64,000 nt of DNA from Candidatus Omnitrophota bacterium. GTDB taxonomy: Bacteria > Omnitrophota > Gorgyraeia > Aquiviventales > Aquiviventaceae. Positions 1-64,000 of the stretch are shown here, piece by piece. The position numbers and the translations under genes are program-made. The notes below the pieces were generated by a model. The model saw only the letters and a list, made by a program, of their open reading frames with translations, did no database searches and was not told the DNA's origin. Numbering within the stretch: position 1 is the first letter of the stretch; the number at the start of each line of letters is the position of its first letter. The stretch is from NCBI GenBank assembly GCA_023247255.1, contig JAHFGV010000005.1, forward strand, positions 6,067 to 70,066, written 5' to 3'.

Positions 1-75
1 ATGAGACAGCACGGCAGATCGACCCAGCCACCGGCGACTTCATAAACACAGGGCACAGCTACCCTGATACAGAAA

Positions 76-1071
76 ATGCCTGATCTTCGTGTGAAGATTG
101 GTTCCCTGACGTTACCGAATCCGGTCTTGGTTGCGGCAGGGACCTTTGGTTACGGCCTTGAGTTTACCTCAGCCATCCGCTTGGATCATCTCGGTGCGTT
201 GATTACAAAAACCTTAACCGCAACGCCGCGATCGGGTCATTTGCCCCCCCGTCTTGCCGTTACTCCTTCAGGGATGCTTAACTCTGTTGGGCTGCAGAAC
301 ATTGGACTTGAGGCATTTCTTGAGACGAAGCTTCCACAACTGCGCCGGTATTCGGTGGCAGTGATCGTAAGCGTGTTGGGGGAATCGGCCAAGGAGCTGG
401 CAGAGATGGTCGGACGAATCGATCGTGCCGATGGCGTTTCCGGAGTCGAACTGAATATGTCGTGTCCCAACCTCGAAGAGGGACAGGGGACGGGGGGCGG
501 GGGGCAGGGGGGGGATTCCAGCATTCCCCTGCCCCCTGTCTCGCGCCCCTTGCCCCGTCTTATTGCGCAGGATGCTGAGGCGACGGCTGCGATGGTGCAG
601 GCGGCCCGGGCAAAAACCAGCAAACTTTTGATCGCGAAATTGAGTCCCGACGTCACCGATCTAAGGCCCATCGCGCGAGCGGCCGAGCGGGCAGGGGCCG
701 ATGCCTTGAGCGTGGGGAATACTTTCATCGGGATGAGCCTGGATCCAGAAACCCGTCGGTCCCGTCTGGGTTCCCTCACCGGCGGTTTAAGCGGACCCGC
801 GATTCGTCCGCTTTCACTTTATAGGGTGTGGTATACTGCCCCGGTTGTTCGCATTCCGGTAATCGGTGCAGGGGGTATCGTACAGGCCAAGGATGCCGTT
901 GAGTATTTCCTGGCCGGAGCCAAAGCCGTTGCAGTGGGTACCGCAAACTTTGTGCGACCGGATGCCGCCAGGCAAATCGTCCACGGTATCGAGCGCTACA
1001 TGATTCGACACAAACTAAGCGCCATACACGAACTTTATGGAGCCATCGATTTCCATTCCCCATGGCCGTAA
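76..1071 (+). CDS. pyrD: dihydroorotate dehydrogenase, class 1 catalytic subunit
   Basis: 331-aa track ORF with motifs AAGTFGYG, ELNMSCPN, GGLSGPAIRP and VIGAGGI. Carries an extra Gly/Pro-rich loop encoded by the repeat at 475-560. Confidence 0.85.
   Translation: MPDLRVKIGSLTLPNPVLVAAGTFGYGLEFTSAIRLDHLGALITKTLTATPRSGHLPPRLAVTPSGMLNSVGLQNIGLEAFLETKLPQLRRYSVAVIVSVLGESAKELAEMVGRIDRADGVSGVELNMSCPNLEEGQGTGGGGQGGDSSIPLPPVSRPLPRLIAQDAEATAAMVQAARAKTSKLLIAKLSPDVTDLRPIARAAERAGADALSVGNTFIGMSLDPETRRSRLGSLTGGLSGPAIRPLSLYRVWYTAPVVRIPVIGAGGIVQAKDAVEYFLAGAKAVAVGTANFVRPDAARQIVHGIERYMIRHKLSAIHELYGAIDFHSPWP
475..560. repeat. GC-rich palindromic element, copy P, in frame inside pyrD
   Basis: G-run arm followed by C-run arm. 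Perfect 11-bp stem GGGGGCAGGGG (500-510) / CCCCTGCCCCC (526-536). C-arm 524-556 aligns by eye at ~85% with the C-arm at 15771-15803. Confidence 0.6.
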
Positions 1072-1832
1072 GGCAGCTCAAATCAGGCGTTCCTGTAGAT
1101 TATCGAGGCACGGTTGACCATCCCCGAGTTGCTTCCGACCGTTTGATCGTGGCGTTGGACTCCGCTGATTTGCCATCCGCGCTTGCCATGGCCAGGCGCC
1201 TTAAGGGTATCGTACGGATGGTTAAAATCGGAAGCGTCCTTTTCACCGCTTGTGGGCCTGTGGCGATTCGTAAAATAAAACAGTTGGGCTTCGACGTCAT
1301 GTTGGATTTGAAATTTTTCGATATCCCCTCCACCATCGAGATGAGTTGCCGCGCGGCCGCGCGTCATCGAGTGTCTTTGCTTACGGTGCATGCCACCGGC
1401 CAGCGTCCGATGTTAGAGGCGGCTGTGCGCGGAGCAACCGAGGAGGCTTGGCGTCTTGGCTTGCCTGTTCCAGATGTGCTTGCCGTTACCGTTCTGACCA
1501 GTGTGGGAGAAAACAACCGGCGTTCGATAAGCGCCCAGGTGCTGAGATTGGCTGAGCAAGCAAGACAAGCCCATTGCCCAGGGGTAGTGGCATCCGCACA
1601 GGAAGCGGCGAAGCTTCGCAAGCGTTTTGGCCAGCAGCTGAGGATTCTCTGCCCAGGCATCCGAGCATCCAGCGCTGGAGGGGACGATCAGCACCGGGTG
1701 GCAACACCCAGCCAGGCGCTCTTGGCCGGGGCCGATTGGTTGGTGGTGGGTCGACCCATCACTGCGTCTGTCGATCCGCGTCAGGCTACGAAGCGGATCC
1801 TCAAGGAGATGGAGGCGGCAACGGAATGTTGA
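1062..1832 (+). CDS. pyrF: orotidine 5'-phosphate decarboxylase
   Basis: 256 aa with LIVALD, VKIG, DLKFFDIPST and LTVHA motifs. Overlaps pyrD by 10 nt. Confidence 0.85.
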   Translation: MAVRQLKSGVPVDYRGTVDHPRVASDRLIVALDSADLPSALAMARRLKGIVRMVKIGSVLFTACGPVAIRKIKQLGFDVMLDLKFFDIPSTIEMSCRAAARHRVSLLTVHATGQRPMLEAAVRGATEEAWRLGLPVPDVLAVTVLTSVGENNRRSISAQVLRLAEQARQAHCPGVVASAQEAAKLRKRFGQQLRILCPGIRASSAGGDDQHRVATPSQALLAGADWLVVGRPITASVDPRQATKRILKEMEAATEC

Positions 1833-2422
1833 CACGCGATCAGCTTCTTGCCATCTTTCGCCAGTGCAACGCCCTTCAGCGAGGGCATTTTGAACTCTCT
1901 TCAGGGCTGCATAGTGGGCACTACTTTCAATGCGCGCAGTTTTTGCAACACCCGAAACTAGCTGCTACCGTCTGCCGCGAGCTTGCCCGGCGATTTGTGT
2001 CGCGCAAGCCAACCGTCGTGATCGGTCCGGCGACGGGAGGCATCATCGTGGCGTATGAAGTTGCCCGAGCCCTGAGGGGCAGGGCCCTCTACGCCGAGCG
2101 GGTCGATGCCGAGATGCAATTGCGTCGCGGGTTCACCGTGACGAAGTTGGATCGGGTGCTTTTAGTGGAAGATGTGGTCACAACCGGAGAGTCTGCCCGG
2201 AAGGTGGCGGAGTTGGTAGAGGCTATGGGTGCGAAGGTAGTCGGCATCGGTGCCGTTGTGGATCGCTCCGGCGGCAAGGTTCGTTTCCGAGGCTGTCGTT
2301 ACGAAAAGCTGCTGGAACTGGACTTTGAGCACTTCGGACCGCACGACTGCCCCCTGTGTAACGAGCACATCCCTTTGACCCATCCGGGTCGGCCGAAAAA
2401 AGGCATGTTCCAAGAGAAATAA
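1826..2422 (+). CDS. pyrE: orotate phosphoribosyltransferase
   Basis: ATG 1826 overlaps the pyrF stop (ATGTTGA). GHFELSSGLHS and the PRPP-binding motif LLVEDVVTTGES are present. The track start at 1574 is in-frame read-through over pyrF. Confidence 0.85.
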   Translation: MLTRDQLLAIFRQCNALQRGHFELSSGLHSGHYFQCAQFLQHPKLAATVCRELARRFVSRKPTVVIGPATGGIIVAYEVARALRGRALYAERVDAEMQLRRGFTVTKLDRVLLVEDVVTTGESARKVAELVEAMGAKVVGIGAVVDRSGGKVRFRGCRYEKLLELDFEHFGPHDCPLCNEHIPLTHPGRPKKGMFQEK

Positions 2423-2700
2423 TAATGAGGATTGTGTCCTATTCCAAGAGAAGTAATGAGGATTGTGTCATGTTTCATGAGTCATGTGTCATGAGAGACT
2501 GTTTCATGTGTTATGTGTCATGAAAAAAGCAGAAAATAAACAGGCATCTCAAGCACGGCCAAAGTACGCCTTTTGCTTTCCATGACTCATGACACATAAA
2601 ACATGAAACATGACACAGACGTGAGTACTGGAGCTTAGAACCGTGACTCATGAAACAGACGTGAGCACTGCCACTAACCGCGATGCATTTTGAAAACCCT
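2409..2700. repeat. CATG-rich tandem plus inverted repeat element
   Basis: A ~30-nt tandem duplication spans the pyrE stop (2409-2440 / 2443-2471). A GTCATG-rich arm (2466-2523) is complementary to a CATGAC-rich arm (2579-2627). The terminal 55 nt (2645-2699) recur at 40158-40213. Confidence 0.7.
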
Positions 2701-2719
2701 CAGATCTAAGAGGTTCACC

Positions 2720-3247
2720 ATGCCTCACGAGTCGATCATCCGAGCCACGGTCGGCGTACTCTTAAGCGGCCTGATCCTCACGGCCGCCTTTTGGGTCGTG
2801 GCGTTACGGAATCTTTTTCGCGCCACCCTCAGCTTAGGGCTTGTCTTGGTCGGGGTGGCTTGTGTCTTTCTTTTGCTTGAAGCGGAGTTCTTGGCATTTG
2901 TTCAGATTTTGGTCTATGTGGGTGCGATTCTGACTTTGGTTGTGTTCGCCGTCATGTTAACGGCTCGTCTGCACATCAGCCCCGCCACACGGGTGACTCA
3001 CCGCCAAGATTCCTGGCTCGCGGGTGCGGCAGCCCTAGCCCTGTTTGGATTATTGGTCTGGGCCACGCAATCGTTGACATTTCCCCAGCGCTTGGCCGTG
3101 GAGTCGGTCCGGTTAACCGCTGTGGGCCAGCAATTCATTACGACTCTGATTTTACCCTTTGAGGCGATCTCCCTGATTTTTGTGGCGGCCATGGTAGGTG
3201 CCATTGCTTTGGTGACTCGTCAATTCCCGCCGTCGGCTGAGCCCTAA
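2720..3247 (+). CDS. nuoJ: NADH-quinone oxidoreductase subunit J
   Basis: ATG 2720 follows AAGAGG. Polytopic ND6/NuoJ-like sequence (LLEAEFLAFVQILVYVGAILTLVVF). The track TTG start at 2690 lies inside the repeat. Confidence 0.8.
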   Translation: MPHESIIRATVGVLLSGLILTAAFWVVALRNLFRATLSLGLVLVGVACVFLLLEAEFLAFVQILVYVGAILTLVVFAVMLTARLHISPATRVTHRQDSWLAGAAALALFGLLVWATQSLTFPQRLAVESVRLTAVGQQFITTLILPFEAISLIFVAAMVGAIALVTRQFPPSAEP

Positions 3248-3288
3248 CAGGTTACAGGAAAATGCCCTGTTTGCTCAAAGCTAACAAT

Positions 3289-3549
3289 GGGGGGAACGGG
3301 GTGGGAGACGTGGGGCGTGGGAGAACAGATTACAAGAGATAAAAAGTCCTACAACCGGTTTTAAAAAAGGGTTCTTCTGGTTTTGCAGTGGGTAAAAGGA
3401 GCAACACTTCCCTCTCCCAAAGGGAGAGGGAGAAGGGCATGCCCATATATCCCGGAAGCGCCTAAAAAAGAACGGGCGATGTCTAGCTTTCAAGATTTAT
3501 GGAGTGCTATTCGCACTTCCCTCGCCCCCCGCCCCGTTCCCTTTACCCC
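3289..3549. repeat. GC-rich element, copy K, with G-run/C-run terminal inverted repeats
   Basis: G-arm 3289-3328 (runs G6,G4,G3,G4,G3) and C-arm 3514-3549 are about 21/26 complementary. Internal perfect hairpin CCCTCTCCC-AAA-GGGAGAGGG (3410-3430). Confidence 0.55.
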
Positions 3550-3603
3550 GGATGCGGGTTTTTCAGCAGTCTGCTGATAGCAAGGATATTGAAACGTAAA
3601 CTC

Positions 3604-3903
3604 ATGGAGCTGCGGATTCTACTTTGGTTGTCTTGCGGTTTGTTCTCGATTGGGGTCTACGGGATGCTGACTCGGCGACACGCGATCGGTCTTTTGCTTG
3701 CCCTGGAACTCATGCTCAACGCCGCGGCCTTGAACTTCGTGCTCTTTAGTCGATGGTTCGGCCATGTGCAGGCGCAAGCCTTCGCGCTTTTCATCATCGC
3801 CCTGGCTGCCTGTGAGGCGGTGGTTGGGCTTGCGATTATCATCAGCCTGGCCCGCAGCGCCCACACCGTACTCGTCGATGAAGCGAGCCTCTTAAAAGGA
3901 TGA
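3604..3903 (+). CDS. nuoK: NADH-quinone oxidoreductase subunit K
   Basis: 100 aa from ATG 3604 with ND4L-like LALELMLNAAALNF and AACEAVVGLAII. The stop overlaps the nuoL ATG (ATGA). Confidence 0.85.
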   Translation: MELRILLWLSCGLFSIGVYGMLTRRHAIGLLLALELMLNAAALNFVLFSRWFGHVQAQAFALFIIALAACEAVVGLAIIISLARSAHTVLVDEASLLKG

Positions 3904-5816
3904 AGATGCTTTTGTGGATTCCAGGCCTGCCTTTGTTGGCCGCTGCGATATTGCTGCTCGTTGGCAGACGCTTGGGACGCTGGAGTTCTCATGTGGCGAT
4001 TGCCGCCATGAGTGGTTCGGCGGCGTTGGTCTTCTTGATAGGGAGCTGGATTCTCGATGGTCATCGGTTAGGGGTGCGCTGGATATGGTTGTCCGCGCAA
4101 AAGCCACAGTGGTCGCTGGGTCTGGCCGTCGACGGATTGAGCTGGATCATGCTCGTTGTCGTTACCCTGATCGGTACGATGATTATGGTCTACTCAGTGG
4201 GCTACATGCACGCAGACGCACGGTTCAGTCGGTTTTTCGCCTACCTGTGTCTTTTCTGTGCTTCCATGCTGGGGTTGGTGATGGCCGATCATTTTTTACT
4301 GCTCTATGGCTGCTGGGAGCTCGTCGGGCTGTGTTCCTATTTATTGATCAGCTTCTGGTTTGAAAAGCCGGCTGCAGCCGCCGCGGGCCGGAAGGCTTTT
4401 ATCACGACTCGCATTGGGGATACGGGGCTGTTGCTGGGCATCTTTCTCTTAGCCCTGACGGTTGGCGATCTTCGTCTTCAGAATCTGGAAGTTATCCGTG
4501 CGCAGTTGAGCGAACGTTCCTGGCTCTTGACTCTGATCAGTACATTGATTTTTGTGGGAGCCATGGGCAAGTCCGCGCAAATTCCTCTTCATGTCTGGCT
4601 GCCGGATGCGATGGAGGGTCCGACTGCCGTATCCGCCCTCATCCATGCAGCGACGATGGTAGCGGCCGGGGTGTATCTTGTGGCGCGCAGTTTTGTTTTG
4701 TTCACCCCGCAGAGCCTCCAGGGGGTGTTGATCGTCGGACTGCTTACCCATCTTTTGGCCGGGACCGTCGCCCTGACGATGACCGACATCAAAAAGGTCC
4801 TGGCCTACTCGACCATCAGCCAGTTGGGGTTGATGATGACGGCCCTGGGTCTTGGGGCGCAGGCGGCGGCGATGTTTCACCTGTTCACTCATGCGTTCTT
4901 CAAGGCACTTTTGTTTTTGGCGGCCGGCAGCGTCATCCATGCTACCCATCAACAGGATCTTTCCCAGCTCGGTGGACTCTTCCGAAAGATGCGCGCGACG
5001 GCGATTTTGTTTCTCATCGGCGTTCTGTCGATGAGCGGTTTTCCCTTTCTGAGCGGATTCTGGAGCAAGGATGCAATCTTGGCGGCTGCGTTACACGATG
5101 TGCCGGCGCTCTTCTGGACGTTACTGGCTGGGGCGGTTTTGACAGCGAGTTATACATTCCGGTTGTTTCTGCGGTGCTTTCACGGCGAGTCGGCAGACGC
5201 AAGAGGGCACACAGCACACAGCGTGCATGAATCGCCGGCTATCATGCTTATACCCATGGCGGTCTTGGCTCTTGGAGCGGTCTTCGCCGGTCTTTTAGGA
5301 TCGCCGTGGCTGCATCAGCCGATCTTTCATCTGCTCGGTTCAAAACGCCTGCATGAAGGGATCGATGTGCCGATTTTGCTTTTGTCGAGCGGCGCTGTGG
5401 CTGTCGGATTCGCTCTGGCGTGGCTTTCGGGTTTCAAACGCCAGCTGCACCTGCCTGAATCCTTGCGTCCGTTGGGTCAATTTTTCTATCGGCTTTCGGT
5501 GAACAAATACTATGTGGATGAGGCTTATGACCGCTGGATCGTTCAGCCGTTTCAAGCAGCGACCCGCCGATTGTCCCAGTTTGATCAGCGCGTCATTGAT
5601 GGCAGCGTCAATGGGGTCGCCGAGTTGGGCTGGAAGCTCGGTCAGGGGAAAGAGCGTTTTGACGCCAAGGTTATCGATCGGCTCGTCAACGGCATTGCCA
5701 GTTCCACGCGCCGGATGGCGATGGGGCTTCGGCTGATTCAAACCGGTGTGATTCAAAACTACCTGCTGGCTGTTGTGGTCTCAGTGGTTGTGTTCGCCTG
5801 GCTGTTGCGTCCATAA
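3900..5816 (+). CDS. nuoL: NADH-quinone oxidoreductase subunit L
   Basis: 638 aa with WELVGLCSYLLISFW, TRIGD and GKSAQIPLHVWLPDAMEGPT. Confidence 0.9.
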   Translation: MKMLLWIPGLPLLAAAILLLVGRRLGRWSSHVAIAAMSGSAALVFLIGSWILDGHRLGVRWIWLSAQKPQWSLGLAVDGLSWIMLVVVTLIGTMIMVYSVGYMHADARFSRFFAYLCLFCASMLGLVMADHFLLLYGCWELVGLCSYLLISFWFEKPAAAAAGRKAFITTRIGDTGLLLGIFLLALTVGDLRLQNLEVIRAQLSERSWLLTLISTLIFVGAMGKSAQIPLHVWLPDAMEGPTAVSALIHAATMVAAGVYLVARSFVLFTPQSLQGVLIVGLLTHLLAGTVALTMTDIKKVLAYSTISQLGLMMTALGLGAQAAAMFHLFTHAFFKALLFLAAGSVIHATHQQDLSQLGGLFRKMRATAILFLIGVLSMSGFPFLSGFWSKDAILAAALHDVPALFWTLLAGAVLTASYTFRLFLRCFHGESADARGHTAHSVHESPAIMLIPMAVLALGAVFAGLLGSPWLHQPIFHLLGSKRLHEGIDVPILLLSSGAVAVGFALAWLSGFKRQLHLPESLRPLGQFFYRLSVNKYYVDEAYDRWIVQPFQAATRRLSQFDQRVIDGSVNGVAELGWKLGQGKERFDAKVIDRLVNGIASSTRRMAMGLRLIQTGVIQNYLLAVVVSVVVFAWLLRP

Positions 5817-5826
5817 ATTCCGCAGT

Positions 5827-6325
5827 TTTTAGCAGGATGCTAAAAGACCCACGGGATGCTAGAGTGCCTAACATAATGATCGCATGGTCGCGCTGGGCGT
5901 AATTGCTTCGATGCGCAAGACGCCAGGAGGAAGCCGTACTGATCCATAGAAGTACGGTGACGACGAGCAACGCAGCGCGGCGAAGCAATTCCGCCCAGCC
6001 CTTAGGGTTGCACTGAAAGATGGCCATCTGCTGCGTCGTTCCTCCTCGGCGTAGCGCTCCTTCGGCTACGCCTTCGTCGTCACTCCTTGCATCTGGGCCA
6101 TCTTTCAGTGCAACGCGGCCATGTGCTCATTATGTTAGGCACTCTTAGGCTGCTCAAAAAGGTGCGAGATGCAAGGCGCAGCTCGATTCGGCTGAGTCCT
6201 TTGACTATCGCTCAGGACTCAGCCCTGAGCAACGTCGAAGGGCTGAGGAGGCGCGTACTTTCAAGTACGCTGACGAAGCCGTCAGGCATACAACGCAGCA
6301 GATGTGTCTTTTTCAGCAGCCTGCT
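5827..6325. repeat. multi-hairpin structured spacer (nested inverted repeats)
   Basis: Outer inverted repeat 5861-5893 / 6117-6149, containing an 18-nt perfect core. Inner inverted repeats 5894-5911/5982-5999 (17/18) and 6009-6026/6097-6114 (18/18). Further hairpins lie at 6193-6286. The spacer is bounded by the similar motifs TTTTTAGCAGGATGCT (5827) and TTTTTCAGCAGCCTGCT (6309). Confidence 0.6.
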
Positions 6326-6340
6326 TAGGGAGATGCGCAC

Positions 6341-7792
6341 ATGCTAAGTGTTTTGTTACTGTGTCCACTCATCGGGATGTTGGTGGTCTTGGCCTTGCCC
6401 AAGACAGCCGTGCGGGCCATTCGGTTTGTCGCTTTGCTCGCAAGCGGGCTGGCCTTGGCTTTTGCGATCCAGTTGTTCCAGTTCTTCCGGCCACAAGAGG
6501 CAATCCAGTTAGTCGAGCGGATAGTCTGGATCCCGCAGATGCGCATTTTCTATCACGTCGGTGTGGATGGGCTTAGCCTGCCTCTTGTGTTTTTAACCGT
6601 TCTGTTAGGGTTCATCGCCTGTCTGGCTTCCGCCTCCATCACCGAGCGTCAGAAAGAGTACTACGCCCTGTACCTGCTGTTGGAGATGGGGATGCTGGGC
6701 ACGTTCATGGCATTGGATTTTTTCTTGTTCTATGTCTTCTGGGAAGTGGTGTTGGTGCCGATGTATTTCTTGATCGGCATCTGGGGCGGCGGTCGTCGGG
6801 AATACTCGGCTTTTAAGTTTTTTGTCTACACCCTCGCCGGCAGCCTGGCGATATTGTTGGCCATCTTGATGCTTTATTTCCGCACGGGGACCTTTGATAT
6901 GGTTGCCCTTGCGCAGATGGGACCGTTGCTAGAGCCGGATCTCCAACGACTGCTTTTTGTGGCGTTCTTCTTGGGATTCGCCATCAAGGTTCCGGTTTTT
7001 CCATTCCACACCTGGCTTCCGGATGCGCACGTCGATGCCCCCACCCCGATCAGCGTCCTGTTGGCCGGGGTGTTGCTGAAAATGGGAGGCTACGGCTTTT
7101 TCCGTATCGCCTATCCTATCTGCCCTGAGGGGGCGCAATGGGCAGCAGGGGCGATGGCCGTTTTGGGGATGATCAACATTGTCTACGGCGCTTTCGTTGC
7201 GATGGCCCAGACCGATTTTAAGAAACTCGTCGCCTACTCTTCCGTTTCCCATATGGGATTTGTCCTGCTTGGGCTGGCGAGCCTTCAGACGGAAGGCGTC
7301 AACGGGGCATTGTTGCAGATGTTCAATCACGGCACGATCACCGGTGGCATGTTCTTGTTAGTCGGCGTGCTCTATGATCGGGCGCACACCCGAGACCTCA
7401 ATGCCTTCGGCGGGCTGGGCGCGCACATGCCTAAGTTTTCAGGATTGCTTATTTTTTTCGGGCTGGCTTCTTTAGGGCTTCCGGGTTTGAGTGGATTTGT
7501 GGGGGAATTTTTGTCTCTGCTGGGGGCCTTCGGGGTCTGGCGATGGCAGACGGTCGTCTCAGTGCTAGGAATCGTCGTCGCGGCGGCCTATATCCTCACG
7601 GCGATTCAGCGAGTCTTGCTGGGGCCGCCAAACGAACGCTGGAAAAATCTGCCGGATGTCAATCCGAGAGAGATGGCCAGCTTGATCCCGCTCGTTGTGC
7701 TTATCTTGGCGTTGGGGGTTTATCCTTTGTTATTGATCGATCTTCAGGATGGAGCGGTTCAGCAGTTTATCGCCCACGTCAAAGGACCGTAG
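6341..7792 (+). CDS. nuoM: NADH-quinone oxidoreductase subunit M
   Basis: 483 aa with FAIKVPVFPFHTWLPDAHVDAPT and KMGGYGFFR. Confidence 0.9.
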   Translation: MLSVLLLCPLIGMLVVLALPKTAVRAIRFVALLASGLALAFAIQLFQFFRPQEAIQLVERIVWIPQMRIFYHVGVDGLSLPLVFLTVLLGFIACLASASITERQKEYYALYLLLEMGMLGTFMALDFFLFYVFWEVVLVPMYFLIGIWGGGRREYSAFKFFVYTLAGSLAILLAILMLYFRTGTFDMVALAQMGPLLEPDLQRLLFVAFFLGFAIKVPVFPFHTWLPDAHVDAPTPISVLLAGVLLKMGGYGFFRIAYPICPEGAQWAAGAMAVLGMINIVYGAFVAMAQTDFKKLVAYSSVSHMGFVLLGLASLQTEGVNGALLQMFNHGTITGGMFLLVGVLYDRAHTRDLNAFGGLGAHMPKFSGLLIFFGLASLGLPGLSGFVGEFLSLLGAFGVWRWQTVVSVLGIVVAAAYILTAIQRVLLGPPNERWKNLPDVNPREMASLIPLVVLILALGVYPLLLIDLQDGAVQQFIAHVKGP

Positions 7793-7880
7793 TTTGTCTT
7801 TCGTGAAACACCCCTCGATAAGGATAGACATAAACTATAGAGAGCTTCTCCTTCACGAGATACGCTACGAGCTACGAAAA

Positions 7881-9383
7881 ATGAGTGCTCTGTTACTTGA
7901 GAGTCTACGCGCTTGGTGGCCTGAAACTATCCTAAGCTTCGGGGCATTGGGGGTGTTGCTACTGGGAGCCTGGGTCCGTCCGGCTGGTCCCTCGAAGGCC
8001 ACAAGCAACGGCGGCCTCTTTGCCGCCGAGACGTCTACCACGAGTACCCGTCTATTTTGGATCGCAAGTGGGGTGATCCTCGTTGCCTCAGGGGTGGCGC
8101 TTTGGTTTTCTCCGACGAGCCCGGACAGCGAGACCTTCTTTGGTTTGATCATCTGCGATCCGCTCAGCCGGGTTCTTCGGTGGATTGCCTTGGCAACGAC
8201 GGCTTTGGTTATCCTGATGGTCGTAGATTCCCGTGAGGTTGTTTCCCATCGCAGGGGTGAGTACGTGGGGCTTTTGCTGCTGATCGGTCTGGGGCTCATG
8301 CTCATGGCGGAGGCGAATCATCTGCTGATGGCCTATGTGGCGATGGAGCTGGTCAGTTTGAGTTCTTATGTCTTGGTGGGGTTCTTGGACCAGCGGCGAT
8401 CCGCCGAGGCGGCGCTCAAGTATCTGTTCTTCGGAGCCTTGTCCTCAGCGGTGATGCTTTTCGGGATGTCTCTTCTGTTCGGGCTCACAGGGCAGTTGGG
8501 TTTCCCCGACATCCTTCAAGCGCTGATGCGTCCGGTAGCCGGTTCAGGGGCGCTGATGATGGTGGCCGTGACCTTTCTTCTGGCAGGGCTCGCCTTTAAG
8601 ATTTCCATGGTGCCTTTTCACATGTGGACGCCGGATGCCTACGAAGGGGCTCCGGTGCCTGTGGCTGCTTTTTTGTCCGTAGGTCCTAAAGCGGCGGGGC
8701 TTGCCCTGTTGCTTCGAGTAATGACTGCGCTGGGGCCGAGATGGCCGGATCTGGAGCCGCTTATCCTGAGCCTTACGATTGTGACGATGACTTTAGGCAA
8801 TCTGGTAGCCATTGTGCAGACGAATGTGAAGCGGCTGCTTGCCTATTCGACGATCGCTCAGGTGGGCTATCTTTTGATTGGATTCTCTGTCAATTCCAAC
8901 CTGGGATTGCAAGCCATCCTCGTTTACCTGGTGGCTTACATGTTCATGAATCTGGGGGTTTTTGCTTGTGCGGTGGCGGTCGTGAATGATTCGGGAAACG
9001 AATCCCTGGAGGCCTTTCGAGGGCTGGCGCAACGCTCGCCGGTCCTTGCGTTTTTATGCACGCTGTTTCTCCTTTCCTTGGCGGGCATTCCCCCGCTTCT
9101 GGGATTTTTCGGAAAGTTCCTTCTCTTCGGGGCCGCGGTCGAATCGGGACAGATCGTTCTTGCTATCGCGGGCGTCGTAAACAGCGCGGTGGCGCTCTAC
9201 TACTATATCAACCTGGTACGACTGATGTACCTATTGGATCCTCAACAGGCTCGCCCCCTGCATCTTAAGCTTCCCCTGCGGCTGGCTGTGGTTCTCTGCG
9301 GGGTCGGGACACTATGGCTTGGCTTATTCCCCAACGAGTTGGTGGCGTTGCTTCGAGGGTCTTCGTTCATCAGCTTGTTCTAA
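7881..9383 (+). CDS. nuoN: NADH-quinone oxidoreductase subunit N
   Basis: ATG 7881 (500 aa) with FKISMVPFHMWTPDAYEGAP and LAYSTIAQVGY. The track start at 7749 overlaps the nuoM end. Confidence 0.85.
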   Translation: MSALLLESLRAWWPETILSFGALGVLLLGAWVRPAGPSKATSNGGLFAAETSTTSTRLFWIASGVILVASGVALWFSPTSPDSETFFGLIICDPLSRVLRWIALATTALVILMVVDSREVVSHRRGEYVGLLLLIGLGLMLMAEANHLLMAYVAMELVSLSSYVLVGFLDQRRSAEAALKYLFFGALSSAVMLFGMSLLFGLTGQLGFPDILQALMRPVAGSGALMMVAVTFLLAGLAFKISMVPFHMWTPDAYEGAPVPVAAFLSVGPKAAGLALLLRVMTALGPRWPDLEPLILSLTIVTMTLGNLVAIVQTNVKRLLAYSTIAQVGYLLIGFSVNSNLGLQAILVYLVAYMFMNLGVFACAVAVVNDSGNESLEAFRGLAQRSPVLAFLCTLFLLSLAGIPPLLGFFGKFLLFGAAVESGQIVLAIAGVVNSAVALYYYINLVRLMYLLDPQQARPLHLKLPLRLAVVLCGVGTLWLGLFPNELVALLRGSSFISLF

Positions 9384-9395
9384 GCCGTGAAAATT

Positions 9396-9425
9396 TTCAC
9401 AAAGCGAAGGCTCTTGTGTTATAAT
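9396..9425 (+). promoter_or_regulatory. sigma70-like promoter candidate for the atp operon
   Basis: TTCACA (9396-9401), 18-nt spacer, then TGT-TATAAT (extended -10, hexamer 9420-9425), about 20 nt before the atpZ ATG. Confidence 0.4.
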
Positions 9426-9445
9426 CCCCCCACCTGTGGGGGATC

Positions 9446-9676
9446 ATGCGTGCCGATTGGTCGACTTGGGCCCAGCAAGCGGGATTGTTGACGTCCATTC
9501 CCTTTGTATTGCTAGTCGGTCCCGCGATCGGCTACTCTCTCGGTGCTGCCTTAGATCATCGATGGCCCTATACTCCTTGTGGATTGGTGGGAGGAATTGT
9601 CTTAGGATTTCTCGCAAGTGGTAAGGTAACGATTCAATTGATTCGTCAGGCGCAGAAACTCAATCGCAATGGGTGA
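9446..9676 (+). CDS. atpZ: AtpZ-like small membrane protein of F-ATPase operons
   Basis: 76 aa with two TM helices and the pattern GPAIGYSLGAALD...GLVGGIVLG. Sits at the head of the atp operon. Confidence 0.55.
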   Translation: MRADWSTWAQQAGLLTSIPFVLLVGPAIGYSLGAALDHRWPYTPCGLVGGIVLGFLASGKVTIQLIRQAQKLNRNG

Positions 9677-10073
9677 CGCATTCATTCGACGACTGTGGCG
9701 CTTGGGCAGTACCCTCTTGTTAGTCAGTGGAGGGCTTGCCGGTTCTTTTTACGGTATTCGGGGTGCGCTCGGTGTGCTCTCAGGAGGGTTCTGGAATTTA
9801 ATCAACCTCTGGTGCCTTCAGAATTTGCTCAACGCTTGGTTAGGCACTACGCGCTCTACCCGTCGAGTTGTGGGGTGGATAGTGCTTAAGTTCTTATTCC
9901 TCTATGGGCTCGTAGTGCTCCTGTTGCGCCATCCAGCCATTTCCCTCATGGGGTTTGGTATTGGGTTTACTATTATATTGATCAGCGCCATCGGTATCTT
10001 TGCGGTCCAAGCAAGGGGTTTGATTGTCACTGTTTCCCAAGCAGGTCCCGGTGCAGTCCGTGGCTATCGCTGA
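9669..10073 (+). CDS. atpI: ATP synthase protein I-like membrane protein
   Basis: 134 aa, about 4 TM helices, positioned between atpZ and atpB. Confidence 0.5.
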   Translation: MGDAFIRRLWRLGSTLLLVSGGLAGSFYGIRGALGVLSGGFWNLINLWCLQNLLNAWLGTTRSTRRVVGWIVLKFLFLYGLVVLLLRHPAISLMGFGIGFTIILISAIGIFAVQARGLIVTVSQAGPGAVRGYR

Positions 10074-10076
10074 AAA

Positions 10077-10928
10077 TTGACAGATATGATCGCTGAAGCC
10101 CTCGAACGCGCTTCCCACCCAGTCGAACAAGCGACCGCGCATGCGGCAGCGTCCGCTGGATCTCACGGGACAGAGATTCCGGAACTCGCTAACTGGATCA
10201 GTCTGATAAATCATCGCCTTGCTGACTCAGCCTTTGTTGCGTGGCTTCATCACTGGGAGGATTTAGCTTTTTCACTGTTGGTGGGTCTTATGCTTTGTGC
10301 CATCAGTTGGCTCTATGCGAGAAAACCCTCAATGGTACCGCGGGGCCCGCAAAACCTCCTGGAGCTTTTAGTCGAAAGTATCGACCAATCTGTGCAAGGT
10401 ATCCTGGGTAAGGCAGGACGGCGCTACACACCCTTTATCGGCACGCTGTTTCTATACATCTTGCTTATGAACCTGTCTGTGTTGATTCCTGGTATGAAAT
10501 CCGCAACGTCCCGATTGAACACAACGCTTGGGTTGGCTCTGGTTGTTTTCTGCCACGTGCAGTGGATTGGCATAAAATCCAGAGGGTTCCTTAAGTATCT
10601 CGATCATCTGGCCGGCTCGCCACGAGATGCCGTTGGCTGGACGCTGATACCCCTGATGTTTCCGATCCATCTGTTGGGTGAGATCGTCAAGCCCATGAGC
10701 CTGAGCTTGCGACTCGGCTTCAATGTTTTTGCGGAAGATGTGCTGTTGGCGGTCCTGGTGGGTTTGGGGCTCTCGGCAGGCTTGTTACTCCATTTGCCCG
10801 TTGGCCTGCCGCTTCAGACGTTTGTTGTCCCTTTGGTTTTGATCTTTAGTACGGTGCAGGCTCTGGTATTCAGCCTGCTGAGTACAATTTACATCGCACT
10901 TTTGTTACCTCACGAAGCGCATCATTAG
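10077..10928 (+). CDS. atpB: F0 ATP synthase subunit a
   Basis: 283 aa with the conserved-Arg motif LSLRLGFNVFAED. The start may be TTG 10077 or ATG 10086. Confidence 0.9.
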   Translation: MTDMIAEALERASHPVEQATAHAAASAGSHGTEIPELANWISLINHRLADSAFVAWLHHWEDLAFSLLVGLMLCAISWLYARKPSMVPRGPQNLLELLVESIDQSVQGILGKAGRRYTPFIGTLFLYILLMNLSVLIPGMKSATSRLNTTLGLALVVFCHVQWIGIKSRGFLKYLDHLAGSPRDAVGWTLIPLMFPIHLLGEIVKPMSLSLRLGFNVFAEDVLLAVLVGLGLSAGLLLHLPVGLPLQTFVVPLVLIFSTVQALVFSLLSTIYIALLLPHEAHH

Positions 10929-10956
10929 TACACTAGAAACAAGGAGGAGAATCGCT

Positions 10957-11199
10957 ATGCCACAGACGTATCAAGCGATGTTGGCACTCACTGTGCCGTT
11001 AGCCTTAGGGTTAGCCGCGATGGCCTCGGCGTTCGGCTTGGGCCGAGCAGTGAGTGCTGCCATGGAAGCCATTGCGCGTCAGCCAGAAGCCGGTGGACAG
11101 ATCCAAACCACTATGATCATCGGCTGCGCCCTCATCGAAGCGTTGACGATCTATGTTCTTGTCATCGCCTTCGTCCTTCAAGGCAAGATTACCGTCTAG
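10957..11199 (+). CDS. atpE: F0 ATP synthase subunit c
   Basis: 80-aa hairpin protein with EAIARQPE and the carboxylate in ALIEALTIY. AAGGAGG lies upstream. Confidence 0.9.
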   Translation: MPQTYQAMLALTVPLALGLAAMASAFGLGRAVSAAMEAIARQPEAGGQIQTTMIIGCALIEALTIYVLVIAFVLQGKITV

Positions 11200-11260
11200 A
11201 AAACTGCCTGTTTGTATGCTTTCCAGTCACTGGTCACTGACCACGGATCTCTGAATTTCG

Positions 11261-11773
11261 ATGCCTCCTATTCTGCAACTGGACGTCCAGCAGATTATTT
11301 CACAGGCCATCAGCTTTCTAATCCTGCTGTGGGTGCTTAAGCGTTTTGCCTGGCGTCCGCTGCTTTCGATGCTCGATCAGCGTCGGGAGCGTATCGATCA
11401 GGACTTAGCGCAGGCGGCGGCCAAGAAAGAAGAGCTGACGCGCCTTGAGGAAGACTACCGCAAGCGCTTGGCGGCGATCGACCAGGAAGCCCGGCTAAAG
11501 ATTCAGGAAGCTGTTCAGGAAGGCAAACAGGTGGCTATGGAGATTCAAGGACAGGCGCGTGTTGCGGCTCAAAACATCCTGGCGAAAGCCCAGGAAACGG
11601 TAGAGATGGAACTCTCCAAGGCTAAAGTTACATTGAGGGATCAAGTGGTTGAGATGACTTTAGAGGCGCTCGAACGCATGCTGCGCAAAAAACTCGACGC
11701 CCAGACGGATCGTCTGCTCATCGAAGCGTCCCTCGAAGAGCTGGAGCAGCAACAATCCACGAAGACTTCGTGA
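11261..11773 (+). CDS. atpF: F0 ATP synthase subunit b
   Basis: 170 aa: an N-terminal TM helix followed by a long charged helix. Operon position fits. Confidence 0.8.
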   Translation: MPPILQLDVQQIISQAISFLILLWVLKRFAWRPLLSMLDQRRERIDQDLAQAAAKKEELTRLEEDYRKRLAAIDQEARLKIQEAVQEGKQVAMEIQGQARVAAQNILAKAQETVEMELSKAKVTLRDQVVEMTLEALERMLRKKLDAQTDRLLIEASLEELEQQQSTKTS

Positions 11774-11882
11774 ATTGCCGATTTTCGATTTTGGGCTGAG
11801 AGAATTTTCGATTGTAGATTTTAGATTGTCGATTGGAAAACACGACAAATCGACAATCGAAAATTGACAATCGACGATTCGT
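11772..11882. repeat. CGATTGTCGATT-unit palindromic element, copy A
   Basis: Starts at the atpF stop. The arms TAGATTGTCGATT and AATCGACAATCGA are complementary. Related to copy B at 19280-19363. Confidence 0.6.
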
Positions 11883-11940
11883 TGGGCCTTAAGCCAAAAG
11901 CCTTGAGCAAACAGATATTTTCCGTAGCCTGCTAGTACGA

Positions 11941-12489
11941 ATGGTAATGAATCCCATCGCGAGTCGCTACGCCGAAGCCCTCTTAGAAGTATCCAAGGAT
12001 GCAGATGCGGTTGATGAGACGCTGGGGCAACTCCTCATCATCCGCCAGGCGCTTCAGGAACATCCCGATGCTCGGGGGCTGTTCTACAATCCTGACGTGA
12101 CGCCCAAGGAGAAAGTGGCGGTGTTGGATCGATCGGTGCAAGGTCAATGGACGGGCTTAGTGCGTTCCTTCATCCAAGTGGTCGCTTCCTTTAACCGCGC
12201 CGAATGCCTCGATGAGATCATTGAGGCTTTTGGGCAAGCGGTGGATGCTGCGCAGGGACGTCTGCGAGTCACCGTTCGCTCAGCGTCCGCGATTTCCGAA
12301 GAACTCCTGGAACGTTTGCGCCTGAGCTTGGCTAAGCGGGAAGGCAAGGAGATTCTCCTGCGCAGGGAACTGGACGCGCAGCTTATCGGAGGCTTGCAGA
12401 TCGTTTTGGATCATCGCGTCATCGATGGTTCGCTGCGTCGGCAGTTGACGGAGTTGCGCCAGCGTCTGCGTCGTGTGAGGGTCCACTAA
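11941..12489 (+). CDS. atpH: F1 ATP synthase subunit delta
   Basis: 182 aa with an OSCP-like N-terminus ([11 protein letters not shown]). Operon position fits. Confidence 0.8.
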
Positions 12490-12493
12490 GAAA

Positions 12494-14038
12494 ATGGCTC
12501 GATTACATCCTGAAGAAGTCTCACTTGCCTTAAAGCAAGAGATTGAACGTTACAAGAGCCAGGTGCGCTTAGATTCTGTTGGGCGCGTCATCCAGGTGGG
12601 GGATGGGATTGCCCGCATCTATGGCCTCGACGATGCGATGGCTGGGGAGCTTTTGGAATTTCCCGGGCAAACGATGGGGATGGTCTTCAACCTGGAAGAA
12701 CATCACGTCGGCGCGGTCATCTTTGGATCCGACAGACACATCAAGGATGGGGATGGGGTTAAACGCACCAACCGCATCGCCTCTGTTCCGGTTGGAGCAG
12801 CCCTTTTGGGACGTGTGGTGGACGCCTTGGGCCGGCCGCTCGATGGGAAAGGGCCGATCGTCACCGATCATTTTCGCCCGATCGAGTCACGATCCCCCAA
12901 CGTGGTGCAGCGTCAGCCGGTCAAGGAACCAGTGCAGACGGGAATCCAGGCGATCGATGCGATGATTCCCATCGGCCGCGGCCAGCGTGAGCTCATCCTC
13001 GGGGACCGTCAGATCGGAAAGACTGCCATTCTCATCGATACCCTGCTCAACCAGAAGGGCAAAGACCTGTTCTGTATTTATGTCGCCATCGGCCAGAAGC
13101 TCTCCAGCGTCGTTGCCGTCGTGGAAACGCTCCAAAAATACGACGCCATGGATTACACGATCGTCGTCGTAGCGTCCGCGGAAGATCCCGCATCCCTGCA
13201 ATACCTCGCTCCCTATGCCGGCTGCGCGATGGGCGAGGAGTTTATGGCCGTCGGCAAACATGCCCTGTGCGTGTACGACGATCTTTCCAAGCACGCCCAG
13301 GCTTATCGGCAACTCTCCTTGCTTCTGCGTCGTCCTCCTGGCCGCGAGGCCTATCCGGGCGACGTCTTCTACCTCCACTCGCGTCTTTTGGAACGCGCGG
13401 CCAAGCTCCGCGAGGATCTGGGTGGGGGCAGCCTCACCGCCATTCCTGTGATCGAAACTCAGGCGGGTGACGTTTCAGCCTATATTCCAACCAACGTCAT
13501 TTCGATTACGGACGGGCAGATCTACCTCGAAGGGGATCTTTTCTACTCCGGCGTGCGTCCGGCCATCAACGTCGGGCTATCCGTCTCGCGTGTCGGGGGA
13601 AGCGCCCAGACAAAGGCCATGAAAAAAGTGGCCGGCCGTTTGCGTCTCAACCTGGCCCAGTACCGGGAACTGGTTGCATTCACGCAATTCGGCTCGGAAC
13701 TCGATCGAGCGACGCAAGCCCAACTGACGCGTGGGGAGCGAATGGTCGAGATCCTCAAGCAAGGCCAGTATGAGCCCATGAGCCTGGCGCATCAGGTGGC
13801 GATCATTTATGTCGGAGGCCAGGGTCATCTCGACGATATCCCCAAAGATCAGGTCAAGCCATTCGAGGAGGCCTTCCACCGTTTTATCGACGAGCACTAC
13901 CCGGACGTCATTCATGAAATCGAAAAGACCAAAGACCTCTCCGAAACGATTGCCAAGCGCTTGGATGAGGCCGCCGTCAAATGCAAGCAACAATTTTTAT
14001 CAGCAATAGCAAATGGCTCGATGGCACATAGCAGATAG
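12494..14038 (+). CDS. atpA: F1 ATP synthase subunit alpha
   Basis: 514 aa with Walker A GDRQIGKT. The last ~13 codons and the stop lie in the repeat block 14001-14142. Confidence 0.95.
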
Positions 14039-14160
14039 TAAAGAGCAAAGAATCCGCGCAACACTTATGGCACAAGAAAAGAGAATTCACGAACGACGTA
14101 CTTTTCTTTGCTATTTGCTATCGAGCTATCTGCTAAGTGCTGTGTGTTGATTGGTGGATT

Positions 14161-15060
14161 ATGGCTTCCTTGCGTCAACTCCGGCAACGCATCAAGAGCG
14201 TTCAAAATAGCTCGCAGATCATGCGGGCGATGCAATTGGTTTCCGCCTCAAAGCTCAAGCGCACGCAGGTGAAACTCCTTCGCTCTCGCGAGGTTATGCA
14301 GTTTCTCGATGATCTACTCCAGCGCGTACTGGCGGCATCTGCCGATCTGTCGCACCCTTTATGCGTCTCGCGCAAGGAAGGCCCTTGTGCCCTGGTTCTG
14401 TTTACATCGGACGCCGGCTTGAGCGGCTCTTACAACACCCGTCTGATTCAATTAGCCGAGGCGCACTTAAGGCGGGACAGTCTATCTCCGACGCAGCTTT
14501 ATTTCATCGGAAAGAAAGGCTACCGTTATTTCACCAAGCGAGGCTTTGCAGCTACGCAGGCCTATACGGATTTGGCGGGCCGGTTTGAGCCGAAAAAGAC
14601 TCTACCCATCGCCCAGGATTTGATGGACCGTTTTCTTTCCGGAAAACTCGCCGCCATCGAGTTCCTCTACTGCCGATTTGTCTCCGCCGCCGTTTATCAT
14701 CCGACTATCGTTTCATGGCTTCCCATCCAATTCAGCAGACAGCACGTAGCAGACAGCACACAGAAAATCAGCAATCAGCGCTCAACGATCAGTGAACCGA
14801 CGGAGTATATCTTCGAGCCATCCCCTCAAGCCATCTTTGAGGATTTGCTGCCGCGCTGGGCGATGGCTAAGTTTCAATGTATTCTGCTTGAGGCTTTTAC
14901 CTCCGAGCACAGCGCCCGCATGATCGCCATGAAAAACGCCACGGAAAACGCGCAAGAAATCCTCAAGACCCTGACGATGCAGCGCAACAAAATCCGCCAA
15001 GCATCCATCACCAAGGAACTGAGCGAAATCGTCGGCACCGCGGAAGCCCTCAAGGAGTGA
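14161..15060 (+). CDS. atpG: F1 ATP synthase subunit gamma
   Basis: ATG 14161 gives MASLRQLRQRIKSVQNSSQIMRAMQLVSASKL. C-terminus reads ITKELSEIVGTAEAL. Confidence 0.9.
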   Translation: MASLRQLRQRIKSVQNSSQIMRAMQLVSASKLKRTQVKLLRSREVMQFLDDLLQRVLAASADLSHPLCVSRKEGPCALVLFTSDAGLSGSYNTRLIQLAEAHLRRDSLSPTQLYFIGKKGYRYFTKRGFAATQAYTDLAGRFEPKKTLPIAQDLMDRFLSGKLAAIEFLYCRFVSAAVYHPTIVSWLPIQFSRQHVADSTQKISNQRSTISEPTEYIFEPSPQAIFEDLLPRWAMAKFQCILLEAFTSEHSARMIAMKNATENAQEILKTLTMQRNKIRQASITKELSEIVGTAEALKE

Positions 15061-15064
15061 GCCG

Positions 15065-15093
15065 TTGACAGGCGTCAAGAAGCAAGGTATCCT
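15065..15093 (+). promoter_or_regulatory. sigma70-like promoter candidate of the TA cassette
   Basis: TTGACA (15065-15070), 17-nt spacer, TATCCT (15088-15093). Begins 5 nt after the atpG stop. Confidence 0.35.
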
Positions 15094-15131
15094 TTTTTAT
15101 GGATTATCCAGAAGAAAGGAGGTGCGGTACG

Positions 15132-15392
15132 ATGACCAAGGGACTGGTGGCGCCGATATCCTCCAAGGGGCAGGTGACACTCCCAAAAGGTGTGCGCGAG
15201 CTCCTTCACGTAGAGCGTGGCGACTATATCCGCTTTGAGCCAAAGGTTGACGGAGTATGGGTCACAAAAATCCGGCTTGAGCCAGAGGGGTTCTCTGAGA
15301 ATGAGTGGAAGACCCTTGAGCGTTTAGCGCGTCAGAAAGGTAAGCGATACACCGATGCAAAGGCCTTTCTCAAAGATCTCGAAGCGCTCTGA
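15132..15392 (+). CDS. AbrB/SpoVT-family antitoxin
   Basis: ATG 15132 follows AAGGAGG. SpoVT/AbrB looped-hinge motif SSKGQVTLPKGVRELL. Confidence 0.7.
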   Translation: MTKGLVAPISSKGQVTLPKGVRELLHVERGDYIRFEPKVDGVWVTKIRLEPEGFSENEWKTLERLARQKGKRYTDAKAFLKDLEAL

Positions 15393-15401
15393 TGCGTTCT
15401 G

Positions 15402-15680
15402 ATGCGTTATGAGCGCAAGCCATCCTTTAGCCGGTCTCTGCGACGTTTGCCCCCTGATCGGAAGGTACGCATCAAAGATGCGATTCGCAACCTTGTGATC
15501 TTCCTCGAAACCAAACAGCAGCCGCATGGGCTTGGCTTAAAACGTCTGCGAGCAGACTACTGGCAGGTGCGGGCAGGATTGGGGGATCGGGTTATCTTCC
15601 GACTGGTCGATGACCTCATTGAGTTTGTGATTGTTGGGAGTCATGATGAGATCCAACGGTTTCTACGTCATTCCGTTTGA
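15402..15680 (+). CDS. RelE/ParE-superfamily toxin
   Basis: 92 aa with YWQVRAGLGDRVIFRLVDDLIEFVIVGSHDE, which fits the RelE/ParE fold pattern. Paired with the upstream antitoxin. Confidence 0.6.
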   Translation: MRYERKPSFSRSLRRLPPDRKVRIKDAIRNLVIFLETKQQPHGLGLKRLRADYWQVRAGLGDRVIFRLVDDLIEFVIVGSHDEIQRFLRHSV

Positions 15681-15710
15681 ATCGTCGGCACGGCCGAGGC
15701 CCTCAAGTGA
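15680..15710 (+). repeat. duplicate of the atpG 3' end
   Basis: AATCGTCGGCACGGCCGAGGCCCTCAAGTGA matches 15027-15060. It would encode IVGTAEALK*, with only synonymous differences from the atpG end. Confidence 0.75.
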
Positions 15711-15715
15711 CATGA

Positions 15716-17239
<1,524 letters not shown>

Positions 17240-17320
17240 CCCCACCCCCTGTCTGCGTGCTGAAGGCACGCCACGTTGTACAGGATCCCCAGGCTGCTGA
17301 TCAGTGAAGAGAGTCAATCC

Positions 17321-17611
17321 ATGACGATGACATTGCGGGTGCTGACGCCGGAAGGCCTCTACATGAAAGAGGAAGCTACAGCCATCCGTGCGCCCGGCAC
17401 TTTGGGTTACCTCGGTGTTCTCCGAAATCACGCGCCGCTGGTCACTACCATTCAACCGGGCAAACTCACCTGGAAGACAACCACCGGAGAGTCTCACGGG
17501 TTGCTCCTCGAGAGCGGTCTGATGGAAGTGATGCGCAACCAGGTGACCCTTCTCGTCGATCGTGTGCGGCCATTCGATTCATCAAAGACCCGCAGCGGGG
17601 CAACGCCATGA
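17321..17611 (+). CDS. atpC: F1 ATP synthase subunit epsilon, beta-sandwich domain only
   Basis: ATG 17321, 96 aa. N-terminal domain motifs are present (LRVLTPEG, GYLGVLRNHAPL). No C-terminal helical hairpin. Confidence 0.8.
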   Translation: MTMTLRVLTPEGLYMKEEATAIRAPGTLGYLGVLRNHAPLVTTIQPGKLTWKTTTGESHGLLLESGLMEVMRNQVTLLVDRVRPFDSSKTRSGATP

Positions 17612-19023
17612 GCAGCGACTGGATTTCCGCCAAGCGAGACTGGATCGGGTACGCCCTTTGCGTCGGGCTCACGCCTGTTTTGCTTTCCCGCCTCGGGCTG
17701 ACGGGGAGGCAAGTCATCGCCGTGGGTGGCTTCTGCACCATCCTGTATGGAGCGATCTTTTTTTGGAAGTGGCGGCTGGCCTTCGCGTGCTTCGGCATCA
17801 GTTTCCTTCTGAGTTTGGGCCTATTGGATGTGCCGCATCTGGTTGAGTTCGCCGGGCTAGACATCATCCTATTTCTCATCGCGATGATGACCGTTATCGG
17901 TTTCTTGGAAGAGAAACATTTTTTCGAGTTCGTGATCGATCGCCTCTTGCTTCTCATCGGCCCGCACCCGAAGCGCATCATGGTGGTGATGATGGTGATG
18001 GCCGCTGTTTCTGCTGCCCTGGTGGATGAGGTCACCTCGATTCTCTTCATGGTCGCGGCGATGCTCAATCTGCTCGGCCGTGCGAAGATCAATCCTGCCC
18101 CGTTTATTCTCATGCTCGTCTTCACGACCAACGTCGGATCCAGCGCAACCGTCGTGGGCAATCCGGTCGGTGTCATCATCGCGCTTCGCAGCGGGCTTAC
18201 CTTCATGGATTTTCTCCGATGGGCAACACCGATCTCTGCACTCTGTCTGGCGTTGACCATCTATCTGTGTCTGCGCCTTTTTAAGCGGGACATCAAAGCC
18301 CTCAAGACGGTCCTGGCCGGCCCCAGAGGGGAGCGTCGGCTCGAAGCGATCGTTGAGGAAGAACATCTCACCAAGCGAGGCGTGCGGCAAGCCGGTTGGT
18401 TGTTTGGGTCGGTAATCGTTGGGCTGGTTCTTCATCATCCTCTGGAGTATCTGTTGCATCTTCCGAACAACACCATGCTTTTGGGAGTTGCCCTCATCGG
18501 TGCAGGGATAGCCCTTGGCCTAATCGGCGACAAAGCCAGGGATCTCGTCGAAAAGCGGGTGGACTGGTGGACGCTTACTTTCTTTATCTTTCTATTTGCC
18601 TCGGTGGGGACACTCAAACAGACTGGTGTCACCAGTGTTATTGCCCGCAGCATCATCGAGCTTTCAGGGGGAAGCATCGCTGTGTTGACGAGTCTGTTTG
18701 CGTGGAGCTCGGGTATTCTTACCTCGGTGATGGACAACGTTCTTGCCGTCGCCACCTTCGTGCCGATTATCAGCGACGTTTCCCAGCAGGGGATTCAAAC
18801 CTTTCCCCTCTGGTGGGCGATGCTGATGGGAGGGACCTTGATGGGAAACGCGACGCTGATTGGTTCAACCGCCAATATCGTGGCTGTAGGGGTCATGGAG
18901 CGTCGAAAGCTCGGGGAAATTACCTTTGCGCAGTGGTTAGGCCCTGGCATGCTCATCGGCATCGCGACACTCCTTCTGGCTAACCTCCTTGTACTTGCGC
19001 AACTTCCGATCATGCCGCAGTGA
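17608..19023 (+). CDS. ArsB/NhaD-superfamily (CitMHS/SLC13-like) ion permease
   Basis: 471 aa, polytopic, with a two-fold repeat architecture and GSSATVVGNP / GSTANIV motifs. The ATG overlaps the atpC stop (ATGA). Confidence 0.65.
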   Translation: MSSDWISAKRDWIGYALCVGLTPVLLSRLGLTGRQVIAVGGFCTILYGAIFFWKWRLAFACFGISFLLSLGLLDVPHLVEFAGLDIILFLIAMMTVIGFLEEKHFFEFVIDRLLLLIGPHPKRIMVVMMVMAAVSAALVDEVTSILFMVAAMLNLLGRAKINPAPFILMLVFTTNVGSSATVVGNPVGVIIALRSGLTFMDFLRWATPISALCLALTIYLCLRLFKRDIKALKTVLAGPRGERRLEAIVEEEHLTKRGVRQAGWLFGSVIVGLVLHHPLEYLLHLPNNTMLLGVALIGAGIALGLIGDKARDLVEKRVDWWTLTFFIFLFASVGTLKQTGVTSVIARSIIELSGGSIAVLTSLFAWSSGILTSVMDNVLAVATFVPIISDVSQQGIQTFPLWWAMLMGGTLMGNATLIGSTANIVAVGVMERRKLGEITFAQWLGPGMLIGIATLLLANLLVLAQLPIMPQ

Positions 19024-19139
19024 CCTGTAGCGCCCACGTCTTTAGTGACGCCGTCTCACACGCCGTCTCTCTAAGTTTGGTTCCATCGCCCACAGCAGGT
19101 ATAATAAAAACTCGTTAACGGCTTTAATCTTAACGCTTC

Positions 19140-19213
19140 GGGCGGTTAGCTCAGTTGGTTAGAGCGTCTGATTTACATTCAGAAGGTCGGGGGTTCGAGT
19201 CCTCCACCGCCCA
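19140..19213 (+). tRNA. tRNA-Val (anticodon TAC)
   Basis: Cloverleaf folded by hand: acceptor GGGCGGT/ACCGCCC, D-arm GCTC..GAGC, anticodon loop TTTACAT, T-loop TTCGAGT. Confidence 0.9.
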
Positions 19214-19279
19214 GGTTTTTAACCTCCTGGTGTGGAGGATTCGAAGGGAGCCGAGCCTTCGGTCAATCAAGAGAGCCGA

Positions 19280-19363
19280 GGGAATTGTCGATTGACGATT
19301 GTCGATTTTTGATTGAACGGCCGTCTTCCAATCGACAATCCAAAATCGACAATCGAAAATTCC
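19280..19363. repeat. CGATTGTCGATT-unit palindromic element, copy B
   Basis: Ends GGGAATTGTCGATT / AATCGAAAATTCCC are 13/14 complementary. Shares AATCGACAATCGAAAATT with copy A. Confidence 0.6.
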
Positions 19364-19433
19364 CAGGCTGTTTCATGATTCCTTAGGCGAGGCGGATGGC
19401 CGACCGGAACGAGCCGAAGGCGAGTGAAGGCGC

Positions 19434-19450
19434 CGAGTCCTCCACCGCCC
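19434..19450 (+). repeat. 17-nt duplicate of the tRNA-Val 3' end
   Basis: CGAGTCCTCCACCGCCC is identical to 19196-19212. Confidence 0.7.
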
Positions 19451-19516
19451 GTATAAATTTTGCTTCGAAATGTGAGTGACCCGTTCATTAGTTTTATAGA
19501 TAAAGGACATTAGGAT

Positions 19517-20803
19517 ATGTGTGCGCGACTTGTTTTATTCGTTATTAGTCTGCTCCTCGGTTGGTTCAGTAGTCACAGGTTTTGTGCCGCTCAATCCCAA
19601 ACATCCGTTGCCCAAGATTCCAGCGGTTCGTACAACGCCGGGCTCACGCTGGTCGATGTTCCTTATCCGTCGGGGCGCGGTGAGGAAGCGATCATCACAA
19701 CGGCGGTGTGGTATCCGACCCGACAAGCCCAGGATGAATACGCCTATCGATTGACCCAAGACTATATCAGCCAAGTCGCACTGGATGCTCCGGTTGCTCC
19801 AGGAGAGCCTTATCCTTTGGTTATCTATATCCACGGTGGTTTCTCCTCCGGATTCGCCTCATCGTTTTTCACGGAGGAGCTGGCCCGTCACGGCTATGTG
19901 GTGGTGGCCCCGGATTATGTGGATACGATCCCACCGGATTATACGCAGTCCTTGGCCTTCAGCCGGATGCGCCAGGGAAAGACTGCCCGGAATATCCAGG
20001 TTCTCAAAGCCGCCAAGCAATGGGTGGCTGACATGAACGCGGATTCAGATTTCTTTCTCTCTTATCTGGCGGCCCATCGGCTTCCGCAGACCTCGTTTAT
20101 CATCGACTGGATGCTCAGGCAGAATGCTCAGTCTAGCTCGATGTTCTACCAGGCTGTTGATTCCCAGGCGATCGGAGCCATTGGCTGGTCTGAGGGAGGC
20201 GTGACTATTTTGGCAAAGATTGGAGCCCATCCCGATCCATCCGTTCAGGATTCCAGGATCCGCGCAGCCCTGTTACTTTCATCTCCCGCCTTTCCGGATC
20301 GGTTTCAGCGGATTCGCATTCCCATCATGCTCATGGCTGGAGACGATGATGCTCCGGCAGTTCACCCTGAGAATCCCAGGCGTTTGATTGTTGACCAAGC
20401 GCCGGCGCAGAAATATCACCTCGTCCTTAAAGACACGAACCACTTTGATTTTGGTAACCGCGTCTGTGGCAACACCCCGTTGTATCTAGCCGTTACCCAA
20501 AAACCCAAGGCTCGGGTGATTTTCCAGTATGGGTATACCTTTTTTCAAAAACATCTACGTGGGGATTCCTCAGCCGACCGACGATTGACGCAAGCGGATT
20601 CTCTTTTAGCGTATTATCTATACGACACGAATCCTGCGGCCGAAGGGGTGGTTGAATTTGGAAAGGAGCCAGTATCCTCGGGCCGATCTTTAGGATTGGG
20701 TCATCGATTGCGTCAGCGGTCTGGATCGCAAGAGCAAGGTGGGGGAGGATCCAGCCGGCCGCTACGTCAGTTATTTCAGCGCTTGCGCAATCGCTCCGAA
20801 TAA
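19517..20803 (+). CDS. secreted alpha/beta hydrolase (dienelactone hydrolase / PAF-acetylhydrolase-like)
   Basis: 428 aa with a signal peptide, the nucleophile elbow GWSEGG, and a later D and H (MAGDDD, TNHFDF). Basic Gly/Ser/Arg tail. Confidence 0.6.
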   Translation: MCARLVLFVISLLLGWFSSHRFCAAQSQTSVAQDSSGSYNAGLTLVDVPYPSGRGEEAIITTAVWYPTRQAQDEYAYRLTQDYISQVALDAPVAPGEPYPLVIYIHGGFSSGFASSFFTEELARHGYVVVAPDYVDTIPPDYTQSLAFSRMRQGKTARNIQVLKAAKQWVADMNADSDFFLSYLAAHRLPQTSFIIDWMLRQNAQSSSMFYQAVDSQAIGAIGWSEGGVTILAKIGAHPDPSVQDSRIRAALLLSSPAFPDRFQRIRIPIMLMAGDDDAPAVHPENPRRLIVDQAPAQKYHLVLKDTNHFDFGNRVCGNTPLYLAVTQKPKARVIFQYGYTFFQKHLRGDSSADRRLTQADSLLAYYLYDTNPAAEGVVEFGKEPVSSGRSLGLGHRLRQRSGSQEQGGGGSSRPLRQLFQRLRNRSE

Positions 20804-20940
20804 ATTTCGCTGCGCGAATCTATCAGTACCGAACACGTTCAAACCGAGGTGGACGGAAGCTGCGATTCACGATACTATCGTCACTCCGACTGAAATCAGA
20901 GATTTTCTCCGTTACGCGTTTCGCATTGCACGGTTTTTCA

Positions 20941-21106
20941 GGAGGCGCAGCTCAATGGGTTAGGCGTAGCCCCCGCAGCTTTGATCTGTCCCTAGAAATC
21001 GCGAAGCGATTTCAGGGATCAAATCCGAAATGCTTTGCATTCCATGGGACGAAGCAAATCAGTGGGAGGTGGCGGCCTATCGAGCCGTAGGTTGCGGGTT
21101 AGAGCC
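20941..21106 (+). pseudogene. disrupted tRNA-Asp paralogue
   Basis: The 5' part 20941-20963 matches the tRNA-Asp 5' half (3 mismatches). About 100 nt of hairpin-rich insert follows. 21069-21106 matches 23793-23830 (2 mismatches; anticodon becomes ATC). The T-arm and acceptor 3' side are missing. Confidence 0.6.
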
Positions 21107-21126
21107 AAGCAGACGGTGGTAAGTAT

Positions 21127-22193
21127 TAGATCTGTTGCACAATTGCCCAATTTGTAGCATCCTATCCTTAACGCAGAGGAGGAACAAAGGCATGCTACGA
21201 TTTGCCAAACTCGTGCACCACCCGAGGAAACTCTACAGAATGACGGGACTTACGCTTGACCAGTTCCAGACGCTGACGAATCGGCTCACCCCGCTGTGGG
21301 AGCAAGCGGAACGGATGTGCCTCTCGCAGCGCAAGCGAAAGCCACGCCATCGGGAAAGAGTACCAAGTACAAGCTCTCCACGATGGCGGACAAACTCCTG
21401 TGCGTGCTCAGCTTCTACCGCTTCTACCTCTACCTTTGAGCTGCTCGGCTATCTCGTCGGCCTGGATGCCAGCAATATCTGTCGGCTAAAGCCTCGGCTC
21501 GAACCGCTCATTGAGCAGGCAGCCGATCCAAGCCTGGGGCTGTCGCTCCGCCGTCGGCTCCCGCCCGGCGTCAAGAGAATCGGCACCTGGGAGGAACTCG
21601 TGGAGCGCTGTCCGGACTTCGCAGACGTGGTCACTGATGCGACCAAGCAGGCACGACTCCGTCCACCGCGACGCACCCAGCGGCGCTGGTACTCCGGCAA
21701 ACGTAAGCGCCACACACTCAAGACGCAGTTGAGCATCACTCGGCAGAGTGGCCGGATCCTCCATATCAGTTCAACCGTCCCGGGCCGTGTCCATGACTAC
21801 GCGCTCTTGAAGCGGACGCGACTGGACGAACGGCTGCCGCCGAAGACGCGCCTCACCCTGGATCGGGGGTATGATGGTGCCATGACGGACTATCCGACTC
21901 CCGCTATCGCGCTGCCCGTCAAGCGTCGAGGCAACCACCAGGTCCTGACGCGCTCGGAGCGGGCATTCAACCGCCTCCAGGCGCGGCAGCGGATCATCGT
22001 GGAGCATGTCCCAAGTTGCGTGAAGAAGTACCAGCTCCTCGCGCAGGTCTACCGCCACCGGATCGCGGACTACAACCACCGCTTTCGCAACATTGCGGCC
22101 TTGACGAACTTCCGCCTAACGCCGACGGTGACGTAACCGAACCCGGACGCGCGGAGCCTTCATCGTGTCAAGGGCAACTGCGCAATAGGTCTA
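21127..22193 (+). mobile_element. IS element (IS5/Harbinger-type DDE_Tnp_4 transposase)
   Basis: Imperfect terminal inverted repeats: TAGATCTGTTGCACAATTGCCC (21127-21148) against the reverse complement of 22172-22193 (about 17/21). One transposase ORF lies inside. Confidence 0.7.
21192..22136 (+). pseudogene. DDE_Tnp_4 transposase with compensating frameshifts
   Basis: ATG 21192 follows GAGGAGG. Core motifs DATKQARLRP, YSGKRKRHTLK, PGRVHDY and DRGYDG are present. The family-typical segment KYKLSTMADKLLCVLSFYRFYL is readable only in the +2 frame between about 21350 and 21431. Confidence 0.6.
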
Positions 22194-22278
22194 TTGAATT
22201 AGCTCATGTTGAAATGTAGTGGAACTTGTAGTGGCTGAGCTAACGTGAAAGTACAGTTTCGTAGATGAGGAGCTAACC

Positions 22279-22812
22279 GTGAAGAAGCTATCGCTGGCAA
22301 TTAGGCTCATAGCGGTCTTGCTAATTCTTAATGGAGCGGGAAGGGTAGCTGTTGTTGCTTTTGGCCTGGTAGTCTTTTCAAGAGCGATGGAACCAATCGA
22401 GCTATCGCCAGAGTGGGAAAAGGTCTTGAGCAGAACAGTCCAACGGGGCGCGATTTCACCCGAAGAAGCTGTGCAAAGGAGAGAGCAGGCTAAAAAGGTA
22501 CGTGAGCAGCAAGGGGCGTTCCCTGAGTTTAGGTCTTGGGGTGCAGTACAGGTGCTTGCGCTCATAACCAGTTTACTTGGCATGGGGAAGCTGATTGCTG
22601 GTATCGGTATCTTAATGCTGAGGGATTGGGCGCGGACGTTAGCCGTGTGGCAGTCTGGATTGTGGATTGCGTTTAGTTTTTCGTTCCAGTTATTGCTCAG
22701 GGTTTCTCAAAAGTTCCATAATGTTATCCTAGGCCATCAACAAGTAGGCCATACGGTTGGTCAATGGGTCATGTTCTTCTGCTGGGTTATCTTGAATGGC
22801 TACCTCATCTAG
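22279..22812 (+). CDS. hypothetical membrane protein
   Basis: 177 aa with a GTG start and 4 predicted TM segments. No family recognised. Confidence 0.4.
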   Translation: MKKLSLAIRLIAVLLILNGAGRVAVVAFGLVVFSRAMEPIELSPEWEKVLSRTVQRGAISPEEAVQRREQAKKVREQQGAFPEFRSWGAVQVLALITSLLGMGKLIAGIGILMLRDWARTLAVWQSGLWIAFSFSFQLLLRVSQKFHNVILGHQQVGHTVGQWVMFFCWVILNGYLI

Positions 22813-22888
22813 CTTTTCCTTCAACCTTCGGTGAAAGCACAGTTTCAAAAGCAAACGTAGCTCGTTTCGTCAGCTTTCACACTTAAAA

Positions 22889-23098
22889 TCACATCCTGCT
22901 CGACACTCCTCCTGACACCGCCACAGGAAATCGGTTAACATCCTTGTCGTACTCAGGTGAGAGATGCGCGTAATGCTCCATCGTAATTCTGGGGTTTGAG
23001 TGTCCCATCCATTTCTGGATTTTGAAAATGCTGACTTCTGCCTGAGCGACTTGGTGGTGAAGCGAAAGAGCTTGACGAATACAATAGAATATAATACA
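22889..23098 (-). pseudogene. tyrosine recombinase (phage integrase) C-terminal remnant
   Basis: A minus-strand frame not listed in the track reads ..LSLHHQVAQAEVSIFKIQKWMGHSNPRITMEHYAHLSPEY... This covers box II with the catalytic His and Tyr context. Only about 69 codons are open. Confidence 0.6.
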
Positions 23099-23123
23099 TT
23101 ATAGATATATTCAGGAGGCTCCC

Positions 23124-23366
23124 ATGGCAAAAGTGGTCACGGTACGGCTTTCGGAGGAGGACTATCGAAAGATTGCAGCCGTCGCAAAACGTGAGCGGCG
23201 CCCGCTTTCGAACTTTATGACGCTGATGGTGATCAAGGGCATCGAGGAGGGCGATTACGTCGATGCCGTGGAGATGGATCAGATCCTCGCGGACAAGTCT
23301 CTGAGGGCTAAGTTACGGGCAGGGCACTACGACGCCAAGCGACGCAAAGGCAAGCTCGTTGGCTGA
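23124..23366 (+). CDS. CopG/RHH-family antitoxin
   Basis: 80 aa with an N-terminal ribbon-helix-helix (KVVTVRLSEEDYRKIAAVAKRERRPLSNFM). GGAGG lies upstream. Confidence 0.75.
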   Translation: MAKVVTVRLSEEDYRKIAAVAKRERRPLSNFMTLMVIKGIEEGDYVDAVEMDQILADKSLRAKLRAGHYDAKRRKGKLVG

Positions 23367-23637
23367 TTTTCGTATCTTCGAGACCTCACAGTTTCAGAAG
23401 GACCTTCAGCAGGACTTCCGAGGGCAACAGGCGCGCATTGAACGCAAGCTCGCCACGTATGTCTATCCCCAGCTGCGAGCGAATTCCTACATCGGGAAGA
23501 ATATCAAGAAACTTCGGGATGCCGTTCCTGAGACCTGGCGGTATCGCATCGGGGATTACCGATTTTTCTACAGGGTCGATGAGCGGCAACGACTCATCTT
23601 TATGCTGACTGCCGACCATCGTGGTCACGCGTATTGA
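23359..23637 (+). CDS. RelE/ParE-family toxin
   Basis: 92 aa with WRYRIGDYRFFYRVDERQRLIFMLTADHR. Overlaps the antitoxin gene by 8 nt. Confidence 0.8.
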   Translation: MADFRIFETSQFQKDLQQDFRGQQARIERKLATYVYPQLRANSYIGKNIKKLRDAVPETWRYRIGDYRFFYRVDERQRLIFMLTADHRGHAY

Positions 23638-23768
23638 ACGATAACCCTGAAGTGATCAGCTTAACAGTTGACGGCAGGAAAAATCCACGATACCATCATC
23701 CCCTCGACGAGAAGCTGGAAGATTTTCTCTCATTACACACTCCACCTTAAACATTACACAGCTTTTCA

Positions 23769-23842
23769 GGGGGCGTAGCTCAATTGGTTAGAGTGGCGGC
23801 CTGTCGAGCCGTAGGTTGCGGGTTCGAGCCCCGTCGCCCCCG
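23769..23842 (+). tRNA. tRNA-Asp (anticodon GTC)
   Basis: Acceptor GGGGGCG/CGCCCCC, D-arm GCTC..GAGT, anticodon loop CTGTCGA, T-loop TTCGAGC. Confidence 0.9.
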
Positions 23843-23927
23843 TTTTTGAACTGACGGAAGCCGTTATCTCGGAAGAGGTGACGGCTTCGTCGTCTTCTGG
23901 GATGAAAAAACGTAACCGGGTTGAAGC

Positions 23928-24068
23928 TGTTTTTATGATGATCCACAGCCAGCTCTTGTACGAAATTCTCAGCCGGTTGATCCATCGGACCGAGAAGTCG
24001 TGGAACGTGTAACCGCAGCGTTTACAGCGGTACCGTTTACCCACGATCCTTTGGTTTTTCAAGCACAC
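23928..24068 (-). pseudogene. IS1595-like transposase N-terminal zinc-ribbon fragment
   Basis: KRYRCKRCGYTFHDFSVRWINRLRISYKSWLWII resembles the IS1595-family N-terminus as I recall it. The rest of track ORF 23766..24068 is antisense to the tRNA and was ignored. Confidence 0.4.
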
Positions 24069-24101
24069 CAGCCGACCGGAGTTTGAGCACAGAAAACTGA
24101 T

Positions 24102-24121
24102 TGCGCAATAGGTCTATTGAA
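24102..24121 (+). repeat. solo copy of the IS right end plus flank
   Basis: TGCGCAATAGGTCTATTGAA is identical to 22179-22198. Confidence 0.6.
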
Positions 24122-24164
24122 GCCCGCGAGAGGGCTGCTCCATTGCGAGTCCTTCTCGTTCTCC

Positions 24165-24193
24165 TTGACGGTTGTGGCGCGTAGGCGTATTCT
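24165..24193 (+). promoter_or_regulatory. sigma70-like promoter candidate for the Crp/Fnr gene
   Basis: TTGACG (24165-24170), 17-nt spacer, TATTCT (24188-24193). This would give a near-leaderless transcript for ATG 24201. Confidence 0.3.
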
Positions 24194-24200
24194 TCATGAG

Positions 24201-24875
24201 ATGGGTGACGAACCAAGAGCCTTCATGGGCCAATTCCTCTCTCGTATGGAGCCTTTCAGACGACTCAGCCAGGCTGAACGGCTACGGCTTGCTGCTGTCG
24301 CCCGTGAGAAACGCTATGACAAAGGCGACACCATCTTCCGCGCAGGTCAGCCAGCCGATGCCGTCTGCGTCGTCAGAGAAGGCCGCGTCCACTTGATGAA
24401 ATTTCTCGAAGGCGGGCAGGCGTCCACGACGTGCGTCATGACGCCCGGGGAAACGTTCTGTTGTCTGCCGGCGCTTGACGGAAAACCGTACCCCGTGGAT
24501 GCCGTCGCTGCAGTGGACTCCACGGTCATTTGCATTCCTACCAGCGCCTTCCATGAGCTCCTGCGCAAGAACCCCGCGTTCCTCCAAGACTCACTCTGCC
24601 TCTTCTGCGATCGGCTGCGCCAGGTCGAGGACAAGAGTTGCATGACCTACGACTCCGTCGAGCGGCGGCTGGCCAAATCACTCCTCATGCTCTCAAAGAA
24701 GTTCGGCCCGACGATTCCGCTGACCAAACAGGAGCTGGCCGAGCTGGCCAATACCACCCAGGAGACCACGATCCGAATTTTAAGCCAACTGAGCAAGCAA
24801 GGGGTGATTCGTTCCGCCCGCGGGAAAACCACGATCCTGCGCCCAGAGAAGCTCTCCGCCTTCCTCGACCCGTAA
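24201..24875 (+). CDS. Crp/Fnr-family transcriptional regulator
   Basis: ATG 24201. cNMP-binding-like barrel (YDKGDTIFRAGQPADAVCVVREGRVHL) plus a C-terminal HTH (LTKQELAELANTTQETTIRILSQL). No N-terminal Cys cluster. Confidence 0.8.
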   Translation: MGDEPRAFMGQFLSRMEPFRRLSQAERLRLAAVAREKRYDKGDTIFRAGQPADAVCVVREGRVHLMKFLEGGQASTTCVMTPGETFCCLPALDGKPYPVDAVAAVDSTVICIPTSAFHELLRKNPAFLQDSLCLFCDRLRQVEDKSCMTYDSVERRLAKSLLMLSKKFGPTIPLTKQELAELANTTQETTIRILSQLSKQGVIRSARGKTTILRPEKLSAFLDP

Positions 24876-24882
24876 GCCCTTC

Positions 24883-24896
24883 CTGACGGACGTCAT
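24883..24896. promoter_or_regulatory. Crp/Fnr-type dyad site 1
   Basis: CTGAC-GGAC-GTCAT, followed by AGAA. Confidence 0.45.
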
Positions 24897-25043
24897 AGAA
24901 ATCCTCTAGACCGCAAGGTATCGTTGCGGGTAGCCACGTCACAGAGGAGGTGACTCCGTCGGTTTTGCAAGACTACACTCATTGGACGACGAGGAGTTGC
25001 GGAAGCCTCCAAGGGAGATCCCACGCAACTCCATCATAATGAC

Positions 25044-25057
25044 ATGACGTACGTCAT
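25044..25057. promoter_or_regulatory. Crp/Fnr-type dyad site 2
   Basis: ATGAC-GTAC-GTCAT, a perfect 14-nt palindrome. TACAGT lies at 25080-25085. Confidence 0.5.
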
Positions 25058-25107
25058 AGAAGGATTCCCTGTTGAGCGCTACAGTTAGATATGAAAGGAG
25101 GCGCAGG

Positions 25108-25761
25108 ATGAACGCGGTCGAGCGTCTGCGGCGGGATCACACGATCCTCAGAGCCAAGCTGAGCGTCTTGGAAGGGGCGCTGACCATGGGGTCGGAGACA
25201 TGGTTCGTGCTCCGGGAAATTTGCCACGCGCTCTCTCGCCAGCTCCAGGATCACATCAAACGTGAAGAGGAGCTGGTCACGGCGTGCAAAGAAGCACTGC
25301 CCGACGACGTGCTGGCCCATCTCACCGTCGGGCATAAGGACGAGCCTGCGTTGCTGCGGACGATCAACCGGCTGTTTATCGAGGAGCAGGGGCATTCTCT
25401 TGCGAGCATCAGGCCGTCGTTGACGAGGCTCATTCTCGGCCTGCGTGGTCACATGGACGAAGAGGAGGCCGAGTTGTTCCCGGCGATTGAAGGGGTCCTG
25501 AGCGACCATGAAGCAGCGGAGGTTCAAGAGCCGCTTCCGCCTGTCAGGCTGCGCGAGGAGATGACGGTCAACCATGTACTCCATACTTACCCGCAAACCA
25601 AACCACTCCTTGAACGGCTCTTCATCAACGTTCCGTATGAGGGCTACGACTGCCTAGATGAAGTCGCCTGGAGACGGGGAATGGACTGCTGCCAATTCAT
25701 CGGGCTGCTTGAGGAGGCGATCAGCGTGGCGTACCACTGTGATGAGATCGTAGCAGCATGA
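25108..25761 (+). CDS. hemerythrin-domain protein with DUF1858/ScdA-N-like C-terminal domain
   Basis: ATG 25108 follows AAAGGAGG. H/E-rich HHE pattern (RRDH, LQDHIKREEE, HMDEEEAELFP). C-terminus reads MTVNHVLHTYPQTKPLLERLF. Confidence 0.65.
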   Translation: MNAVERLRRDHTILRAKLSVLEGALTMGSETWFVLREICHALSRQLQDHIKREEELVTACKEALPDDVLAHLTVGHKDEPALLRTINRLFIEEQGHSLASIRPSLTRLILGLRGHMDEEEAELFPAIEGVLSDHEAAEVQEPLPPVRLREEMTVNHVLHTYPQTKPLLERLFINVPYEGYDCLDEVAWRRGMDCCQFIGLLEEAISVAYHCDEIVAA

Positions 25762-25848
25762 GCTCGCTTTTGACTTGACGAACCACGAGCTTGTTAATAA
25801 GATGAAACACGCGATGGGTCGACAGGGTGTTGTGAGGAGCCGTCCAGC

Positions 25849-26925
25849 GTGAACCTCCTCGTTGTGGGACTCAGTCATCGCACCGCGCCGCTCGAATTGC
25901 GCGAGCTGCTGGCGATCCCGTCACGCGAGTTGCCCGACACACTCGGCGATCTTCATACCCAGTTCGGGATCGATGAAGCGGTGATCCTGTCGACCTGCAA
26001 TCGGGTTGAGATCTACGTCATCACACCAGACCCCTCCGCAACCTCCTACGGCCTCATCGACTTCTTGAGTCATCGAAGCCACGTGGCCCCCGAGGCGTTC
26101 CAATCCCGGATGTATTGCCTAACGGGACCTGACGCGGTGAGACAGCTCTTTGGCGTCACTGCAGGGCTGGATTCGATGGTCCTTGGGGAGTCAGAAATCA
26201 CGGCCCAAGTGAAACAAGCCTATCGGGTGGCACAAACCGAAGAGACAACCGGGCTTGTGCTCCATCGCCTCTTCCAGAAAGCCTTGCACACGGCAAAGGT
26301 CATTCGATCCAAGACACGCTTAGGCTTTGGCCAAGCCTCCATCGGATCAATCGTTGTCGCGCTTGCCAGGAAACTCTTCGAAGGGCAACTTCAAAATTGC
26401 GAAGTCTTGCTTTGGGGAGCCGGAAAGGCGGCGGAATCGACTGCACGGTATCTCATCAAGAACGGGGTGGGCCAGTTGTGGATTGTCAACCGCACACCGC
26501 TCAAAGCGCGGGATCTTGCGACGCTTTGCCAAAGCGGCTGGCTCTCGTGGGAGCAGGCGTTGAAGCACCTCGCCCACGTCGATATTGCCATCGTCTGCAC
26601 CCAAGCGCCGCACTACGTCATCGATCAAGGCGACCTCGATGCGGTTGCGGCTCAGCGCGGCAGCCGCCCCCTGTGTCTCGTTGACCTGGCGGTGCCTCGC
26701 AACGTCGAGCCGTCCCTCGCGCGGCATCCCGGTGTGCGCCTCTACAACATCGATGATCTCCAAACCATTACGCAGGCTGCACAATCGCAGCGTGAACAGG
26801 AACGCGAACGCTCTGACGCGCTCATTCAGGAGCAGGTCAACCATTTCTCTCGTTGGTGGATGGCAGTTTCCCACAAGAAGGAGGATGTTCCATGCCGATC
26901 CGTCGAGGCCTTCTCGTCGGTGTGA
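25849..26925 (+). CDS. hemA: glutamyl-tRNA reductase (short C-terminus)
   Basis: GTG start. Motifs VVGLSHRTAPLELRE, STCNRVEIY, GESEI and GAGKAAE are present. At 358 aa it is shorter than the ~420 aa I recall as typical. Confidence 0.85.
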   Translation: MNLLVVGLSHRTAPLELRELLAIPSRELPDTLGDLHTQFGIDEAVILSTCNRVEIYVITPDPSATSYGLIDFLSHRSHVAPEAFQSRMYCLTGPDAVRQLFGVTAGLDSMVLGESEITAQVKQAYRVAQTEETTGLVLHRLFQKALHTAKVIRSKTRLGFGQASIGSIVVALARKLFEGQLQNCEVLLWGAGKAAESTARYLIKNGVGQLWIVNRTPLKARDLATLCQSGWLSWEQALKHLAHVDIAIVCTQAPHYVIDQGDLDAVAAQRGSRPLCLVDLAVPRNVEPSLARHPGVRLYNIDDLQTITQAAQSQREQERERSDALIQEQVNHFSRWWMAVSHKKEDVPCRSVEAFSSV

Positions 26926-28118
26926 GTCTCGTCGCGGCGCTTACGCTCGGAGAATCAGCGTGGGCAACGATCGAGAACCTCAAAAGCTACAAGGCAGCCT
27001 ATCCCGATAAAGATCCCAAGGCCTATTCGTGCAAGGCCTGCCACGAGGGCCTCATCGGGAAGAAAGACAACCTCAACGCCTATGGTCTCACCTTGCAGAA
27101 GTTCAAAGTGGATGCCGGGGCGAAGAAATTGACCGAAGAAGATTTTCGGGCGTTCGAGGCTGCGGATGCTGATGGGGATGGCGCCTCCAATCTTGATGAG
27201 CTGGACGCGGGCACTGATCTGAATGATCCCACGTCCGTGCCGGAGGGCGCTGGGCAAACGCCAGAAAAAAAAGAAGAAAGCCCAGGCACTGAGCAGCAGA
27301 CAAGCCCTCCAGGCGGCGCGTCGCAACTGAATCCAGGGACACTGAAACAGTTGCAGGCCTACCTGGAGGAGCAGATCGTCCCAGACGTTCAAGCGGCGCC
27401 AGAGGAATCGTCAGTGTCTAGGCGGCATGACGACAAAACAGCGTCCAACGCCAAATCCTCCCAACCCGAACAGGCTGAGTACGTGGGGATGGAGACCTGC
27501 GCGATGTGTCATAACAAGCAGCACCAGGAATTTCTCCACTCAACCCATGCCAGGATCGCAATCCCCGGAGAGACCAAGGCGCAAGGTTGTGAGACCTGTC
27601 ATGGGCCCGGCAGTCTGCACGTTGCTGCCGGTGGCGGTCGTGGCGTCGGTGGGATTATCAATCCGAAGAAGGATCCCGGCGCCTGTTTTGCCTGTCACCT
27701 CGACAAGAAAGCGGAATTTCGTTTGCCCCATCACCATCCCGTGATGGAAGGCAAGATGAGTTGTGCGGATTGCCACAATCCCCACGGTGAGGATGTGCGG
27801 CCGTGGTCAGCGACGACGCTGAAGGATATCAATGAGGCCTGCTTTCGGTGCCACAAGGAACAGCGCGGCCCATTCGCCTGGGAACACGAGGCGCTGCGGG
27901 AAGGTTGCACGACCTGTCACAAGGTTCATGGCTCGATTCACGAGAAGATGCTGCTCGTCCGGGACAACAACTTGTGCCTGCGCTGCCATACGCAGACGAA
28001 CTTCCCGACCATTGGCAGGTCCAGCCATGCTGGCCGGCTTCCCCAAGGGACGTGCTTTAGCGCGGGATGCCATACGGCGGTTCACGGATCGAACTTCGAC
28101 GATCACCTCCGCTACTAA
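26892..28118 (+). CDS. periplasmic multihaem cytochrome c (MtrA/DmsE-like body)
   Basis: ATG 26892 follows AAGGAGG, then a signal peptide. 8 CXXCH motifs plus CFSAGCH (CX4CH). C-terminal motif CHTAVHGSN. TSP3-like motif DADGDGASNLDELDAGTDLNDP. Confidence 0.8.
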   Translation: MPIRRGLLVGVSLVAALTLGESAWATIENLKSYKAAYPDKDPKAYSCKACHEGLIGKKDNLNAYGLTLQKFKVDAGAKKLTEEDFRAFEAADADGDGASNLDELDAGTDLNDPTSVPEGAGQTPEKKEESPGTEQQTSPPGGASQLNPGTLKQLQAYLEEQIVPDVQAAPEESSVSRRHDDKTASNAKSSQPEQAEYVGMETCAMCHNKQHQEFLHSTHARIAIPGETKAQGCETCHGPGSLHVAAGGGRGVGGIINPKKDPGACFACHLDKKAEFRLPHHHPVMEGKMSCADCHNPHGEDVRPWSATTLKDINEACFRCHKEQRGPFAWEHEALREGCTTCHKVHGSIHEKMLLVRDNNLCLRCHTQTNFPTIGRSSHAGRLPQGTCFSAGCHTAVHGSNFDDHLRY

Positions 28119-28130
28119 AGGAGACGCCTC

Positions 28131-30191
28131 ATGCGCGCGATGCTTTGTTGGACGTTGGGAGGAATTCTGGGTGTGAGTCTATGGTTACCCTCACGCCTTG
28201 CTGAGGCTGCGGACCCGGAGGTTTCCCTTTCCCTGGAGCCCATCCGTTATGCGTTCGTCAATGGCGACCGGGATAAGTTTAGCGCCCATCATTGGATGAA
28301 AGACAACTACGTCGGAGGCGTGAAGGAGTTTTCCTTCGACTACGCCCTTGCGGATGGAACGCAGCTCTCCGCAGAAAGCCACGCGCTCATTGATCAAAAC
28401 GATTTGGGCGCTGACGTCTCACTTAAGAAAGACTCACTGGGCTTTTTCAATCTCGGCTACTCCGAATTCCGCAAGTATTACGATAAAACCGGTGGTGTGT
28501 ACTATCCGTTTACCACCCTTCGCAGCAACGATACGTTTAAGGACCTTGCTCTGGACATCGGTCACCTCAGCCTTGAAAGCGGGTTGACCCTGGAAGGCTG
28601 GCCTGACCTGACCTTCGAGTACGAGCGCGAATTCAAGGATGGGGCGAAATCGCGCCTGAGCTGGGTCCCAACGAAGGAAGGGACCACCACCCGGAATATC
28701 GGTCCCTCGTGGCAAGATCTTGATGAGGTCGTCGACTCATTTGGCCTCAAAGCCGATCATGAGATCGCAGGATTCACTCTCAAGGGCGAGCAGCGATGGG
28801 AGTTCGTGCGGACCGAAACCTTTCGGGAGGAGAAATTTCTCGCGACAACAGGTGTCGCAGCAGACACCAAGATTCGACGGCAGGACCAAGCCCCGCAAGC
28901 CACCTTGATGACGACGACGTTAGGCGGGGAGCGTTCGTTCTTCGCTGACAAGATATTTACATCGATGGGCTACCATTTCGCCCACATGGATAATCGGGAA
29001 TTCGAGACAATCGTCGAGTCGAACGCGGCTGGAACCGTAACAAACTTTTCGAATCCGAAGCAGATCCGTAATGCGCGCGCCGATAACGACTACGATACCC
29101 ATACCTGGGTAGGGAACTTCATGATCAACCCCTGGAACTGGCTGAGCCTCGGGACCAAACTCAAGGCTGAAGCGATTCACCGGGAGAGCGACTCAAGCTA
29201 TCCGGCGGATGCCTCGCCGAACTCCACGGGCGGCAGCACCCCGAATGGGGCGATCGACTCTCTCGTGGCCAGTCTCAACAAGAACAAGGCCGTTCGCTGG
29301 GGGGAAGGAGTGTCCCTGCGGTTTTTTGGCATCCCACGCACCGCTCTCTACACTGATTTGGAGTTGGAGCAATCGCGAGTAATCTTGGCAGAGGATCGGA
29401 AAGATTTAGTGACGATCCCGAATGTCAACGAGGATTTCAGCCGCTACACTGTCACCAACGTCCGACGAGGGACGTGGACATTGGGCGGCCATGTCGCGCC
29501 GGGGTCGTTCCTCGATCTGACGACGCAGGTCCGGCGACGTGTCAACAACAACGACTACGATGACCAACGGGAAACCGTCGCCTCAGGGACGGCGCTGTCC
29601 GCATTCGTCGATATGCAGAACATCCATACGGATGAGTTCACCACGCGGGCCACGCTGCGGCCCTCTCGGTGGTTTCGCCCCTCGTTCCGGTACCAGTTCC
29701 GTAACGATAAATATGCGACTCGGACGGAAGCGCAGGATACCGTAAAGACGGGTATGCTCTCGAACATCTACACTTTTGACGTAACGGCACAACCGTTGCG
29801 AGACCTCACGACCACCGCCTCCTTCTCGCGTCAGACGGCCGTCACCACCACTCCCGCGGGTTCGGCGTCGTCAGCAAACGTTCCTGGGTTTCGCGCAAAT
29901 GTCAACACGTGGCTTTTCAGCACCGACTACAGCCCAAGGGCGAATGTGAGTATCACCAACGCGCTGCTCTATTCGCGCGCAAGAAACTTCAACGATTTTA
30001 CCGCCAGCGGGATGCCGTTCGGGACCTCGTTTGATCGGCTGGATGTGACCACAGGTCTGAAGTGGGCGCTGACCGAGGATACGTCTGTTGGCACCGAATA
30101 CGCATTCTACTCGTATCTGCCCAATTCGCTGACCGAAGTGGGCGACTACCATGCCCACGTCATCTGGCTCGAGTTGTCGAAGCAGTTTTGA
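28131..30191 (+). CDS. outer-membrane beta-barrel protein (MtrB/PioB-like porin candidate)
   Basis: 686 aa with a signal peptide (..SRLAEA/AD) and alternating aromatic/Gly-rich strands. The C-terminal ..WLELSKQF ends in Phe. Begins 13 nt after the cytochrome gene. Confidence 0.6.
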   Translation: MRAMLCWTLGGILGVSLWLPSRLAEAADPEVSLSLEPIRYAFVNGDRDKFSAHHWMKDNYVGGVKEFSFDYALADGTQLSAESHALIDQNDLGADVSLKKDSLGFFNLGYSEFRKYYDKTGGVYYPFTTLRSNDTFKDLALDIGHLSLESGLTLEGWPDLTFEYEREFKDGAKSRLSWVPTKEGTTTRNIGPSWQDLDEVVDSFGLKADHEIAGFTLKGEQRWEFVRTETFREEKFLATTGVAADTKIRRQDQAPQATLMTTTLGGERSFFADKIFTSMGYHFAHMDNREFETIVESNAAGTVTNFSNPKQIRNARADNDYDTHTWVGNFMINPWNWLSLGTKLKAEAIHRESDSSYPADASPNSTGGSTPNGAIDSLVASLNKNKAVRWGEGVSLRFFGIPRTALYTDLELEQSRVILAEDRKDLVTIPNVNEDFSRYTVTNVRRGTWTLGGHVAPGSFLDLTTQVRRRVNNNDYDDQRETVASGTALSAFVDMQNIHTDEFTTRATLRPSRWFRPSFRYQFRNDKYATRTEAQDTVKTGMLSNIYTFDVTAQPLRDLTTTASFSRQTAVTTTPAGSASSANVPGFRANVNTWLFSTDYSPRANVSITNALLYSRARNFNDFTASGMPFGTSFDRLDVTTGLKWALTEDTSVGTEYAFYSYLPNSLTEVGDYHAHVIWLELSKQF

Positions 30192-30634
30192 TGTGTCCTC
30201 GTCAGCCCCTCAGTCGCCGGGTTTTCCTGGCGCTTTGCCTCAGGGGTGGTGGGCTTGCCCTGCTTGGGGCTGCGCTCTATCCCATCCTGCGGTATCTCTA
30301 TCCTCCCCGAGGCGTTGAATCCTCCGTCTCCAGCGTTGCGGCGGCGAAGGTGGGGGATCTGGCGACGAATACCGCGAAGATCTTCCGGTTCGGCAGTCGG
30401 CCCGGCCTCCTCATTCGTTCCCCCCAAGGCGAGCTCAAAGCCTTCTCGGCGGTGTGCACCCACCTCAACTGCACCGTTCAGTACGACAGCGACGCGAGCA
30501 TCATCTGGTGCGCCTGCCACAACGGCAAGTATGACTTAAACGGACAGGTCATCTCCGGCCCTCCCCCACGACCACTCGATGCCTACCAGGTGAACGTCCG
30601 CGGAGAAGACATCATCGTCTCCAAGACGTCCTAG
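30191..30634 (+). CDS. Rieske [2Fe-2S] protein
   Basis: ATG 30191 overlaps the porin stop (TGATG). RR-containing N-terminus plus a TM helix. Cluster motifs CTHLNC and CACHNG. Confidence 0.85.
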   Translation: MCPRQPLSRRVFLALCLRGGGLALLGAALYPILRYLYPPRGVESSVSSVAAAKVGDLATNTAKIFRFGSRPGLLIRSPQGELKAFSAVCTHLNCTVQYDSDASIIWCACHNGKYDLNGQVISGPPPRPLDAYQVNVRGEDIIVSKTS

Positions 30635-30638
30635 CCTG

Positions 30639-31709
30639 ATGGGGTACTTCGAGCACCTACGCGCATTCTTGCATGAGCGCTACCGGCTGGGTGGCCTAGT
30701 GGATCTCGCCACGCATAAGACGGTCCCCATCCACCGCCACAGCGTCTGGTACTACTGGGGCGGCATGACGCTCGTGCTCATCGGCATCCAGATCATCAGC
30801 GGTGTGCTGCTGTTGCTGTACTACCGCCCATCAGCCCAGGAAGCCTTCGAGTCGGTTCGCTTCCTCATGACGCGGGTGCAATTCGGGTGGCTGGTGCGCT
30901 CCGTGCACGCGTGGGCGGCGAACCTGGCGATCTTCTGCGCGATGGTGCATCTGGCCAGCGTCTTTTTCCTGAAGGCGTATCGGCCACCCCGTGAACTGAC
31001 CTGGGTGACCGGGGTTGTGTTGTTGTTTCTGCTATTTGGTTTCGGATTTACCGGCTACCTCCTGCCGTGGAATACGCTGGCGTTTTTCGCCACCAAGGTC
31101 GGCACGGAAATCGCGGGGATTGTGCCCGTCGTCGGGCCTGTCGTTCAAATCTTTCTGCGCGGTGGAAGCGACGTTGGGGATGTGACGATCACGCGGTTCT
31201 TTTGGCTTCATGTCGCAATCCTGCCAATCGGCCTGATGACACTCTTAAGCCTTCATCTGCTCATGATCCAGCTCCAGGGCATGAGCAAACCGCCTTGGGT
31301 TAAGAGCAATCGGTCCATGCCGTTCTTTCCGAATTTTTTCCTGCGCGATCTGGTTGCCTGGTCACTCATACTGGGGATAGTGCTGTGTGTGAGCGTGCAC
31401 TGGCCCGCGACGCTCGGCGAAAAGGCCGATCCGTTCGCTCCGACACCCGTGGGCATCCAACCGGAATGGTATTTTCTCTGGATGTTTCAGACGCTCAAGA
31501 TTTTCCCTGGCCACCTGTTTGGTCTCGAGGGTGAGTTAGTCGCGGTGGGATTGACCGGACTGGCGGGTCTTGCGCTGCTACTCGTTCCATGGCTGGATCG
31601 CCCCGCCCGACGGGAGCAATCATCCTGGCTGGTATGGGCTGTTGGCGTGTTGGGCATTGCCTATGTCGTCGGGATGACCGGCTACGCGCTATGGGTGAAA
31701 CCTCACTGA
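30639..31709 (+). CDS. cytochrome b (b6 plus subunit-IV-like, fused)
   Basis: 356 aa with WYYWGGMTL, VRSVHAWAANL and GYLLPWN, plus the paired His context. Confidence 0.9.
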   Translation: MGYFEHLRAFLHERYRLGGLVDLATHKTVPIHRHSVWYYWGGMTLVLIGIQIISGVLLLLYYRPSAQEAFESVRFLMTRVQFGWLVRSVHAWAANLAIFCAMVHLASVFFLKAYRPPRELTWVTGVVLLFLLFGFGFTGYLLPWNTLAFFATKVGTEIAGIVPVVGPVVQIFLRGGSDVGDVTITRFFWLHVAILPIGLMTLLSLHLLMIQLQGMSKPPWVKSNRSMPFFPNFFLRDLVAWSLILGIVLCVSVHWPATLGEKADPFAPTPVGIQPEWYFLWMFQTLKIFPGHLFGLEGELVAVGLTGLAGLALLLVPWLDRPARREQSSWLVWAVGVLGIAYVVGMTGYALWVKPH

Positions 31710-32995
31710 TGACAGGGTATCGTCTACGGGTGGCACTCGGACTTCTGCTGTGCCCTGGCTTTGTGTGGTCGGCTGAGAAGCCGAATAGTTGTGTCGAGTG
31801 CCACAAGCAGGTGGAGGGCCAAACGCGAGGGCCGGCCACACTGGCTGCAGAGGACGTGCATTTCCAGCGAGGCTTGTCCTGCGTGGATTGCCATGGCGGC
31901 GATCCAACAGCGATGGATCCTCAAGCCGCGATGGACCCGGCTAAAGGGTTCCTCGGTCGCCCGAGGCGGGAGCAGATTCCCCAGTTTTGCGCCCGGTGCC
32001 ACGCGGATCCGGCCACCATGCGCAAGTACAATCCCAATCTTCCGACTGACCAATACGCGAAGTACCTGACCAGTCAGCACGGGAAGCGCTTCAGTGTTGG
32101 CGATGCCGATGTGCCGGTCTGCATCAGTTGCCACGAGGCGCACGGCATCCGCTCGAAAAAAGACCCAGCCTCGCCGGTCTACCCGACGAACATCCCCGGA
32201 ACCTGCGCGAGCTGCCACAGCGACGCGTCGATCATGGACAAACACGGCTTGCCGGTGAACCAGCACTGGGACTACTCGCAGAGCGTCCACGGCCAGGCGC
32301 TGTTGTTCCGTGGCGATCGTGCGGCTCCCCATTGCGCGAGCTGCCACGGATCGCACGAAGCGGCCAAACCTAGGACGGTCGCAATCGGCAACGTCTGCGC
32401 TCAGTGCCATAGCCTCACGCGCGATCTGTTTGCAAAGAGTCCCCACAAGGCCGCGCATGAAGCCTTAGGGCTTCCGGAGTGCGAGGTCTGCCACGGCAAT
32501 CACCTGATCCGCAAGCCAAGCGACGAGATGCTTGGGACGGGACAAGATGCGGTGTGTGTCAGTTGTCACGAGCCAGGGTCGACCGGCTACGTCACCGCGC
32601 AGCAGATGCGCAGCGCCATCGAGCAACTGAAAACCCACATGGCCAGCGCTGAGGCAGCCGTCAGGCACGCAGCGGAGTTGGGCATGGATGTCGGTGACGC
32701 GGAATTTGAGCTTCGCGAGGCGATGACCCAACTCACGCAAGAGCGCACCTACGTCCACTCTTTCTCCGCCGCAACCATGGAACCCATTGCCGAGGAGGGA
32801 ACTCACCACGCCCTGCGGGCCGAGGGGCAAGCCCGCCAGGCGATCCGTGAGTTTCATTTCCGCCGTCAGGGCTTGTGGGTCACCCTGATCATTCTCGCCC
32901 TCGTGGTTTCTGGACTCCTTCTGAAGATTCGAGACTTGGAGCGATCGGACTCGACAGACAAGATGGACGACACATCCCCTCGCGACTCCTCGTAA
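31709..32995 (+). CDS. nonahaem cytochrome c with C-terminal membrane anchor
   Basis: ATG 31709 overlaps the cyt b stop (TGATG). Signal peptide, 9 CXXCH motifs, a helical region and a C-terminal TM (LWVTLIILALVVSGLLL). Confidence 0.8.
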   Translation: MTGYRLRVALGLLLCPGFVWSAEKPNSCVECHKQVEGQTRGPATLAAEDVHFQRGLSCVDCHGGDPTAMDPQAAMDPAKGFLGRPRREQIPQFCARCHADPATMRKYNPNLPTDQYAKYLTSQHGKRFSVGDADVPVCISCHEAHGIRSKKDPASPVYPTNIPGTCASCHSDASIMDKHGLPVNQHWDYSQSVHGQALLFRGDRAAPHCASCHGSHEAAKPRTVAIGNVCAQCHSLTRDLFAKSPHKAAHEALGLPECEVCHGNHLIRKPSDEMLGTGQDAVCVSCHEPGSTGYVTAQQMRSAIEQLKTHMASAEAAVRHAAELGMDVGDAEFELREAMTQLTQERTYVHSFSAATMEPIAEEGTHHALRAEGQARQAIREFHFRRQGLWVTLIILALVVSGLLLKIRDLERSDSTDKMDDTSPRDSS

Positions 32996-33032
32996 AATCT
33001 GCCATTTCCGGCTATGATATCTGCGGAGCATC

Positions 33033-34550
33033 ATGAACCACACATCGATGCCAAAACCCCCCAGCCTCTTGCGCAACCCGCTGAGCTTTTTCGGCCTCGC
33101 CGTCGCCATCACGAGCACGGCGTTTGGCCTGCCCATGATGTTCGTCGACATGTTCAGTCGACGCACGCATCCGTATCTTGCTGTGCTCGTTTATCTCGTG
33201 CTGCCGTTCGTTGCAGCAGGCGGCGTCGGCTTAGTCCTGCTTGGAGCATTGTGGGAACGCCGTCGAAGACGCCGACGGCCTGGCATGGTAGTGCCACCCC
33301 TGCCATCCATCGATCTCAATCGAAGCGCCCACCAGATTGCTGTGGCTGGAGCACTCACAACGTTCATGACTATTGTGGCCATGCTCTCCGTGACCGGCTA
33401 CCGGGCGTACCACTTTACGGAGTCGGTCAAATTCTGCGGCCTGGTCTGTCACCAGGTGATGAAACCGGAGTATACGGCGTATCAGTATTCTCCGCATGCG
33501 CGCGTGGCCTGCACCCAGTGCCATGTCGGGCCTGGTGCAAGCTGGTTCGTGCGCTCAAAGATCACAGGAGCGTATCAGGTTTACGCGGTTACATTCAACA
33601 AGTACCCGCGCCCGATTCCCACACCCGTGAAGAGCCTGCGTCCGGCGCAAGAAACTTGCGAGCAATGCCACTGGCCGGCGAAGTTTTTTGGCGCGCAGCA
33701 GAAAACCTTCACGCACTACATGGCGGATGAGCACAACAGCCCGTGGCAGATTCAGATGCTGCTGAAAATCGGCGGCGGCGATCCGTCGGTTGGCGCTCCT
33801 GCGGGCATTCACTGGCACATGAACATCAAGAACGATATTTATTACATTGCCTCAGATGAGCAGCGGGAAACCATTCCGTGGGTGCGCGTGGTCGAGCCGC
33901 AGGGACGCATCGCCGAATATATGTCGATGGAAAGTCCGCTCTCGCCGGAGCAGATCGTAAAGAGCGAAGTGCGCCGCATGGACTGCGTGGATTGCCACAA
34001 CCGGCCCTCCCACATCTTTCGACCGCCGGATCGTGCGGTGGAGGAGGCCTTCGAGACCGGCCGGCTAGAGCGGTCCCTGCCGTATCTGAAGCGCGAAGCC
34101 ATAAGGTTGTTGGCGCAAGAGTACCCCTCGGAGGAGCAGGCGTTATCAGCCATCCTGAAAGGCTTGGCCGAGTTCTACCAGAAGGACTATCCAGAGGTGT
34201 ATCGCGAACAGGCAGTCGCTATTCAACAGGCCACAGCTGAGTTGCAACGCATCTATTCGAGGAATTTCTTTCCCGAGATGCGCGCCGATTGGCGCGCCCA
34301 TCCCAACCACATGGGCCATCTAAATGCCGAAGGCTGCTTCCGCTGCCACGATGGGCTGCACAAAAACCGCGAGGGCAAGGTGCTAACCAAAGACTGTACC
34401 GCCTGTCACACGATCTTGGCCCAGGGGCCACCTGAGGAGGTGGCGCAAGCCAAGCTTGAAGCGCAGCCGTTTCGCCACCCGGTCGACGTGGGGATGGACG
34501 TGACGGAATTTAAGTGCAGCCAGTGTCATACCGGCACGAGCGGTCTCTAG
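33033..34550 (+). CDS. membrane-anchored multihaem cytochrome (NapC/NirT-related, ImcH-like architecture)
   Basis: 505 aa with N-terminal TM helices. CGLVCH (CX3CH) followed by 6 CXXCH motifs. Confidence 0.7.
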   Translation: MNHTSMPKPPSLLRNPLSFFGLAVAITSTAFGLPMMFVDMFSRRTHPYLAVLVYLVLPFVAAGGVGLVLLGALWERRRRRRRPGMVVPPLPSIDLNRSAHQIAVAGALTTFMTIVAMLSVTGYRAYHFTESVKFCGLVCHQVMKPEYTAYQYSPHARVACTQCHVGPGASWFVRSKITGAYQVYAVTFNKYPRPIPTPVKSLRPAQETCEQCHWPAKFFGAQQKTFTHYMADEHNSPWQIQMLLKIGGGDPSVGAPAGIHWHMNIKNDIYYIASDEQRETIPWVRVVEPQGRIAEYMSMESPLSPEQIVKSEVRRMDCVDCHNRPSHIFRPPDRAVEEAFETGRLERSLPYLKREAIRLLAQEYPSEEQALSAILKGLAEFYQKDYPEVYREQAVAIQQATAELQRIYSRNFFPEMRADWRAHPNHMGHLNAEGCFRCHDGLHKNREGKVLTKDCTACHTILAQGPPEEVAQAKLEAQPFRHPVDVGMDVTEFKCSQCHTGTSGL

Positions 34551-34627
34551 GCCTGCCCGCCTGTCGTCCAAAAGTGTGATCTGGGTCATAGTTCGTCTCC
34601 CTGCGTTCTGAGAAGATTACTTAGGCG

Positions 34628-36183
34628 ATGGGGGAGGCTCTGACGAGAAACGGCGGACGGATACGGCGCGTAGCGCTCTGCGCGCTCTTCACGTGCTGGA
34701 CCTGGGCGCCGCGGGCCATGGGAGAGGGCAGCGTCTCTCCAGCCGCGCAAGAGATCGACAACGCTGCCTGTCTGGCTTGCCATGGTGATCCCTCGGCAAT
34801 CCGCTTTGTGGACCACGCGAAGTTCGAGGCTTCCGTCCATGGGAGTTTTTCCTGCACTACCTGCCACGCGGATGTCGTCACCATTCCCCATGACGTGCCG
34901 CTGGAGTCGATCAGTCAGTCGCAGATCCCCCTCACGTGCGGCCAGTGCCATGAAGACATCAAGGCTGCCTACCAGCGGAGTATCCACGCTCAGGCGGTCG
35001 CCGCCGGCAAGCGCCATGCGCCCGTCTGCACCGACTGCCATGGTGAGCACTATGTGGCCCCGGTGAAAACGGAGGCGTCGAAAGTGTTTCCCTCGCACAT
35101 CCCGCAGACGTGCGCACAGTGCCACGCGGCGGAGCGCATCGTTACGAAGTATCGGTTGCCGGCGTACGTGGTCGATACGTACATGAGCAGCTTCCACGGC
35201 CTCATACACCAACTGGGATCCGTGACGGCCGCGAACTGCGCCTCCTGCCACGGGGCGCATGACATTCTCCCCGCGAACGACGAGCGTTCCTCGGTCAATC
35301 CGAAGAACCTGCCGAAAACCTGTGGCTCCTGCCATCCGGGCGTCGGCGCGTTCGTCGCACAGGGAAAGATTCACTCCGGCACACAGCCCGGAGCGGAACA
35401 TCCTGCGGTGACATTCGTTCGCCGGTTCTACCTCATCCTCATCGGTTTGGTCATTGGGGGCATGCTGATTCACAACGGTCTCGATTTCCGCAAAAAACTC
35501 TCGATCCATTACCAACGGATGGCCGCCAGCAGCGCGGTACAACGGATGAGTCTTAATGAGCGCCTTCAACATGGCGTGCTCTTGATCGCCTTTGCGACGC
35601 TCGCCTATACCGGATTTGCGTTAAAGTTCCCGCATGTCTGGTGGGCACGCCCCTTCATGGGCCGCGTCGACTGGCGCCGCCTGGGGCATCGGGGAGCGGC
35701 GGTCGTCTTCTGCCTGCTCGCCGGCTACCACCTCTGGTTCATGACGTGCACGAAACGGGGGCGGAGCGAGTTGCGCGCCTTGCGACCCGAACGAGCCGAC
35801 TTCACGCACCTGAGACGGATGCTCGGCTTCTATCTGGGTAGGAGCCGGGAGCAGCCGCGCGCGGCGCGGTACAGCTACGTGGAGAAAGCGGAGTATTGGG
35901 CGCGGTCTGGGGTTCAGTCATCATGGTGCTCACCGGCGGTCTGATGACCTGGCAGAATTGGACATTGCGCTTCCTGCCCAAGTGGGCGTTCGATGTTTTT
36001 ATCACGGTGCATTTTTATGAAGCACTCCTCGCATGCTTGGCGATCCTTATTTGGCACCTCTACTTCGTCATGTACGATCCCGATGAATACCCGATGAAGT
36101 GGACGTGGATCAGCGGCAAGGCCTCACCCACCGACGAGGCACATCGGCATCCAGGCGACGCCGAGGAAGGCAATCCAGGCTGA
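34628..36183 (+). pseudogene. CbcL-like fusion of a heptahaem cytochrome c to an FdnI/HydC-type cytochrome b membrane domain, frameshifted
   Basis: Signal peptide, 7 CXXCH motifs, then TM helices. The reading frame breaks near 35899-35905 (..KAEYWA / VWGSVIMVLTG..). The track shows two ORFs, 34628..35944 and 35896..36183. Confidence 0.65.
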
Positions 36184-36269
36184 ATCCTCTAAGACTTAAC
36201 GCCGTGTTGGCGCAAAAACATACCTCGGAGGCGCAAACGTCCTCTGTATGATAAAATAGAAACCTTGCC

Positions 36270-38051
36270 ATGACACCCTTCGTCCGATTCCTTGGATCGC
36301 TGAGCATCGCGGTGCCGCTGCTGATCGTGATTGCCCTGGTGCTCGCATGGGGCACCATCTATGAAACCCGCTTTGGCACGGCGGCGGTTCAGCGCTTTGT
36401 CTACCACGCGTGGTGGTTTCAAGCGCTCCTCGGCTTTCTGGCGATCAACCTCGCCGTGGCTGCGCTCGAGCGCTATCCGTGGCAGCGTCGACACCTGCCG
36501 TTTGTCCTGGCCCACATCGGCATCATCCTCATCCTGATTGGGGGGATTATCGGAGCCCGATTCGGCATCGAGGGTCAGATGATCATTCCGGAAGCTCAGG
36601 CCGAGCGCGTCCTCGAGCAGCCAGGCAATGTCCTTGTAGTGCGCCAGCCAAACCCGGGTCTATCTATCATCATCCCCACGCAGTTTGAAACGCAGGCCTG
36701 GGTGCATGAGCCGAACGCGACCTTTCCCGTGACTCTCGATGGCCGGACGATTGCGCTCACCGTCGACCGCTACTATCCCGACGCGGTGACGGATGAAGAA
36801 ATCACAAGCGGTGGCGCTGAGGACAATCCGGCTCTCCACATGCTGCTTACGCACAACGAGCAGCAGGATGCGGTGTGGCTCATGAGCAGGGACTCTGAGC
36901 GTTTTGGTATGGGCTGGGGTGAGGCGCACGTGCTCTTCCTTGAACCAAGAACTGCTTCTGAAGTCGATCGGCTTACTGGGGCTGGGCGCTCACCTGGCGT
37001 CGCGTCTGCGCGAGGCGTGATCGTTATCCGCCTACCCGGGATGCATGCGCCACGCGAGATTCCGGTTCCCGATGAGCGCAACCGATCCGTCGACGTCACA
37101 GGCACGCCCTATCAGATCATCTTCAAGGATTACTTTCCCGATTTTGCGATTACCGAACAGGGGATCGTGAGCCGCTCGCTTGAGGCCAATAACCCTGCGG
37201 TTTCTTTCATCATCACCGGACCCGAGGGAACCGATGCGTATTTGCTGTTTGCGCTCCATCCCGATTTTCAAACGATCCATGGCTTCGAACATAAGATCGA
37301 CGCCCAGGTGAGTTATACCCACACCGCCAGCGCTGCGCTGCCTCCCAATTGTATCGGGCTCATCCGTGCACCATCAGGAACCTTAATCGGTATCTTGACC
37401 GGCAGCGGGACCGATCGATCCGTGATCAATCCGCTGGAACTTGGCAAACGGTACACCCACCCTTCGCTCGGCTATCAGTTTGAAGTCGCCACGTACTATC
37501 CCCGTGCGGTTCTCACGCAGCACGTCACCAACCGAGGAGATGAAATCAAAGCCGAAACGCTTCATCTCGTGGGACGTGAAGGTGATCAGAGCGCAGAGGC
37601 GTGGTTGGGTTTGCGCGGCTCGGCAGAATTCGCGTTGGGAAAGGAGCCGGTTACGATTGAGTACCGACCGGCCCGATGGGAGCTGCCGTTTACCATCAAG
37701 CTCTTGGACTTTCGCAAGATCGACTATCCAGGAACGCAGATGGCCTCGGCGTTTGAAAGCGACGTGGAGCTCACCGATTCTCAGCGGGGTGTCATCCTGA
37801 TGCGCAAGATTACGATGAACAACCCCCTGCGCTACCGCGGGTTTAGCGTGTACCAATCCAGCTACATCGAAGGCCCGACGGAAACCACAGTGCTCTCGGT
37901 GCGCAATGATCCAGGAACCCCATTTGTTTATGCGGGGTTCATCATTGTGATCGCCGGCGTCGTCAGTATGTTTGTGCTCGGCACCCCCTCCACGACCGCA
38001 ACCCCTCCGCCTTCGATCCGGCGAGTACGCAGAAGGAGCCGCTCTTCATGA
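36270..38051 (+). CDS. ccsB: cytochrome c biogenesis protein CcsB/ResB (System II)
   Basis: 593 aa with the ResB-like N-terminus (SIAVPLLIVIALVLAWGTIYE), a large periplasmic domain and a C-terminal TM. Confidence 0.85.
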   Translation: MTPFVRFLGSLSIAVPLLIVIALVLAWGTIYETRFGTAAVQRFVYHAWWFQALLGFLAINLAVAALERYPWQRRHLPFVLAHIGIILILIGGIIGARFGIEGQMIIPEAQAERVLEQPGNVLVVRQPNPGLSIIIPTQFETQAWVHEPNATFPVTLDGRTIALTVDRYYPDAVTDEEITSGGAEDNPALHMLLTHNEQQDAVWLMSRDSERFGMGWGEAHVLFLEPRTASEVDRLTGAGRSPGVASARGVIVIRLPGMHAPREIPVPDERNRSVDVTGTPYQIIFKDYFPDFAITEQGIVSRSLEANNPAVSFIITGPEGTDAYLLFALHPDFQTIHGFEHKIDAQVSYTHTASAALPPNCIGLIRAPSGTLIGILTGSGTDRSVINPLELGKRYTHPSLGYQFEVATYYPRAVLTQHVTNRGDEIKAETLHLVGREGDQSAEAWLGLRGSAEFALGKEPVTIEYRPARWELPFTIKLLDFRKIDYPGTQMASAFESDVELTDSQRGVILMRKITMNNPLRYRGFSVYQSSYIEGPTETTVLSVRNDPGTPFVYAGFIIVIAGVVSMFVLGTPSTTATPPPSIRRVRRRSRSS

Positions 38052-39709
38052 AACGCGCCTTTATGACGATTATGACGATGGCGTTATTGTTCGGAGCCTT
38101 GGCGAGATTTATGAGCGTATTCGCAGATCAGCCCGTTGCCCTGCCGCGCGAGGCGCTCGAGACCATACGTCGCATGGCCATCCAACACAATGGACGCAAC
38201 AAACCCTTCGACAGCTTTGCGCGAGAAACCCTCCGACTCATCACCGGCTCAGCGCGCGTGGGAAATGAAGATCCTGTCGAAACCATCTTGACCCTCATGG
38301 CCAGTCCCGACCATGGGCAGCAGTTGCTGCTTGTGTCGGTTCCATTTATCCCTCTGCGAAAGGCTCTGGGCATGGATCCCAAGGCGACGCAGGTGTCCTA
38401 CAACGATTTGGTTGCGACACGCAAGCTCATGCGGCTGCTGCCCCCGATTGTCCAAAAGCAGCAGCGCGAAGAGAAACTTTCGATGCTGGAAGAAGAGACG
38501 ATGGATGTCTTCCAGCGATTTGCCACCCTGAGCACTCTGCTCGAGCAAAAGCTCAACCTCGTGCCTCCACCTGTTGGATCTGCAGAGCGTGTGTGGCAGC
38601 TTGTTGAGGAGCCGTCGGGCTATGCGCCAGCGCAGCAAGAGACCATTCGTACCGCATGGTCCGGGCTGATCGGTGCGGTGCAAGCTGGGCGGGGCGATGC
38701 GGTGATTACCTCAGCGCGTCATGCGGCAGATGCGCTGCGAGATCTGAGCCCTTCTCGCTATCCTCCTCGGTGGCGATTAGCGTTCGAGGTGTTCTACAAC
38801 CACGTCGCGCCATTTCGAATCGCCCAAGGGTTCTATCTGCTCTCAGCGATCCTGTTGTTTCTGAGCCTTGGCGCATTGAAGAAATTCCGGCCAGCGCTTT
38901 TGGGATTTGTCGCTTGCTGCTTCGCGTTTCTCGCGCATGGATCAGGTATCCTGATGCGCGTTGTTCTGGGTGAGCGTCCGCCGGTCTCGAATTTTTTTGA
39001 GACCACGCTGTGGCTGCCGTTCGTCGCAGTCGCCATTGCGCTCATCCTGGAACGTGTGTACCGGACTCGTTACATCGCCCTGGCTGCGGCGATCCTTGCG
39101 ACAATCACCCTGGTTCTCGCGGATCATCTGCCGCTGGACTCGAGCATCTCTCCGGTGGTCGCCGTGCTCCACAGCAATCTCTGGTTGACGATTCACGTGT
39201 TGACCATCGTGGCGAGCTACGGCGCGCTGACCCTGGCGATTGTGCTGGCGCACATGTATGGGGGGATGTACCTGAGTCGCCGCACGAGCGGCTCAACGTT
39301 AGATGCGTTGGGGACATTTCTCTATCGCGTCATCCAAGTCGGCGTCGTGTTATTGGCGGCGGGGATCATGCTGGGCGCCGTGTGGGCCAACGCCTCTTGG
39401 GGCCGTTACTGGGGCTGGGATCCGAAAGAGACCTGGGCGTTGATTACCCTCATCTGGTTCCTGGCGCTGCTGCACGGACGCTTCGCCGGATGGATCAGCG
39501 GTGTTGGCGTAGCCCTGTGCACCGTCGGCGGATTTTTTCTGCTGCTGATGACCTACTACGGTGTCAGCTTCTATCTCGTCGGTCTGCACAGCTATGCCGG
39601 TGCTCATGCCAAGCCCTTGCCCCCAGTTCTCATCGCCTACCTCATCGCTGAACTGGCGTTCATCATCGTGGTGAGCGTCTCAGCCATACTCCGCAGGCGG
39701 CCAGCGTAG
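38048..39709 (+). CDS. ccsA: cytochrome c biogenesis protein CcsA/ResC with N-terminal extension
   Basis: The ATG overlaps the ccsB stop (ATGA). W-rich motif WGRYWGWDPKETWALITLIW. About 240 extra N-terminal residues. Confidence 0.85.
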   Translation: MKRAFMTIMTMALLFGALARFMSVFADQPVALPREALETIRRMAIQHNGRNKPFDSFARETLRLITGSARVGNEDPVETILTLMASPDHGQQLLLVSVPFIPLRKALGMDPKATQVSYNDLVATRKLMRLLPPIVQKQQREEKLSMLEEETMDVFQRFATLSTLLEQKLNLVPPPVGSAERVWQLVEEPSGYAPAQQETIRTAWSGLIGAVQAGRGDAVITSARHAADALRDLSPSRYPPRWRLAFEVFYNHVAPFRIAQGFYLLSAILLFLSLGALKKFRPALLGFVACCFAFLAHGSGILMRVVLGERPPVSNFFETTLWLPFVAVAIALILERVYRTRYIALAAAILATITLVLADHLPLDSSISPVVAVLHSNLWLTIHVLTIVASYGALTLAIVLAHMYGGMYLSRRTSGSTLDALGTFLYRVIQVGVVLLAAGIMLGAVWANASWGRYWGWDPKETWALITLIWFLALLHGRFAGWISGVGVALCTVGGFFLLLMTYYGVSFYLVGLHSYAGAHAKPLPPVLIAYLIAELAFIIVVSVSAILRRRPA

Positions 39710-39820
39710 CGTTCTCGCCTTCTTCCCTAAGGGATCATGCGCCCAAGGAATTCTCATCTCCTCTTTATCCTTGACCTCCTCTACGGCACATCTTAGTTGT
39801 CCAGCCGACAAAAGGTCTCC

Positions 39821-39834
39821 ATGACGTTCGTCAT
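39821..39834. promoter_or_regulatory. Crp/Fnr-type dyad site 3
   Basis: CC-ATGAC-GTTC-GTCAT-GGAAGA. Confidence 0.5.
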
Positions 39835-39929
39835 GGAAGACTCTTATCCGGAGCCGCTATCCTCTTTTTCATGACACATCCGTGAATCACGGCTACAAAT
39901 GGCCGACTTGCTGACGATAAGGTCGTTTC

Positions 39930-39960
39930 TCACAAAGTTCACACCCTGTGAACATTGTGA
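39930..39960. promoter_or_regulatory. 31-nt near-perfect palindrome (operator or hairpin candidate)
   Basis: TCACAAAGTTCACA-CCC-TGTGAACATTGTGA. Arms are 13/14 complementary. Confidence 0.35.
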
Positions 39961-40157
39961 GAGGTACGTTACCGTCGACGAAGCGTGAAATTCCCGCCAG
40001 GTTTGCAACGGAGCTGTCCGGGAAGCGAGGCCGCTCCGACGAGACAGCGGTTGCCTTCGAACTCAATGTTCCCGGTTCCGTACGGTTTTGCAACACTTCT
40101 CGCTCCGCCATCGACGAGGAGCAGCGTAACTCAGACGCGATTCAGGACATAACACAG

Positions 40158-40213
40158 GACTCATGAAACAGACGTGAGCACTGCCACTAACCTCGATGCA
40201 TTTTGTAAAACCC
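40158..40213 (+). repeat. 55-nt satellite copy of the 2645-2699 element end
   Basis: GACTCATGAAACAGACGTGAGCACTGCCACTAACC is identical in both copies. CGATGCATTTTG..AAAACCC follows with 2 differences. Confidence 0.8.
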
Positions 40214-42250
40214 CAGTTACGACTGACGCCTTCCAAGTCTTCTTGCACCTGCTGTAGTGAATCCATCTGCTGCAGCGAATCTCGCGAAAGGTTGACAGGC
40301 TTGTCTGGCCAGCGTCACACGCCGAGCCTCATCGTAACCGGCAACCCCAACGTCGGGAAAAGCGTCATCTTCCAGCTCCTCACCGGCCGCTACGCCACCG
40401 TGTCGAACTATCCGGGCACCACGGTTGCAGTTACCCGAGGATCGGCTTCGTTAGACGGCCGGGTGGTTCGCGTCTACGACACGCCAGGAATCAATAGCTT
40501 GTTCGCCGCCTCAGAAGATGAGCTGGTCGCACGCGATCTGCTGCTGGGTGAACGAACCACCGTGGTGCAGGTTAGCGATGCCAAGAACCTGCTACGTGCC
40601 CTCACACTGACCTTGGAACTGGCTGAAGCTGGACTTCCATCCGTCCTGGATCTGAACATGATGGACGAAGCCAGGGAACGTCGAATCAGCATTGATACGA
40701 AGAAGCTCTCAGGGTTACTTGGGATCTCGGTTGTGCCGACCATTGCAACGCAGCGGTGGGGTATCGAGCGGTTGCGTCGAGTGATCCTGCAGGCACAGCA
40801 GGCTCGGGTTGGCGTTTGCTACCCCAAAGTGATTGAAGATGCCATTGCCAAGATGGTGGAGGTCCTACCAAAGACGCTGGGCGTACGGAAAGCCCTGGCG
40901 TTGTTCTGGCTTGCTGGGGATCGGAACATCATCGAGCAGCTCAAGAAGCAATTCGACCCATCAATCATCGAGGCGCTGACGGCAATCGCTGCGCAGGCTC
41001 AAGAACAGACCTCTGGCCCATTAGGGTTGCTGATCAGTCAAGCCCGACTCCGCGAGGCCGAGCGACTCGTCAAGCAGGTGATGACGACTGCACCTCTGGA
41101 GCGCCAGCGGTGGTTTTACCGCCTGGGTGATTGGGCGATGCACCCGGTTTGGGGGGTGCCCATCCTCGTTGGCGTCCTGGTCATGATGTACTTCCTCGTC
41201 GGAAATCTCGCAGCTCAGCGTGGCGTAGATTTCCTAGAAGACGTGGTCTTTGGGCGCTACCTCACCCCAGTCTTTCAGTGGGTTGTTCAAGGGGCGATCC
41301 CTTGGGGGTGGCTCAAGGCGCTCTTCATCGGTGAGTACGGCCTGCTGACGATGGCTCTGCCCTACGCTTTTGCGATCATCCTGCCCATCGTGGGGATGTT
41401 CTTTCTCTGCTTCGGATTGCTTGAGGATGTGGGCTACCTTCCTCGACTAGCCGTGATGGCCAATCGCTTTTGTCGGCTCCTGGGTCTCAACGGCAAGGCG
41501 GTGCTCCCACTCGTGCTGGGGTTGGGATGCGACACAATGGCCACGATGACCGCCCGCATCCTCGACTCGGATCGGGATCGGATCATCACAACGCTCTTGT
41601 TGGCACTCGGCATCCCTTGTTCCGCTCAACTGGGCGTCATCCTAGCGATGCTGGCGGGCCGCCCGCCGTTGGCCCTGGGGATTTGGCTTGGCGTGTTACT
41701 CATGGTGATCATTGTGGTTGGTCAAGCCGCGTCAAGAATCCTGCCGGGCGAGGAGAGCCCGTTTCTCTACGAGATCCCACCGCTTCGCACGCCGAAGCTG
41801 TCGAATGTGCTGATCAAGACGCTGGGTCGCATCGAGTGGTATGTGAAAGAAGCCGTCCCGCTGTTCTTCCTGGGAACCCTGGTGTTATTCCTCCTCGATG
41901 TGACAGGAGCCCTGGCGGTCTTCGAGCGAATCGGGACCCCGCTCATTGTCTCGTGGCTCGGGCTGCCAGCCAAAGCGACCAGTGCATTTCTGGTGGGATT
42001 TCTCCGACGGGATTTTGGTGCGGCCGGGCTCTTCGCGCTTCAGCGAAACGGAATGTTATCTGGAGTCCAGACCGTCGTCAGCCTCGTTACCATCACGCTG
42101 TTTGTCCCCTGCATCGCCCAGTACTTCATGATGGTCAAAGAGCGCGGCTGGAAACTCGCAAATCTGATGGCGGGGTTTGTCTTCGGGATGGCGCTGCTTG
42201 TTGGAGGTCTCCTCTTGCGCGTTCTCACCCTGTTGCGAGTTACCCTATGA
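40196..42250 (+). CDS. feoB: ferrous iron transporter FeoB
   Basis: G-domain motifs GNPNVGKS and NYPGTTV, followed by a polytopic permease. The ATG at 40196 lies in the repeat, so the true start is uncertain (TTG near 40293 is possible). Confidence 0.9.
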   Translation: MHFVKPQLRLTPSKSSCTCCSESICCSESRERLTGLSGQRHTPSLIVTGNPNVGKSVIFQLLTGRYATVSNYPGTTVAVTRGSASLDGRVVRVYDTPGINSLFAASEDELVARDLLLGERTTVVQVSDAKNLLRALTLTLELAEAGLPSVLDLNMMDEARERRISIDTKKLSGLLGISVVPTIATQRWGIERLRRVILQAQQARVGVCYPKVIEDAIAKMVEVLPKTLGVRKALALFWLAGDRNIIEQLKKQFDPSIIEALTAIAAQAQEQTSGPLGLLISQARLREAERLVKQVMTTAPLERQRWFYRLGDWAMHPVWGVPILVGVLVMMYFLVGNLAAQRGVDFLEDVVFGRYLTPVFQWVVQGAIPWGWLKALFIGEYGLLTMALPYAFAIILPIVGMFFLCFGLLEDVGYLPRLAVMANRFCRLLGLNGKAVLPLVLGLGCDTMATMTARILDSDRDRIITTLLLALGIPCSAQLGVILAMLAGRPPLALGIWLGVLLMVIIVVGQAASRILPGEESPFLYEIPPLRTPKLSNVLIKTLGRIEWYVKEAVPLFFLGTLVLFLLDVTGALAVFERIGTPLIVSWLGLPAKATSAFLVGFLRRDFGAAGLFALQRNGMLSGVQTVVSLVTITLFVPCIAQYFMMVKERGWKLANLMAGFVFGMALLVGGLLLRVLTLLRVTL

Positions 42251-42323
42251 TTCCACCACCTGTGTGTTGGCCGCAGGCCGGGCGCTGGCGTGGCACGCGG
42301 CCCCCTCGATGGAGCCAGCGACC

Positions 42324-42344
42324 GGTTTCGCCTTCGGCGAAACC
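42324..42344 (+). terminator. stem-loop after feoB (weak terminator candidate)
   Basis: GGTTTCGCC-TTC-GGCGAAACC, a perfect 9-bp stem. No clear U-tract. Confidence 0.3.
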
Positions 42345-42359
42345 ATATAGTGTGGTAGG

Positions 42360-42563
42360 ATGACCTGTCCGCTCTGCGGCTTTGCCTTCGGAGAGAGGGA
42401 GCAAACCTGGGCTTGTCAGCGTTGCCCCTTGGCGTCCGGCTGTCGACTTACCCGCTGCCCACGATGCGGCTATGAGTGGGCAGAGGAATCACGGTTGGTG
42501 AACTGGCTCAAAGAGCGCTGGCGTATCCTCGAACGCCCCAACGGTCATGACGATCCATCGTGA
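42360..42563 (+). CDS. small Cys-rich zinc-ribbon protein
   Basis: 67 aa with three CXXC pairs (CPLC, CQRC, CPRC) plus one extra Cys. Overlaps the downstream regulator gene. Confidence 0.45.
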   Translation: MTCPLCGFAFGEREQTWACQRCPLASGCRLTRCPRCGYEWAEESRLVNWLKERWRILERPNGHDDPS

Positions 42564-43254
42564 GCAGATTGAAGAGTTGCTGGAGCTGTGCTGGACAGCG
42601 GCAGAGGACGGCCTGGCGCCGCTTGATCGCCACCAGTTGCCGACGCAGCTTCTGTGTTTTCTTCCGCACCCCATTGAGCCAAACGGCGATGTCCAACAGG
42701 AAACTATCGATGTGATGGTTCAGGAAGGACTCCTGTTGAGTGACGGTCGGCGCATCCGATTAAGTGCGACGGGAACGCCCCAGGCCAAAGAGGTGGTCCG
42801 TCGGCATCGCCTTACCGAGGTGCTCCTCCATACCCTCCTTGACATCTCCGAAGAATCTATGGAGTCGACCGCTTGCCAAGTGGAGCATATCCTCAATGCC
42901 GAGGTGACCGAAGCGGTGTGCACATTCCTGGGTCATCCCCCGATCTGCCCGCATGGCCGTGCCATCCCACAGGGCCATTGCTGTGAAACTTCGCGCGCGA
43001 GGCTAGAGCCACTCATTGTTCCTTTAGCTCGCTTAACGATTGGCGAGACAGCGAGCGTCGCGTTTGTACACACCACGCGACACGCCTATCTTCAGCGTCT
43101 GAGCACGTTGGGGCTTGCACCCGGACGGCCCATTCGATTGCGTCAAACGCAACCTGCGCTTGTTGTGCAAGTGGGAGAAACCGAGCTCGCCTTAGATAAC
43201 GAGGCTGGCCAAGAAATCTTCGTGAGGCGAAACCCACACAACACCCCTGCGTAG
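42547..43254 (+). CDS. DtxR/MntR-family metalloregulator with C-terminal FeoA (SH3-like) domain
   Basis: VVRRHRLTEVLLHTLL...ACQVEHIL...GHPPICPHGRAIP (metal-site and dimerisation region). The C-terminus is FeoA-like. Confidence 0.7.
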   Translation: MTIHREQIEELLELCWTAAEDGLAPLDRHQLPTQLLCFLPHPIEPNGDVQQETIDVMVQEGLLLSDGRRIRLSATGTPQAKEVVRRHRLTEVLLHTLLDISEESMESTACQVEHILNAEVTEAVCTFLGHPPICPHGRAIPQGHCCETSRARLEPLIVPLARLTIGETASVAFVHTTRHAYLQRLSTLGLAPGRPIRLRQTQPALVVQVGETELALDNEAGQEIFVRRNPHNTPA

Positions 43255-43308
43255 CCTTCCACACGACCCAAGTCCCCTGGACGCCGTGTAATCAGAATCT
43301 ATCCATCC

Positions 43309-43322
43309 ATGACTCCCGTCAT
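43309..43322. promoter_or_regulatory. Crp/Fnr-type dyad site 4
   Basis: CC-ATGAC-TCCC-GTCAT-GGAAGA. Flanks are identical to site 3. Confidence 0.5.
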
Positions 43323-43581
43323 GGAAGAGCCTAGAGCAGATGCTGTAGGCTTTGATGTGCAGATGGACACAGTGACGGTCCGTGAGAAAATTAAGCGGCT
43401 GAAGACTACTCGACAGGCGCTGAGCTGGTCCGAGGAGGTCTGTGCCTATCACCTGGGCGTGACGTACTCGACCTTGAACCGTTGGGAGCGCGGCGAGTCC
43501 TTGCCGAAGAGCCGCGCGGTGCTCAAAGCGATTGACCAGTTCATTGCCCGGCACAGCAAGGAACAAGTCGGAAGGAGGTAA
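43309..43581 (+). CDS. XRE-family helix-turn-helix protein
   Basis: HTH sequence [29 protein letters not shown]. The track ATG at 43309 is part of the dyad, so ATG 43363 is the more likely start. Confidence 0.55.
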
Positions 43582-43586
43582 CAGGC

Positions 43587-43760
43587 ATGTTTGGGAATAT
43601 TGGGTTTCCAGAGCTGTTGGTGATTTTGTCGATCGTGCTCCTCCTCTTTGGGGCCAAGCGGCTGCCGGAGATTGCGCGTGGCTTGGGGAAGTCGCTCTCT
43701 GAATTCAAGAAGGGACTGAAGGAGATCGAGCACGACGTCAACGATGTCAAGAAGGTCTGA
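43587..43760 (+). CDS. tatA: twin-arginine translocase subunit TatA/E
   Basis: 57 aa, below the track cutoff. [42 protein letters not shown] lies upstream. Confidence 0.85.
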
Positions 43761-43766
43761 GCGAAG

Positions 43767-45365
43767 GTGGCGGCTCCGGTCAACCGGCCGATGACGGAAG
43801 CGTTGAGGATGCGTCTCGGTATGCTGATTGCGGTGGTTGCGCTAGGCTCAGGGTGCGCCAAGGAGCCATCCGCAACACTCTCGAGCGCGAAACCGTCTGT
43901 GACCCCGCAGATCGTTGAAATGGGCCGGCGGCTTTACAACAAGCAGTGCGCGGTCTGTCATGGCCCGAAGGGCGCGGGCGACGGCCAGGCAGCTTACCTC
44001 CTCTATCCTAAGCCGCGCGATTTCACACAAAACGAATTCCGACTTGTCTCGACCAGCACGATGCAGGCCACCGATGAAGATCTGTTTCTCACCATTACCC
44101 GTGGGACGCCCGGCTCCGCGATGCCCTCCTGGGAGACGCTGACGTCGGAGCAGCGCTGGGCGTTGGTGTATTACGTTCGCCACCTCACGGGTGCGAGCGA
44201 ATCCATTGATCCAGCCTCAATCATCCACGTCCCTCCAGAGACGCCGAAGACCCCCGAGAGCATCGCGCGTGGCCGCCAAATTTTTGTCCAGGCGTGCGCG
44301 TCCTGCCATGGGCCACAAGGCCGCGGTGATGGGCAGCAGGTCATGGCGGACAACGCCGGATATCCTATCAAGCCACGCGATCTCACCGCAGGCGTCTTTA
44401 AGGGGTCGTCTGAGAGCAACGATTTGTATTACCGAATTGTCGCTGGATTGCCGGGCAGCCCGATGCCAAGTTACGCTGACGTCTACACCGACGAGCAGTT
44501 GTGGGATCTCATCCACTACGTTCAATCGCTCGTACCGTCGGGAGTCGAGGATCGCGTCCGCATGCATGCACGGAGCATCCGCGCCCATCGGGTCAGAGGC
44601 GACATCCCATTAGAACCGACAGCGAAAATCTGGAGCACGAGACAACCGGTCTCTATCGCCCTCACACCATTGTGGTGGCGCGATCACCGAGTCGAAGGGG
44701 TCGAGGTCAAAGCGTTGCACAACGGCAAAGAGCTCGCGCTTCAATTGTCATGGAACGACCAGACGCGTGACAACTCGACCCTCACCCCGCAGGCGTTTTC
44801 CGATGGTGTCGCGGTAGAATTCTCCTTAGAACAGGACCCGCCGTTCTTTGGGATGGGTGACGCAAACGGAGTCGTGCAGATATGGCACTGGAAAGCCTCC
44901 TGGCAGGAGGACCTCAAGGGCTGGCAGGACGTGGAGACCGCCTACCCCAATGCTGCCGTGGATTGGTATCCCGCACAGCGTGACTATCAGCACGGTGAAC
45001 CCTCCGAGGTGAGCCAGTCGAGGACGGCCTCGCAGGACCCACGGTTCATGGGCGGATGGGGAGCGGGCAATCCCCTCTCCGATCCGAATCGAACGTCAGC
45101 GGCTGAGGAAGCGATGGCCAAGGGATTGGGGACGCTGACCTCACGCGCACCTTCGATGCAACGGATCCAAGCGGATGGTCTCTGGCAAGACGGTCGGTGG
45201 CAGGTCGTGCTGCATCGACCGCTTGCGCCCAACGAGGAGGGGGATCTGAGGCTGAAGCCTGGGCAGCAAGTCAGCGCGGCGTTTGCGATCTGGGATGGCC
45301 ATGCCGGGGATCGCAACGGCCAAAAGAGCGTGTCGATTTGGAACATCTTGGAGCTGGAGCGATAG
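43767..45365 (+). CDS. NxrC/EbdC-like gamma subunit candidate: lipoprotein with two class-I cytochrome c domains plus an EB_dh haem-b domain
   Basis: Lipobox VALGSGC. CAVCH and CASCH, each with a downstream MP(S). C-terminal EB_dh-like region FSDGVAVEF..FFGMG..VQIWHWKASW. GTG start, with ATG 43791 or 43809 as alternatives. Confidence 0.7.
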   Translation: MAAPVNRPMTEALRMRLGMLIAVVALGSGCAKEPSATLSSAKPSVTPQIVEMGRRLYNKQCAVCHGPKGAGDGQAAYLLYPKPRDFTQNEFRLVSTSTMQATDEDLFLTITRGTPGSAMPSWETLTSEQRWALVYYVRHLTGASESIDPASIIHVPPETPKTPESIARGRQIFVQACASCHGPQGRGDGQQVMADNAGYPIKPRDLTAGVFKGSSESNDLYYRIVAGLPGSPMPSYADVYTDEQLWDLIHYVQSLVPSGVEDRVRMHARSIRAHRVRGDIPLEPTAKIWSTRQPVSIALTPLWWRDHRVEGVEVKALHNGKELALQLSWNDQTRDNSTLTPQAFSDGVAVEFSLEQDPPFFGMGDANGVVQIWHWKASWQEDLKGWQDVETAYPNAAVDWYPAQRDYQHGEPSEVSQSRTASQDPRFMGGWGAGNPLSDPNRTSAAEEAMAKGLGTLTSRAPSMQRIQADGLWQDGRWQVVLHRPLAPNEEGDLRLKPGQQVSAAFAIWDGHAGDRNGQKSVSIWNILELER

Positions 45366-45367
45366 CC

Positions 45368-48300
45368 ATGTATCTGACGCGTCGTCAGTTTTTAAAACTC
45401 TCAGGAGCTACTGGAATCGGGTTGTATCTCGCCTCACGCGAGGTCTCGCTCTGGGCGCTGGAGCCGGTGAGCGAGATAGAGAATCCGCTCGCCTACTATC
45501 CTTCGCGAGACTGGGAGAAGCTCTACCGCGACCAGTACCGGTATGACAGCACCTTCTCCTGGGTCTGCTCGCCCAACGACACGCACGCCTGCCGGGTCCT
45601 GGCGTACGTGAGAAACGGCGTCGTGGTGCGTCTTGGCTCAGAGTACAACTATGAAACCTACGCCGACCTGTACGGAAACAAGGCCACTCCCAACTGGAAC
45701 CCGCGCCAGTGCGCCAAAGGTTTCACCTTTCATCGGCTCATCTACGGTCCTTACCGCTTGAAACATCCCATCATCCGTAACGGTTGGAAGCGCTGGGCCG
45801 ACGACGGATTCCCAACGCTGACCCCTGAGAAAAAGACACAATACAAGTTTGACTCGCGCGGCACAGACACTTTTGAAAAAATCAGTTGGGAGGATATCTA
45901 CGGCTACATTGCCCGCGGCCTCATCGCTATCGCTACGCGCTACAGCGGCGAGCCGGGCATAACACTCCTGCGCGCACAGGGCTATCCCGAGGAAATGATC
46001 CAAGCGATGGGTGGGGCCGGGACACGGACCTTGAAGTTCCGCGGCGGGATGGGCCTGCTTGGGGTGTTTGGCAAGTACGGCATGTACCGACTGGCGAACA
46101 CGATGGCGCTTCTCGATGTCCACCTGCGCGGTGTCAAGCCTGAGGAGGCGAAGGCCGGACGGACGTGGTCCAACTACACGTGGCACGGCGATCAGGCGCC
46201 GGGGCATCCCTGGGTGCATGGATTGCAGAACGCCGACTGCGATTTCAACGACCTTCGTTTTTCCAAGCTGATCATCCAGGACGGCAAGAACCTCTGCGAG
46301 AACAAGATGACCGACTCGCACTGGTTCATTGAATGTATGGAGCGTGGGGCAAAGCTGGTGACGATCGCGCCCGAATACAGCCCGCCGGCGTCGAAGTCGG
46401 ACTATTGGATTCCGATTCGCCCGCAGACCGATGCCGCGCTCTTCTTGGGTATCACGCGCCTCATGATCGACCGAGGCTGGTACGACCGGGAGTTTATCCT
46501 GAACTTCACCGACTTTCCGCTCTTGGTGCGAACCGACACCCTGCGGCGCCTTCGAGCGAATGAGATCCTGCCGGGCTACCAAGGGCAGTTGTCCAAGGAC
46601 GGCCCAAGCTACAAGCTCCAGGGATTGAAGGACGAGCAGTATGCCAAGTTGGGGGACTTCGTCGTCTGGGATGAATCCTCCGGAGCGCCCGCCGCAATCA
46701 CACGCGACGACGTCGGCAAGCGTCTCGTACAGAAAGGCGTCCACCCCGCGCTTGAAGGGACGTTTACACTCAACACGGTGGATGGGAAGCGTATTGAGGT
46801 GATGACGCTCTTTTCGCTCTATCAACTCCACCTCAAGGACTACGACCTTGATACCGTGCATGAGATCACTCGCGCGCCGAGAGAGCAGATCGAACAACTC
46901 GCGAAGGACATCGCCACTATCTCGCCAGTCGCGATCCACCAAGGCGAGGGCATCAACCACTACTTCCACGCCACCGAGGCCAATCGCGCCGCCTATCTGC
47001 CGCTGATGCTGACCGGCAACATCGGCCAACGCGGTGCTGGCTGCTACGGATGGGCCGGCAACTACAAGGCTGCGCTTTTCCAAGGCTCTCCATGGACCGG
47101 TCCGGGATTCAAAGGCTGGGTGGCCGAGGATCCGTTTGAGCCTAACCTTGACCCCAACGCGCACGGGAAAGACATCCACGCGCACGCCTACTTCAAGGAC
47201 GAAGAGCCGGCTTATTGGAACCACGGGGATAAGCCGCTGATCGTCGAGACGCCCAAGGGCGGCCGCAAGGTCTTCACCGGCAACACTCACATGCCCACAC
47301 CCACAAAGGCGATGCTTTTCACCAACGTGAACCTCATCAACAATGCCAAGTGGGTCTATGAGATGCTCAAGAACGTCAACCCGAATGTCGAGATGATCCT
47401 TTCTATCGACATCCAAATGACCGCTTCGATCGAATACGCGGACTTAGCACTGCCGGCGAATAGCTGGCTTGAGTTCGAGGGGCTGGAGGTTACGGCGTCA
47501 TGCTCCAACCCTTTCCTCCAGATCTGGAAGGGCGGGATTCCGCCTGTGTTCGACAGCCGGGATGATCTGGTGATTCTCGCCCAGATCGCCGAAGCGCTCG
47601 GCAAGGAAATCGGCGATACGCGCTGCAGCGACTACTGGAAGTTTGCGCTCGAGGGCAAGCGCGAAGTCTACATCCAGCGGCTGCTGGATTCCTGCACGAC
47701 GACGGTTGGCTATCGTCTGGAGGACATCATGGCGGGCAAGTACGGGCCGCCGGGGGCGGCACTCATGCTCTTTCGCACCTATCCCCGGATCCCCTTCTGG
47801 GAGCAGGTGCACGAGGACTTACCTTTCTACACCGACCACGGGAGGCTTTCGGCCTACACCGATGTGCCCGAGGCGATCGAGTACGGCGAGAATTTCATCG
47901 TCCACCGTGAAGGTGCGGAGGCGACACCCTACCTGCCGAACGTCATCGTCAGCAGCAACCCGTACATCCGCCCCAACGATTACGGTATTCCCTTATCGGC
48001 GGAGCACTGGGATGACCGCACGGTGCGCAACGTGAAGATGCCGTGGGATCAGGTCAAAGGCACAAAGAATTTCCTCTGGGAAAAGGGCTTTCAGTTTTAC
48101 TGTCTAACTCCCAAGAGCCGCCATCGCGTCCACTCGCTTTGGAGCAACGTGGACTGGCACCAAATCTGGGACTCCAACTTCGGCGATCCCTACCGGATGG
48201 ACAAACGCAGCCCTGGTGTTGGCGAACACCAGGTTCACATGAATCCCCAGGCGGCAAAGGATTTAGGGATCAATGACGGCGATTACGCCTATGTCGATGC

Positions 48301-48820
48301 GAATCCAGCAGATCGTCCCTACATTGGGGCGAAACCTGACGATCCGTTCTATCGGGTGGCGCGGCTGATGCTGCGTGTCAAGTACAACGCAGCCTACCCG
48401 TACAACGTCGTCATGATGAAGCACGGGACCTATATTGCCACCGAGAAATCTGTGAAGGCCCACGAGACGCGCAAGGATGGACGGGCCCTCTCCGCTGACA
48501 CCGGCTACCAGGCGAACTTCCGCTACGGGTCGCAGCAGAGTGTCACGCGCAACTGGCACATGCCGATGCACCAGACCGACTCACTCTTCCACAAGGCGAA
48601 GGTCTTCATGGGCTTTCTCTTCGGCGGCGAGGCGGACAATCACGCGGTCAACACGGTTCCGAAAGAGACGCTGGTGCGCGTGACGAAAGCGGAAGACGGC
48701 GGGTTGGGTGGCCAGGGCGTGTGGGCTCCGGCGACGACCGGCTATACCCCGGCCAACGAGAACGACACGATGAAGAAGTACCTCGAAGGCCGGTTCGTTG
48801 AGGAGAGCAAGAAATGGTAA
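45368..48820 (+). CDS. nxrA: periplasmic NxrA/NarG-type molybdopterin (bis-MGD) oxidoreductase alpha subunit
   Basis: ATG 45368, 1150 aa. TAT signal MYLTRRQFLKLSG. The N-terminal FeS region WVCSPNDTHACRV...RQCAKG resembles Nitrospira/anammox NxrA as I recall it. Confidence 0.85.
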   Translation: MYLTRRQFLKLSGATGIGLYLASREVSLWALEPVSEIENPLAYYPSRDWEKLYRDQYRYDSTFSWVCSPNDTHACRVLAYVRNGVVVRLGSEYNYETYADLYGNKATPNWNPRQCAKGFTFHRLIYGPYRLKHPIIRNGWKRWADDGFPTLTPEKKTQYKFDSRGTDTFEKISWEDIYGYIARGLIAIATRYSGEPGITLLRAQGYPEEMIQAMGGAGTRTLKFRGGMGLLGVFGKYGMYRLANTMALLDVHLRGVKPEEAKAGRTWSNYTWHGDQAPGHPWVHGLQNADCDFNDLRFSKLIIQDGKNLCENKMTDSHWFIECMERGAKLVTIAPEYSPPASKSDYWIPIRPQTDAALFLGITRLMIDRGWYDREFILNFTDFPLLVRTDTLRRLRANEILPGYQGQLSKDGPSYKLQGLKDEQYAKLGDFVVWDESSGAPAAITRDDVGKRLVQKGVHPALEGTFTLNTVDGKRIEVMTLFSLYQLHLKDYDLDTVHEITRAPREQIEQLAKDIATISPVAIHQGEGINHYFHATEANRAAYLPLMLTGNIGQRGAGCYGWAGNYKAALFQGSPWTGPGFKGWVAEDPFEPNLDPNAHGKDIHAHAYFKDEEPAYWNHGDKPLIVETPKGGRKVFTGNTHMPTPTKAMLFTNVNLINNAKWVYEMLKNVNPNVEMILSIDIQMTASIEYADLALPANSWLEFEGLEVTASCSNPFLQIWKGGIPPVFDSRDDLVILAQIAEALGKEIGDTRCSDYWKFALEGKREVYIQRLLDSCTTTVGYRLEDIMAGKYGPPGAALMLFRTYPRIPFWEQVHEDLPFYTDHGRLSAYTDVPEAIEYGENFIVHREGAEATPYLPNVIVSSNPYIRPNDYGIPLSAEHWDDRTVRNVKMPWDQVKGTKNFLWEKGFQFYCLTPKSRHRVHSLWSNVDWHQIWDSNFGDPYRMDKRSPGVGEHQVHMNPQAAKDLGINDGDYAYVDANPADRPYIGAKPDDPFYRVARLMLRVKYNAAYPYNVVMMKHGTYIATEKSVKAHETRKDGRALSADTGYQANFRYGSQQSVTRNWHMPMHQTDSLFHKAKVFMGFLFGGEADNHAVNTVPKETLVRVTKAEDGGLGGQGVWAPATTGYTPANENDTMKKYLEGRFVEESKKW

Positions 48821-49521
48821 ACGAGAGCCGCGCTTACCGCAATCGATGGAAATATCTATGTGCAGGGCTTACGAGCGTCATGCTCGTTCTAGGACTCACT
48901 CCAATGAGCTGGGCGAGGGATGATCTCCAGGTGTGGAATACCATCGAGCTCAGCAAGCGGCTCGGTCCACATTGGGAGGTGTTTTTCCTTCCGGAGATAC
49001 GGATACGCGATGATGCGGGCGAGTTCTTTTACCACGAGTACCGCCAGGGTGTGCGCTACAAGCCCTCCAAACACTGGCAACTCGGGCTCAATTACCTATT
49101 CGTTCGCAACGAGTCCTCCGGCAAACCGCTCGAGGAGCATACCGGCGAGCTCGACCTCACGCCTAAAACGACGCTAGGCCCCCTCGAGGTCTCTCTGCGA
49201 GGGCGGCTGGCGCTGCGGACCATTCAAGGCAGCACCGGCGAGCAGGAATGGCAGTTTCGAGTGATGCCGAAGGTCGCGTATCCGACCCAGTTCGTCGGTC
49301 ACAAGCTCATCCCCTACGCCGCCGATGATCTGTACTACGACTACACCCGCGACGCGTGGAACCAGAACCGGGTGTTCCTTGGTCTTGCCATCCCCATGGG
49401 CAAGGCGCTTGGCGCCGAGACGACGGTGGATGTCTACTACATGCTCCAGAGTCAACTCGGCAAACGGCACGACTGGAGCAGCAGCCACGTCCTGGGGACG
49501 AAACTGAGTGTCAGATTTTGA
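48814..49521 (+). CDS. small outer-membrane beta-barrel protein (DUF2490-like)
   Basis: 235 aa with a signal peptide (..TPMSWA) and amphipathic strand pattern. The C-terminal ..GTKLSVRF ends in Phe. Overlaps the nxrA stop (ATGGTAA). Confidence 0.5.
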   Translation: MVNESRAYRNRWKYLCAGLTSVMLVLGLTPMSWARDDLQVWNTIELSKRLGPHWEVFFLPEIRIRDDAGEFFYHEYRQGVRYKPSKHWQLGLNYLFVRNESSGKPLEEHTGELDLTPKTTLGPLEVSLRGRLALRTIQGSTGEQEWQFRVMPKVAYPTQFVGHKLIPYAADDLYYDYTRDAWNQNRVFLGLAIPMGKALGAETTVDVYYMLQSQLGKRHDWSSSHVLGTKLSVRF

Positions 49522-49541
49522 CGAGATGAGGCGTGTGAGCG

Positions 49542-49818
49542 ATGCCGTATAAGGAACCCGAACCGGATGATCCTTTGGAGCTGACGGGAGTCGTCCTACC
49601 TGCTTCGGACGAGACGTCACTGAAGGAAATGGCCGTGTGTTTCGTCGAAGAGTTCCTGCGCGACGGCTGGTCGGATGAGCAGCTTCGTGCGATGTTCCGC
49701 AATCCCTACTACCGAGGTCCCTACCTCGTGTGGCGGCAGAAGGGCGATGCATACGTGGAGGCTGTGATCCAGGAAGTCCGTCACATCTGGCGCCCCAACG
49801 CAGCCGGAGGAGCGACTC

Positions 49819-49826
<8 letters not shown>
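49542..49826 (+). CDS. hypothetical 94-aa protein
   Basis: Acidic N-terminus and W/Y-rich core, with no signal peptide. The stop overlaps the nxrB start by 8 nt, suggesting co-translation. Confidence 0.35.
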
Positions 49827-51057
<1,231 letters not shown>

Positions 51058-51087
51058 ATTTTGCTGCGCAACATTTATTAACCGGAT

Positions 51088-51867
51088 ATGAATCCTACGA
51101 TAAATCTTCCTTCGGAAAATTTAATTGAGGACCTGCTGGCGAGAAGCGCCGTCTATCATGCGCTGTCGCTGCTGCTGCGCCATCCAGACGCGGCCGCCAT
51201 GAAGTGGCTGTCGATGCGGGAATATCAGCGGCTGGCTGAGGTCGTGGAGATGCTGACGAAGGAACGAAAGGGATCATTGCACGAGGCTGTGCGGTATATG
51301 ATGACGGCGTTCGAGGGGGTGTCGATTGCGGAGTGGACCCGCGACTATGAACGGATCTTCGGACACTCGGTCCAGAGCGCGGCGCCACCCTATGAACTGG
51401 AGTACGGCGAGGAGCACAGCCATCGGCAGCCGCAGGAGCTGGGCGATATCGCGGCATTCTATCGAGCGTTCGGCCTTCGCGTGGCCTTTGCCTCGCATGA
51501 GCGGATCGATCATATCGTCACGGAGTGCGACTTCATGCAGTACCTGCTCTATAAGCAAGCCTGTGCACTTGATGAGGGGAGCGAGGAGCGGGCGGATGTG
51601 TGCGAAACGGCAGCCCAGCAGTTCCTCGCTGATCACCTCGGTCGCTGGGGTCCGGCCTTTGCCCTAAGACTCTCGCGAGCGGCTGAGCAGAGAGTCTTGG
51701 GAGCGCTTGCCGATACGACCCTGGCATGGCTGGTGCAGGATTGCGAGCGTATGCAGGTGCCTACCGGATCACGCGACCTCCCGCTGCGACTGCCCAAGGA
51801 ACGGGATGAGGTGGGATGCGCAGCGTGCGCACCTCAGCAGCTAGGAAATACTGATGGCAAGCGTTGA
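51088..51867 (+). CDS. TorD/NarJ-family redox enzyme maturation chaperone
   Basis: 259 aa with the pattern YHALSLLL...EYERIFG...PPYELEYG...DHI..ECDFMQYL. Confidence 0.7.
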   Translation: MNPTINLPSENLIEDLLARSAVYHALSLLLRHPDAAAMKWLSMREYQRLAEVVEMLTKERKGSLHEAVRYMMTAFEGVSIAEWTRDYERIFGHSVQSAAPPYELEYGEEHSHRQPQELGDIAAFYRAFGLRVAFASHERIDHIVTECDFMQYLLYKQACALDEGSEERADVCETAAQQFLADHLGRWGPAFALRLSRAAEQRVLGALADTTLAWLVQDCERMQVPTGSRDLPLRLPKERDEVGCAACAPQQLGNTDGKR

Positions 51868-52801
51868 TGTCCAGTTTGATCCAGCATTTGTGGAAGAGAC
51901 GGTTTTCCTTGAATTGAGGAACCGGGAAGCCCTCGGCAATTGCGCGATGGCGCAGGCGTTTCATGTACAGCGCAGCGCCCTCTATGACACCACGACCGCA
52001 ACAGGCGAGCGCGAGGCGCGATTTCAGCAGCTGGCAGCCCGCTATTTCCAGGAGCTTGGATTCTCCGAGCTCTTTGCGAAACGGTTCGAAGAGTTTCCGC
52101 TGATCGGAGCGCATGTTCCTGTTGCGCTGGTGCGACGCGCCTGGAGCCGCAAGGAAGAGCGCGTTGAGTTATACGTTCCCCCTACGCCCGGTGGGGGCTC
52201 AAGCCTCAAAGCTTTTCCGACGCTGTGGATCGGTTTTCAGGTCGCCCGGTGCTTAAATCGCGAGCAGCTCGTGGCGTTCCTGCGGCATGAGCTCATGCAC
52301 ATCTCTGATATGTTTGACCCGGCGTTCGGGTACCAACCGCATCCAGACTTCGGCGCGGAGTGTGAAACAGAAGAGGACCTAATCCGTAAGCGCTTCCGAT
52401 TGCTGTGGAACCTCGTTGTGGATGGGCGGATGCGCCGGAAGGGCTGGCCGGCCGTTGACCATGGAACGACACGTCTTCGGGAGTTTGAGCGGGCGTTTGC
52501 CTCCTGGGACCCGCAGCGCCGCGAGGCGGTGTGGCCGGATCTTGGCAACCGAGCATCCTGCACGCAACGTGAGCTCCTGGAACTGGCGAAGGACGAACGT
52601 CTCACCCGGATGCTGGGGCAAGGCGGCGTTCGCTGCCCCTTGTGCCATTTTCCGACGCGGGAGGGCGTGTGCGATTGGCGTGGCGAACGCGCGGCTGTTG
52701 CTGAAGCGATCCAAACGGATTACGCCTGGTGGGATCCGGTTCAGGGAGCATGCCGGCAGTGCTTCGAGTTGTATCGCGCAAGGCTACCGGTGATGGGATG
52801 A
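51854..52801 (+). CDS. hypothetical HExxH-motif protein with C-terminal Cys4 zinc ribbon
   Basis: 315 aa with LRHELMHISD (HExxH) and CPLCH..C..CRQC near the C-terminus. Overlaps both neighbouring genes. Confidence 0.45.
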   Translation: MASVDVQFDPAFVEETVFLELRNREALGNCAMAQAFHVQRSALYDTTTATGEREARFQQLAARYFQELGFSELFAKRFEEFPLIGAHVPVALVRRAWSRKEERVELYVPPTPGGGSSLKAFPTLWIGFQVARCLNREQLVAFLRHELMHISDMFDPAFGYQPHPDFGAECETEEDLIRKRFRLLWNLVVDGRMRRKGWPAVDHGTTRLREFERAFASWDPQRREAVWPDLGNRASCTQRELLELAKDERLTRMLGQGGVRCPLCHFPTREGVCDWRGERAAVAEAIQTDYAWWDPVQGACRQCFELYRARLPVMG

Positions 52802-53172
52802 CGCGCGAAGACGCAAATGCGACGAACGGCGAAATCAATCGGCGCACGTTTCTCGCCTCGGCGCCTCGGCACCTGCTGGACGGGCTGAGAGCGCTGATGA
52901 GCGATCTCAGAGGGCTCTCGCCGCCTGTCTTGGATGACCAGGCATGGCCGCTTCCTCGAAAGGTGGCGATGCTGGATGTCTCGCGGTGTCTCGCGTGGGG
53001 AGGAGGGGGCTGTCAGGTGTGTTATCTCCGGTGTCCCCTGCGTGAGCGTGCGATGGTGTTTGAGGATGGCAAACCAACGGTGGTGGCTTCCATGTGCGAC
53101 GGCTGTGGTGTCTGTGTCGAGGCGTGCGAAGCCGTCAATGACCTTGGAGCGATGACGCGTGTGAGTGTATGA
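52798..53172 (+). CDS. TAT-signal 4Fe-4S ferredoxin-like protein
   Basis: ATG 52798 overlaps the upstream stop. NRRTFLAS, then the Cys clusters CLAWGGGGCQVCYLRCP and CDGCGVCVEAC. Confidence 0.6.
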   Translation: MTREDANATNGEINRRTFLASAPRHLLDGLRALMSDLRGLSPPVLDDQAWPLPRKVAMLDVSRCLAWGGGGCQVCYLRCPLRERAMVFEDGKPTVVASMCDGCGVCVEACEAVNDLGAMTRVSV

Positions 53173-53182
53173 CGCGCGTCAG
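53169..53182. promoter_or_regulatory. Crp/Fnr-type dyad site 5
   Basis: ATGAC-GCGC-GTCAG (9/10). TAGGGT lies at 53204-53209. Confidence 0.4.
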
Positions 53183-53347
53183 GGTTCTTTGGGGTGTGAT
53201 CGCGTAGGGTACGTGGTGGGATGACAATTCGAAACGACGCTCCGAGTTCAGCGACCTAAGCTCGCGTGATGGCGGGGATGGTCCCTGAACCCCTGTCCCA
53301 CACGCAACGCCGCGTGTAGGACCGGGCCGGGAAGGAAACGACTCGGC

Positions 53348-53432
53348 CTCCTCGTGTTCGGAAAGGAGACGGCAGGCTGGAGTATCGTCAAGCCAGCTTC
53401 TCTTTCCACACGAGGAGCTGGCTTGTTTCGTC
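53348..53432 (+). promoter_or_regulatory. leader RNA with alternative stems (attenuator or riboswitch candidate)
   Basis: Stem CTCCTCGTGT (53348-57) / ACACGAGGAG (53408-17) competes with the terminator-like stem AAGCCAGCT (53390-98) / AGCTGGCTT (53416-24), which is followed by GTTTCGT. Confidence 0.3.
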
Positions 53433-53450
53433 ACTGAGGGACGGTACCCG

Positions 53451-53732
53451 ATGCAGGAACAACGTGTGACGCTCTGGTGCAAGGTGTTGGGTCGGCTGGT
53501 TGAGGTGGTCATCGCCAGGAATCACCATGCCCAGCCACCAGTCCCAGGGGTCCCTGAAGGCTGGAAGGTAACGGAGTGTCTGGAGAAAGACACGCCGTGT
53601 TTTGGCAAGGGCTGTCCGTTCACTACGGATGGTGGAGAGTCCCCCTTTGGGGAGGCGGGCGAGCTGCCCGATCTCTCCTCTGAGTCGTTCGATCCGCTCG
53701 CTGAACCAGGGTCTGAGGGAAAGGGTAGTTGA
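53451..53732 (+). CDS. hypothetical 93-aa protein
   Basis: Track ORF only. Cys-containing core (WKVTECLEKDTPCFGKGCPF) with an acidic tail. No family recognised. Confidence 0.3.
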   Translation: MQEQRVTLWCKVLGRLVEVVIARNHHAQPPVPGVPEGWKVTECLEKDTPCFGKGCPFTTDGGESPFGEAGELPDLSSESFDPLAEPGSEGKGS

Positions 53733-53888
53733 CCCCACCACCTGTCTGTCAAGGCAGCTCCGTTGTTCCACGCTGACAGGATGCCTTGATGGACGTGACA
53801 GGGAATCGGACACGATGTTTCGGTATACAGTAAAAAGATTAGTAGGCACGTCCAAGACCGCCGTCTGCGGTTCCAGCCAGGTGGTGCG

Positions 53889-54875
53889 GTGATGGGCGCA
53901 CTCTGCGATCGGTTTGGCCGTCGCATCGAGTACCTGCGCATCTCGGTGACGGATCGGTGTAACCTCCGCTGCATCTATTGCCTGCCGGCGTGCGGAATCA
54001 AGTGGCTGCCGCGCGAGGAGATCCTGCGGTTTGAGGAGATCCGGGAAATCGTTCGCGTTGGGATAGCCCTGGGACTCACCCATGTGCGGCTGACCGGCGG
54101 CGAGCCACTCATCCGCGAAGGCCTTGCCGAGCTCGTCCAGATGCTCGCGGCGATCCCACACCTCGAAGACCTCTCCTTGAGTACGAACGGGGTGTTGCTC
54201 TCGCGAGACGCGAGGACGCTTGCGCGCGCCGGCCTTCGGCGCGTCAACATCAGCCTCGACACGCTAAAGGCTGAGCGGTTTCATGCCATCACGCGCTTCG
54301 GCGCGGTGTCCGATGTCCAGGCGGGGATTGAAGCTGCCTTGGAAGTGGGGCTTGATCCGGTCAAGCTCAATGTCGTGGTCATGCGCGGAATCAACGACGA
54401 TGAACTCGTTGAACTGGGTCGCCTCACAATCGATCGACCACTCCATGTGCGCTTTATCGAGCTGATGCCCATCGGGGATTTCTTCTCACGGGAGCGCCTG
54501 GTGCCGTCCGAGGAAATCCTCGCGTGTCTGGGCGCGTTGGGTGAGCTGTGGCCGAGTAGTGGCCCAGGTGGTTGCGGCCCGGCGAGAACGTTTGCGTTGG
54601 ACAAAGCGCAGGGAACCATCGGCATCATCGGGGCGGTAACGCAGGCCTTCTGTGCGCAGTGCAATCGGCTTCGGCTGACGGCAACCGGCCAGTTGCGGCC
54701 GTGTCTTGATGATACCGCAGCGGTTGATCTCAAACCCGCGCTGCGCCCCGCGATTGATCCCGGGCGGCTCGCTGAGTTGGTGCAACAGGCCGTAGAAGCA
54801 AAACCAGAGCAGCACAGCATGGCGCAACGGGATGCGGGGACCCCCCGCTTCTGCATGGCGGGAGTCGGCGGATGA
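53889..54875 (+). CDS. moaA: GTP 3',8-cyclase (radical SAM)
   Basis: LRISVTDRCNLRCIYC radical-SAM motif and C-terminal CAQCNRLRLTATGQLRPC. The start is GTG 53889 or ATG 53892. Confidence 0.9.
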   Translation: MMGALCDRFGRRIEYLRISVTDRCNLRCIYCLPACGIKWLPREEILRFEEIREIVRVGIALGLTHVRLTGGEPLIREGLAELVQMLAAIPHLEDLSLSTNGVLLSRDARTLARAGLRRVNISLDTLKAERFHAITRFGAVSDVQAGIEAALEVGLDPVKLNVVVMRGINDDELVELGRLTIDRPLHVRFIELMPIGDFFSRERLVPSEEILACLGALGELWPSSGPGGCGPARTFALDKAQGTIGIIGAVTQAFCAQCNRLRLTATGQLRPCLDDTAAVDLKPALRPAIDPGRLAELVQQAVEAKPEQHSMAQRDAGTPRFCMAGVGG

Positions 54876-55348
54876 AGATGGTTTCGACGCAGCGTCGACA
54901 CAACGCGCAGGTGCGCATGGCGGATGTAAGCGCGAAGTCCCCAATCCTCCGGACGGCGGTGGCGCGGTGTGAACTGGTGATGAAGCCAAGGACGCTGGCG
55001 ACCATTAAGGCGGGCAAACTGCCAAAGGGCGATGTATGGCCGGTCGCCCAGGTCGCGGGGATTCTGGCGACGAAGCGAACGGCCGAGCTCATCCCCCTGT
55101 GCCATCCAATTTCAATCAACCATGTCACCTTGCGTCAGGAATTGAATGGGCGATGTGTGACAATTGAAGCTGAGGTCACCACGACGGCGCCCACAGGCCC
55201 GGAAATGGAAGCCCTGACGGCGGCGGCCGTCGCGGCGCTTACGGTCTACGACATGTGCAAAGTCATCGAACGGGGCATCGTGATTCGACAGCTGTATCTG
55301 GTGAGCAAGTCAGGTGGTAAGAGCGGCACGTGGAGGCGACATCAGTAA
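54872..55348 (+). CDS. moaC: cyclic pyranopterin monophosphate synthase
   Basis: 158 aa with KGDVWPVAQVAGILATKRTAELIPLCHP. Confidence 0.9.
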   Translation: MKMVSTQRRHNAQVRMADVSAKSPILRTAVARCELVMKPRTLATIKAGKLPKGDVWPVAQVAGILATKRTAELIPLCHPISINHVTLRQELNGRCVTIEAEVTTTAPTGPEMEALTAAAVAALTVYDMCKVIERGIVIRQLYLVSKSGGKSGTWRRHQ

Positions 55349-55584
55349 TGTGGTCACGCTGTTGGTGGGCGACCTGGGTGTCAGGGTTCTTCGGGATCGC
55401 CGGTGTCTTGCATGTGGCGAGGTTCTTCTTCCGCGTTCCCGTGCGGGTCGGGACGTATGATGTCCCGCTCAGGGTCAGCGTGCTGGTTGGCGTGGTGTTC
55501 GTCAGCATCTCAGCGGGGTTGCTCTGGATCGAGGTCCAGCGTGAGCGAACCAAGCGTCGCTCAGTGGGAGAACAGAAGGCGTAA
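55330..55584 (+). CDS. hypothetical small membrane protein
   Basis: Two hydrophobic segments and a basic tail. The start is uncertain (55330 or 55348). Confidence 0.3.
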   Translation: MEATSVMWSRCWWATWVSGFFGIAGVLHVARFFFRVPVRVGTYDVPLRVSVLVGVVFVSISAGLLWIEVQRERTKRRSVGEQKA

Positions 55585-55585
55585 G

Positions 55586-56068
55586 ATGACGTGGGAGGTG
55601 GGGATTCTGACCGTCAGCGACACGCGCTCTCAAGGCATCCGGGCAGACACGGCGACAGCGCTCATCCGCCAACTCTTGGAGAAGGCCGGGTTTGCGGTGT
55701 GCGAGACCCTCCTGGTTCCAGATGATGTCCGGCAGATTCAAGAGCTGCTCATCGACTTCGCCGATCGGCGGAAGCTTCCACTCGTTATCACAACCGGGGG
55801 GACAGGCTTTGGGCCACGCGACGTGACCCCGGAGGCGACGTGTCGTGTGATCGAACGCGAGGTGCCGGGTTTGCCTGAAGCGATGCGAGTGGCCACGGCA
55901 GAACGAAATCCTCTAGCTTGGTTATCACGTGGCGTGGCGGGACTGCGAGGCCGCACCCTGATCGTCAATCTCCCAGGTAATCCCGATGGCGCAATGGAGT
56001 GCTTAGAGGCGCTCCTGCCGCTATTGCCGCATGCACTTGAGATGGTCAACGGATGCGCTCATGGGTGA
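55586..56068 (+). CDS. moaB: MoaB/Mog-family molybdopterin adenylyltransferase
   Basis: ATG 55586 with ILTVSDT and ITTGGTGFGPRDVTPEA. Confidence 0.85.
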   Translation: MTWEVGILTVSDTRSQGIRADTATALIRQLLEKAGFAVCETLLVPDDVRQIQELLIDFADRRKLPLVITTGGTGFGPRDVTPEATCRVIEREVPGLPEAMRVATAERNPLAWLSRGVAGLRGRTLIVNLPGNPDGAMECLEALLPLLPHALEMVNGCAHG

Positions 56069-56705
56069 CCATCAGCACCACGCGCAGACCATTCGGCACT
56101 TTGGGCACCTGGCCGCCCACTACGACCATCGGCATCGGCACTATAACCAGGTGACCTTGAGCCGGGCGGTGGAAGCGCTAAAGCTCTCTCCGGCGGGATG
56201 TGTGCTCGACGTGGGGTGTGGGACCGGGGAGCTGATGCGGCTCGTGCAGAGTCACCATCCGCAGGCAACCCTCGTCGGGATCGGTGTGACGCCTGAGATG
56301 ATTGCGGTCACACGGGAGAAATTTCAGCACGTGCCTCGGGTGAGGTTGTGCCTCGCGGAAGCCGAGGCGCTGCCGTTTGCTGCGGAAAGTTTCGAGGCGG
56401 TCGTCTCCTGTAACATGTTGCATCATGTGCACGCGATCGACCAGTTGTTTCGCGAATGTGCGCGGGTCCTGCGACCCCAGGGTCAATTGGTCGTTGTCGA
56501 CTGGTCCCGGGACTTCTGGCACTGCCAGCTGGCCCACTACTGTCTCCGTCTTGTCAAGCGTAGCTACGTGAAGATGTACCGCGCGTCCGAACTCGTCAAG
56601 CTCGCTGCGCCGCTTGGCCTAGCCGTGGAGGATGTCAGCCGGTTCTTCGTGCCACCCTATTTCGGGATGATGCGGGTGGTGGCCACAAGGCAGGAGACGC
56701 CTTGA
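56061..56705 (+). CDS. class I SAM-dependent methyltransferase
   Basis: ATG 56061. Motif I VLDVGCGTGEL and a His-rich N-terminus. Confidence 0.7.
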   Translation: MGDHQHHAQTIRHFGHLAAHYDHRHRHYNQVTLSRAVEALKLSPAGCVLDVGCGTGELMRLVQSHHPQATLVGIGVTPEMIAVTREKFQHVPRVRLCLAEAEALPFAAESFEAVVSCNMLHHVHAIDQLFRECARVLRPQGQLVVVDWSRDFWHCQLAHYCLRLVKRSYVKMYRASELVKLAAPLGLAVEDVSRFFVPPYFGMMRVVATRQETP

Positions 56706-56706
56706 G

Positions 56707-57440
56707 ATGGACGGCCTGTGGTGGCTTGTCCCTGTGTTTTTTGTGATTGCCCTGGCATACGCTTCGGTGGGGCACGGGGGCGCATCGGGGTATCTGGCGG
56801 CGCTGTCGTTTTTCGCCTTCTGTCCGGATGAAATGGCCACGACGGCGCTCACGTTGAATCTCTTCGTAGCTGGCATAGCCCTGATGAGCTTTGCGCGGGC
56901 AGGCCATTTTGTCGGCCGACTCACGTGGCCGTTTGTCGTCGCGTCGGTCCCAGCCGCTTTTCTGGGAGGGCTCATCCCTGTGTCGGTTCGCTTCTATCAG
57001 GTGCTGCTCGCGATCGCCTTGGGCGTGGCGGCGGTCCGTCTTTCCCTGGATCTCCGTGGCCGAGAAGAGGGTCGTGTCGTGAGGCCCAGCTTGGCGCTCG
57101 CGTTGCCGACCGGCGGCGGAATCGGGTGGCTCTCGGGAGTAGTCGGCGTAGGAGGAGGGATTTTCCTGAGCCCCTTTCTGCTGTTATTGCGCTGGGCTAC
57201 CCCAAAGCAGACAGCCGCCGCTTCAGCCGCGTTCATCCTCATCAATTCAGCCGCCGGTCTTTGCGGGCGGTCAGATCCGGCCTTGAGTATGGAACCCTGT
57301 GGCCGTTGCTCGCAGCCGCCCTGATCGGTGGATGGGTTGGCGCACACCTGGGCGCGAACCATTTCTCTGGACAGATACTAAAACGGCTCCTGGCGGTCAT
57401 ACTTCTCATCGCAGCTGCCAAGTTGCTTATCAGCCAATGA
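56707..57440 (+). pseudogene. TauE/SafE (DUF81) family membrane transporter, frameshifted
   Basis: The two track ORFs (56707..57324, 56925..57440) join as ..INSAAGLCG / AVRSGLEYGTLWPLL.. across a G-run at 57265-57267. GGASGY and GVGGGIF motifs are present. Confidence 0.6.
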
Positions 57441-58690
57441 GCGCACACAGGACACAGGTTCACGTTTCGGCACCCCGCCTCACCCGTGTTGACGAAGCCA
57501 GACGCATCGTGCTGGCGCAGGCCACGACGCTTGGCCCAGAACGGGTGCGGTTGGAGGATGGCATCGGCCGGGTCCTTGCGCAAGACGTCATCGCCGAGGC
57601 GAGCTTACCTCCCTTTGACAACTCGGCGATGGATGGCTATACCGTTCGATCCGCCGATACGGCTGGTGCGTCACGAGAACAACCCGTGAGGCTGAAGCTT
57701 GTCGGTAAGGTGGCTGCTGGTCAGACGCTGGAACGTGAGGTCAACCGAGGCGAGGCGGCCAAGATCATGACCGGGGCGCCGCTTCCGATCGGGGCCGATA
57801 GCGTCGTGATGTTAGAAGAAGCGCGGTTCCGTGATGGGATCGTCGAGATCCGAAGTCCCGTGGCGCCTGGGAGCCACATCCGCAAAGTAGGTGAGGATAT
57901 CCCGGCGGGCAACAGCGTCCTCACGGCGGGGTCCCGGATTCGCCTCCAGCATCTCGGTCTGCTCGCTGGGTTGGGATATGCGACGCTTCCGGTCTATCGC
58001 TCGCCCACCGTCGTGGTCCTGGCGACCGGCAGCGAACTCGTGAACATCGACGAGCCACTGGCGCCAGGAAAGATCCGCAACTCCAACGGCTTGGTGCTGG
58101 CTGCCCTCCTGCGCCAGCTTGGGATCCAGCCCCTTGATCTGGGCACGGCGGTTGATGAACGAGTGCGCATCCAGCGAAAGCTCCAGGAAGCTGCCGCGTC
58201 TGACGTCATCCTGATTTCTGGAGGCGTGTCAGTTGGCGAACACGATCTCGTGAAGCGCATTCTGCGGGATCTGGGGATGGAGATATTCTTCTGGCGGGTC
58301 AACATGAAACCCGGAAAGCCGCTGCTCTTCGGGCGCTGGCGAGGCAAAGTGATATTTGGGTTGCCAGGCAATCCCATTTCCTGTGTGGTGTGTTTTCTGG
58401 AATTCATCAGTCCGTTTCTGAGAAAAGTGATGGGGGAACGGGACGTGGATCAGGGACGGGTTCACGCACGGCTCACTCAGTCGATCAGGAAGAAAGAGCC
58501 ACGTAGGCAACTCTTCACGGCGAAGCTCGAAGAGGATCAGGGCGGGCTTTCGGTGACGCCGACACCGCAGCAGGGCTCAGGGATGCTCAACAGCCTTGCG
58601 CAGGCGAATGCCTTCATCGTCGTTCCTGAGGAAACGATGCGACTTGAGGCCAGTGATCTCGTCGAAGTCCTACCACTGTGGGGTGACTGA
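57437..58690 (+). CDS. moeA: molybdopterin molybdotransferase
   Basis: ATG 57437 overlaps the upstream stop (ATGA). LPPFDNSAMDGY and a GGVSVG-like motif. Confidence 0.9.
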   Translation: MSAHRTQVHVSAPRLTRVDEARRIVLAQATTLGPERVRLEDGIGRVLAQDVIAEASLPPFDNSAMDGYTVRSADTAGASREQPVRLKLVGKVAAGQTLEREVNRGEAAKIMTGAPLPIGADSVVMLEEARFRDGIVEIRSPVAPGSHIRKVGEDIPAGNSVLTAGSRIRLQHLGLLAGLGYATLPVYRSPTVVVLATGSELVNIDEPLAPGKIRNSNGLVLAALLRQLGIQPLDLGTAVDERVRIQRKLQEAAASDVILISGGVSVGEHDLVKRILRDLGMEIFFWRVNMKPGKPLLFGRWRGKVIFGLPGNPISCVVCFLEFISPFLRKVMGERDVDQGRVHARLTQSIRKKEPRRQLFTAKLEEDQGGLSVTPTPQQGSGMLNSLAQANAFIVVPEETMRLEASDLVEVLPLWGD

Positions 58691-59172
58691 TGGCGCTCGT
58701 GGTGAGTATCTATGGCCCGTCAGGCAGCGGTAAGACGACGCTGATCGAACGTTTGATCCCTCGGCTTGTGGCACGTGGCCTCAAGATCGGTGTGATCAAG
58801 CATACTCACCACGGCCTTACGGTGGATCCTCAAGGGAAGGATAGCTGGCGAATATGGCAGGCTGGCGCGCAGGCGGTGCTTCTGGCTGCGCCACAGGAAA
58901 TTCTACTGAGGCAGCGGAGTTCGGAACCTTCCTTTGGCAGCGCACTGGCACTGATGCCCGGTGATCTGGATTGCATTTTTGTCGAGGGGTTTGCAGGTGA
59001 CACCACAGCACCGCAAGCGAATGTGCAATTACGGCTGGCCGTTTCTCATGAGGGTGTGTGGCTCAACGGGAGGCAGCGATCTCGCGATGATCTTGCCGCT
59101 GTTGAAGAAGCCATCATTGAGTTGATGAAGGGTTCTACGGGTGCCGACCTGATCAGAATGATGCAGGGATGA
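58690..59172 (+). CDS. mobB: molybdopterin-guanine dinucleotide biosynthesis adaptor MobB
   Basis: P-loop GPSGSGKTT followed by GVIKHTHHG. Confidence 0.85.
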   Translation: MALVVSIYGPSGSGKTTLIERLIPRLVARGLKIGVIKHTHHGLTVDPQGKDSWRIWQAGAQAVLLAAPQEILLRQRSSEPSFGSALALMPGDLDCIFVEGFAGDTTAPQANVQLRLAVSHEGVWLNGRQRSRDDLAAVEEAIIELMKGSTGADLIRMMQG

Positions 59173-59195
59173 CCGTTTCGAGCATAGCAGTCCAA

Positions 59196-59441
59196 ATGTC
59201 CGTCCGAGTTCTGTCGTTTGCCCAGTTACGGGGGCTGTTTGGAGCCGACGAGCTGGTCGTGTCCCTGCCGGGTGGATCGACTGGTCGGGACGTGATGAGA
59301 TGGTTTGTCCAACGCAACCCTAAGGTGGAAGATTTGCTTTCGGTTTCGCGGCTGGCGGTCAACGGTGAGTACGTGTCGTTGGAGCAGGTATTGAAGGATC
59401 GGGATGAGGTCGTGATCATCCCTCCGGTGAGCGGAGGCTGA
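59196..59441 (+). CDS. moaD: molybdopterin synthase sulfur-carrier subunit
   Basis: 81 aa from ATG 59196 (alternative start 59169), ending ..IIPPVSGG. Confidence 0.8.
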   Translation: MSVRVLSFAQLRGLFGADELVVSLPGGSTGRDVMRWFVQRNPKVEDLLSVSRLAVNGEYVSLEQVLKDRDEVVIIPPVSGG

Positions 59442-59443
59442 CG

Positions 59444-59872
59444 ATGGCCTTTTTGACGCATGACCCCATTTCAGTGACCGAGTGGCACGACATTACTGTT
59501 GATCAGCGCAACGGTGCCTCTGTGGAGTTTCTGGGGATTGTGCGCGGACACGAGGGGAATCGAGCGATCGTCTATCTCGAGTATGAGGCGTATGAGCCGA
59601 TGGCAGAGCGGCTCATCGCCCAGTTTGTTAAGGAAGCTAAAACGCGCTGGCCTCTTCACCAGGTCTACGCGCGTCATCGCTTGGGCCGAGTGGATGTGGG
59701 AGAGATTGCCGTGCTGATCGGCGTCCAGGCGCCACACCGGGACCAAGTGTTTGAAGCGTGCCGCTTCCTCATCGACGCCATCAAACGTGATGCGCCGATC
59801 TGGAAGATAGCCTATGACGCAACCGGCGAAGTCGCCCAGGAATACCATGTCTACGAAGGCCGAAATCACTGA
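59444..59872 (+). CDS. moaE: molybdopterin synthase catalytic subunit
   Basis: 142 aa with GASVEFLGIVR, YEAYEPMAE and APIWK. Confidence 0.85.
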   Translation: MAFLTHDPISVTEWHDITVDQRNGASVEFLGIVRGHEGNRAIVYLEYEAYEPMAERLIAQFVKEAKTRWPLHQVYARHRLGRVDVGEIAVLIGVQAPHRDQVFEACRFLIDAIKRDAPIWKIAYDATGEVAQEYHVYEGRNH

Positions 59873-60644
59873 CACAATCGCACACCCAGCGCCTGCAACA
59901 TTAGCAGAAGATCGACTACTTTCAACTGAAGATCGTAAGCTCTCGATCCTTGGGCACCTCGAAGAACTCAGGCGGCGTCTGTGGGTCTGCCTGCTCGCCG
60001 TCGCTGGGGCGTCGGCGGTGAGCTTCACATGGGTCGGGCAACTCATCGAGTGGCTGAAACGGCCGGCTGGTGCGGCATTGCCAAAGCTGGCGTTCTTCAG
60101 CCCTCCTGAGGCGCTCCTCGCCTACATGAAGGTGGCTGTGACGGCGGGGCTGTTCCTTTGCATGCCGGTCGTGCTCTATGAGCTGTGGGCTTTTGTGAAA
60201 CCTGGCCTGAGCCGTCAGGAGGGCCGCTACGGCGTGGCGTTTGTCTGGTGGGGCAGCGTGCTCTTTCTGGCAGGTGGTGCCTTTGCCTATTGGGTACTCC
60301 TGCCTGTATCGCTGAAGTTCCTGCTCGGCTTTGGCGGGGGGACCCTTGAGCCGATCATCTCGATCAGCAAGTACCTGTCGTTCACCGTGGCGGTCATTCT
60401 GGCCTGTGGGATGGTGTTCCAGCTTCCGCTATTGATCTTCCTGCTGGCGAAACTGGATCTGGTGAAGCCGCGCACGCTCCGGAGCAAGTGGCGCCATGCC
60501 GTGGTGGCGATGGTGGTTGCCGCAGCCCTGCTGACGCCGACCACCGATGTTGCCACGATGCTGCTGCTGGTCGTGCCGATGCTCGCACTCTACGAAGTCT
60601 CAATCTGGATCGCGGGCGTTGCAACACCCAAAGGACGGATGTAA
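59847..60644 (+). CDS. tatC: twin-arginine translocase subunit TatC
   Basis: LSILGHLEELRRRL followed by 6 TM helices. The start is 59847 or 59814; both overlap moaE. Confidence 0.85.
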   Translation: MSTKAEITDTIAHPAPATLAEDRLLSTEDRKLSILGHLEELRRRLWVCLLAVAGASAVSFTWVGQLIEWLKRPAGAALPKLAFFSPPEALLAYMKVAVTAGLFLCMPVVLYELWAFVKPGLSRQEGRYGVAFVWWGSVLFLAGGAFAYWVLLPVSLKFLLGFGGGTLEPIISISKYLSFTVAVILACGMVFQLPLLIFLLAKLDLVKPRTLRSKWRHAVVAMVVAAALLTPTTDVATMLLLVVPMLALYEVSIWIAGVATPKGRM

Positions 60645-61435
60645 TGGCAGCCGGAGTGACTGGAATCATCCTGGCAGGGGGTGAGAGCCGGCGCATGGGC
60701 CGGAACAAAGCGTTCCTGCCGTGGGGAGACACCACGCTCATCGAACATCTGCTTGAGCGGCTTAAGCCCGTGACGGATGAGCTGATCGTGGCGGTGAAGG
60801 ATGCGCGGGCGTTCCGGAATCTCAAGGCGAGGGTCGTGGAGGATTGCGTGCCGGATGCGCATGCGCTCGGCGGGCTTTACACCGGTTTGCGGACGGCATC
60901 GCATGAGCTGTGCTTCGTGTGTGGATGCGACGCGCCGTTCGTCAGCCCAGGACTGGTGTCTGCGCTGGCCGGACTCAGTGACGGCCATGATCTTGTCATC
61001 CCTCGGAGCCCACGCGGACTCGAGCCGCTTCACGCAGTCTATGCACGCTCATCGTCGCTGCCGGCGATCGAATGGCAACTACGGCGGCAGGTGTGGGATC
61101 TGCTGGTTCTGGTCTCGCGGCTTCGCGTGCGCATCGTGGAAGGCGAGGCGCTTCGGCGGATCGATCCGGCGGGACGCTGCTTCGTGAACCTCAACACCGA
61201 GGCGGACTACGCGATGGCGGAGGCCGTGAGGGTCAGACTTGCGCGGCGCGGGCAAGCAGCGGATGAGAGGTCAGCAGCGCGATCCAGACGCGACGAGCCT
61301 CCCTGCACGCCAGGCGTTTGGCCGCAACCTGTTCCTTCAAGGTCAGCAGGGATGTTTGGGAAGCTTCGGAGAGGGTCTCGCGCAATCGGCGGTACTCCTT
61401 CTCCCAGCGTTCCCATTCGTACAGGGCGGCCTTGA
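60644..61435 (+). CDS. mobA: molybdenum cofactor guanylyltransferase with ~65-aa tail
   Basis: ATG 60644 overlaps the tatC stop (TAATG). GIILAGGESRRMGRNKAFL. The tail runs antisense into the desaturase 3' end. Confidence 0.8.
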   Translation: MAAGVTGIILAGGESRRMGRNKAFLPWGDTTLIEHLLERLKPVTDELIVAVKDARAFRNLKARVVEDCVPDAHALGGLYTGLRTASHELCFVCGCDAPFVSPGLVSALAGLSDGHDLVIPRSPRGLEPLHAVYARSSSLPAIEWQLRRQVWDLLVLVSRLRVRIVEGEALRRIDPAGRCFVNLNTEADYAMAEAVRVRLARRGQAADERSAARSRRDEPPCTPGVWPQPVPSRSAGMFGKLRRGSRAIGGTPSPSVPIRTGRP

Positions 61436-62384
61436 GCGTCGCATACCGCTCACGAACCAGCTCCAGCAAGCGAGGGCCTTCGGTTACACGCTGGCCTCCC
61501 AGGGTCCGCTCAATCCGCTGGTGTTCCGCGGCCGCCTTCGCCGCCAGGATGGCATGCTGGGGTGTCCGGTAGAGCTTCCGTGCAAGGCCGCACCACCTCA
61601 TGGCCGCGATGAGCCATTTGCTGGGATCCCAGTGATACCACCGCACCCCGTTGCGGTAGTCGCTGGCGAAGCGATGGTGGAAGTTGTGGTAGCCTTCGCC
61701 GTTGGTGATGAGCGCCACCAGCCAGTGATCGCGGGCCGTGGCGTCGATGTCATAGGTGGCTCTGCCGAAGACGTGGCAGACGGAATTGATGCACCAGGTG
61801 GAGTGGTGGACGAAGGTGAGCCTCCCCACAACCCCCAAGAGGAAGGCGCCTAAGAGATGATCCGTCGCGGCGCCGATGGCCAGTGGCACCAGCACCCCGG
61901 CGGTGATGGCCCATAACAAGTAGTAGCGGTGCTGATGCATGACCAGGGCGTCGGCCTGGAGGTCCTTGACGTTGCTGTAGTCGGGCGCGGAGCGCCAGAA
62001 CAGGAGCCACCCCCAATGGGCGTGCCAAAAGCCCTGCTTGATGTTGTAGGGATCACGTTCCGTGTCGACATAGCGGTGATGATCGCGATGAAGGGACGAC
62101 CACCACAGGGCTGACTGCTCGAAGGCGGCCGCCCCGAAGAAGAGGTTCAGGAGCGTCACGAGGGGATGGGCCTGGAACGAGCGATGGGCGAACAGACGGT
62201 GGTAGCCGACGGTGATACTGCAGCCCGTCAGGATGACGAACGCTAGAAATAAGCCCCACTCCGCGCGGGAAATGCCGACCCGCATGGCGTACCACGGCAG
62301 CGCGGTGAGGCTTACCAGCAGCAACGTCCCAAAGAAGCAGAGGTTGACCACATTGACTGTTCGAACCATACGAACGGGTGACAT
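61233..62384 (-). CDS. acyl-CoA/acyl-lipid delta-9-type fatty acid desaturase
   Basis: 383 aa with His boxes HRLFAH, HRDHH and HNFHH, plus a C-terminal helical extension. Confidence 0.85.
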   Translation of the reverse strand: MSPVRMVRTVNVVNLCFFGTLLLVSLTALPWYAMRVGISRAEWGLFLAFVILTGCSITVGYHRLFAHRSFQAHPLVTLLNLFFGAAAFEQSALWWSSLHRDHHRYVDTERDPYNIKQGFWHAHWGWLLFWRSAPDYSNVKDLQADALVMHQHRYYLLWAITAGVLVPLAIGAATDHLLGAFLLGVVGRLTFVHHSTWCINSVCHVFGRATYDIDATARDHWLVALITNGEGYHNFHHRFASDYRNGVRWYHWDPSKWLIAAMRWCGLARKLYRTPQHAILAAKAAAEHQRIERTLGGQRVTEGPRLLELVRERYATLKAALYEWERWEKEYRRLRETLSEASQTSLLTLKEQVAAKRLACREARRVWIALLTSHPLLARAAQV

Positions 62385-62468
62385 CTCTCTGGGGCCTCCG
62401 GCTGTGGGCCTGATCGGCCGTGTGTTGCGCTTGATCCCACATGTTCTCTGGATCCGCGCATGTTGTCC

Positions 62469-62482
62469 ATGATCGCGGTCAT
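62469..62482. promoter_or_regulatory. Crp/Fnr-type dyad site 6
   Basis: CC-ATGAT-CGCG-GTCAT-GG (9/10), in the divergent desaturase/cupredoxin-like spacer. GACAAT lies at 62505-62510. Confidence 0.4.
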
Positions 62483-62532
62483 GGTCAGGGCCAACGGCGA
62501 TGGAGACAATCTTTCCGAGAGGAGGATCTTAC

Positions 62533-63255
62533 ATGCGTAGAAACGCTTTACTGGTCGTGGGGGTTGCGGTTGGGATGCTCGGTATCCAACCGGCGGATGC
62601 GGCGGAAGGAGAGGGTGTGGGAGGGACGATCGCCGGGCAGGTGCAGTTTGCAGGAACACCGCCGGCCCGCGCGCCGGTGAAGATGAGCGCGGATCCGACC
62701 TGCCAACAGAAACACGCAGAGCCGGTATTGTCAGAGGACGTTATCGTCAACGATAACGGAACGCTCCGCAACGTGTTCGTCTACGTCAAGGAGGGTCTGG
62801 CTGGATCATTTCCACCATCCACCACGCCCGTTGTGCTAGATCAAGATGGTTGCCGCTATCGACCGCGGGTGGTAGGCCTGCAGGTAAGCCAACCGCTGGA
62901 AATCCGCAATAGCGATTCGACGTTGCACAACGTGAACGCCAAACCCAGCACCAACAAGCCCTTCAACCTGGCTCAGCCGGTGCAAGGAATGAAAACCACC
63001 AAAACCTTCAGCTCTCCAGAAGTGATGGTGGAGTTCAGATGCAACGTCCATCCATGGATGCGGGCCTATGTCGGTGTGGTAGCGTACCCTTTCTTCGCGG
63101 TGTCGGATGAGACCGGCGCATTTGGTATCTCCGGCCTGCCGGCGGGGAGCTACACGCTCGAGGCCTGGCACGAGGTCTACGGCACGCAGTCCCAGACGGT
63201 CACGGTGGCGGCGGGCCAGAGTGCGTCTGTCACGTTTTCGTTTTCCGCCAACTAA
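62533..63255 (+). CDS. secreted cupredoxin-like plus carboxypeptidase-regulatory-like domain protein
   Basis: ATG 62533 follows GAGAGGAGG, then a signal peptide. CNVHPWMRAYVGV and GISGLPAGSYTLEAWHE. Confidence 0.5.
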   Translation: MRRNALLVVGVAVGMLGIQPADAAEGEGVGGTIAGQVQFAGTPPARAPVKMSADPTCQQKHAEPVLSEDVIVNDNGTLRNVFVYVKEGLAGSFPPSTTPVVLDQDGCRYRPRVVGLQVSQPLEIRNSDSTLHNVNAKPSTNKPFNLAQPVQGMKTTKTFSSPEVMVEFRCNVHPWMRAYVGVVAYPFFAVSDETGAFGISGLPAGSYTLEAWHEVYGTQSQTVTVAAGQSASVTFSFSAN

Positions 63256-63283
63256 TCTGGGCTGGCGTAGTCAGCCAACCTCA

Positions 63284-63297
63284 ATGATCTCCATCAT
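63284..63297. promoter_or_regulatory. Crp/Fnr-type dyad site 7 (FNR-like variant)
   Basis: ATGAT-CTCC-ATCAT-GGAAG. TATTAT lies at 63320-63325. Confidence 0.4.
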
Positions 63298-63340
63298 GGA
63301 AGTCCTGGAGGGATAGTTGTATTATGTGAATTTAGCGTAA

Positions 63341-63988
63341 ATGAGCATGGGGGCGTTTCCGAAAGAGACCGCGCCTCTTGAACAGACGGAGGTACGGCGA
63401 ATCGGTCCGGACCTCTACGCGGAGGCTCTGAACCGATTCCGGACGTTGCTTGAGCGCGCACAGCGCTGCGGCCTGCCGGAACCGACGGCCATAACGCTGG
63501 CAACGACCGATGGCCAGGGATACCCATCGGACCGGACCGTGCTGCTGAAAGCTGTCGATGAGCGAGGCTTCGTGTTCTACACGAGCCTGGCGAGCCGGAA
63601 GGCGCGACAGCTTGCCGCCAATCCACAGGCCGCACTGTGCTTCTTCTGGCAACCCCTCATGGAGCAAGTGCTGGTTGAAGGGGCGGTCGAGCAGGTCTCT
63701 GACGAGGAAGCGGATGCGTATTGGGCGTCCCGGCCACGCACGCACCAGCTTGGCGTCTGGGCGTCGTGGCAGTCCAGTCGGTTAGACGGTCCGAGGACCC
63801 TGGACCTGCGTTGGGTGGAGCAAGCGCTGAGATTCTTGGGGCAGCCGGTGCCGCGGCCCGCCTATTGGAGAGGATTTCGCGTCGTGCCGCACCGTATCGA
63901 GTTCTGGAAACGTCGCGCGGCTCGCTTGCACGAGCGCGTGTACGAACGGCACGAGGCTCAGTGGACCAAAGCGTGGCTTGCTCCATGA
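63341..63988 (+). CDS. pdxH: pyridoxamine 5'-phosphate oxidase
   Basis: 215 aa with PSDRTVLLK, FVFYTSLASRKARQL, RIEFW and HERV. Confidence 0.85.
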   Translation: MSMGAFPKETAPLEQTEVRRIGPDLYAEALNRFRTLLERAQRCGLPEPTAITLATTDGQGYPSDRTVLLKAVDERGFVFYTSLASRKARQLAANPQAALCFFWQPLMEQVLVEGAVEQVSDEEADAYWASRPRTHQLGVWASWQSSRLDGPRTLDLRWVEQALRFLGQPVPRPAYWRGFRVVPHRIEFWKRRAARLHERVYERHEAQWTKAWLAP

Positions 63989-64000
63989 GGACGATTTATC

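Follow-up and report, generated by a model that had tools for sequence, protein, structure and literature searches.

A hypervariable cassette of inverted heptamer arrays, in frame beside the catalytic cysteine of PyrD in Candidatus Omnitrophota

Several described repeat families resemble the DNA cassette that we report here within a bacterial pyrD gene. The short tandemly repeated repetitive (STRR) sequences of filamentous cyanobacteria share with it tandem 7-nt units, few per array, and inverted pairs of arrays that form hairpins. Specifically, the cyanobacterial hupS–hupL spacer carries hairpins built of 7-bp repeats (PMC2670836). STRR occur in many copies per genome and between co-transcribed genes, and an influence on transcript stability has been proposed for them (PMC2670836; PMC2408588). 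The same 7-nt period characterizes the GGGNATC and GGGGA(C/T)T G-quadruplex (G4) repeats of Xanthomonas and Nostoc and the TAACTGA repeats of Beggiatoaceae; these heptameric SSRs prefer about four units, their G-rich variants fit the G4 pattern, and they lie near ORF ends in operons (PMC4692102; PMC4679880). In the literature searched, heptamer repeats are described as intergenic and as under-represented in ORFs (PMC4692102). Rickettsia palindromic elements (RPEs), like the cassette, are palindromes that occur both between genes and in frame in unrelated metabolic genes, and in-frame copies are taken to be translated in a manner that the protein fold can accommodate (PMC10969869). Finally, REP and REPIN sequences resemble the cassette in being short, dispersed palindromes that undergo concerted evolution within each genome and often reside inside operons.

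The window, that is, the whole stretch of 64,000 nucleotides of Candidatus Omnitrophota DNA analyzed here, contains a pyrD gene whose product is a class 1B PyrD. The protein scores 321.9 bits against the NCBIfam equivalog model NF005574 (cut-off 269), matches the L. lactis DHODB chain 1ep1_A with E=2.8e-66 (HMMER), and has its catalytic Cys in SCPN; its AF2 model matches the DHODB structure 5ue9_A with TM 0.80/0.86. The ELNMSCPN motif aligns to IELNISCPN (L. lactis DHODB residues 129–137), and C130 aligns with Cys135 of 1ep1_A. Across 30 orthologues, E125, N127, S129, C130, P131, and N132 are invariant, and the catalytic residues are intact. The closest named orthologues come from Candidatus Omnitrophota MAGs, P0002 being the closest relative.

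Straight after Cys130-Pro-Asn, in the distal part of the active-site lid, the ORF reads ...VELNMSCPN-LEEGQGTGGGGQGGDSSIPLPPVSRPLPR-LIAQD. The HMMER match is split there, PyrD residues 4–137 and 164–320 being paired with residues 7–142 and 146–302 of 1ep1_A. Thus, 26 PyrD residues are unaligned versus three in the crystal protein, an excess of ~23 aa, in agreement with the sequence-only reading, which had put the loop at 20–25 aa longer than usual. Structure prediction had been suggested as a means to learn whether the insert is a surface loop. The AF2 model, otherwise confident in the TIM barrel, gives pLDDT <50 for residues 132–161, and the insert is predicted to be disordered.

The DNA that encodes this insert can form a hairpin whose arms each comprise some four to five degenerate 7-nt units in tandem. 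Those of the 5' arm read GGGACAG, GGGACGG, GGGGCGG, GGGGCAG, and GGGGGGG, and those of the 3' arm CCCCTGC, CCCCTGT, CTCGCGC, CCCTTGC, and CCC. The inverted repeat (480–510/526–556) has arms of 31 nt, 77% complementary and 15 nt apart, and the perfect 11-bp stem at 500–510/526–536 that had been reported between a G-rich and a C-rich arm is present. As RNA, positions 472–561 fold with a minimum free energy of −64 kcal/mol (z = −4.65; 0 of 200 dinucleotide shuffles as good), and with DNA parameters the hairpin reaches −28.5 kcal/mol (z = −3.1). Once GC content is corrected for, no other 90-nt segment of the window folds as strongly (z = −5.4). The G-runs also fit the G3+N1-7 pattern, as first read, with four or more G3+ tracts at 480–514 that could form a quadruplex; this motif competes with the −64 kcal/mol hairpin. 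Rfam 15 yields no match to the cassette at the gathering score, generic miRNA-hairpin matches lying far below threshold. The coordinates of the cassette and of related elements are collected in Table 1.

Table 1. Features of the pyrD locus and related hairpin elements in the window
Feature	Coordinates	Strand	Evidence
pyrD, class-1B-type dihydroorotate dehydrogenase catalytic subunit, 331 aa	76..1071	+	ORF, NCBIfam, HMMER, AF2 model
ELNMSCPN motif with catalytic Cys130, directly upstream of the cassette	448..471	+	Alignment to IELNISCPN
Variable in-frame cassette, 87 nt, 29 aa (LEEGQGTGGGGQGGDSSIPLPPVSRPLPR)	472..558	+	Orthologue loop comparison, model pLDDT
5' arm, ~5 degenerate GGGGNNN heptamers, also G-quadruplex motif	478..514	+	Lag-7 autocorrelation, G4 pattern
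Hairpin loop (ATTCCAGCATT)	515..525	+	Fold
3' arm, C-rich degenerate heptamers, with CCCCTGTCTC core	526..556	+	Repeat comparison
pyrE–nuoJ spacer, inverted heptamer arrays of another unit (CATGTGT / CATGAAA type)	2452..2629	+	Inverted repeats, lag-7 arrays
nuoJ–nuoK spacer, looser relative of the pyrD element	3289..3549	+	Inverted repeats; weak pyrD similarity
atp-cluster spacer between ORFs 11261–11773 and 11941–12489, inverted AATCGAC arrays	11783..11899	+	Inverted repeats, lag-7, z = −4.6
Intergenic G-rich/C-rich hairpin, of the pyrD type, immediately upstream of atpD	15723..15805	+	Sequence, fold, arm similarity
Second AATCGAC-type heptamer hairpin	19284..19362	+	Inverted repeats, lag-7 array

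Relatives show how common the insert is. Loop length was counted from SCPN to [LM][VI]AQD in the 120 closest PyrD orthologues, which come from Candidatus Omnitrophota MAGs. In 94 of these 120, the loop spans at least 15 aa (range 15–50), with modes at 27 and 30 aa; 26 have short loops, and the insert-free baseline is 5–6 aa. Alignment to orthologues had been proposed to define the insert: the excess is real, but the site is filled in most relatives within the clade. Distant orthologues are insert-free, as the first reading needed them to be: Omnitrophota L034, L036, and L073 (~45% identity) read SCPNLxKKxLVAQD, and L. lactis DHODB is insert-free too. At the DNA level, all ten orthologous loci carry an in-frame cassette at the pyrD site, its length a multiple of three and its frame free of stops, a count in which frame-disrupted alleles would be missed because, L140 and L176 apart, the route to these loci was an intact protein sequence. 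The metagenome search with AKLSPDVTD is not clade-specific and gave as relevant loci only L128, L140, L146, and L176. Cassettes of the clade span 60–105 nt; most of the ten are twin heptamer arrays with lineage-specific units, and seven fold better than shuffles (z from −2.2 to −9.2).

From the preservation of frame and the avoidance of stop codons we infer that the cassette is translated; a peptide spanning ...SCPNLEEGQGTGGGGQGGDSSIPLPPVSR, if ever detected, would be the proof. Very stable hairpins inside ORFs are a hallmark of bypass elements, and palindromes can confuse assemblers, so one might suppose that the protein lacks the insert, through removal or bypass as in the yeast mitochondrial byp elements and the T4 gene 60 hop, or that the assembly is at fault. 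We give this idea almost no credence. The ten cassettes, all multiples of three and stop-free, fall outside the byp type, and all 120 orthologues are contiguous ORFs. The window's sequence recurs base for base in an ENA contig and in a contig from Logan, making three assemblies that agree, and well-formed cassettes come from independent samples.

The sequence of the cassette, as opposed to its presence, is hardly conserved. Loci L211 and L212 share ~97% DNA identity over 2.5 kb, and yet their cassettes, 93 and 69 nt long with sharp edges (CTGCAG on one side and ATGGTG on the other), differ almost completely. Most units show the same changes, and those in one arm are compensated in the other. 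The two cassettes are homologous but altered one unit after another, which argues against replacement by a foreign copy; the compensatory changes could alternatively reflect selection for structure. Among proteins, pairs with 96–97% identical flanks likewise carry unrelated cassettes, and at any flank identity, ≥90% included, insert identity stays close to the shuffled value (0.29–0.38 versus 0.25). The cassettes are too variable for column-by-column alignment. The rate of sequence turnover in the cassette exceeds that of the surrounding gene by at least an order of magnitude, the changes being coordinated among units and between arms.

Such turnover bears on the notion of a lineage-specific functional loop, a lid extension or a partner-binding segment whose palindromy is incidental. 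The insert is found in ~80% of the clade, it always adjoins the catalytic Cys, and its length modes, 27 and 30 aa, might mark a structural optimum. The peptide, however, is essentially unconstrained and predicted to be disordered, unrelated peptides sit on 97%-identical backgrounds, and non-coding spacers contain DNA units identical to those of the inserts. Moreover, at least 35 of the 94 inserts can be back-translated to significant self-complementarity, versus 10 of 94 control segments, in a protein-only test that has low power for Gly/Pro-rich cassettes. A functional loop is, in our judgment, very improbable.

The sequence-only reading had likened the pyrD cassette to intergenic elements nearby. 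The similarity of its C-arm to 15771–15803 is real, at ~81% identity over 32 columns rather than the ~85% estimated by eye, and formal alignment bears it out (Smith–Waterman score 33 versus 21.6 ± 3.7 for shuffled arms, P ~0.012). The CCCCTGTCTC core recurs at 15778–15794, and the G-arm is 78% complementary to 15774–15805. The hairpin just upstream of atpD that contains these stretches has an RNA minimum free energy of −45.4 kcal/mol (z = −3.1). Kinship to 3514–3549 proved weak, with P = 0.22 for the C-arm and P = 0.03 for the G-arm. The nuoJ–nuoK spacer there consists of a G-rich arm (3289–3322) and a C-rich arm (3511–3549), 188 nt apart, with an inner hairpin. One arm of the second AATCGAC-type hairpin is 93% complementary to 11802–11841. 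Hairpins number approximately eight in the first 20 kb of the window, with very few in the 44 kb that follow. The window's sole transposase, a DDE_Tnp_4 ORF at 21135–22136, belongs to an ordinary IS. Within the window alone, the likeness of the pyrD element to intergenic copies is only modestly above the level of composition; the main support for a putative dispersed family is comparative, between genomes.

Period-7 arrays number 25 per 100 kb in the clade loci versus 1.6 per 100 kb elsewhere (~16-fold), the control being 2.07 Mb of pyrD loci from other phyla, drawn by contig search from PyrD matches at 48% identity or less among the matches listed. In the window and six related loci, the enrichment is limited to period 7; periods 4–6 and 8–11 are not enriched. 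Twin arrays recur at fixed sites in carA (filled in 5 of 6 genomes), carB (7 of 7), and the pyrF N-terminus (3 of 7), and also in nuo/atp spacers. A pyrD unit differs from its nearest non-pyrD counterpart by 0.5 nt within its own genome versus 1.97 nt in other genomes (permutation P=0.002). In L084, for example, carB and pyrD share a unit pair, per-unit mismatch included, and the pyrD/pyrF junction holds its reverse-complement form. In other phyla, heptamer arrays near pyrD are not significantly in excess (6 observed versus 3.1 expected, P=0.07). Horizontal spread by way of identical heptamers across phyla (3 observed versus 0.9 expected, P ~0.06) was not accepted. TTGGTCA, which we take to be the STRR2 unit, occurs in one Acidobacteriota locus of the set.

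Dispersal within genomes, and the L084 junction in particular, would suit an RPE- or MITE-like mobile element that transposed into pyrD, repeatedly into the same permissive loops, with its transposase encoded elsewhere. RPEs are a precedent for in-frame palindromes (PMC10969869), the cassette edges are sharp, and the loop is filled in some genomes and short in close relatives: P0014 has a 24-aa loop where P0095 and P0096, at 89% flank identity, have 6 aa, and P0045 and P0112 show the same contrast at 87%. Other observations speak against mobility. By eye, no terminal inverted repeats extend beyond the arrays, and no direct repeat or target-site duplication flanks the cassette in the window or at the L211/L212 edges, which sets it apart from MITEs. 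Copies share 7-nt units alone, their loops and flanks being different; the unit-wise divergence of the homologous L211 and L212 cassettes speaks against exchange with a foreign copy; every sampled genome has these few sites filled; and no transposase is linked to the arrays, the only one in the window being that of the ordinary IS. We regard transposition as unlikely.

The gene distribution raises another idea, namely that a structure in RNA or DNA is selected, be it an intragenic pause or attenuation signal tied to CTP/UTP supply or a hairpin that stabilizes or processes mRNA. Mid-gene cassettes were observed in carA, carB, and pyrD alone, plus the pyrF N-terminus. In nuo, atp, and Mo-cofactor genes, arrays were limited to single ones at the end of a gene or at a junction, none of the remaining ~55 genes in the window showed a mid-gene cassette, and MoeA orthologues, the non-pyr control, lack such an insert, a handful having unrelated short ones. 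All strong hairpins of the window fall within the 0–20 kb pyr–nuo–atp cluster, and the hairpin persists at its site through near-total sequence turnover, with compensatory unit changes. The purine-rich 5' arm and pyrimidine-rich 3' arm would fit the attenuation variant, and for STRR hairpins an effect on the stability of transcripts has been suggested (PMC2670836). Against this, the arms are decayed in L212, L140, L208, and the L085 carA cassette, mismatches recur periodically, and therefore the stem is not strictly maintained; it is decayed or lost in several lineages, judging by the folds of L212 (z = −1.4) and L140 (z = −1.0) and by the short loops of 26 of the 120 orthologues. Nor are the per-unit mismatches compatible with wobble pairing. 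The enrichment in pyr genes may reflect sampling centered on the pyrD neighborhood, and in other phyla arrays are not significantly nearer pyrD. The orthologues show no U-tract behind the stem, and an intrinsic-terminator reading was discarded on that ground. Selection for structure is, to us, quite unlikely as the explanation.

We favor, with a probability of roughly 0.55, the reading that the cassette is a translated copy of a lineage-wide family of twin heptamer array palindromes that is tolerated in the PyrD lid and shaped by slippage and templating. Each twin array consists of two inverted arrays of ~4 tandem 7-nt units with a short loop between them. The original idea of a dispersed palindrome embedded in a housekeeping ORF survives insofar as the cassette is an in-frame nucleic-acid element of a dispersed family, rather than a conserved protein loop; it is not a private or recent insertion, given 94 of 120 orthologues and ten of ten loci. 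The notion is that the cassette forms a disordered lid extension, Gly/Gln-rich and then Pro-rich, on which selection would demand only that frame be kept and stops avoided, its sequence being driven at the DNA level. Replication slippage would homogenize units inside each arm, and templated copying between arms and between loci would yield complementary arms and copies that are alike within a genome. The cassette is probably neutral or mildly costly to the enzyme. By analogy with proposals for STRR and REP hairpins, the hairpin RNA may stabilize or punctuate a long transcript.

More speculatively, and with considerable doubt on our part, an undescribed dedicated process might write and homogenize inverted heptamer arrays at fixed sites, essential genes included, and the carA, carB, pyrD, and pyrF cassettes might be nucleotide-responsive control points. 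Such a process could be hairpin-templated copying or conversion, or else a novel type of mobile DNA of very small size. Catalogues of STRR and related heptanucleotide repeats date back to 1990 without, to our knowledge, offering either a mechanism or a function. If a dedicated array-writing process exists, this lineage gives a handle on the STRR-type heptamer repeats of cyanobacteria and other phyla. In any case, the cassettes provide a natural experiment in the tolerance of an active-site lid for disorder and, because strain pairs share 97%-identical flanks, a clean system in which to measure the concerted evolution of micro-repeats. Caution is needed in the annotation and phylogenetics of Omnitrophota proteins because hypervariable in-frame cassettes inflate apparent divergence.

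Set beside the known systems, the Omnitrophota arrays differ from each. REPs are extragenic, 20–40 nt long, and marked by GTAG or CGTC tags and RAYT transposases, whereas the Omnitrophota elements are periodic arrays. Heptameric SSRs are single direct arrays, mostly non-coding, whereas those of Omnitrophota are inverted pairs, presumably read through by the ribosome. The proposed comparison with RPEs holds for a palindrome in frame in a protein gene, but the cassette is 87 nt rather than ~150 bp and has no conserved peptide. RPEs form sequence-conserved families with a conserved peptide and no tandem 7-nt units; the Omnitrophota cassettes are hypervariable, and their pyrD site is filled clade-wide, which also sets them apart. 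With STRR the likeness extends to sequence, the Nostoc unit ATTGCGA being identical to the L085 pyrD unit. STRR hosts are heterocystous or filamentous cyanobacteria, and the host of the pyrD cassette is a Candidatus Omnitrophota; STRR are non-coding, whereas the Omnitrophota copies lie in frame in essential enzyme genes at conserved sites. Here, an STRR-like architecture lies within essential enzymes and occupies fixed sites across a clade, in PyrD three residues away from the catalytic cysteine. This architecture is of the cyanobacterial STRR hairpin type rather than that of RPEs.

The window's pyrD gene (76-1071) encodes a class-1B-type PyrD (NCBIfam NF005574, 321.9 bits versus a cut-off of 269) that reads ...VELNMSCPN LEEGQGTGGGGQGGDSSIPLPPVSRPLPR LIAQD..., with a variable in-frame stretch, the cassette, at 472-558. 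The HMMER match to L. lactis DHODB (1ep1_A, E=2.8e-66) splits at the cassette, leaving 26 residues unaligned versus 3 in the crystal protein. Thus, the window's PyrD carries about 23 extra residues, within the 20-25 by which the sequence-only reading took this loop to exceed that of class-1 DHODs. They begin 3 residues past the cysteine aligned with catalytic Cys135 of DHODB. The underlying DNA is an inverted repeat whose 31-nt arms (480-510, the G-arm, and 526-556, the C-arm) lie 15 nt apart and are 77% complementary. The perfect 11-bp stem core and the G3+N1-7 quadruplex pattern (480-514) claimed from inspection are both present. The G-arm has a period of 7 (GGGACAG GGGACGG GGGGCGG GGGGCAG GGGGGGG) and is complemented, in degenerate form, by the C-arm. 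Positions 472-561 fold at -64 kcal/mol as RNA (z = -4.65; 0/200 shuffles as good) and at -28.5 kcal/mol as DNA (z = -3.1). A GC-corrected sliding scan of the 64-kb window ranks the cassette first among all 90-nt folds (z = -5.4). Its sequence matches an ENA contig and a Logan contig base for base and is therefore not the quirk of a single assembler.

The same site is variable in relatives. Among the best 120 PyrD homologues (60-100% identical, the top match being the window's own protein; named members are Candidatus Omnitrophota MAGs), lengths run from 303 to 349 aa and differ almost wholly in the cassette loop. The gap from SCPN to [LM][VI]AQD is at least 15 residues in 94 of the 120, with modes at 27 and 30, and is at its baseline of 6-7 residues in six. 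Distant orthologues sharing this loop would have spoken against an inserted element; more distant Omnitrophota (about 45% identity) lack the insert and read SCPNLxKKxLVAQD. At the DNA level, all ten orthologous pyrD cassettes compared are stop-free and multiples of 3 nt, in a set reached mostly via intact proteins, so that frame-broken alleles would be missed; the only independent finds, loci L140 and L176, are both in frame. Folding is significantly more stable than in shuffles for seven of the ten (z from -2.2 to -9.2), and the arms of the cassettes are tandem heptamers whose unit varies by lineage (Table). A conservative protein-only test finds back-translatable self-complementarity (P<=0.05) in 35/94 inserts versus 10/94 control segments.

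Frame and stop avoidance in all cassettes point to translation of the cassette. The preserved frame, together with the concordant assemblies, contradicts bypass or an assembly artefact. In the window's PyrD, invariant E125, N127, S129, C130, P131, and N132 are intact. An AlphaFold2 model built with 30 orthologues is a confident TIM barrel, with DHODB as the best structural matches (TM 0.80/0.86). Residues 132-161 have pLDDT below 50 and are thus predicted to form a disordered loop. That the insert is a functional protein loop is unlikely because its peptides are unconstrained and identical units occur in spacers.

How the cassette changes is illustrated by L211 and L212, two pyrD loci from different samples whose DNA is about 97% identical across 2.5 kb. 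Near-total divergence is bounded by CTGCAG (Leu-Gln after SCPN) and ATGGTG (Met-Val of MVAQD). The two cassettes (L211:4512-4604, 93 nt; L212:1217-1285, 69 nt) are still recognisably homologous. Specifically, units CTCAGGG/CCCNGAG have become TTCGGAG/CTCNGAA, the substitutions recur in most units, two L212 3'-arm units are intermediate, and the arm substitutions are compensatory (C-G to T-A, G-C to A-T). The upstream PilZ gene holds a second small patch of divergence between these loci (alignment columns ~240-290 of A2). Four further pairs, compared as proteins (P0040/P0048, P0012/P0043, P0011/P0015, P0001/P0002) carry different cassettes at 96-97% flank identity, and filled and empty pyrD sites coexist at 87-89%. 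Across all pairs, insert identity, at 0.29-0.38, hardly rises above the 0.25 of shuffled inserts, at any flank identity.

These patterns fit a nucleic-acid-driven element that PyrD merely tolerates. We infer the steps from the patterns: slippage inside a 7-nt array would propagate a variant unit along an arm; templated copying, from arm to arm and from copy to copy, would keep arms complementary and the copies of one genome alike; and selection on PyrD would purge frameshifted or stop-containing variants. Periodic non-wobble mismatches and decayed stems (L212, L140, L208, and the L085 carA cassette) speak against the helix being under strict selection. Yet a hairpin persists at one site despite full sequence turnover, which leaves room for either a structural role or mechanistic coupling.

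Such cassettes extend beyond pyrD. The cluster is syntenic (carA..carB-PilZ-pyrD-pyrF-pyrE-nuoJKLMN-atp), with in-frame twin arrays, that is, two inverted heptamer arrays, at further fixed sites: carB in 7/7 genomes, the window's own (L081, upstream of the window) included and the unit different in each; carA in 5/6; and the pyrF N-terminus or pyrD/pyrF junction in 3/7. Twin arrays also occupy the nuoJ/K, K/L, L/M, and nuoN/atp spacers. By comparison, two clade Mo-cofactor loci (36 kb) hold four single arrays only, in spacers, gene junctions, and one gene's 3' end, and no comparable loop was found in MoeA orthologues. Mid-gene cassettes are so far confined to pyrimidine genes, a pattern we consider unexplained rather than established because sampling was pyrD-centred. 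This apparent bias hints at a selected RNA or DNA structure, for example a nucleotide-sensitive pause site or an operon mRNA stabiliser. We regard that as rather unlikely. The stems are not followed by a U-tract, and in other phyla arrays show no significant association with pyrD (P=0.07).

Within the window, the C-arm had been aligned at ~85% with an intergenic element at 15771-15803, as a dispersed palindrome embedded in pyrD. The similarity stands (score 33 versus 21.6 +/- 3.7 for dinucleotide-shuffled arms, P about 0.012; common irregular core CCCYTGTCTCNCNCCCC), with identity nearer 81% over 32 columns. The proposed relation to 3514-3549 is weak (on 3505-3550, C-arm P=0.22 and G-arm P=0.03). 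The window thus modestly suggests a dispersed family, and the comparative evidence is stronger: a pyrD unit differs from its nearest other array by a mean of 0.5 nt in the same genome versus 1.97 nt in other genomes (permutation P=0.002). In L084, carB and pyrD share a unit pair including one mismatch per unit, and the pyrD/pyrF junction bears that pair in reverse-complement form. Copies of one genome share units alone; loops and flanks differ. Classical transposition of an RPE- or MITE-like element would account for the dispersal, the reverse-complement copy, and the filled and empty sites, but it seems rather doubtful, since inspection by eye showed neither terminal repeats nor target duplications, loops are not conserved, no transposase is linked, and the unit-by-unit change is left unexplained.

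Other hairpins of the window are also inverted 7-nt-unit arrays, with different units, and its strong hairpins are confined to the first 20 kb, the pyr-nuo-atp cluster. Two strong folds that seemed to be exceptions are a tRNA (fold at 19171; tRNA 19140-19213, adjoining the heptamer hairpin at 19284-19362) and a Moco riboswitch (fold at 53341; 53228-53385) upstream of Mo-cofactor genes. Period-7 arrays number 25 per 100 kb in clade loci versus 1.6 per 100 kb in the pyrD-centred loci of other phyla (2.07 Mb). Period 7 is the sole enriched short period, with no excess of periods 4-6 or 8-11. In nearly every twin array of the window, L083-L085, and L206-L208, the purine/G-rich arm comes first (5') and the pyrimidine/C-rich arm second (3'); the opposite polarity, C-arm first, was not seen among them. 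This polarity reads alike on both strands and is thus a real property of the class.

Heptamer arrays in the window, its relatives, and other lineages (L numbers, retrieved DNA loci)
Feature	Locus	Position	Unit
Inverted arrays	window	2452-2629	CATGTGT/CATGAAA-type
Inverted arrays	window	11783-11899	AATCGAC-type
Inverted arrays	window	19284-19362	AATCGAC-type
carB in-frame twin arrays	L081	1633-1722	
carB in-frame twin arrays	L083	7988-8083	
carB in-frame twin arrays	L084	7918-8001	
carB in-frame twin arrays	L085	7431-7502	
carB in-frame twin arrays	L206	7642-7721	
carB in-frame twin arrays	L207	6949-7011	
carB in-frame twin arrays	L208	7994-8064	
pyrD cassette	L083		GGGGCAN / CGTGCCC
pyrD cassette	L084		GGCTCAA / CCTTCAG
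pyrD cassette	L085		GCGGATT / AATCCGC
pyrD cassette	L206		CACGCCC
pyrD cassette	L207		GGCNCAA / CCTTGNA
pyrD cassette	L211		CTCAGGG / CCCNGAG
Array, other lineage	L075	6288-6408	
Array, other lineage	L025	3493-3530	
Array, other lineage	L034	490-587	
Array, other lineage	L060	6502-6529	
Array, other lineage	L059	10922-11043	

Other features of the window deserve mention. A 59-nt repeat (93% identical), perhaps a promoter or leader element common to both sites, lies directly 5' of nuoJ (2645-2703) and of feoB (40158-40216), each copy preceded by CATGAAA-type heptamers. The nuoJ-nuoK (about 250-350 nt, 3248-3603) and nuoL-nuoM (about 525 nt, 5817-6340) spacers are unusually long and full of nested inverted repeats (5861-5895/6111-6145, 6007-6025/6096-6114); in relatives, these gene pairs overlap or abut. 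Between atpG and atpD of the ATP synthase operon, the size and pairing of two small ORFs (15099-15392, 97 aa; 15402-15680, 92 aa), followed by a G/C-type hairpin, suggest a candidate toxin-antitoxin pair. Finally, a 38-nt copy (95%) of a tRNA 3' part (21069-21106) lies 2.7 kb upstream of the intact tRNA (23769-23842). With its counterpart at 23793-23830 it flanks a DDE_Tnp_4 transposase ORF (21135-22136), and the arrangement resembles that of an integrated element carrying att-like repeats.

Heptameric repeats are a recognised class, as yet unexplained. The pyrD-region loci of other lineages, collectively Acidobacteriota, Nitrospira, a distant member of Omnitrophota, Sumerlaeota, and Desulfuromonadales, contain heptamer arrays too, and some of these form inverted pairs. 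The Acidobacteriota unit is TTGGTCA, which we take to be the cyanobacterial STRR2 unit; the Nitrospira unit, AGAAGTC, recurs in L084, and the distant Omnitrophota unit, CATGTGT, at 2464-2493 of the window. Exact sharing of units across phyla amounts to 3 cases versus 0.9 expected (P about 0.06). Among long simple repeats, those with a heptameric unit are reported to be the commonest in many prokaryotes (summarised in PMC4679880), and GGGNATC and GGGGA(C/T)T repeats favour arrays of four units and are depleted in ORFs (PMC4692102). Rickettsia is known to carry in-frame palindromes (RPE; PMC10969869). The likeness to RPE that had been proposed extends to the in-frame palindrome; RPE are about 150 bp, sequence-conserved, and non-periodic, whereas the cassettes are periodic and hypervariable. 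Cyanobacterial STRR hairpins, "usually made up of 7 bp repeats," lie between co-transcribed genes such as hupS-hupL (PMC2670836; see also PMC2408588), with transcript stability proposed as their role (PMC2670836), and the intergenic copies of the window and clade closely match that description. As we found neither a literature report linking Omnitrophica with heptamers nor an Rfam family match, we file the element as an STRR-like variant: a heptamer hairpin, hypervariable in sequence, that sits within the reading frames of essential genes and keeps its position across the clade.

Follow-up and report, generated by a model that had tools for sequence, protein, structure and literature searches.

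Heptamer tandem repeats (STRR) were reportedly described in cyanobacteria by Mazel et al. in 1990. The BOX elements of pneumococci are composed of flank modules arranged around variable tandem units of ~45 nt, form long hairpins in transcripts, and are present in more than 100 copies, with modules that are conserved genome-wide. Repeats of the heptamer TAACTGA occur in the Beggiatoaceae, Cyanobacteria and Bacteroidetes (MacGregor, 2015; PMC4679880), and the heptamer repeats of the BOGUAY genome are overwhelmingly direct, with one inverted set among 170 (PMC4679880). Inserts of the MITE type (Correia/CREE, ERIC, Nezha) are co-transcribed, and can act as substrates of RNase III or RNase E, supply promoters, and nest (PMC10969869). 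REP/REPIN elements, which are mobilised by RAYT transposases (PMC3116915, PMC3733652), form strand-specific single-strand structures and have been proposed to move as hairpins, and Rickettsia palindromic elements (RPE) are in-frame palindromic DNA in housekeeping genes that the encoded protein tolerates (PMC10969869).

The element described here resides in a member of the Omnitrophota, in a 64-kb window (the whole stretch of DNA that was analysed) holding one full and one partial copy of it. Where relatives have a tight operon junction, 296 nt of repeat DNA here separate pyrE from nuoJ; this DNA terminates pyrE, lies ahead of nuoJ, and has a leader segment in common with feoB, an iron transporter gene. 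The reading preferred here, with a probability of roughly 60%, is that of a repeat-driven hairpin insertion whose right flank has been copied upstream of feoB.

Anatomy of the pyrE-nuoJ spacer and its partial copy before feoB

The spacer between pyrE and nuoJ measures 297 nt and contains a repeat block of 296 nt (2408-2703). GC content is 41% in the element versus 58% in the window, and CATG occurs at a density of 40.6 per kb in the spacer versus 4.2 per kb elsewhere. The block opens, as an earlier note on this DNA had recognized, with a tandem duplication (31-34 nt) that includes the pyrE stop codon: left flank copy 1 (TTCCAAGAGAAATAATAATGAGGATTGTGTCCTA; 2408-2441, + strand, as are all features below unless stated) and left flank copy 2 (TTCCAAGAGAAGTAATGAGGATTGTGTC; 2442-2470) show 86% identity and a 3-nt indel. 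Copy 1 begins precisely at pyrE codon F195, encloses the stop codon (2420-2422), and bears one stray array unit, TGTGTCC, at its end; copy 2 continues into the left array. No third copy of the left-flank sequence is present in the 64-kb window.

The complementary, CATG-rich arms that follow had likewise been noticed, together with a loop then put at ~55 nt and measured here as 57 nt. Each arm is an array of 7-nt units: TRF reports a period of 7 repeated 8.3 times on the left (unit TGTGTCA, 2464-2522) and 5.3 times on the right (unit CATGACA, 2581-2617), with unit matches of 69-83% and copy numbers that may be collapsed in what is a short-read MAG. The left arm divides into an outer sub-array of 31 nt (2464-2494; TGTGTCA, TGTTTCA, TGAGTCA, TGTGTCA and TGA), whose complementary partner lies at 2642-2658 (14 nt at 100%), and an inner sub-array (2500-2523; TGTTTCA, TGTGTTA, TGTGTCA and TGA), which pairs with 2587-2610. 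Complementarity between the arms ranges from 82% over 44 nt to 96% over the inner 24 nt, and the stem is lengthened by short complementary ends (AAAAGCAG and CTTTTGCTTT) of the A/T-rich loop (2524-2580).

To the right of the loop, the inner heptamer array (2581-2617; CATGACT, CATGACA, CATAAAA, CATGAAA, CATGACA and CA) runs into right flank copy 1 (CAGACGTGAGTACTGGAGCTTAGAACCGT; 2616-2644), a degenerate tandem copy, at 81%, of the core of the module that follows; this degenerate copy extends over 2609-2644, where ACAGACGTGAGTACTG is matched with one mismatch. The module itself (59 nt, 2645-2703) comprises two array units, GACTCAT and GAAACAG, which form the right arm of the outer hairpin, then right flank copy 2 (ACGTGAGCACTGCCACTAACCG) and a 23-nt extension (CGATGCATTTTGAAAACCCTCAG). 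The layout of the block is thus composite, with flank and array present twice on each side. That the arms are arrays of 7-nt units had been overlooked, as had the fact that the block is a lineage-specific insertion and that a clade-wide class of heptamer hairpins is found. Small open reading frames within the spacer (33 aa at 2425-2526, and the 8-aa MHFENPQI) are unsupported and were taken as by-products of the repeats.

Comparison of the module with its counterpart at 40158-40216 reveals 35 identical positions of 35, followed by one mismatch and two single-base indels, a match equalled by none of 100 shuffles. The repetition of the module, previously placed at 40158-40213 and at 55 nt, is real and longer than supposed: homology between the two loci covers some 90 nt (2613-2703 versus 40129-40216; 83.5% over 91 columns). 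Identity within this stretch is uneven, at ~95% in the module and ~60% in the adjoining 30 nt upstream. The copy before feoB (40129-40216) consists of a degenerate flank copy, array remnants (CATAACA, CAGGACT, CATGAAA and CAG) and the module, and its sequence is the same in three independent assemblies (L082, L083 and L084). Some 280 nt further upstream, on the - strand at 39865-39879, 15 of 15 nt match ATGTGTCATGAAAAA (2513-2527), which joins the end of the left arm to the start of the loop; this short match is a possible relic of the pyrE-nuoJ element.

Each copy precedes a gene, as had been reported, but neither simply abuts one: the nuoJ ATG (2720) stands 16 nt (2704-2719) beyond the module end, and the annotated feoB ATG (40196) falls within the module copy. 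Because FeoB N-termini are variable and unconserved, ATG 40196 is unvalidated as the feoB start. An alternative start, TTG at 40298 with GAAAGG ahead of it, can be read from the sequence.

Folding, suggested earlier as a check, shows the spacer structure to be significant: for 2400-2720 the + strand gives z = -4.2 and the - strand z = -5.9 (0/100 shuffles fold as well), and z-scores for the element overall range from -4.2 to -6.0. Folded by itself, the module shows no significant RNA structure (z = -1.1 and 0.0), and it is without dyad or palindrome. Rfam returned nothing in the region at the gathering score and, at the E-value threshold, chance matches to eukaryotic miRNAs and snoRNAs (E of at least 2). 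No intrinsic terminator was found on either strand of 2300-2800, the stems being A/T-rich with no T-run after them. As to the suggestion that the module might carry a promoter, the + strand of 2300-2800 and 39650-40350, and with it either copy, has no sigma-70-like -35/-10 pair at 16-18-nt spacing in a scan built on the sigma-70 consensus. Partial matches to sigma-54 (TGGCAC-N5-TTGC) and ECF-type (TGAAAC-N16-CGT) motifs, checked by hand, were dropped. The proposed link to a dyad motif found elsewhere in the window extends no further than shared hexamers: the ATGAC-N4-GTCAT dyads (25044, 39821 and 43309) have GTCATG and CATGAC as their hexamers, but no GTCAT/ATGAC dyad with 0-20-nt spacing lies within 2400-2720.

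The junction in related genomes and the clade-wide repeat class

Synteny of pyrF, pyrE and nuoJ is conserved in 19 related Omnitrophota genomes, in 14 of which the pyrE-nuoJ gap measures from about -37 to +27 nt, versus 297 nt here. This near-zero gap identifies the whole of 2408-2703 as an insertion. PyrE proteins of relatives end in ..RPGRPxKxM(L)*, and their homology to the window stops at M194 (2405-2407), which is the exact point at which copy 1 of the left duplication starts; the last four pyrE codons (F-Q-E-K) and the stop codon are element-encoded. The same junction holds unrelated hairpin inserts at four further loci (L010, L014, L015 and L017), and within the window the nuoJ-nuoK (356 nt) and nuoL-nuoM (524 nt) gaps are likewise expanded and contain inverted repeats. 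On this comparison of gene junctions, the pyrE-nuoJ junction is an insertion hot spot.

The octamers TCCAAGAG (2409-2416) and TCTAAGAG (2706-2713) are identical at 7 of 8 positions, the right copy being the nuoJ ribosome-binding site, and excision of the element at these sites would strip pyrE of its stop codon. No clear target-site duplication is present at the block ends. Nor are there terminal inverted repeats: when the left flank is compared with the reverse-complemented right flank, 114 of 500 shuffles reach the observed score. Inverted symmetry occurs only in the internal heptamer arrays. The signature of a classical transposon is thus missing.

No relative examined has the module ahead of feoB or nuoJ, and it is missing from all related loci; a native feoB leader was ruled out as an explanation, the module being absent before feoB in two relatives. 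Searches for further copies were conducted more widely. The 22-mer CATGAMACAGACGTGAGYACTG has no match in the species-representative genome collection, and its sole match in JGI metagenomes (L001) was set aside as chance, the contig being eukaryote-like with differing flanks. A looser pattern of the element returned nothing in IMG/VR, and blastn against plasmid and phage collections gave no match.

The pyrE-nuoJ element is a member of an apparently undescribed repeat class, that of heptamer arrays in inverted pairs, which occurs throughout one Omnitrophota clade. Over 270 kb of clade DNA, TRF reports 51 period-7 rows; over 603 kb of other loci it reports 2, both on a contig of the same Omnitrophota clade; no period-7 arrays were found in ~598 kb from other phyla. 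An inverted partner lies within 90 nt of 49 of 66 arrays. Arm lengths in the class have a mode of 30-33 nt, which includes the 31 nt of the outer left sub-array described above, and arms are frequently perfect 4.3-copy arrays. Within genes, class arrays stand in frame at fixed sites in pyrD (17/17) and carB (14/15), and the same sites hold different repeat units in different species, with 38 canonical units among 49 arrays.

The class is also strand-biased in its folding. In 23 of 30 class hairpins, a count that includes orthologous and hence non-independent hairpins, the - strand forms the more stable fold, by virtue of G-U pairs; its advantage over the + strand averages 5.7 and reaches 29.6 kcal/mol, and amounts to 5.4-8.7 kcal/mol for the pyrE-nuoJ element. 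Random windows display the reverse bias (mean -1.6; 39% better on the - strand). No conserved GTAG or CGTC tag was found flanking class hairpins; in the element itself, GTAG is absent and CGTC occurs on the - strand beside both right-flank copies (CACGTCTG). The L020 hairpin has a similar unit (CGTGTCA/CGTTGAA), and its alignment to the element scores 38; null scores are 24.6 +/- 4.0 and reach 38 at most. As this score is borderline, homology is not claimed.

Proposed origin and competing explanations

The block at 2408-2703 would be best explained as a non-coding repeat insertion at the pyrE stop rather than as a conserved regulatory RNA or operator. Its basic unit may be envisaged as left flank, array of 7-nt repeats, loop, complementary array and right flank, with flank and array doubled as if one copy lay within another or a symmetrical duplication had affected both sides. 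Slippage in a 7-nt register most likely expands and homogenises the arrays, and either selection or template switching inside the hairpin could keep the arms roughly complementary. Approximately 90 nt of the right end would then have been copied to the ccsA-feoB spacer, or derive from a source common to both, by ectopic recombination, gene conversion or transposition; as only two module copies are known, a mobile or recombinational origin is something we infer. The module is, accordingly, best read as the right flank of the element, now apparently serving as a leader before nuoJ and feoB.

As for its effects, the insert is probably co-transcribed in the pyrF-pyrE-nuoJKLM message, given that relatives have pyrE and nuoJ directly adjoining or overlapping. 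The resulting mRNA would carry a hairpin of ~150 nt with a near-perfect stem of 24 bp and no U-tract, for which transcription termination is not a likely role. Processing or protection of the mRNA, by way of an RNase-III-type site or an exonuclease barrier, may be a likelier outcome, an RNase-III-type site being plausible only because of the long stem (24 bp at 96%). Translational coupling of pyrE to nuoJ may also have been lost.

Several other explanations deserve consideration, of which the most directly regulatory views the module as a portable cassette (promoter, operator or leader) under selection, such that nuoJKLM and feoB share a signal, for example iron. Both copies lie 5' of a gene in the same orientation, MITE-borne promoters are documented, Correia elements providing a parallel (PMC10969869), and an internal promoter would be useful if the upstream hairpin cut nuoJ off from pyrE transcription. 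The contrast between the module and the less conserved upstream 30 nt suggests that the module could have been selected, and hence have a function, rather than marking a short conversion tract; with two copies, however, such a tract accounts equally well for uneven identity. Since the module is missing in every relative examined, it is not an ancestral control region, and given as well that it lacks sigma-70-like sites on the + strand, dyads, palindromes and RNA structure, we regard the cassette as unlikely. It is highly improbable that the arrays constitute a contingency locus in which heptamer copy number switches nuoJ or alters the PyrE C-terminus. Tandem 7-nt units do lie beside a start codon and overlap a stop codon, and repeat-dependent phase variation in 5' UTRs is known (PMC12721329), but the imperfect match of the units reduces slippage, and, because the arrays follow the pyrE stop and are 100-250 nt away from the nuoJ start, a change in their length would shift neither reading frame nor promoter spacing. 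An assembly artefact, whether a chimeric or a collapsed repeat, is scarcely credible. Logan contigs do break at repeats, L084 beginning at the first unique k-mer past the shared 35-mer, and the Logan assemblies are without PyrE and NuoJ; against this, the exact PyrE, including its element-encoded FQEK tail, and NuoJ occur on two contigs (NCBI and ENA), the feoB copy is identical in its three assemblies, and many independent MAGs, produced by different studies, show this architecture too.

The remaining alternatives arise from the class as a whole. The hairpins could act as signals on the antisense strand, as single-stranded DNA or antisense RNA, and be made, moved or maintained by an enzyme of their own (an HUH/Y1-type nuclease, for instance, or a templated polymerase), with the pyrE-nuoJ element as an active member of the system. 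The strand bias and its reversal in random windows, the clustering of arm lengths at 30-33 nt, the frequency of perfect 4.3-copy arrays, and the exchange of units at the same sites across species are consistent with such a role. The same asymmetry could, however, be produced by selection that weakens mRNA hairpins through sense-strand A-C mismatches, and the non-independence of orthologous hairpins, the lack of any candidate enzyme, and the want of a conserved flanking tag among class members all render this proposal quite unlikely. Doubtful, though offered tentatively, is the broader proposal that the element represents, in intergenic DNA, a clade-specific and so far undescribed Omnitrophota system of strand-specific, ~30-nt heptamer-array hairpins; to the same doubtful degree, the fixed sites of that system would be operon junctions and, in frame, surface loops of PyrD and CarB, at which sequence is renewed and architecture kept. 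Such renewal, if true, would imply an active templated mechanism or an antisense-hairpin function rather than passive slippage; a templated mechanism would entail a 7-nt step and an arm-length ruler, and the 59-nt module would be the conserved recognition or priming flank of its particular family. Against these possibilities, the repeat-driven insertion with a copied right flank is retained as the preferred reading.

The result at this locus cautions against regulatory readings drawn from sequence alone. In practical terms, repeats of this kind fragment short-read assemblies and cause MAG annotation to contain false start codons and wrongly extended ORFs, the placement of the feoB start within the module providing an example. 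At the level of the clade, the pattern presents a tractable case for the old open question of how and why bacterial 7-nt repeats arise, its useful traits being absence from other phyla in syntenic DNA, in-frame occurrence within essential genes, and a bias toward antisense folding.

Comparison with known repeat systems

Among the known systems nearest to the pyrE-nuoJ element are the STRR/TAACTGA heptamer repeats, with which it shares head-to-tail 7-nt units (8.3 and 5.3 copies by TRF, in non-coding DNA), a mostly intergenic location often near start codons, shorter spacers at the same site in relatives, assemblies that break at the repeats, and the possible presence of several different heptamers in one spacer. 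Unlike those repeats, the Omnitrophota arrays are inverted pairs that form hairpins, some of them in frame inside genes, the units are TGTGTCA, TGTTTCA and TGAGTCA with TAACTGA absent, and the host belongs to the Omnitrophota. MITEs resemble the element as small, non-coding, intergenic operon inserts with inverted symmetry, but here there are no terminal inverted repeats, clear target-site duplication, known parent IS or multi-copy family of fixed sequence, and the arms are composed of short tandem units.

Similarly, REP/REPIN elements are inverted hairpin doublets in intergenic DNA. REP units, however, are 20-40 nt in length, carry a GTAG/CGTC head and number hundreds of near-identical copies per genome, whereas the sequences described here vary from site to site, have no consistent tag, and are accompanied by no RAYT that was seen. 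The RPE find their likeness in the in-frame palindromic inserts of pyrD and carB; the pyrE-nuoJ element adds only four C-terminal codons to PyrE, while other class members are fully in frame. RPE form families of ~150 bp with conserved sequence and peptide in many different genes, whereas in the class described here a given site holds different units depending on the species, and heptamer arrays make up the arms. Lastly, the element recalls BOX in its modular layout of flank, tandem units and flank and in its long transcript hairpins, and differs in that its internal units are of 7 nt rather than ~45 nt.

A lineage-specific insertion at the pyrE-nuoJ junction

The closest relatives of PyrE and FeoB are found in groundwater "Omnitrophica WOR_2"-type MAGs, some labelled Planctomycetales, and Pfam supports the identity of pyrF, pyrE (1826-2422), nuoJ (2720-3247), nuoK and nuoL, as well as that of a ccsA-like gene (38048-39709), feoB and a DtxR/FeoA-type gene. 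The pyrF-pyrE-nuoJ(-K-L-M) synteny is kept in 19 related genomes, in 14 of which pyrE and nuoJ overlap or lie no more than about 27 nt apart; in the window they are separated by 297 nt (2423-2719). Within this spacer, the block at 2408-2703 is well supported as a lineage-specific insertion. Specifically, the PyrE C-terminus of relatives reads ..RPGRPxKxM(L), while that of the window reads ..RPKKGM-FQEK, the additional FQEK and stop codon lying in copy 1 of the left flank, which starts at 2408. The insertion therefore starts at the position of the ancestral stop codon and itself provides the present end of pyrE. Its GC content is 41% as against 58% for the window, and it shares no 14-mer, nhmmer match or blastn match with the related loci.

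Unrelated hairpin inserts occupy this junction in L010, L014, L015 and L017 as well (L-numbers denote loci on other contigs compared with the window): L010 has CTGC repeats there, L014 and L017 share an inverted-repeat element of the form CCCCAC(A/C)CCTGC, and L015 has a CCAAATC/TTGGTGC heptamer hairpin. Similarly, the nuoJ-nuoK gap (356 nt, 3248-3603) and nuoL-nuoM gap (524 nt, 5817-6340) of the window compare with about 0-30 nt in most relatives, and each holds a long inverted repeat (3292-3322 with 3511-3541, and 5861-5895 with 6111-6145). The motif TTTTTCAGCAGYCTGCT closes both gaps (3559 and 6309), 28 and 15 nt before the start codons of nuoK and nuoM.

The anatomy of the element bears out what the earlier note had described. 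The tandem duplication at the end of pyrE was recovered by repeat search as 2408-2441 and 2442-2470 (86% identity, 3-nt indel), and the CATG-rich arms are 82% complementary across 44 nt; Tandem Repeats Finder (TRF) resolves them, as is well supported, into arrays of 7-nt units, TGTGTCA x8.3 on the left (2464-2522) and CATGACA x5.3 on the right (2581-2617). CATG density in the spacer is 10 times that of the remaining window. Folded as RNA, 2400-2720 gave -95.8 kcal/mol on the + strand (z = -4.2) and -103.4 kcal/mol on the - strand (z = -5.9), with 0 of 100 shuffles as good in either case, and z-scores of -4.7 and -6.0 for the core (2470-2618). The recurring 3' module was likewise recovered: 59 nt at 2645-2703 are repeated at 40158-40216 with an exact run of 35 nt, and no shuffle matches so well. 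Taken together, duplication, arrays, complementarity, fold, module and CATG density confirm the original observation.

Each side of the element is itself composite. On the right, CAGACGTGAGTACTG..AACCGT comes after the array, and next are another, short array (GACTCAT GAAACAG) and the module core, ACGTGAGCACTG..AACCGCGA; on the left, a flank running TTCCAAGAGAAR..TAATGAGGAT is present twice, each copy leading into array units, and GAGAC divides the array in two, leaving a 31-nt and a 24-nt sub-array. The repeats on the right, the doubled left flank and the split left array thus indicate that flank plus array occurs twice per side. The inner arrays pair as an inner stem (24 nt, 96% complementary, 2500-2523 with 2587-2610) and the outer arrays as an outer stem (14 nt, perfect, 2471-2484 with 2644-2657), while left and right flanks show no mutual complementarity.

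The second copy upstream of feoB

Homology with the feoB upstream region extends beyond the module, with 2613-2703 aligning to 40129-40216 at 83.5% identity, so that the feoB copy has the same composite right end of degenerate flank, array remnants (CATAACA CAGGACT CATGAAA CAG) and module. That about 90 nt of the element's right end are common to both sites is therefore well supported. A further 15-nt exact match to the left arm/loop junction lies about 280 nt upstream of this copy (39865-39879). The copy is identical across three independent assemblies, and one Logan contig begins at the first unique k-mer past the shared 35-mer, as expected of a repeat with at least two copies. The module was not found upstream of feoB in two relatives.

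Searches beyond the locus returned no relative of the element: no Rfam family matches it, plasmids and phages gave no blastn match, and a diagnostic 22-mer had no match in IMG/VR or in GTDB (one genome per species, source genome not included). The sole JGI metagenome match of this 22-mer, in a collection that does not contain the source genome, fell in a eukaryote-like contig and was rejected as chance.

The main alternative is that the module is a regulatory cassette under selection. Consistent with this, it is conserved far better than the adjoining shared segment; however, a short conversion tract accounts for such conservation equally well when there are two copies to compare, and the promoter and operator features looked for in the module were not found. 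Neither locus carries a sigma-70-like promoter on the + strand or an intrinsic terminator, and the module alone has no significant structure. As for the ATGAC-N4-GTCAT dyads to which the earlier note had linked the arms, a shared hexamer is real and the link goes no further. The dyad (yATGACG-N2-CGTCATr, CATGAC-N4-GTCATG) occurs at 7 window sites with at most 2 mismatches vs 3.0 expected (24425, 24882, 25043, 39820, 43308, 53168 and 62468), mostly intergenic, including sites upstream of feoB (39820-39835), of the operon following the DtxR/FeoA gene and of a Moco riboswitch; it is a candidate separate operator, distinct from the heptamer element. The riboswitch is of the Moco/tungsten type (53228-53385, Rfam RF01055, 61.6 bits).

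At the 5' end of feoB (40196-40300), the annotated ATG (40196) falls within the repeated module and lacks a Shine-Dalgarno sequence, the FeoB_N domain starts at residue 46, and relatives do not share conserved N-termini; translation may plausibly start instead at the TTG at 40298, which follows GAAAGG. Further upstream, a 15-bp inverted repeat with 1 mismatch, CTCACAAAGTTCACA-ccc-TGTGAACATTGTGAG (39929-39961), is another candidate operator, perhaps recognised by the DtxR-like regulator whose gene lies downstream.

A clade-wide class of heptamer hairpins

That the element is a complex member of a class of hairpins found across the clade is well supported. TRF reports 51 period-7 rows in the window and 21 related loci (270 kb), where period 7 is dominant and additional rows occur at periods 14 and 21. 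Across 603 kb of syntenic loci labelled as other phyla only 2 period-7 rows were found, both in one contig of the same clade, leaving none in the ~598 kb that derive from other phyla. An inverted partner with at least 70% complementarity lies no more than 90 nt away from 49 of 66 arrays; arm lengths concentrate at 30-33 nt, many arms being perfect 4.3-copy arrays. Units are diverse (38 canonical heptamers among 49 arrays), and some reappear at other sites within one genome or across genomes, such as ATTGTCG at 11804-11875 and 19284-19360 of the window and, in L011, between nuoK and nuoL (7438-7469). The nuoK-nuoL junctions of L009 and L013 hold similar units, and the first window hairpin (11783-11899) is flanked by ORFs 11261-11773 and 11941-12489.

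At the second, the ATTGTCG/CGACAAT hairpin comes after a tRNA (19140-19213), and behind it 17 nt from the tRNA 3' end are repeated directly (19196-19212 = 19434-19450), so that 19140-19450 looks like an att-like duplication around a ~220-nt insert without coding capacity. Nearby, a 38-nt partial copy (21069-21106; 95% to 23793-23830) lies 2.7 kb upstream of its tRNA (23769-23842), and together with a 20-nt exact repeat (22179-22198 = 24102-24121) suggests a small integrated island between. The sequence CCrTATAAATTTYGCTkCG occurs three times (19449-19470, 20796-20817, 51050-51071), one copy directly 3' of the repeated tRNA end and two a short distance 5' of the ORFs that start at 19517 and 51088.

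Many array pairs interrupt conserved genes, occupying one and the same site across species with units differing per genome (pairs from L002-L021 plus window 472-564, arms ~30 nt). Just after the SCPN motif of PyrD, 17 of 17 inserts are multiples of 3 nt (in frame at window 472-564; also L003:3342-3428, L009:4605-4700, L012:4705-4791), as 14 of 15 are in frame after YYSTYE of CarB (L009:1630-1716, L018:2010-2108). Array-bearing PyrD inserts fold with z of -2.0 to -7.7, mostly below -3, and L010 carries at this site a non-periodic, nearly perfect 20-bp palindrome. Between species, a unit change in one arm is mirrored in the other (L009 GCGGATT/AATCCGC, L011 GCGGAAT/ATTCCGA). A hairpin at L020:11054-11149 has a 14-nt unit, CGTGTCACGTTGAA, identical at 10/14 positions to TGTGTCATGTTTCA of the element, and a ACGTGAGAACC segment adjoining its left arm; its alignment to the element is borderline (score 38, null maximum 38).

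The hairpins are also polar. In 23 of 30, via G-U pairs, the antisense strand folds more strongly (mean 5.7, up to 29.6 kcal/mol; L009:5196-5263, L004:4655-4735 and window 2464-2660 are examples), the element's own advantage being 5.4-8.7 kcal/mol, while random windows from the same loci lean the opposite way (mean -1.6, - strand better in 39%). On their sense strand, class hairpins are rich in A+C against a G+T-rich background. This polarity may reflect strand-specific structure, or else selection against hairpins in mRNA. On a more novel reading, for which the strand bias leaves room, the class may act on the antisense strand or arise by a dedicated mechanism; selection weakening hairpins in mRNA could, however, also explain that bias.

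Origin and relation to known repeats

Reading the element as an inserted member of the heptamer class, its arrays may grow and homogenise through slippage, with arm complementarity upheld by intrastrand template switching or selection. Self-nesting or symmetric duplication could yield the doubled flank-plus-array layout, and recombination, conversion or transposition the second copy. In the pyrE-nuoJ transcript, the ~24-bp A/U-rich stem, without a U-tract, would serve as a processing or protection site and not as a terminator, on the model of Correia, ERIC and REP elements (PMC10969869).

Heptamer tandem repeats are known in cyanobacteria, Beggiatoaceae and Bacteroidetes (PMC4679880), where, unlike the inverted pairs described here, they are almost always direct; the literature searched reported none of this kind from Omnitrophota. 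With MITEs, REPINs and RPEs the class has hairpin structure, probable co-transcription or in-frame insertion in common, but it departs from them in defining features. The element is thus best regarded as akin to known heptamer and palindromic intergenic repeats, of which it represents a new variant, and the class behind the locus is of higher interest than the locus itself.

Follow-up and report, generated by a model that had tools for sequence, protein, structure and literature searches.

The nuoJ-nuoK Junction

In the genome of this Omnitrophota bacterium, the cistrons nuoJ and nuoK of NADH:quinone oxidoreductase are separated by a non-coding gap of 356 nt at positions 3248-3603 of the window (the whole 64-kb stretch of DNA that was analyzed), and an element bounded by inverted repeats takes up 261 nt of that gap (Table 1). 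A protein identical to NuoJ is present in a public collection (P0001), and the exact NuoK protein is found on public contigs. An independent ENA assembly (L097) is identical to window positions 1-11071 without a mismatch, the entire spacer included, and a Logan contig (L081) matches positions 3387-4940, both of which argue against an assembly artefact at the junction. With 3.65 kb of upstream sequence taken from L097, the genome region examined amounts to 68 kb.

Table 1. Genes, parts of the nuoJ-nuoK spacer, and related hairpins in the window.
Feature	Positions	Strand	Basis	Remarks
Hairpin of the arm family in pyrD	480-556	+		In-frame, directly after the SCPN motif; encodes GQGTGGGGQGGDSSIPLPPVSRPLP
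nuoJ (NADH:quinone oxidoreductase chain 6)	2720-3247	+	Pfam PF00499, E = 4e-29	Upstream cistron
Left flank	3248-3288	+	MFE structure	Outside the palindrome; small hairpin ACAGG-N7-CCTGT
G arm	3289-3322	+		Five G-runs; family core GAGACGTGGGGC at 3305-3316 on the + strand
Interior	3323-3510	+		188 nt, more A/T-rich
Central hairpin	3405-3434	+		CACTTCCCTCTCCC-AAA-GGGAGAGGGAGAA at the symmetry centre; AAA = 3419-3421
C arm	3511-3549	+		Complement of the G arm; 7-nt period; ends CCCTTT like other family members
Right flank and nuoK leader	3550-3603	+		Small palindrome TCAGCAG-T-CTGCTGA at 3563-3577
nuoK (chain 4L)	3604-3903	+	Pfam PF00420, E = 9e-26	Downstream cistron
Hairpin of the arm family before atpD	15727-15803	+	Arm profile	In spacer; G arm, TTTTTTT loop, C arm

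The gene order pyrD-pyrF-pyrE-nuoJKLMN is common to six syntenic Omnitrophota relatives (L001, L082, L085, L086, L087, and L099), in which the distance between nuoJ and nuoK ranges from -4 to +4 nt; in a wider set of 15 loci the distance has a median of 2 nt and reaches about 113 nt at most. Since the two genes overlap or lie no more than 4 nt apart in all six syntenic relatives, the abutting arrangement is ancestral and the spacer a lineage-specific gain. The 41-nt and 54-nt flanks beyond the palindrome are missing in the relatives as well. An earlier note on this DNA had proposed that an insertion of approximately 260 bp divides nuoJ from nuoK and that the junction be compared in related genomes; the comparison, which finds the spacer in none of the six, is in keeping with that proposal.

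The element has no conserved open reading frame (ORF) and matches no known RNA family. Its ORFs are all of 70 amino acids or fewer and without real homologues: a 64-residue ORF on the + strand has no homologue and, like a 70-residue ORF on the - strand, is absent from the protein collection. The only matches of the latter, to three tandem-repeat proteins through summed weak matches, are low-complexity artefacts. Two tRNAs and a Moco riboswitch are the only Rfam matches in the whole window at gathering thresholds. It might be supposed that the spacer encodes a small RNA gene or an antisense transcript, or that it provides an internal promoter or leader for nuoK-N, given that it is long, structured, and relatively A/T-rich inside, and that, a little past the G arm on the minus strand, the left-flank hairpin forms a weak terminator-like site (3281->3264). 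Such a role is nonetheless very improbable: no Rfam match was found in the spacer at gathering thresholds and nothing credible even at E ≤ 5 (positions 2400-6400), the promoter scan detected no sigma-70-like promoter on its + strand, terminator-like sites are absent from the + strand of 3248-3603 and terminator-like matches are no commoner than in shuffles, and the searches of relatives and collections gave no homologous sequence. Since GGAUGCGGG and not a U-tract lies at its 3' side, the stem does not qualify as an intrinsic terminator.

Architecture of the Element

The 261-bp element is a degenerate palindrome centred on position 3420, in which the outer arms and the central hairpin are well preserved. 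An inverted-repeat search pairs 3292-3322 with 3511-3541, two arms of 31 nt that are complementary at 24 of 31 positions (77%) and separated by 188 nt. Over positions 3289-3321 the G arm reads GGGGGG-AAC-GGGG-T-GGG-AGACGT-GGGG-CGT-GGG, and the repeat search located a perfect inner hairpin, TCCCTCTCCC-AAA-GGGAGAGGGA, at 3409-3431 (100% complementary). These measurements agree closely with the earlier description, which gave five G-runs with loops of 3, 1, 6, and 3 nt, arms complementary at about 21 of 26 positions around some 185 bp, and a perfect hairpin in the interior. The central hairpin folds at -21.8 kcal/mol (z = -4.3).

When 3289-3418 is aligned globally with the reverse complement of 3422-3549, 86 of 148 columns match. 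The interior halves between arms and centre (3326-3404 and 3435-3513) are weakly complementary (z = 2.1; 15 of 500 shuffles as good), as would be expected if the middle of a long palindrome had eroded. At an offset of 109 nt, the arms of the central hairpin recur as the inner ends of the C and G arms; a tandem 109-nt duplication was considered as a model for the interior and rejected, the 79-nt halves being unlike each other in direct orientation (z = 0.4, against 2.1 for the reverse complement). In a scan of JGI metagenomes, a 27-mer of the central hairpin was found as an isolated hairpin in nine contigs; because these contigs are unrelated and have only the hairpin in common, they were rejected as family members and the 27-mer was regarded as a generic motif.

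The only Shine-Dalgarno-like sequence of the nuoK leader, AAGGA at 3582-3586, lies 17 nt 5' of the nuoK ATG, within a stretch (3582-3603) that is unpaired in the minimum free energy (MFE) structure. A motif similar to one in the right flank, TTTTTCAGCAGYCTGCT, is found before nuoM at 6309-6325.

A Family of Convergent G-Run/C-Run Arms

Arms related to those of the nuoJ-nuoK element had been indicated near 15725-15803 and inside pyrD, and hairpins were found at both places (Table 1); an nhmmer arm profile adds a weaker, in-frame arm pair in carB of the same genome. The pyrD hairpin has 31-nt arms at 480-510 and 526-556 that are 77% complementary (fold z = -4.6), carries the core GAGACAGGGGGC on the minus strand, and is the only strong in-frame hairpin that an unbiased 100-nt scan revealed in 64 kb. 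An apparent hairpin in pyrF of L082 from the unbiased scan turned out to be ordinary GC-rich coding sequence with no insertion. The arms of the atpD hairpin span 15727-15800 (fold z = -3.1), and here too the core is on the minus strand. The six arms of the nuoJ-nuoK, pyrD, and atpD hairpins align to one unit of ~33 nt and always occur as convergent pairs, the G arm coming first in every case. An nhmmer profile of these arms recovers the six in the 64 kb and no further site, and ~0.9 Mb from other loci contains no match to it. The core GAGACNNGGGGC has three occurrences, one per hairpin, against 0.3 expected, and its orientation in the nuoJ-nuoK copy is opposite to that in the other copies. The three shorter hairpins of the family are 75-80 bp long with loops of 7-15 nt.

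In the distant relative L099, the family is present in-frame in carA, carB, and pyrD, with exact matches of 18-23 nt to arms of the window; the C arm of the nuoJ-nuoK element shares 18 nt with the reverse complement of the L099 carB hairpin, and the atpD hairpin shares 23 nt with the reverse complement of the L099 pyrD hairpin. By these comparisons the nuoJ-nuoK arms are homologous to the carB, pyrD, and atpD hairpins and to the carA, carB, and pyrD hairpins of L099. The arms of this and of the sister hairpin families considered below also appear to be degenerate heptamer arrays, a period of 7 scoring best in 19 of 24 arms. These include both arms of the pyrD and atp hairpins, the carB G arm, and the nuoJ-nuoK C arm, in which period-7 self-identity is 0.62; in the nuoJ-nuoK G arm the heptamer periodicity is weak (0.48 at k = 7, against a best score of 0.50 at k = 10).

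In-frame hairpins have been found only in carA, carB, and pyrD, the genes of pyrimidine-synthesis enzymes. A G-theme peptide is present at the site of the pyrD hairpin in at least nine further PyrD homologues, and a PyrD of 89% identity carries a wholly different insert there. In relatives, the carB and pyrD sites are occupied by other hairpins; the position is kept and the sequence changed.

The earlier note had described the architecture as MITE-like and had called for a survey of further copies. Much of that description holds: the spacer is an insertion, small and non-coding, with 31-nt inverted repeats (77% complementary) bounding it, it can fold over its whole length, and its arms belong to a dispersed family, further arms of which the survey located in pyrD, in carB, and before atpD. 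Together with its lineage-specific presence, these features could be explained by a classical MITE, that is, a deletion derivative of an insertion sequence (IS) mobilized in trans by a DDE transposase that recognizes the G-run/C-run ends as terminal inverted repeats (TIRs). The rest of the evidence makes this improbable. The best direct repeat at all plausible boundaries is 3 nt, which is the chance level, so that no longer target-site duplication is present. Searches of the 68 kb, of 99 loci, and of JGI metagenomes gave no second copy of the full element or of its 188-nt interior, nor did an ORF-based search reveal one among predicted proteins. The sole transposase of the window, a DDE_Tnp_4 gene at 21135-22136, has ends that are unrelated to the arms and contain no G-run or C-run. 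The supposed TIRs are instead degenerate arrays of a short G-rich unit, mostly of 7-nt period, and not ends of the transposase type; the other members are short hairpins with tandem-repeat arms, and two of the four, in carB and pyrD, lie in-frame at sites that relatives fill with other hairpins.

Folding of the Transcript

The spacer RNA folds at -132.9 kcal/mol (z = -4.3), and none of 100 dinucleotide shuffles folds as well. In the MFE structure, 3288-3305 is joined to 3528-3545 by 18 contiguous pairs (11 GC, 3 AU, and 4 GU). The G arm contains a canonical G3+N1-7 x4 motif, and its G4Hunter maximum of 2.28 makes it one of the three strongest sites in the window. Such figures raise the possibility that a G-quadruplex (G4), or a switch between G4 and hairpin, pauses RNA polymerase or ribosomes between nuoJ and nuoK, and similar heptameric G repeats from Xanthomonas and Nostoc form G4s in vitro (PMC4692102). 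In the isolated G arm the G4 is indeed favored (-13.0 vs. -4.4 kcal/mol without it), and in a nascent transcript, before the C arm has been made, it is marginally preferred (-68.4 vs. -65.4 kcal/mol). When the C arm is included, however, the MFE structure is without a G4 in all three G/C hairpins of the window, and the stem is predicted to outcompete the quadruplex. The three strongest G4-prone tracts of the window are, moreover, each followed by a complementary C tract, for which a G4 has no need, and sister hairpin families of like architecture, such as those with CATGA and CGATTGT themes, have no G-runs. There is thus very little probability in a G4 as the explanation; of the strong G4 or long stem that had been proposed for the mRNA strand, the long stem is what the MFE structure contains, while the G4 is predicted only for the isolated G arm.

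Sister Hairpin Families

Sister hairpin families are abundant in the spacers of the source genome and of its relatives. Six of the 15 window spacers fold at z ≤ -3.1, compared with one of 14 coding controls at -3.0, and the spacer hairpins are flanked, with few exceptions, by co-directional genes of the nuo or atp operon. All five genomes with a spacer 3' of nuoL have a hairpin in that position, with a different sequence in each. A homologue of the ~290-nt element between nuoL and nuoM is found at another locus of L086 (E = 6e-32), and a CATGA-theme hairpin shared with L087 occupies another spacer there; these displacements, together with the opposite orientation of the core in the nuoJ-nuoK copy, are signs of dispersal.

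The abundance, significance, and operon-internal placing of these structures on the mRNA strand are among the properties that would be anticipated if the intercistronic RNA were selected, its G:C stem segmenting the pyr-nuo-atp transcript and setting the expression of nuoJ relative to nuoK-N. The stem could then be a barrier to 3'-exonucleases that protects nuoJ, or a processing site for RNase III, in the manner of the REP/BIME hairpins of Escherichia coli operons and the RNase III sites between T7 early genes. The malE-malF work of Newbury and colleagues from 1987 is said to have found that REP hairpins can stabilize upstream mRNA. Fixed hairpin positions with changing sequence, and the recurrence 3' of nuoL, could reflect selection for structure rather than neutrality, and the sense strand of the window's three G/C hairpins folds better than the antisense strand by 5.6 to 11.7 kcal/mol, an advantage that RNA-level selection predicts. 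Across 22 hairpins, on the other hand, energy differences between sense and antisense run in both directions, with no consistent sense advantage. The nuoJ-nuoK hairpin is evidently not required, since none of the six relatives has it and in L099 neither nuo nor atp contains any spacer hairpin. Coding sequences harbor other members of the family, and cleavage at these would destroy the message. The lack of a U-tract after the stem and of a + strand terminator also counts against this explanation, which is on the whole unlikely, if less so than the MITE or the G4.

Comparison With Known Elements

By analogy, the closest known kinds of element seem to be the convergent GGGAATC repeats of Xanthomonas and elements of the Rickettsia palindromic element (RPE), MITE, and REPIN types. 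In Xanthomonas (GGGAATC) and Nostoc [GGGGA(C/T)T], G-rich heptameric simple-sequence repeats form convergent pairs, typically with at least four G-tract units of ~7 nt and the complement close behind on the same strand, which allows a stem-loop to compete with the G4 (Rehm et al., 2015; PMC4692102). Each Xanthomonas genome has 70-75 of these pairs, which are transcribed, show enrichment between co-directional ORFs, have no demonstrated function, and vary strongly in length and sequence among close relatives (PMC4692102). The nuoJ-nuoK element resembles them in its five G4-competent G-runs, in the C arm downstream on the same strand, and in its position between two + strand genes. It differs in that the Omnitrophota units are GRGGGRC/GAGACNNGGGGC-like, in its palindromic 188-nt interior and weakly periodic G arm, in the presence of family members in-frame in enzymes at conserved sites, and in the phylum of its host.

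RPEs are dispersed palindromic repeats of ~100-150 bp that are found between genes and in-frame in unrelated housekeeping genes, where they add a peptide segment compatible with protein function (PMC10969869). The pyrD, carB, and carA copies are likewise in-frame in housekeeping genes and contribute peptide segments to the enzymes, which does not hold for the nuoJ-nuoK copy. A relationship in sequence is improbable; each RPE family is conserved in its consensus and in the peptide that it encodes, unlike the low-complexity heptamer arrays of the Omnitrophota arms, and inserts at one Omnitrophota site can be wholly different even between PyrDs of 89% identity. RPE sites are not known to be conserved positions that hold different elements in different species. 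From composition and host phylum, membership in one of the RPE families is implausible.

Bacterial MITEs are small, non-coding, bounded by TIRs, able to fold into long hairpins, located in the intergenic regions of operons, and variable among lineages (PMC10969869). The nuoJ-nuoK element shares each of these properties, variable presence included, and departs from MITEs in that no target-site duplication, parent IS, or near-identical copy was detected in the sequence searched and in that its ends are tandem arrays of a short unit. In REP/REPIN elements, which are mobilized by RAYTs, an inverted pair of short units and a spacer form a hairpin, and genome-specific families populate operon spacers (PMC3116915, PMC3337134). 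The inverted doublet of a ~33-nt unit, the hairpin, and the genome-specific family are features in common; in contrast to REPs, the G arm alone has no self-complementarity (-4.4 kcal/mol, z = +0.4) and no GTAG-like head, half of the known copies are intragenic, and no RAYT (Y1 transposase) gene was found among the Pfam-scanned ORFs of the 68 kb.

Interpretation and Significance

On balance, and by a modest margin over doubt, the spacer is best regarded as a lineage-specific, selfish or mutation-driven palindrome of heptamer repeats that belongs to the clade's G-run/C-run hairpin family. It is dispensable and fast-evolving, as indicated by relatives that lack the spacer and by the different insert in the 89%-identical PyrD. 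New copies would be generated by a process that depends on the hairpin and does not duplicate the target site, for which replication slippage with intra- or intermolecular template switching is one candidate and Y1/HUH-type activity (RAYT- or IS200-like) another; in IS200/IS605-type Y1 transposition, a target-site duplication is not expected. Copies may persist where they are harmless, in operon-internal spacers and in surface loops or linkers of enzymes, which would make the element selfish or mutation-driven DNA rather than a dedicated regulator. In the nuoJKLMN transcript, the G arm is predicted to pair with the C arm through the 18 contiguous pairs of the -133 kcal/mol structure. The folding further suggests that the stop/start coupling of nuoJ and nuoK seen in relatives would be abolished by the spacer, that nuoK would initiate alone, its leader being unpaired and its Shine-Dalgarno sequence badly positioned, and that the long double-stranded segment could block exonucleases or be cut by RNase III.

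A more far-reaching idea, to which only a slim chance is given, is that hairpins with a G/purine arm first and a C/pyrimidine arm second are not junk but constitute a clade-specific system, either of intragenic and intercistronic attenuators responsive to nucleotide pools or of hairpin-specific mobility or conversion. The invariable order of the arms, the restriction of in-frame copies to carA, carB, and pyrD, and the turnover of sequence at retained positions would fit it. If the hairpins were attenuators, RNA polymerase would slow on the C arm at low CTP while the ribosome stayed coupled, the stem would then remain unformed, and the output of CarA, CarB, and PyrD would rise; the copies in nuo and atp would be spill-over. 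If they were a mobile or conversion system, hypervariable peptide cassettes would be written at fixed loops of essential enzymes.

The nuoJ-nuoK spacer is by itself a curiosity, namely a complex I operon that tolerates 356 nt of highly structured RNA between cistrons that are apparently translationally coupled in every relative examined. The wider pattern counts for more. It suggests that Omnitrophota, a phylum for which nearly all knowledge comes from metagenomes, contain a population of heptamer-repeat palindromes not described before, in operon spacers and in fixed surface loops of CarA, CarB, and PyrD, where turnover is so rapid that enzymes of 89% identity carry unrelated inserts. Were these palindromes mobile, they would represent a new example of hairpin mobility without target-site duplication outside Proteobacteria and cyanobacteria; were they structural RNA signals, they would represent a new type of intragenic control. 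They also have a practical consequence, in that palindromes of this kind break short-read assemblies and produce spurious ORFs. The nuoJ-nuoK spacer is the end point of three public contigs.

Gain of the nuoJ-nuoK spacer

The gene order (carB-pilZ-)pyrD-pyrF-pyrE-nuoJ-nuoK-nuoL-nuoM-nuoN is common to six loci of Omnitrophota relatives, in which nuoJ and nuoK lie -4 to +4 nt apart, as against 356 nt here. The insertion between the two genes proposed in an earlier note is thus borne out, none of the six syntenic relatives having the spacer, and in 15 more distant loci the distance has a median of 2 nt and a maximum of ~113 nt. The parsimonious reading of these comparisons is that the spacer was gained in the window's lineage, whose nearest public NuoJ proteins are 60-67% identical, several of them labelled Candidatus Omnitrophica. 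The spacer sequence is no assembly artefact, because an independent ENA contig (L097) agrees without a mismatch with window 1-11071, entire spacer included, and a Logan contig (L081) does so with window 3387-4940. Three short public nuoK-bearing contigs begin within the spacer (at ~3387, ~3413 and ~3482), which suggests that the region is hard to assemble.

Positions of genes and hairpins in the window and, where a locus is named (L082, L085-L087, L001 and L099, syntenic Omnitrophota relatives; L097, ENA contig extending upstream of the window), in that locus
Feature	Position	Strand, size or fold z
pyrD	76-1071	+
pyrF	1062-1832	+
pyrE	ends 2422	+
nuoJ	2720-3247	+
nuoJ-nuoK spacer	3248-3603	356 nt
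nuoK	3604-3903	+
nuoL	3900-5816	+
nuoM	6341-7792	+
nuoN	7749-9383	+
nuoJ-nuoK distance	L082; L085; L086; L087; L001; L099	0; -4; -1; +4; +4; -1 nt
G/C hairpin inside pyrD	480-510/526-556	z = -4.6
G/C hairpin before atpD	15727-15800	z = -3.1
Weaker fourth G/C pair, in-frame in carB (arm profile)	L097 1642-1720, 2 kb upstream of window	
In-frame hairpin, pyrD	480-556; L082 ~2056-2112; L085 ~2700-2780; L086 ~3100-3168; L087 ~3130-3205; L099 10399-10480	
In-frame hairpin, carB, inter-half linker before second GGGPNRIGQG motif	L097 1642-1720; L087 709-781; L099 7644-7707	
In-frame hairpin, carA, interdomain linker	L099 4060-4142	
TGTGTCATG/CATGA theme hairpin, pyrE/nuoJ spacer	2452-2629	z = -5.4
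CGATTGT/CGATTTT theme hairpin, atpF/atpH spacer	11783-11899	z = -5.3
CGATTGT/CGATTTT theme hairpin, downstream of tRNA gene	19284-19360	z = -4.9
Nested palindrome (~290 nt), 524-nt nuoL/nuoM spacer	5817-6340, core 5861-6148	z = -10.6

Anatomy of the palindrome

From arm to arm (3289-3549, 261 bp) the element forms a single long, degenerate palindrome, with the AAA at 3419-3421 as its centre. Its G arm, GGGGGG-AAC-GGGG-T-GGG-AGACGT-GGGG-CGT-GGG, is exactly as first described, and an inverted-repeat search recovered both the arms (3292-3322 / 3511-3541; 31 nt, 77% complementary, 188 nt apart) and the perfect interior hairpin TCCCTCTCCC/GGGAGAGGGA (3409-3431) that had been read from the sequence. 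When the left half is aligned with the reverse-complemented right half, 86 of 148 columns match. Symmetry is well kept in the outer arms and in the central hairpin; the middle part shows only weak complementarity (z = 2.1, with 15 of 500 shuffles as good), and its halves are not alike when compared directly (z = 0.4). The inner ends of both outer arms recur in the central hairpin, at a 109-nt offset. The palindrome is flanked by 41 nt on the left and 54 nt on the right, both missing in the relatives.

The spacer matches no Rfam family and holds no conserved ORF, leaving it with neither coding potential nor a known RNA signature, and a scan of its + strand found no promoter and no intrinsic terminator; that it acts as an sRNA gene or a promoter is barely credible. 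In the predicted minimum free energy (MFE) fold the nuoK leader (3582-3603) stays unpaired, and the sole Shine-Dalgarno-like sequence of nuoK is AAGGA, 17 nt from the ATG, in contrast to the GGAG-type sites at normal spacing of nuoJ, nuoM, and atpD.

Predicted duplex and quadruplex in the transcript

Of the strong G-quadruplex (G4) or long stem anticipated on the mRNA, folding predictions favour the stem. The sense spacer RNA is predicted to fold at -132.9 kcal/mol (z = -4.3; none of 100 shuffles did as well), with 18 contiguous pairs joining 3288-3305 to 3528-3545, and the antisense fold is slightly weaker (-122.1 kcal/mol, z = -3.8). The G arm does fit the G3+N1-7 x4 motif (G4Hunter maximum 2.28), and when folded in isolation with G4 energies it favours the quadruplex (-13.0 vs -4.4 kcal/mol); however, the MFE contains no G4 in the full spacer, the pyrD hairpin, or the atp hairpin, and in a nascent transcript ending before the C arm a G4 is only marginal (-68.4 vs -65.4 kcal/mol). 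The three strongest G4-prone tracts in the 64 kb are each followed by their own complement, which suggests that the structure that matters is the duplex rather than the quadruplex; a G4 switch is very improbable. Loss of stop/start coupling between nuoJ and nuoK would be one effect at the RNA level, and the long duplex could halt exonucleases or recruit RNase III.

A dispersed family of G-run/C-run arms

The related arms that had been noticed in pyrD and before atpD do belong with those of the spacer, as all six window arms align to a single ~33-nt unit, and a profile built from them detects no sites but these six in the window and has no match in 86 other loci. Each of the three window hairpins contains the core GAGACNNGGGGC once (three occurrences in the window, 0.3 expected); it is on the + strand between nuoJ and nuoK and on the - strand in the pyrD and atp copies. 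In relative L099, whose PyrD is 65% identical, in-frame G/C hairpins lie in carA, carB, and pyrD; these share a 23-nt exact string, CCCGCCCCTTGTCTCCCGCCCCC, with the window's atp C arm and an 18-nt exact string, TCCCTCGCCCCCCGCCCC, with the nuoJ-nuoK C arm, and in at least nine other PyrD homologues this pyrD position encodes G-theme peptides (GQGAGDGGRG...PTPHAPRP). Arms therefore have further family members in pyrD, atp, carB, and L099, but no second full-length element was found in the window, the compared loci, JGI metagenomes, or predicted proteins.

The 27-nt central hairpin occurs in JGI metagenomes as an isolated, generic motif in unrelated contigs only. The hairpin CCCTCTCCC-AAA-GGGAGAGGG is a widespread generic G-run motif, found letter for letter in unrelated contigs from soil and other metagenomes (L088-L096; e.g., L088 2853-2990, L092 2053-2220), where it often clusters with GGGTGAGGG/CCCTCACCC hairpins directly after genes.

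Origin of the element

The element is dispensable, and hairpins of this kind turn over rapidly. We lean towards regarding it as a copy, specific to this lineage, of a dispersed heptamer palindrome with G-run/C-run arms; it would be selfish or mutation-driven DNA, spread by a hairpin-dependent mechanism without target-site duplication and tolerated, presumably neutrally, between nuoJ and nuoK. Candidate mechanisms are slippage with template switching or a Y1-type enzyme; no Y1 transposase was present among the ORFs scanned.

The main rival, an intercistronic RNA stem maintained by selection, is rather unlikely: each of the five genomes with a spacer at that point has a hairpin following nuoL, and the window's G/C hairpins fold better in the sense strand, but the element is missing from all relatives compared, the strand bias is not consistent over 22 hairpins, and family members occur within coding sequences. 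The MITE-like architecture suggested earlier survives as an arm-bounded insertion whose arms form a family; derivation as a MITE from a DDE-type element is nonetheless improbable, there being no target-site duplication and no relationship of the arms to the ends of the window's only transposase gene. This gene (21135-22136), of the IS5/Harbinger type (DDE_Tnp_4), follows a tRNA gene at a distance of ~2 kb; no clear terminal inverted repeats are seen in its flanks, which are also unrelated to the G/C arms.

Among described systems, the nearest are the convergent G-rich heptameric repeat pairs of Xanthomonas and related Nostoc repeats; these sit in the intergenic regions between aligned ORFs, are transcribed, can form G4s in vitro, vary greatly, and have no demonstrated function (PMC4692102). 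The element is placed outside the MITE, REP, and Xanthomonas families because it lacks the features that define each, namely target-site duplication and, within the window, a parent IS, a palindromic unit with GTAG head, and the Xanthomonas unit consensus. The in-frame behavior of the family resembles that of Rickettsia palindromic elements (PMC10969869), and its doublet-hairpin logic that of REPINs (PMC3116915).

In-frame hairpins in pyrimidine-synthesis genes

More surprising than the spacer, in our judgment, is a by-product of the analysis: hypervariable heptamer-armed hairpins at conserved sites in carA, carB, and pyrD of this Omnitrophota clade. In all five pyrD genes checked at the DNA level, an in-frame hairpin immediately follows the active-site SCPN codons, with heptamer arms that differ in each (G/C runs, GAGGCTS/CCTTCAA, CTCAGGG/CCCCCAG, CCACCCT, or a perfect 22-bp palindrome). 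Across 120 PyrD homologues the post-SCPN segment comprises 8-44 residues with a few recurrent peptide themes, and PyrD P0127, which shares 89% identity with the PyrD of the window, bears a wholly different insert. The carB theme is G/C in the window genome and L099, and CCAACGCG x3.5 in L087. The in-frame hairpins found so far are all in pyrimidine-synthesis genes, always with the G-rich arm first, and pyrD held the only strong one in an unbiased 100-nt folding scan of the 64 kb. That they serve as nucleotide-pool-sensing attenuators, or issue from a dedicated hairpin-writing system, would be a long shot.

Heptamer-armed hairpins in other spacers

Six of 15 window spacers have fold z <= -3.1, as against one of 14 coding controls, at -3.0, and the best self-similarity period is 7 nt in 19 of the 24 arms examined. 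Relatives carry separate hairpin families of their own in the same operon: a GGACCG..TATTTTCC hairpin in three copies in L082, and CACAGAG, ATTCCGC x4, and TGTGTCATG themes in L087. The three copies of L082's own family (GGACCGnTnCTATTTTCC...GGAAAATAGnAnCGGTCC) each occupy a different nuo-operon spacer (3895-4000, 4793-4932, 6844-6918). Certain families recur in another genome at another locus; the CATGA theme has a match in the nuoM-nuoN spacer of L087 (9470-9564; z ~4.5-5), and the nuoL-nuoM element, which has no Rfam match, is 68% identical over 303 nt (E = 6e-32) to L086 1339-1638, between carB and pilZ; sequence similarity thus marks it as a putative element, structured or mobile, that is conserved at more than one locus.

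Other features of the window

An exact 33-nt repeat, CTCATGAAACAGACGTGAGCACTGCCACTAACC (2647-2679, 40160-40192; 0 expected by chance), has one copy 40 nt upstream of nuoJ and the other 3 nt upstream of feoB. Between atpG and atpD the ATP synthase operon is broken by a MazE-like antitoxin ORF with a small partner ORF (15099-15680), a short way upstream of the G/C hairpin. Rfam matches in the window are confined to two tRNA genes (19140-19213, 23769-23842) and a molybdenum cofactor (Moco) riboswitch (53228-53385) upstream of a moaA/moaC/moeA cluster. The stretches 26853-35944 and 43767-51867 encode several multihaem c-type cytochromes, a cytochrome b, and a large molybdopterin oxidoreductase with an EB_dh-type subunit and a NarJ-like chaperone, which suggests a respiratory module unusual for Omnitrophota.
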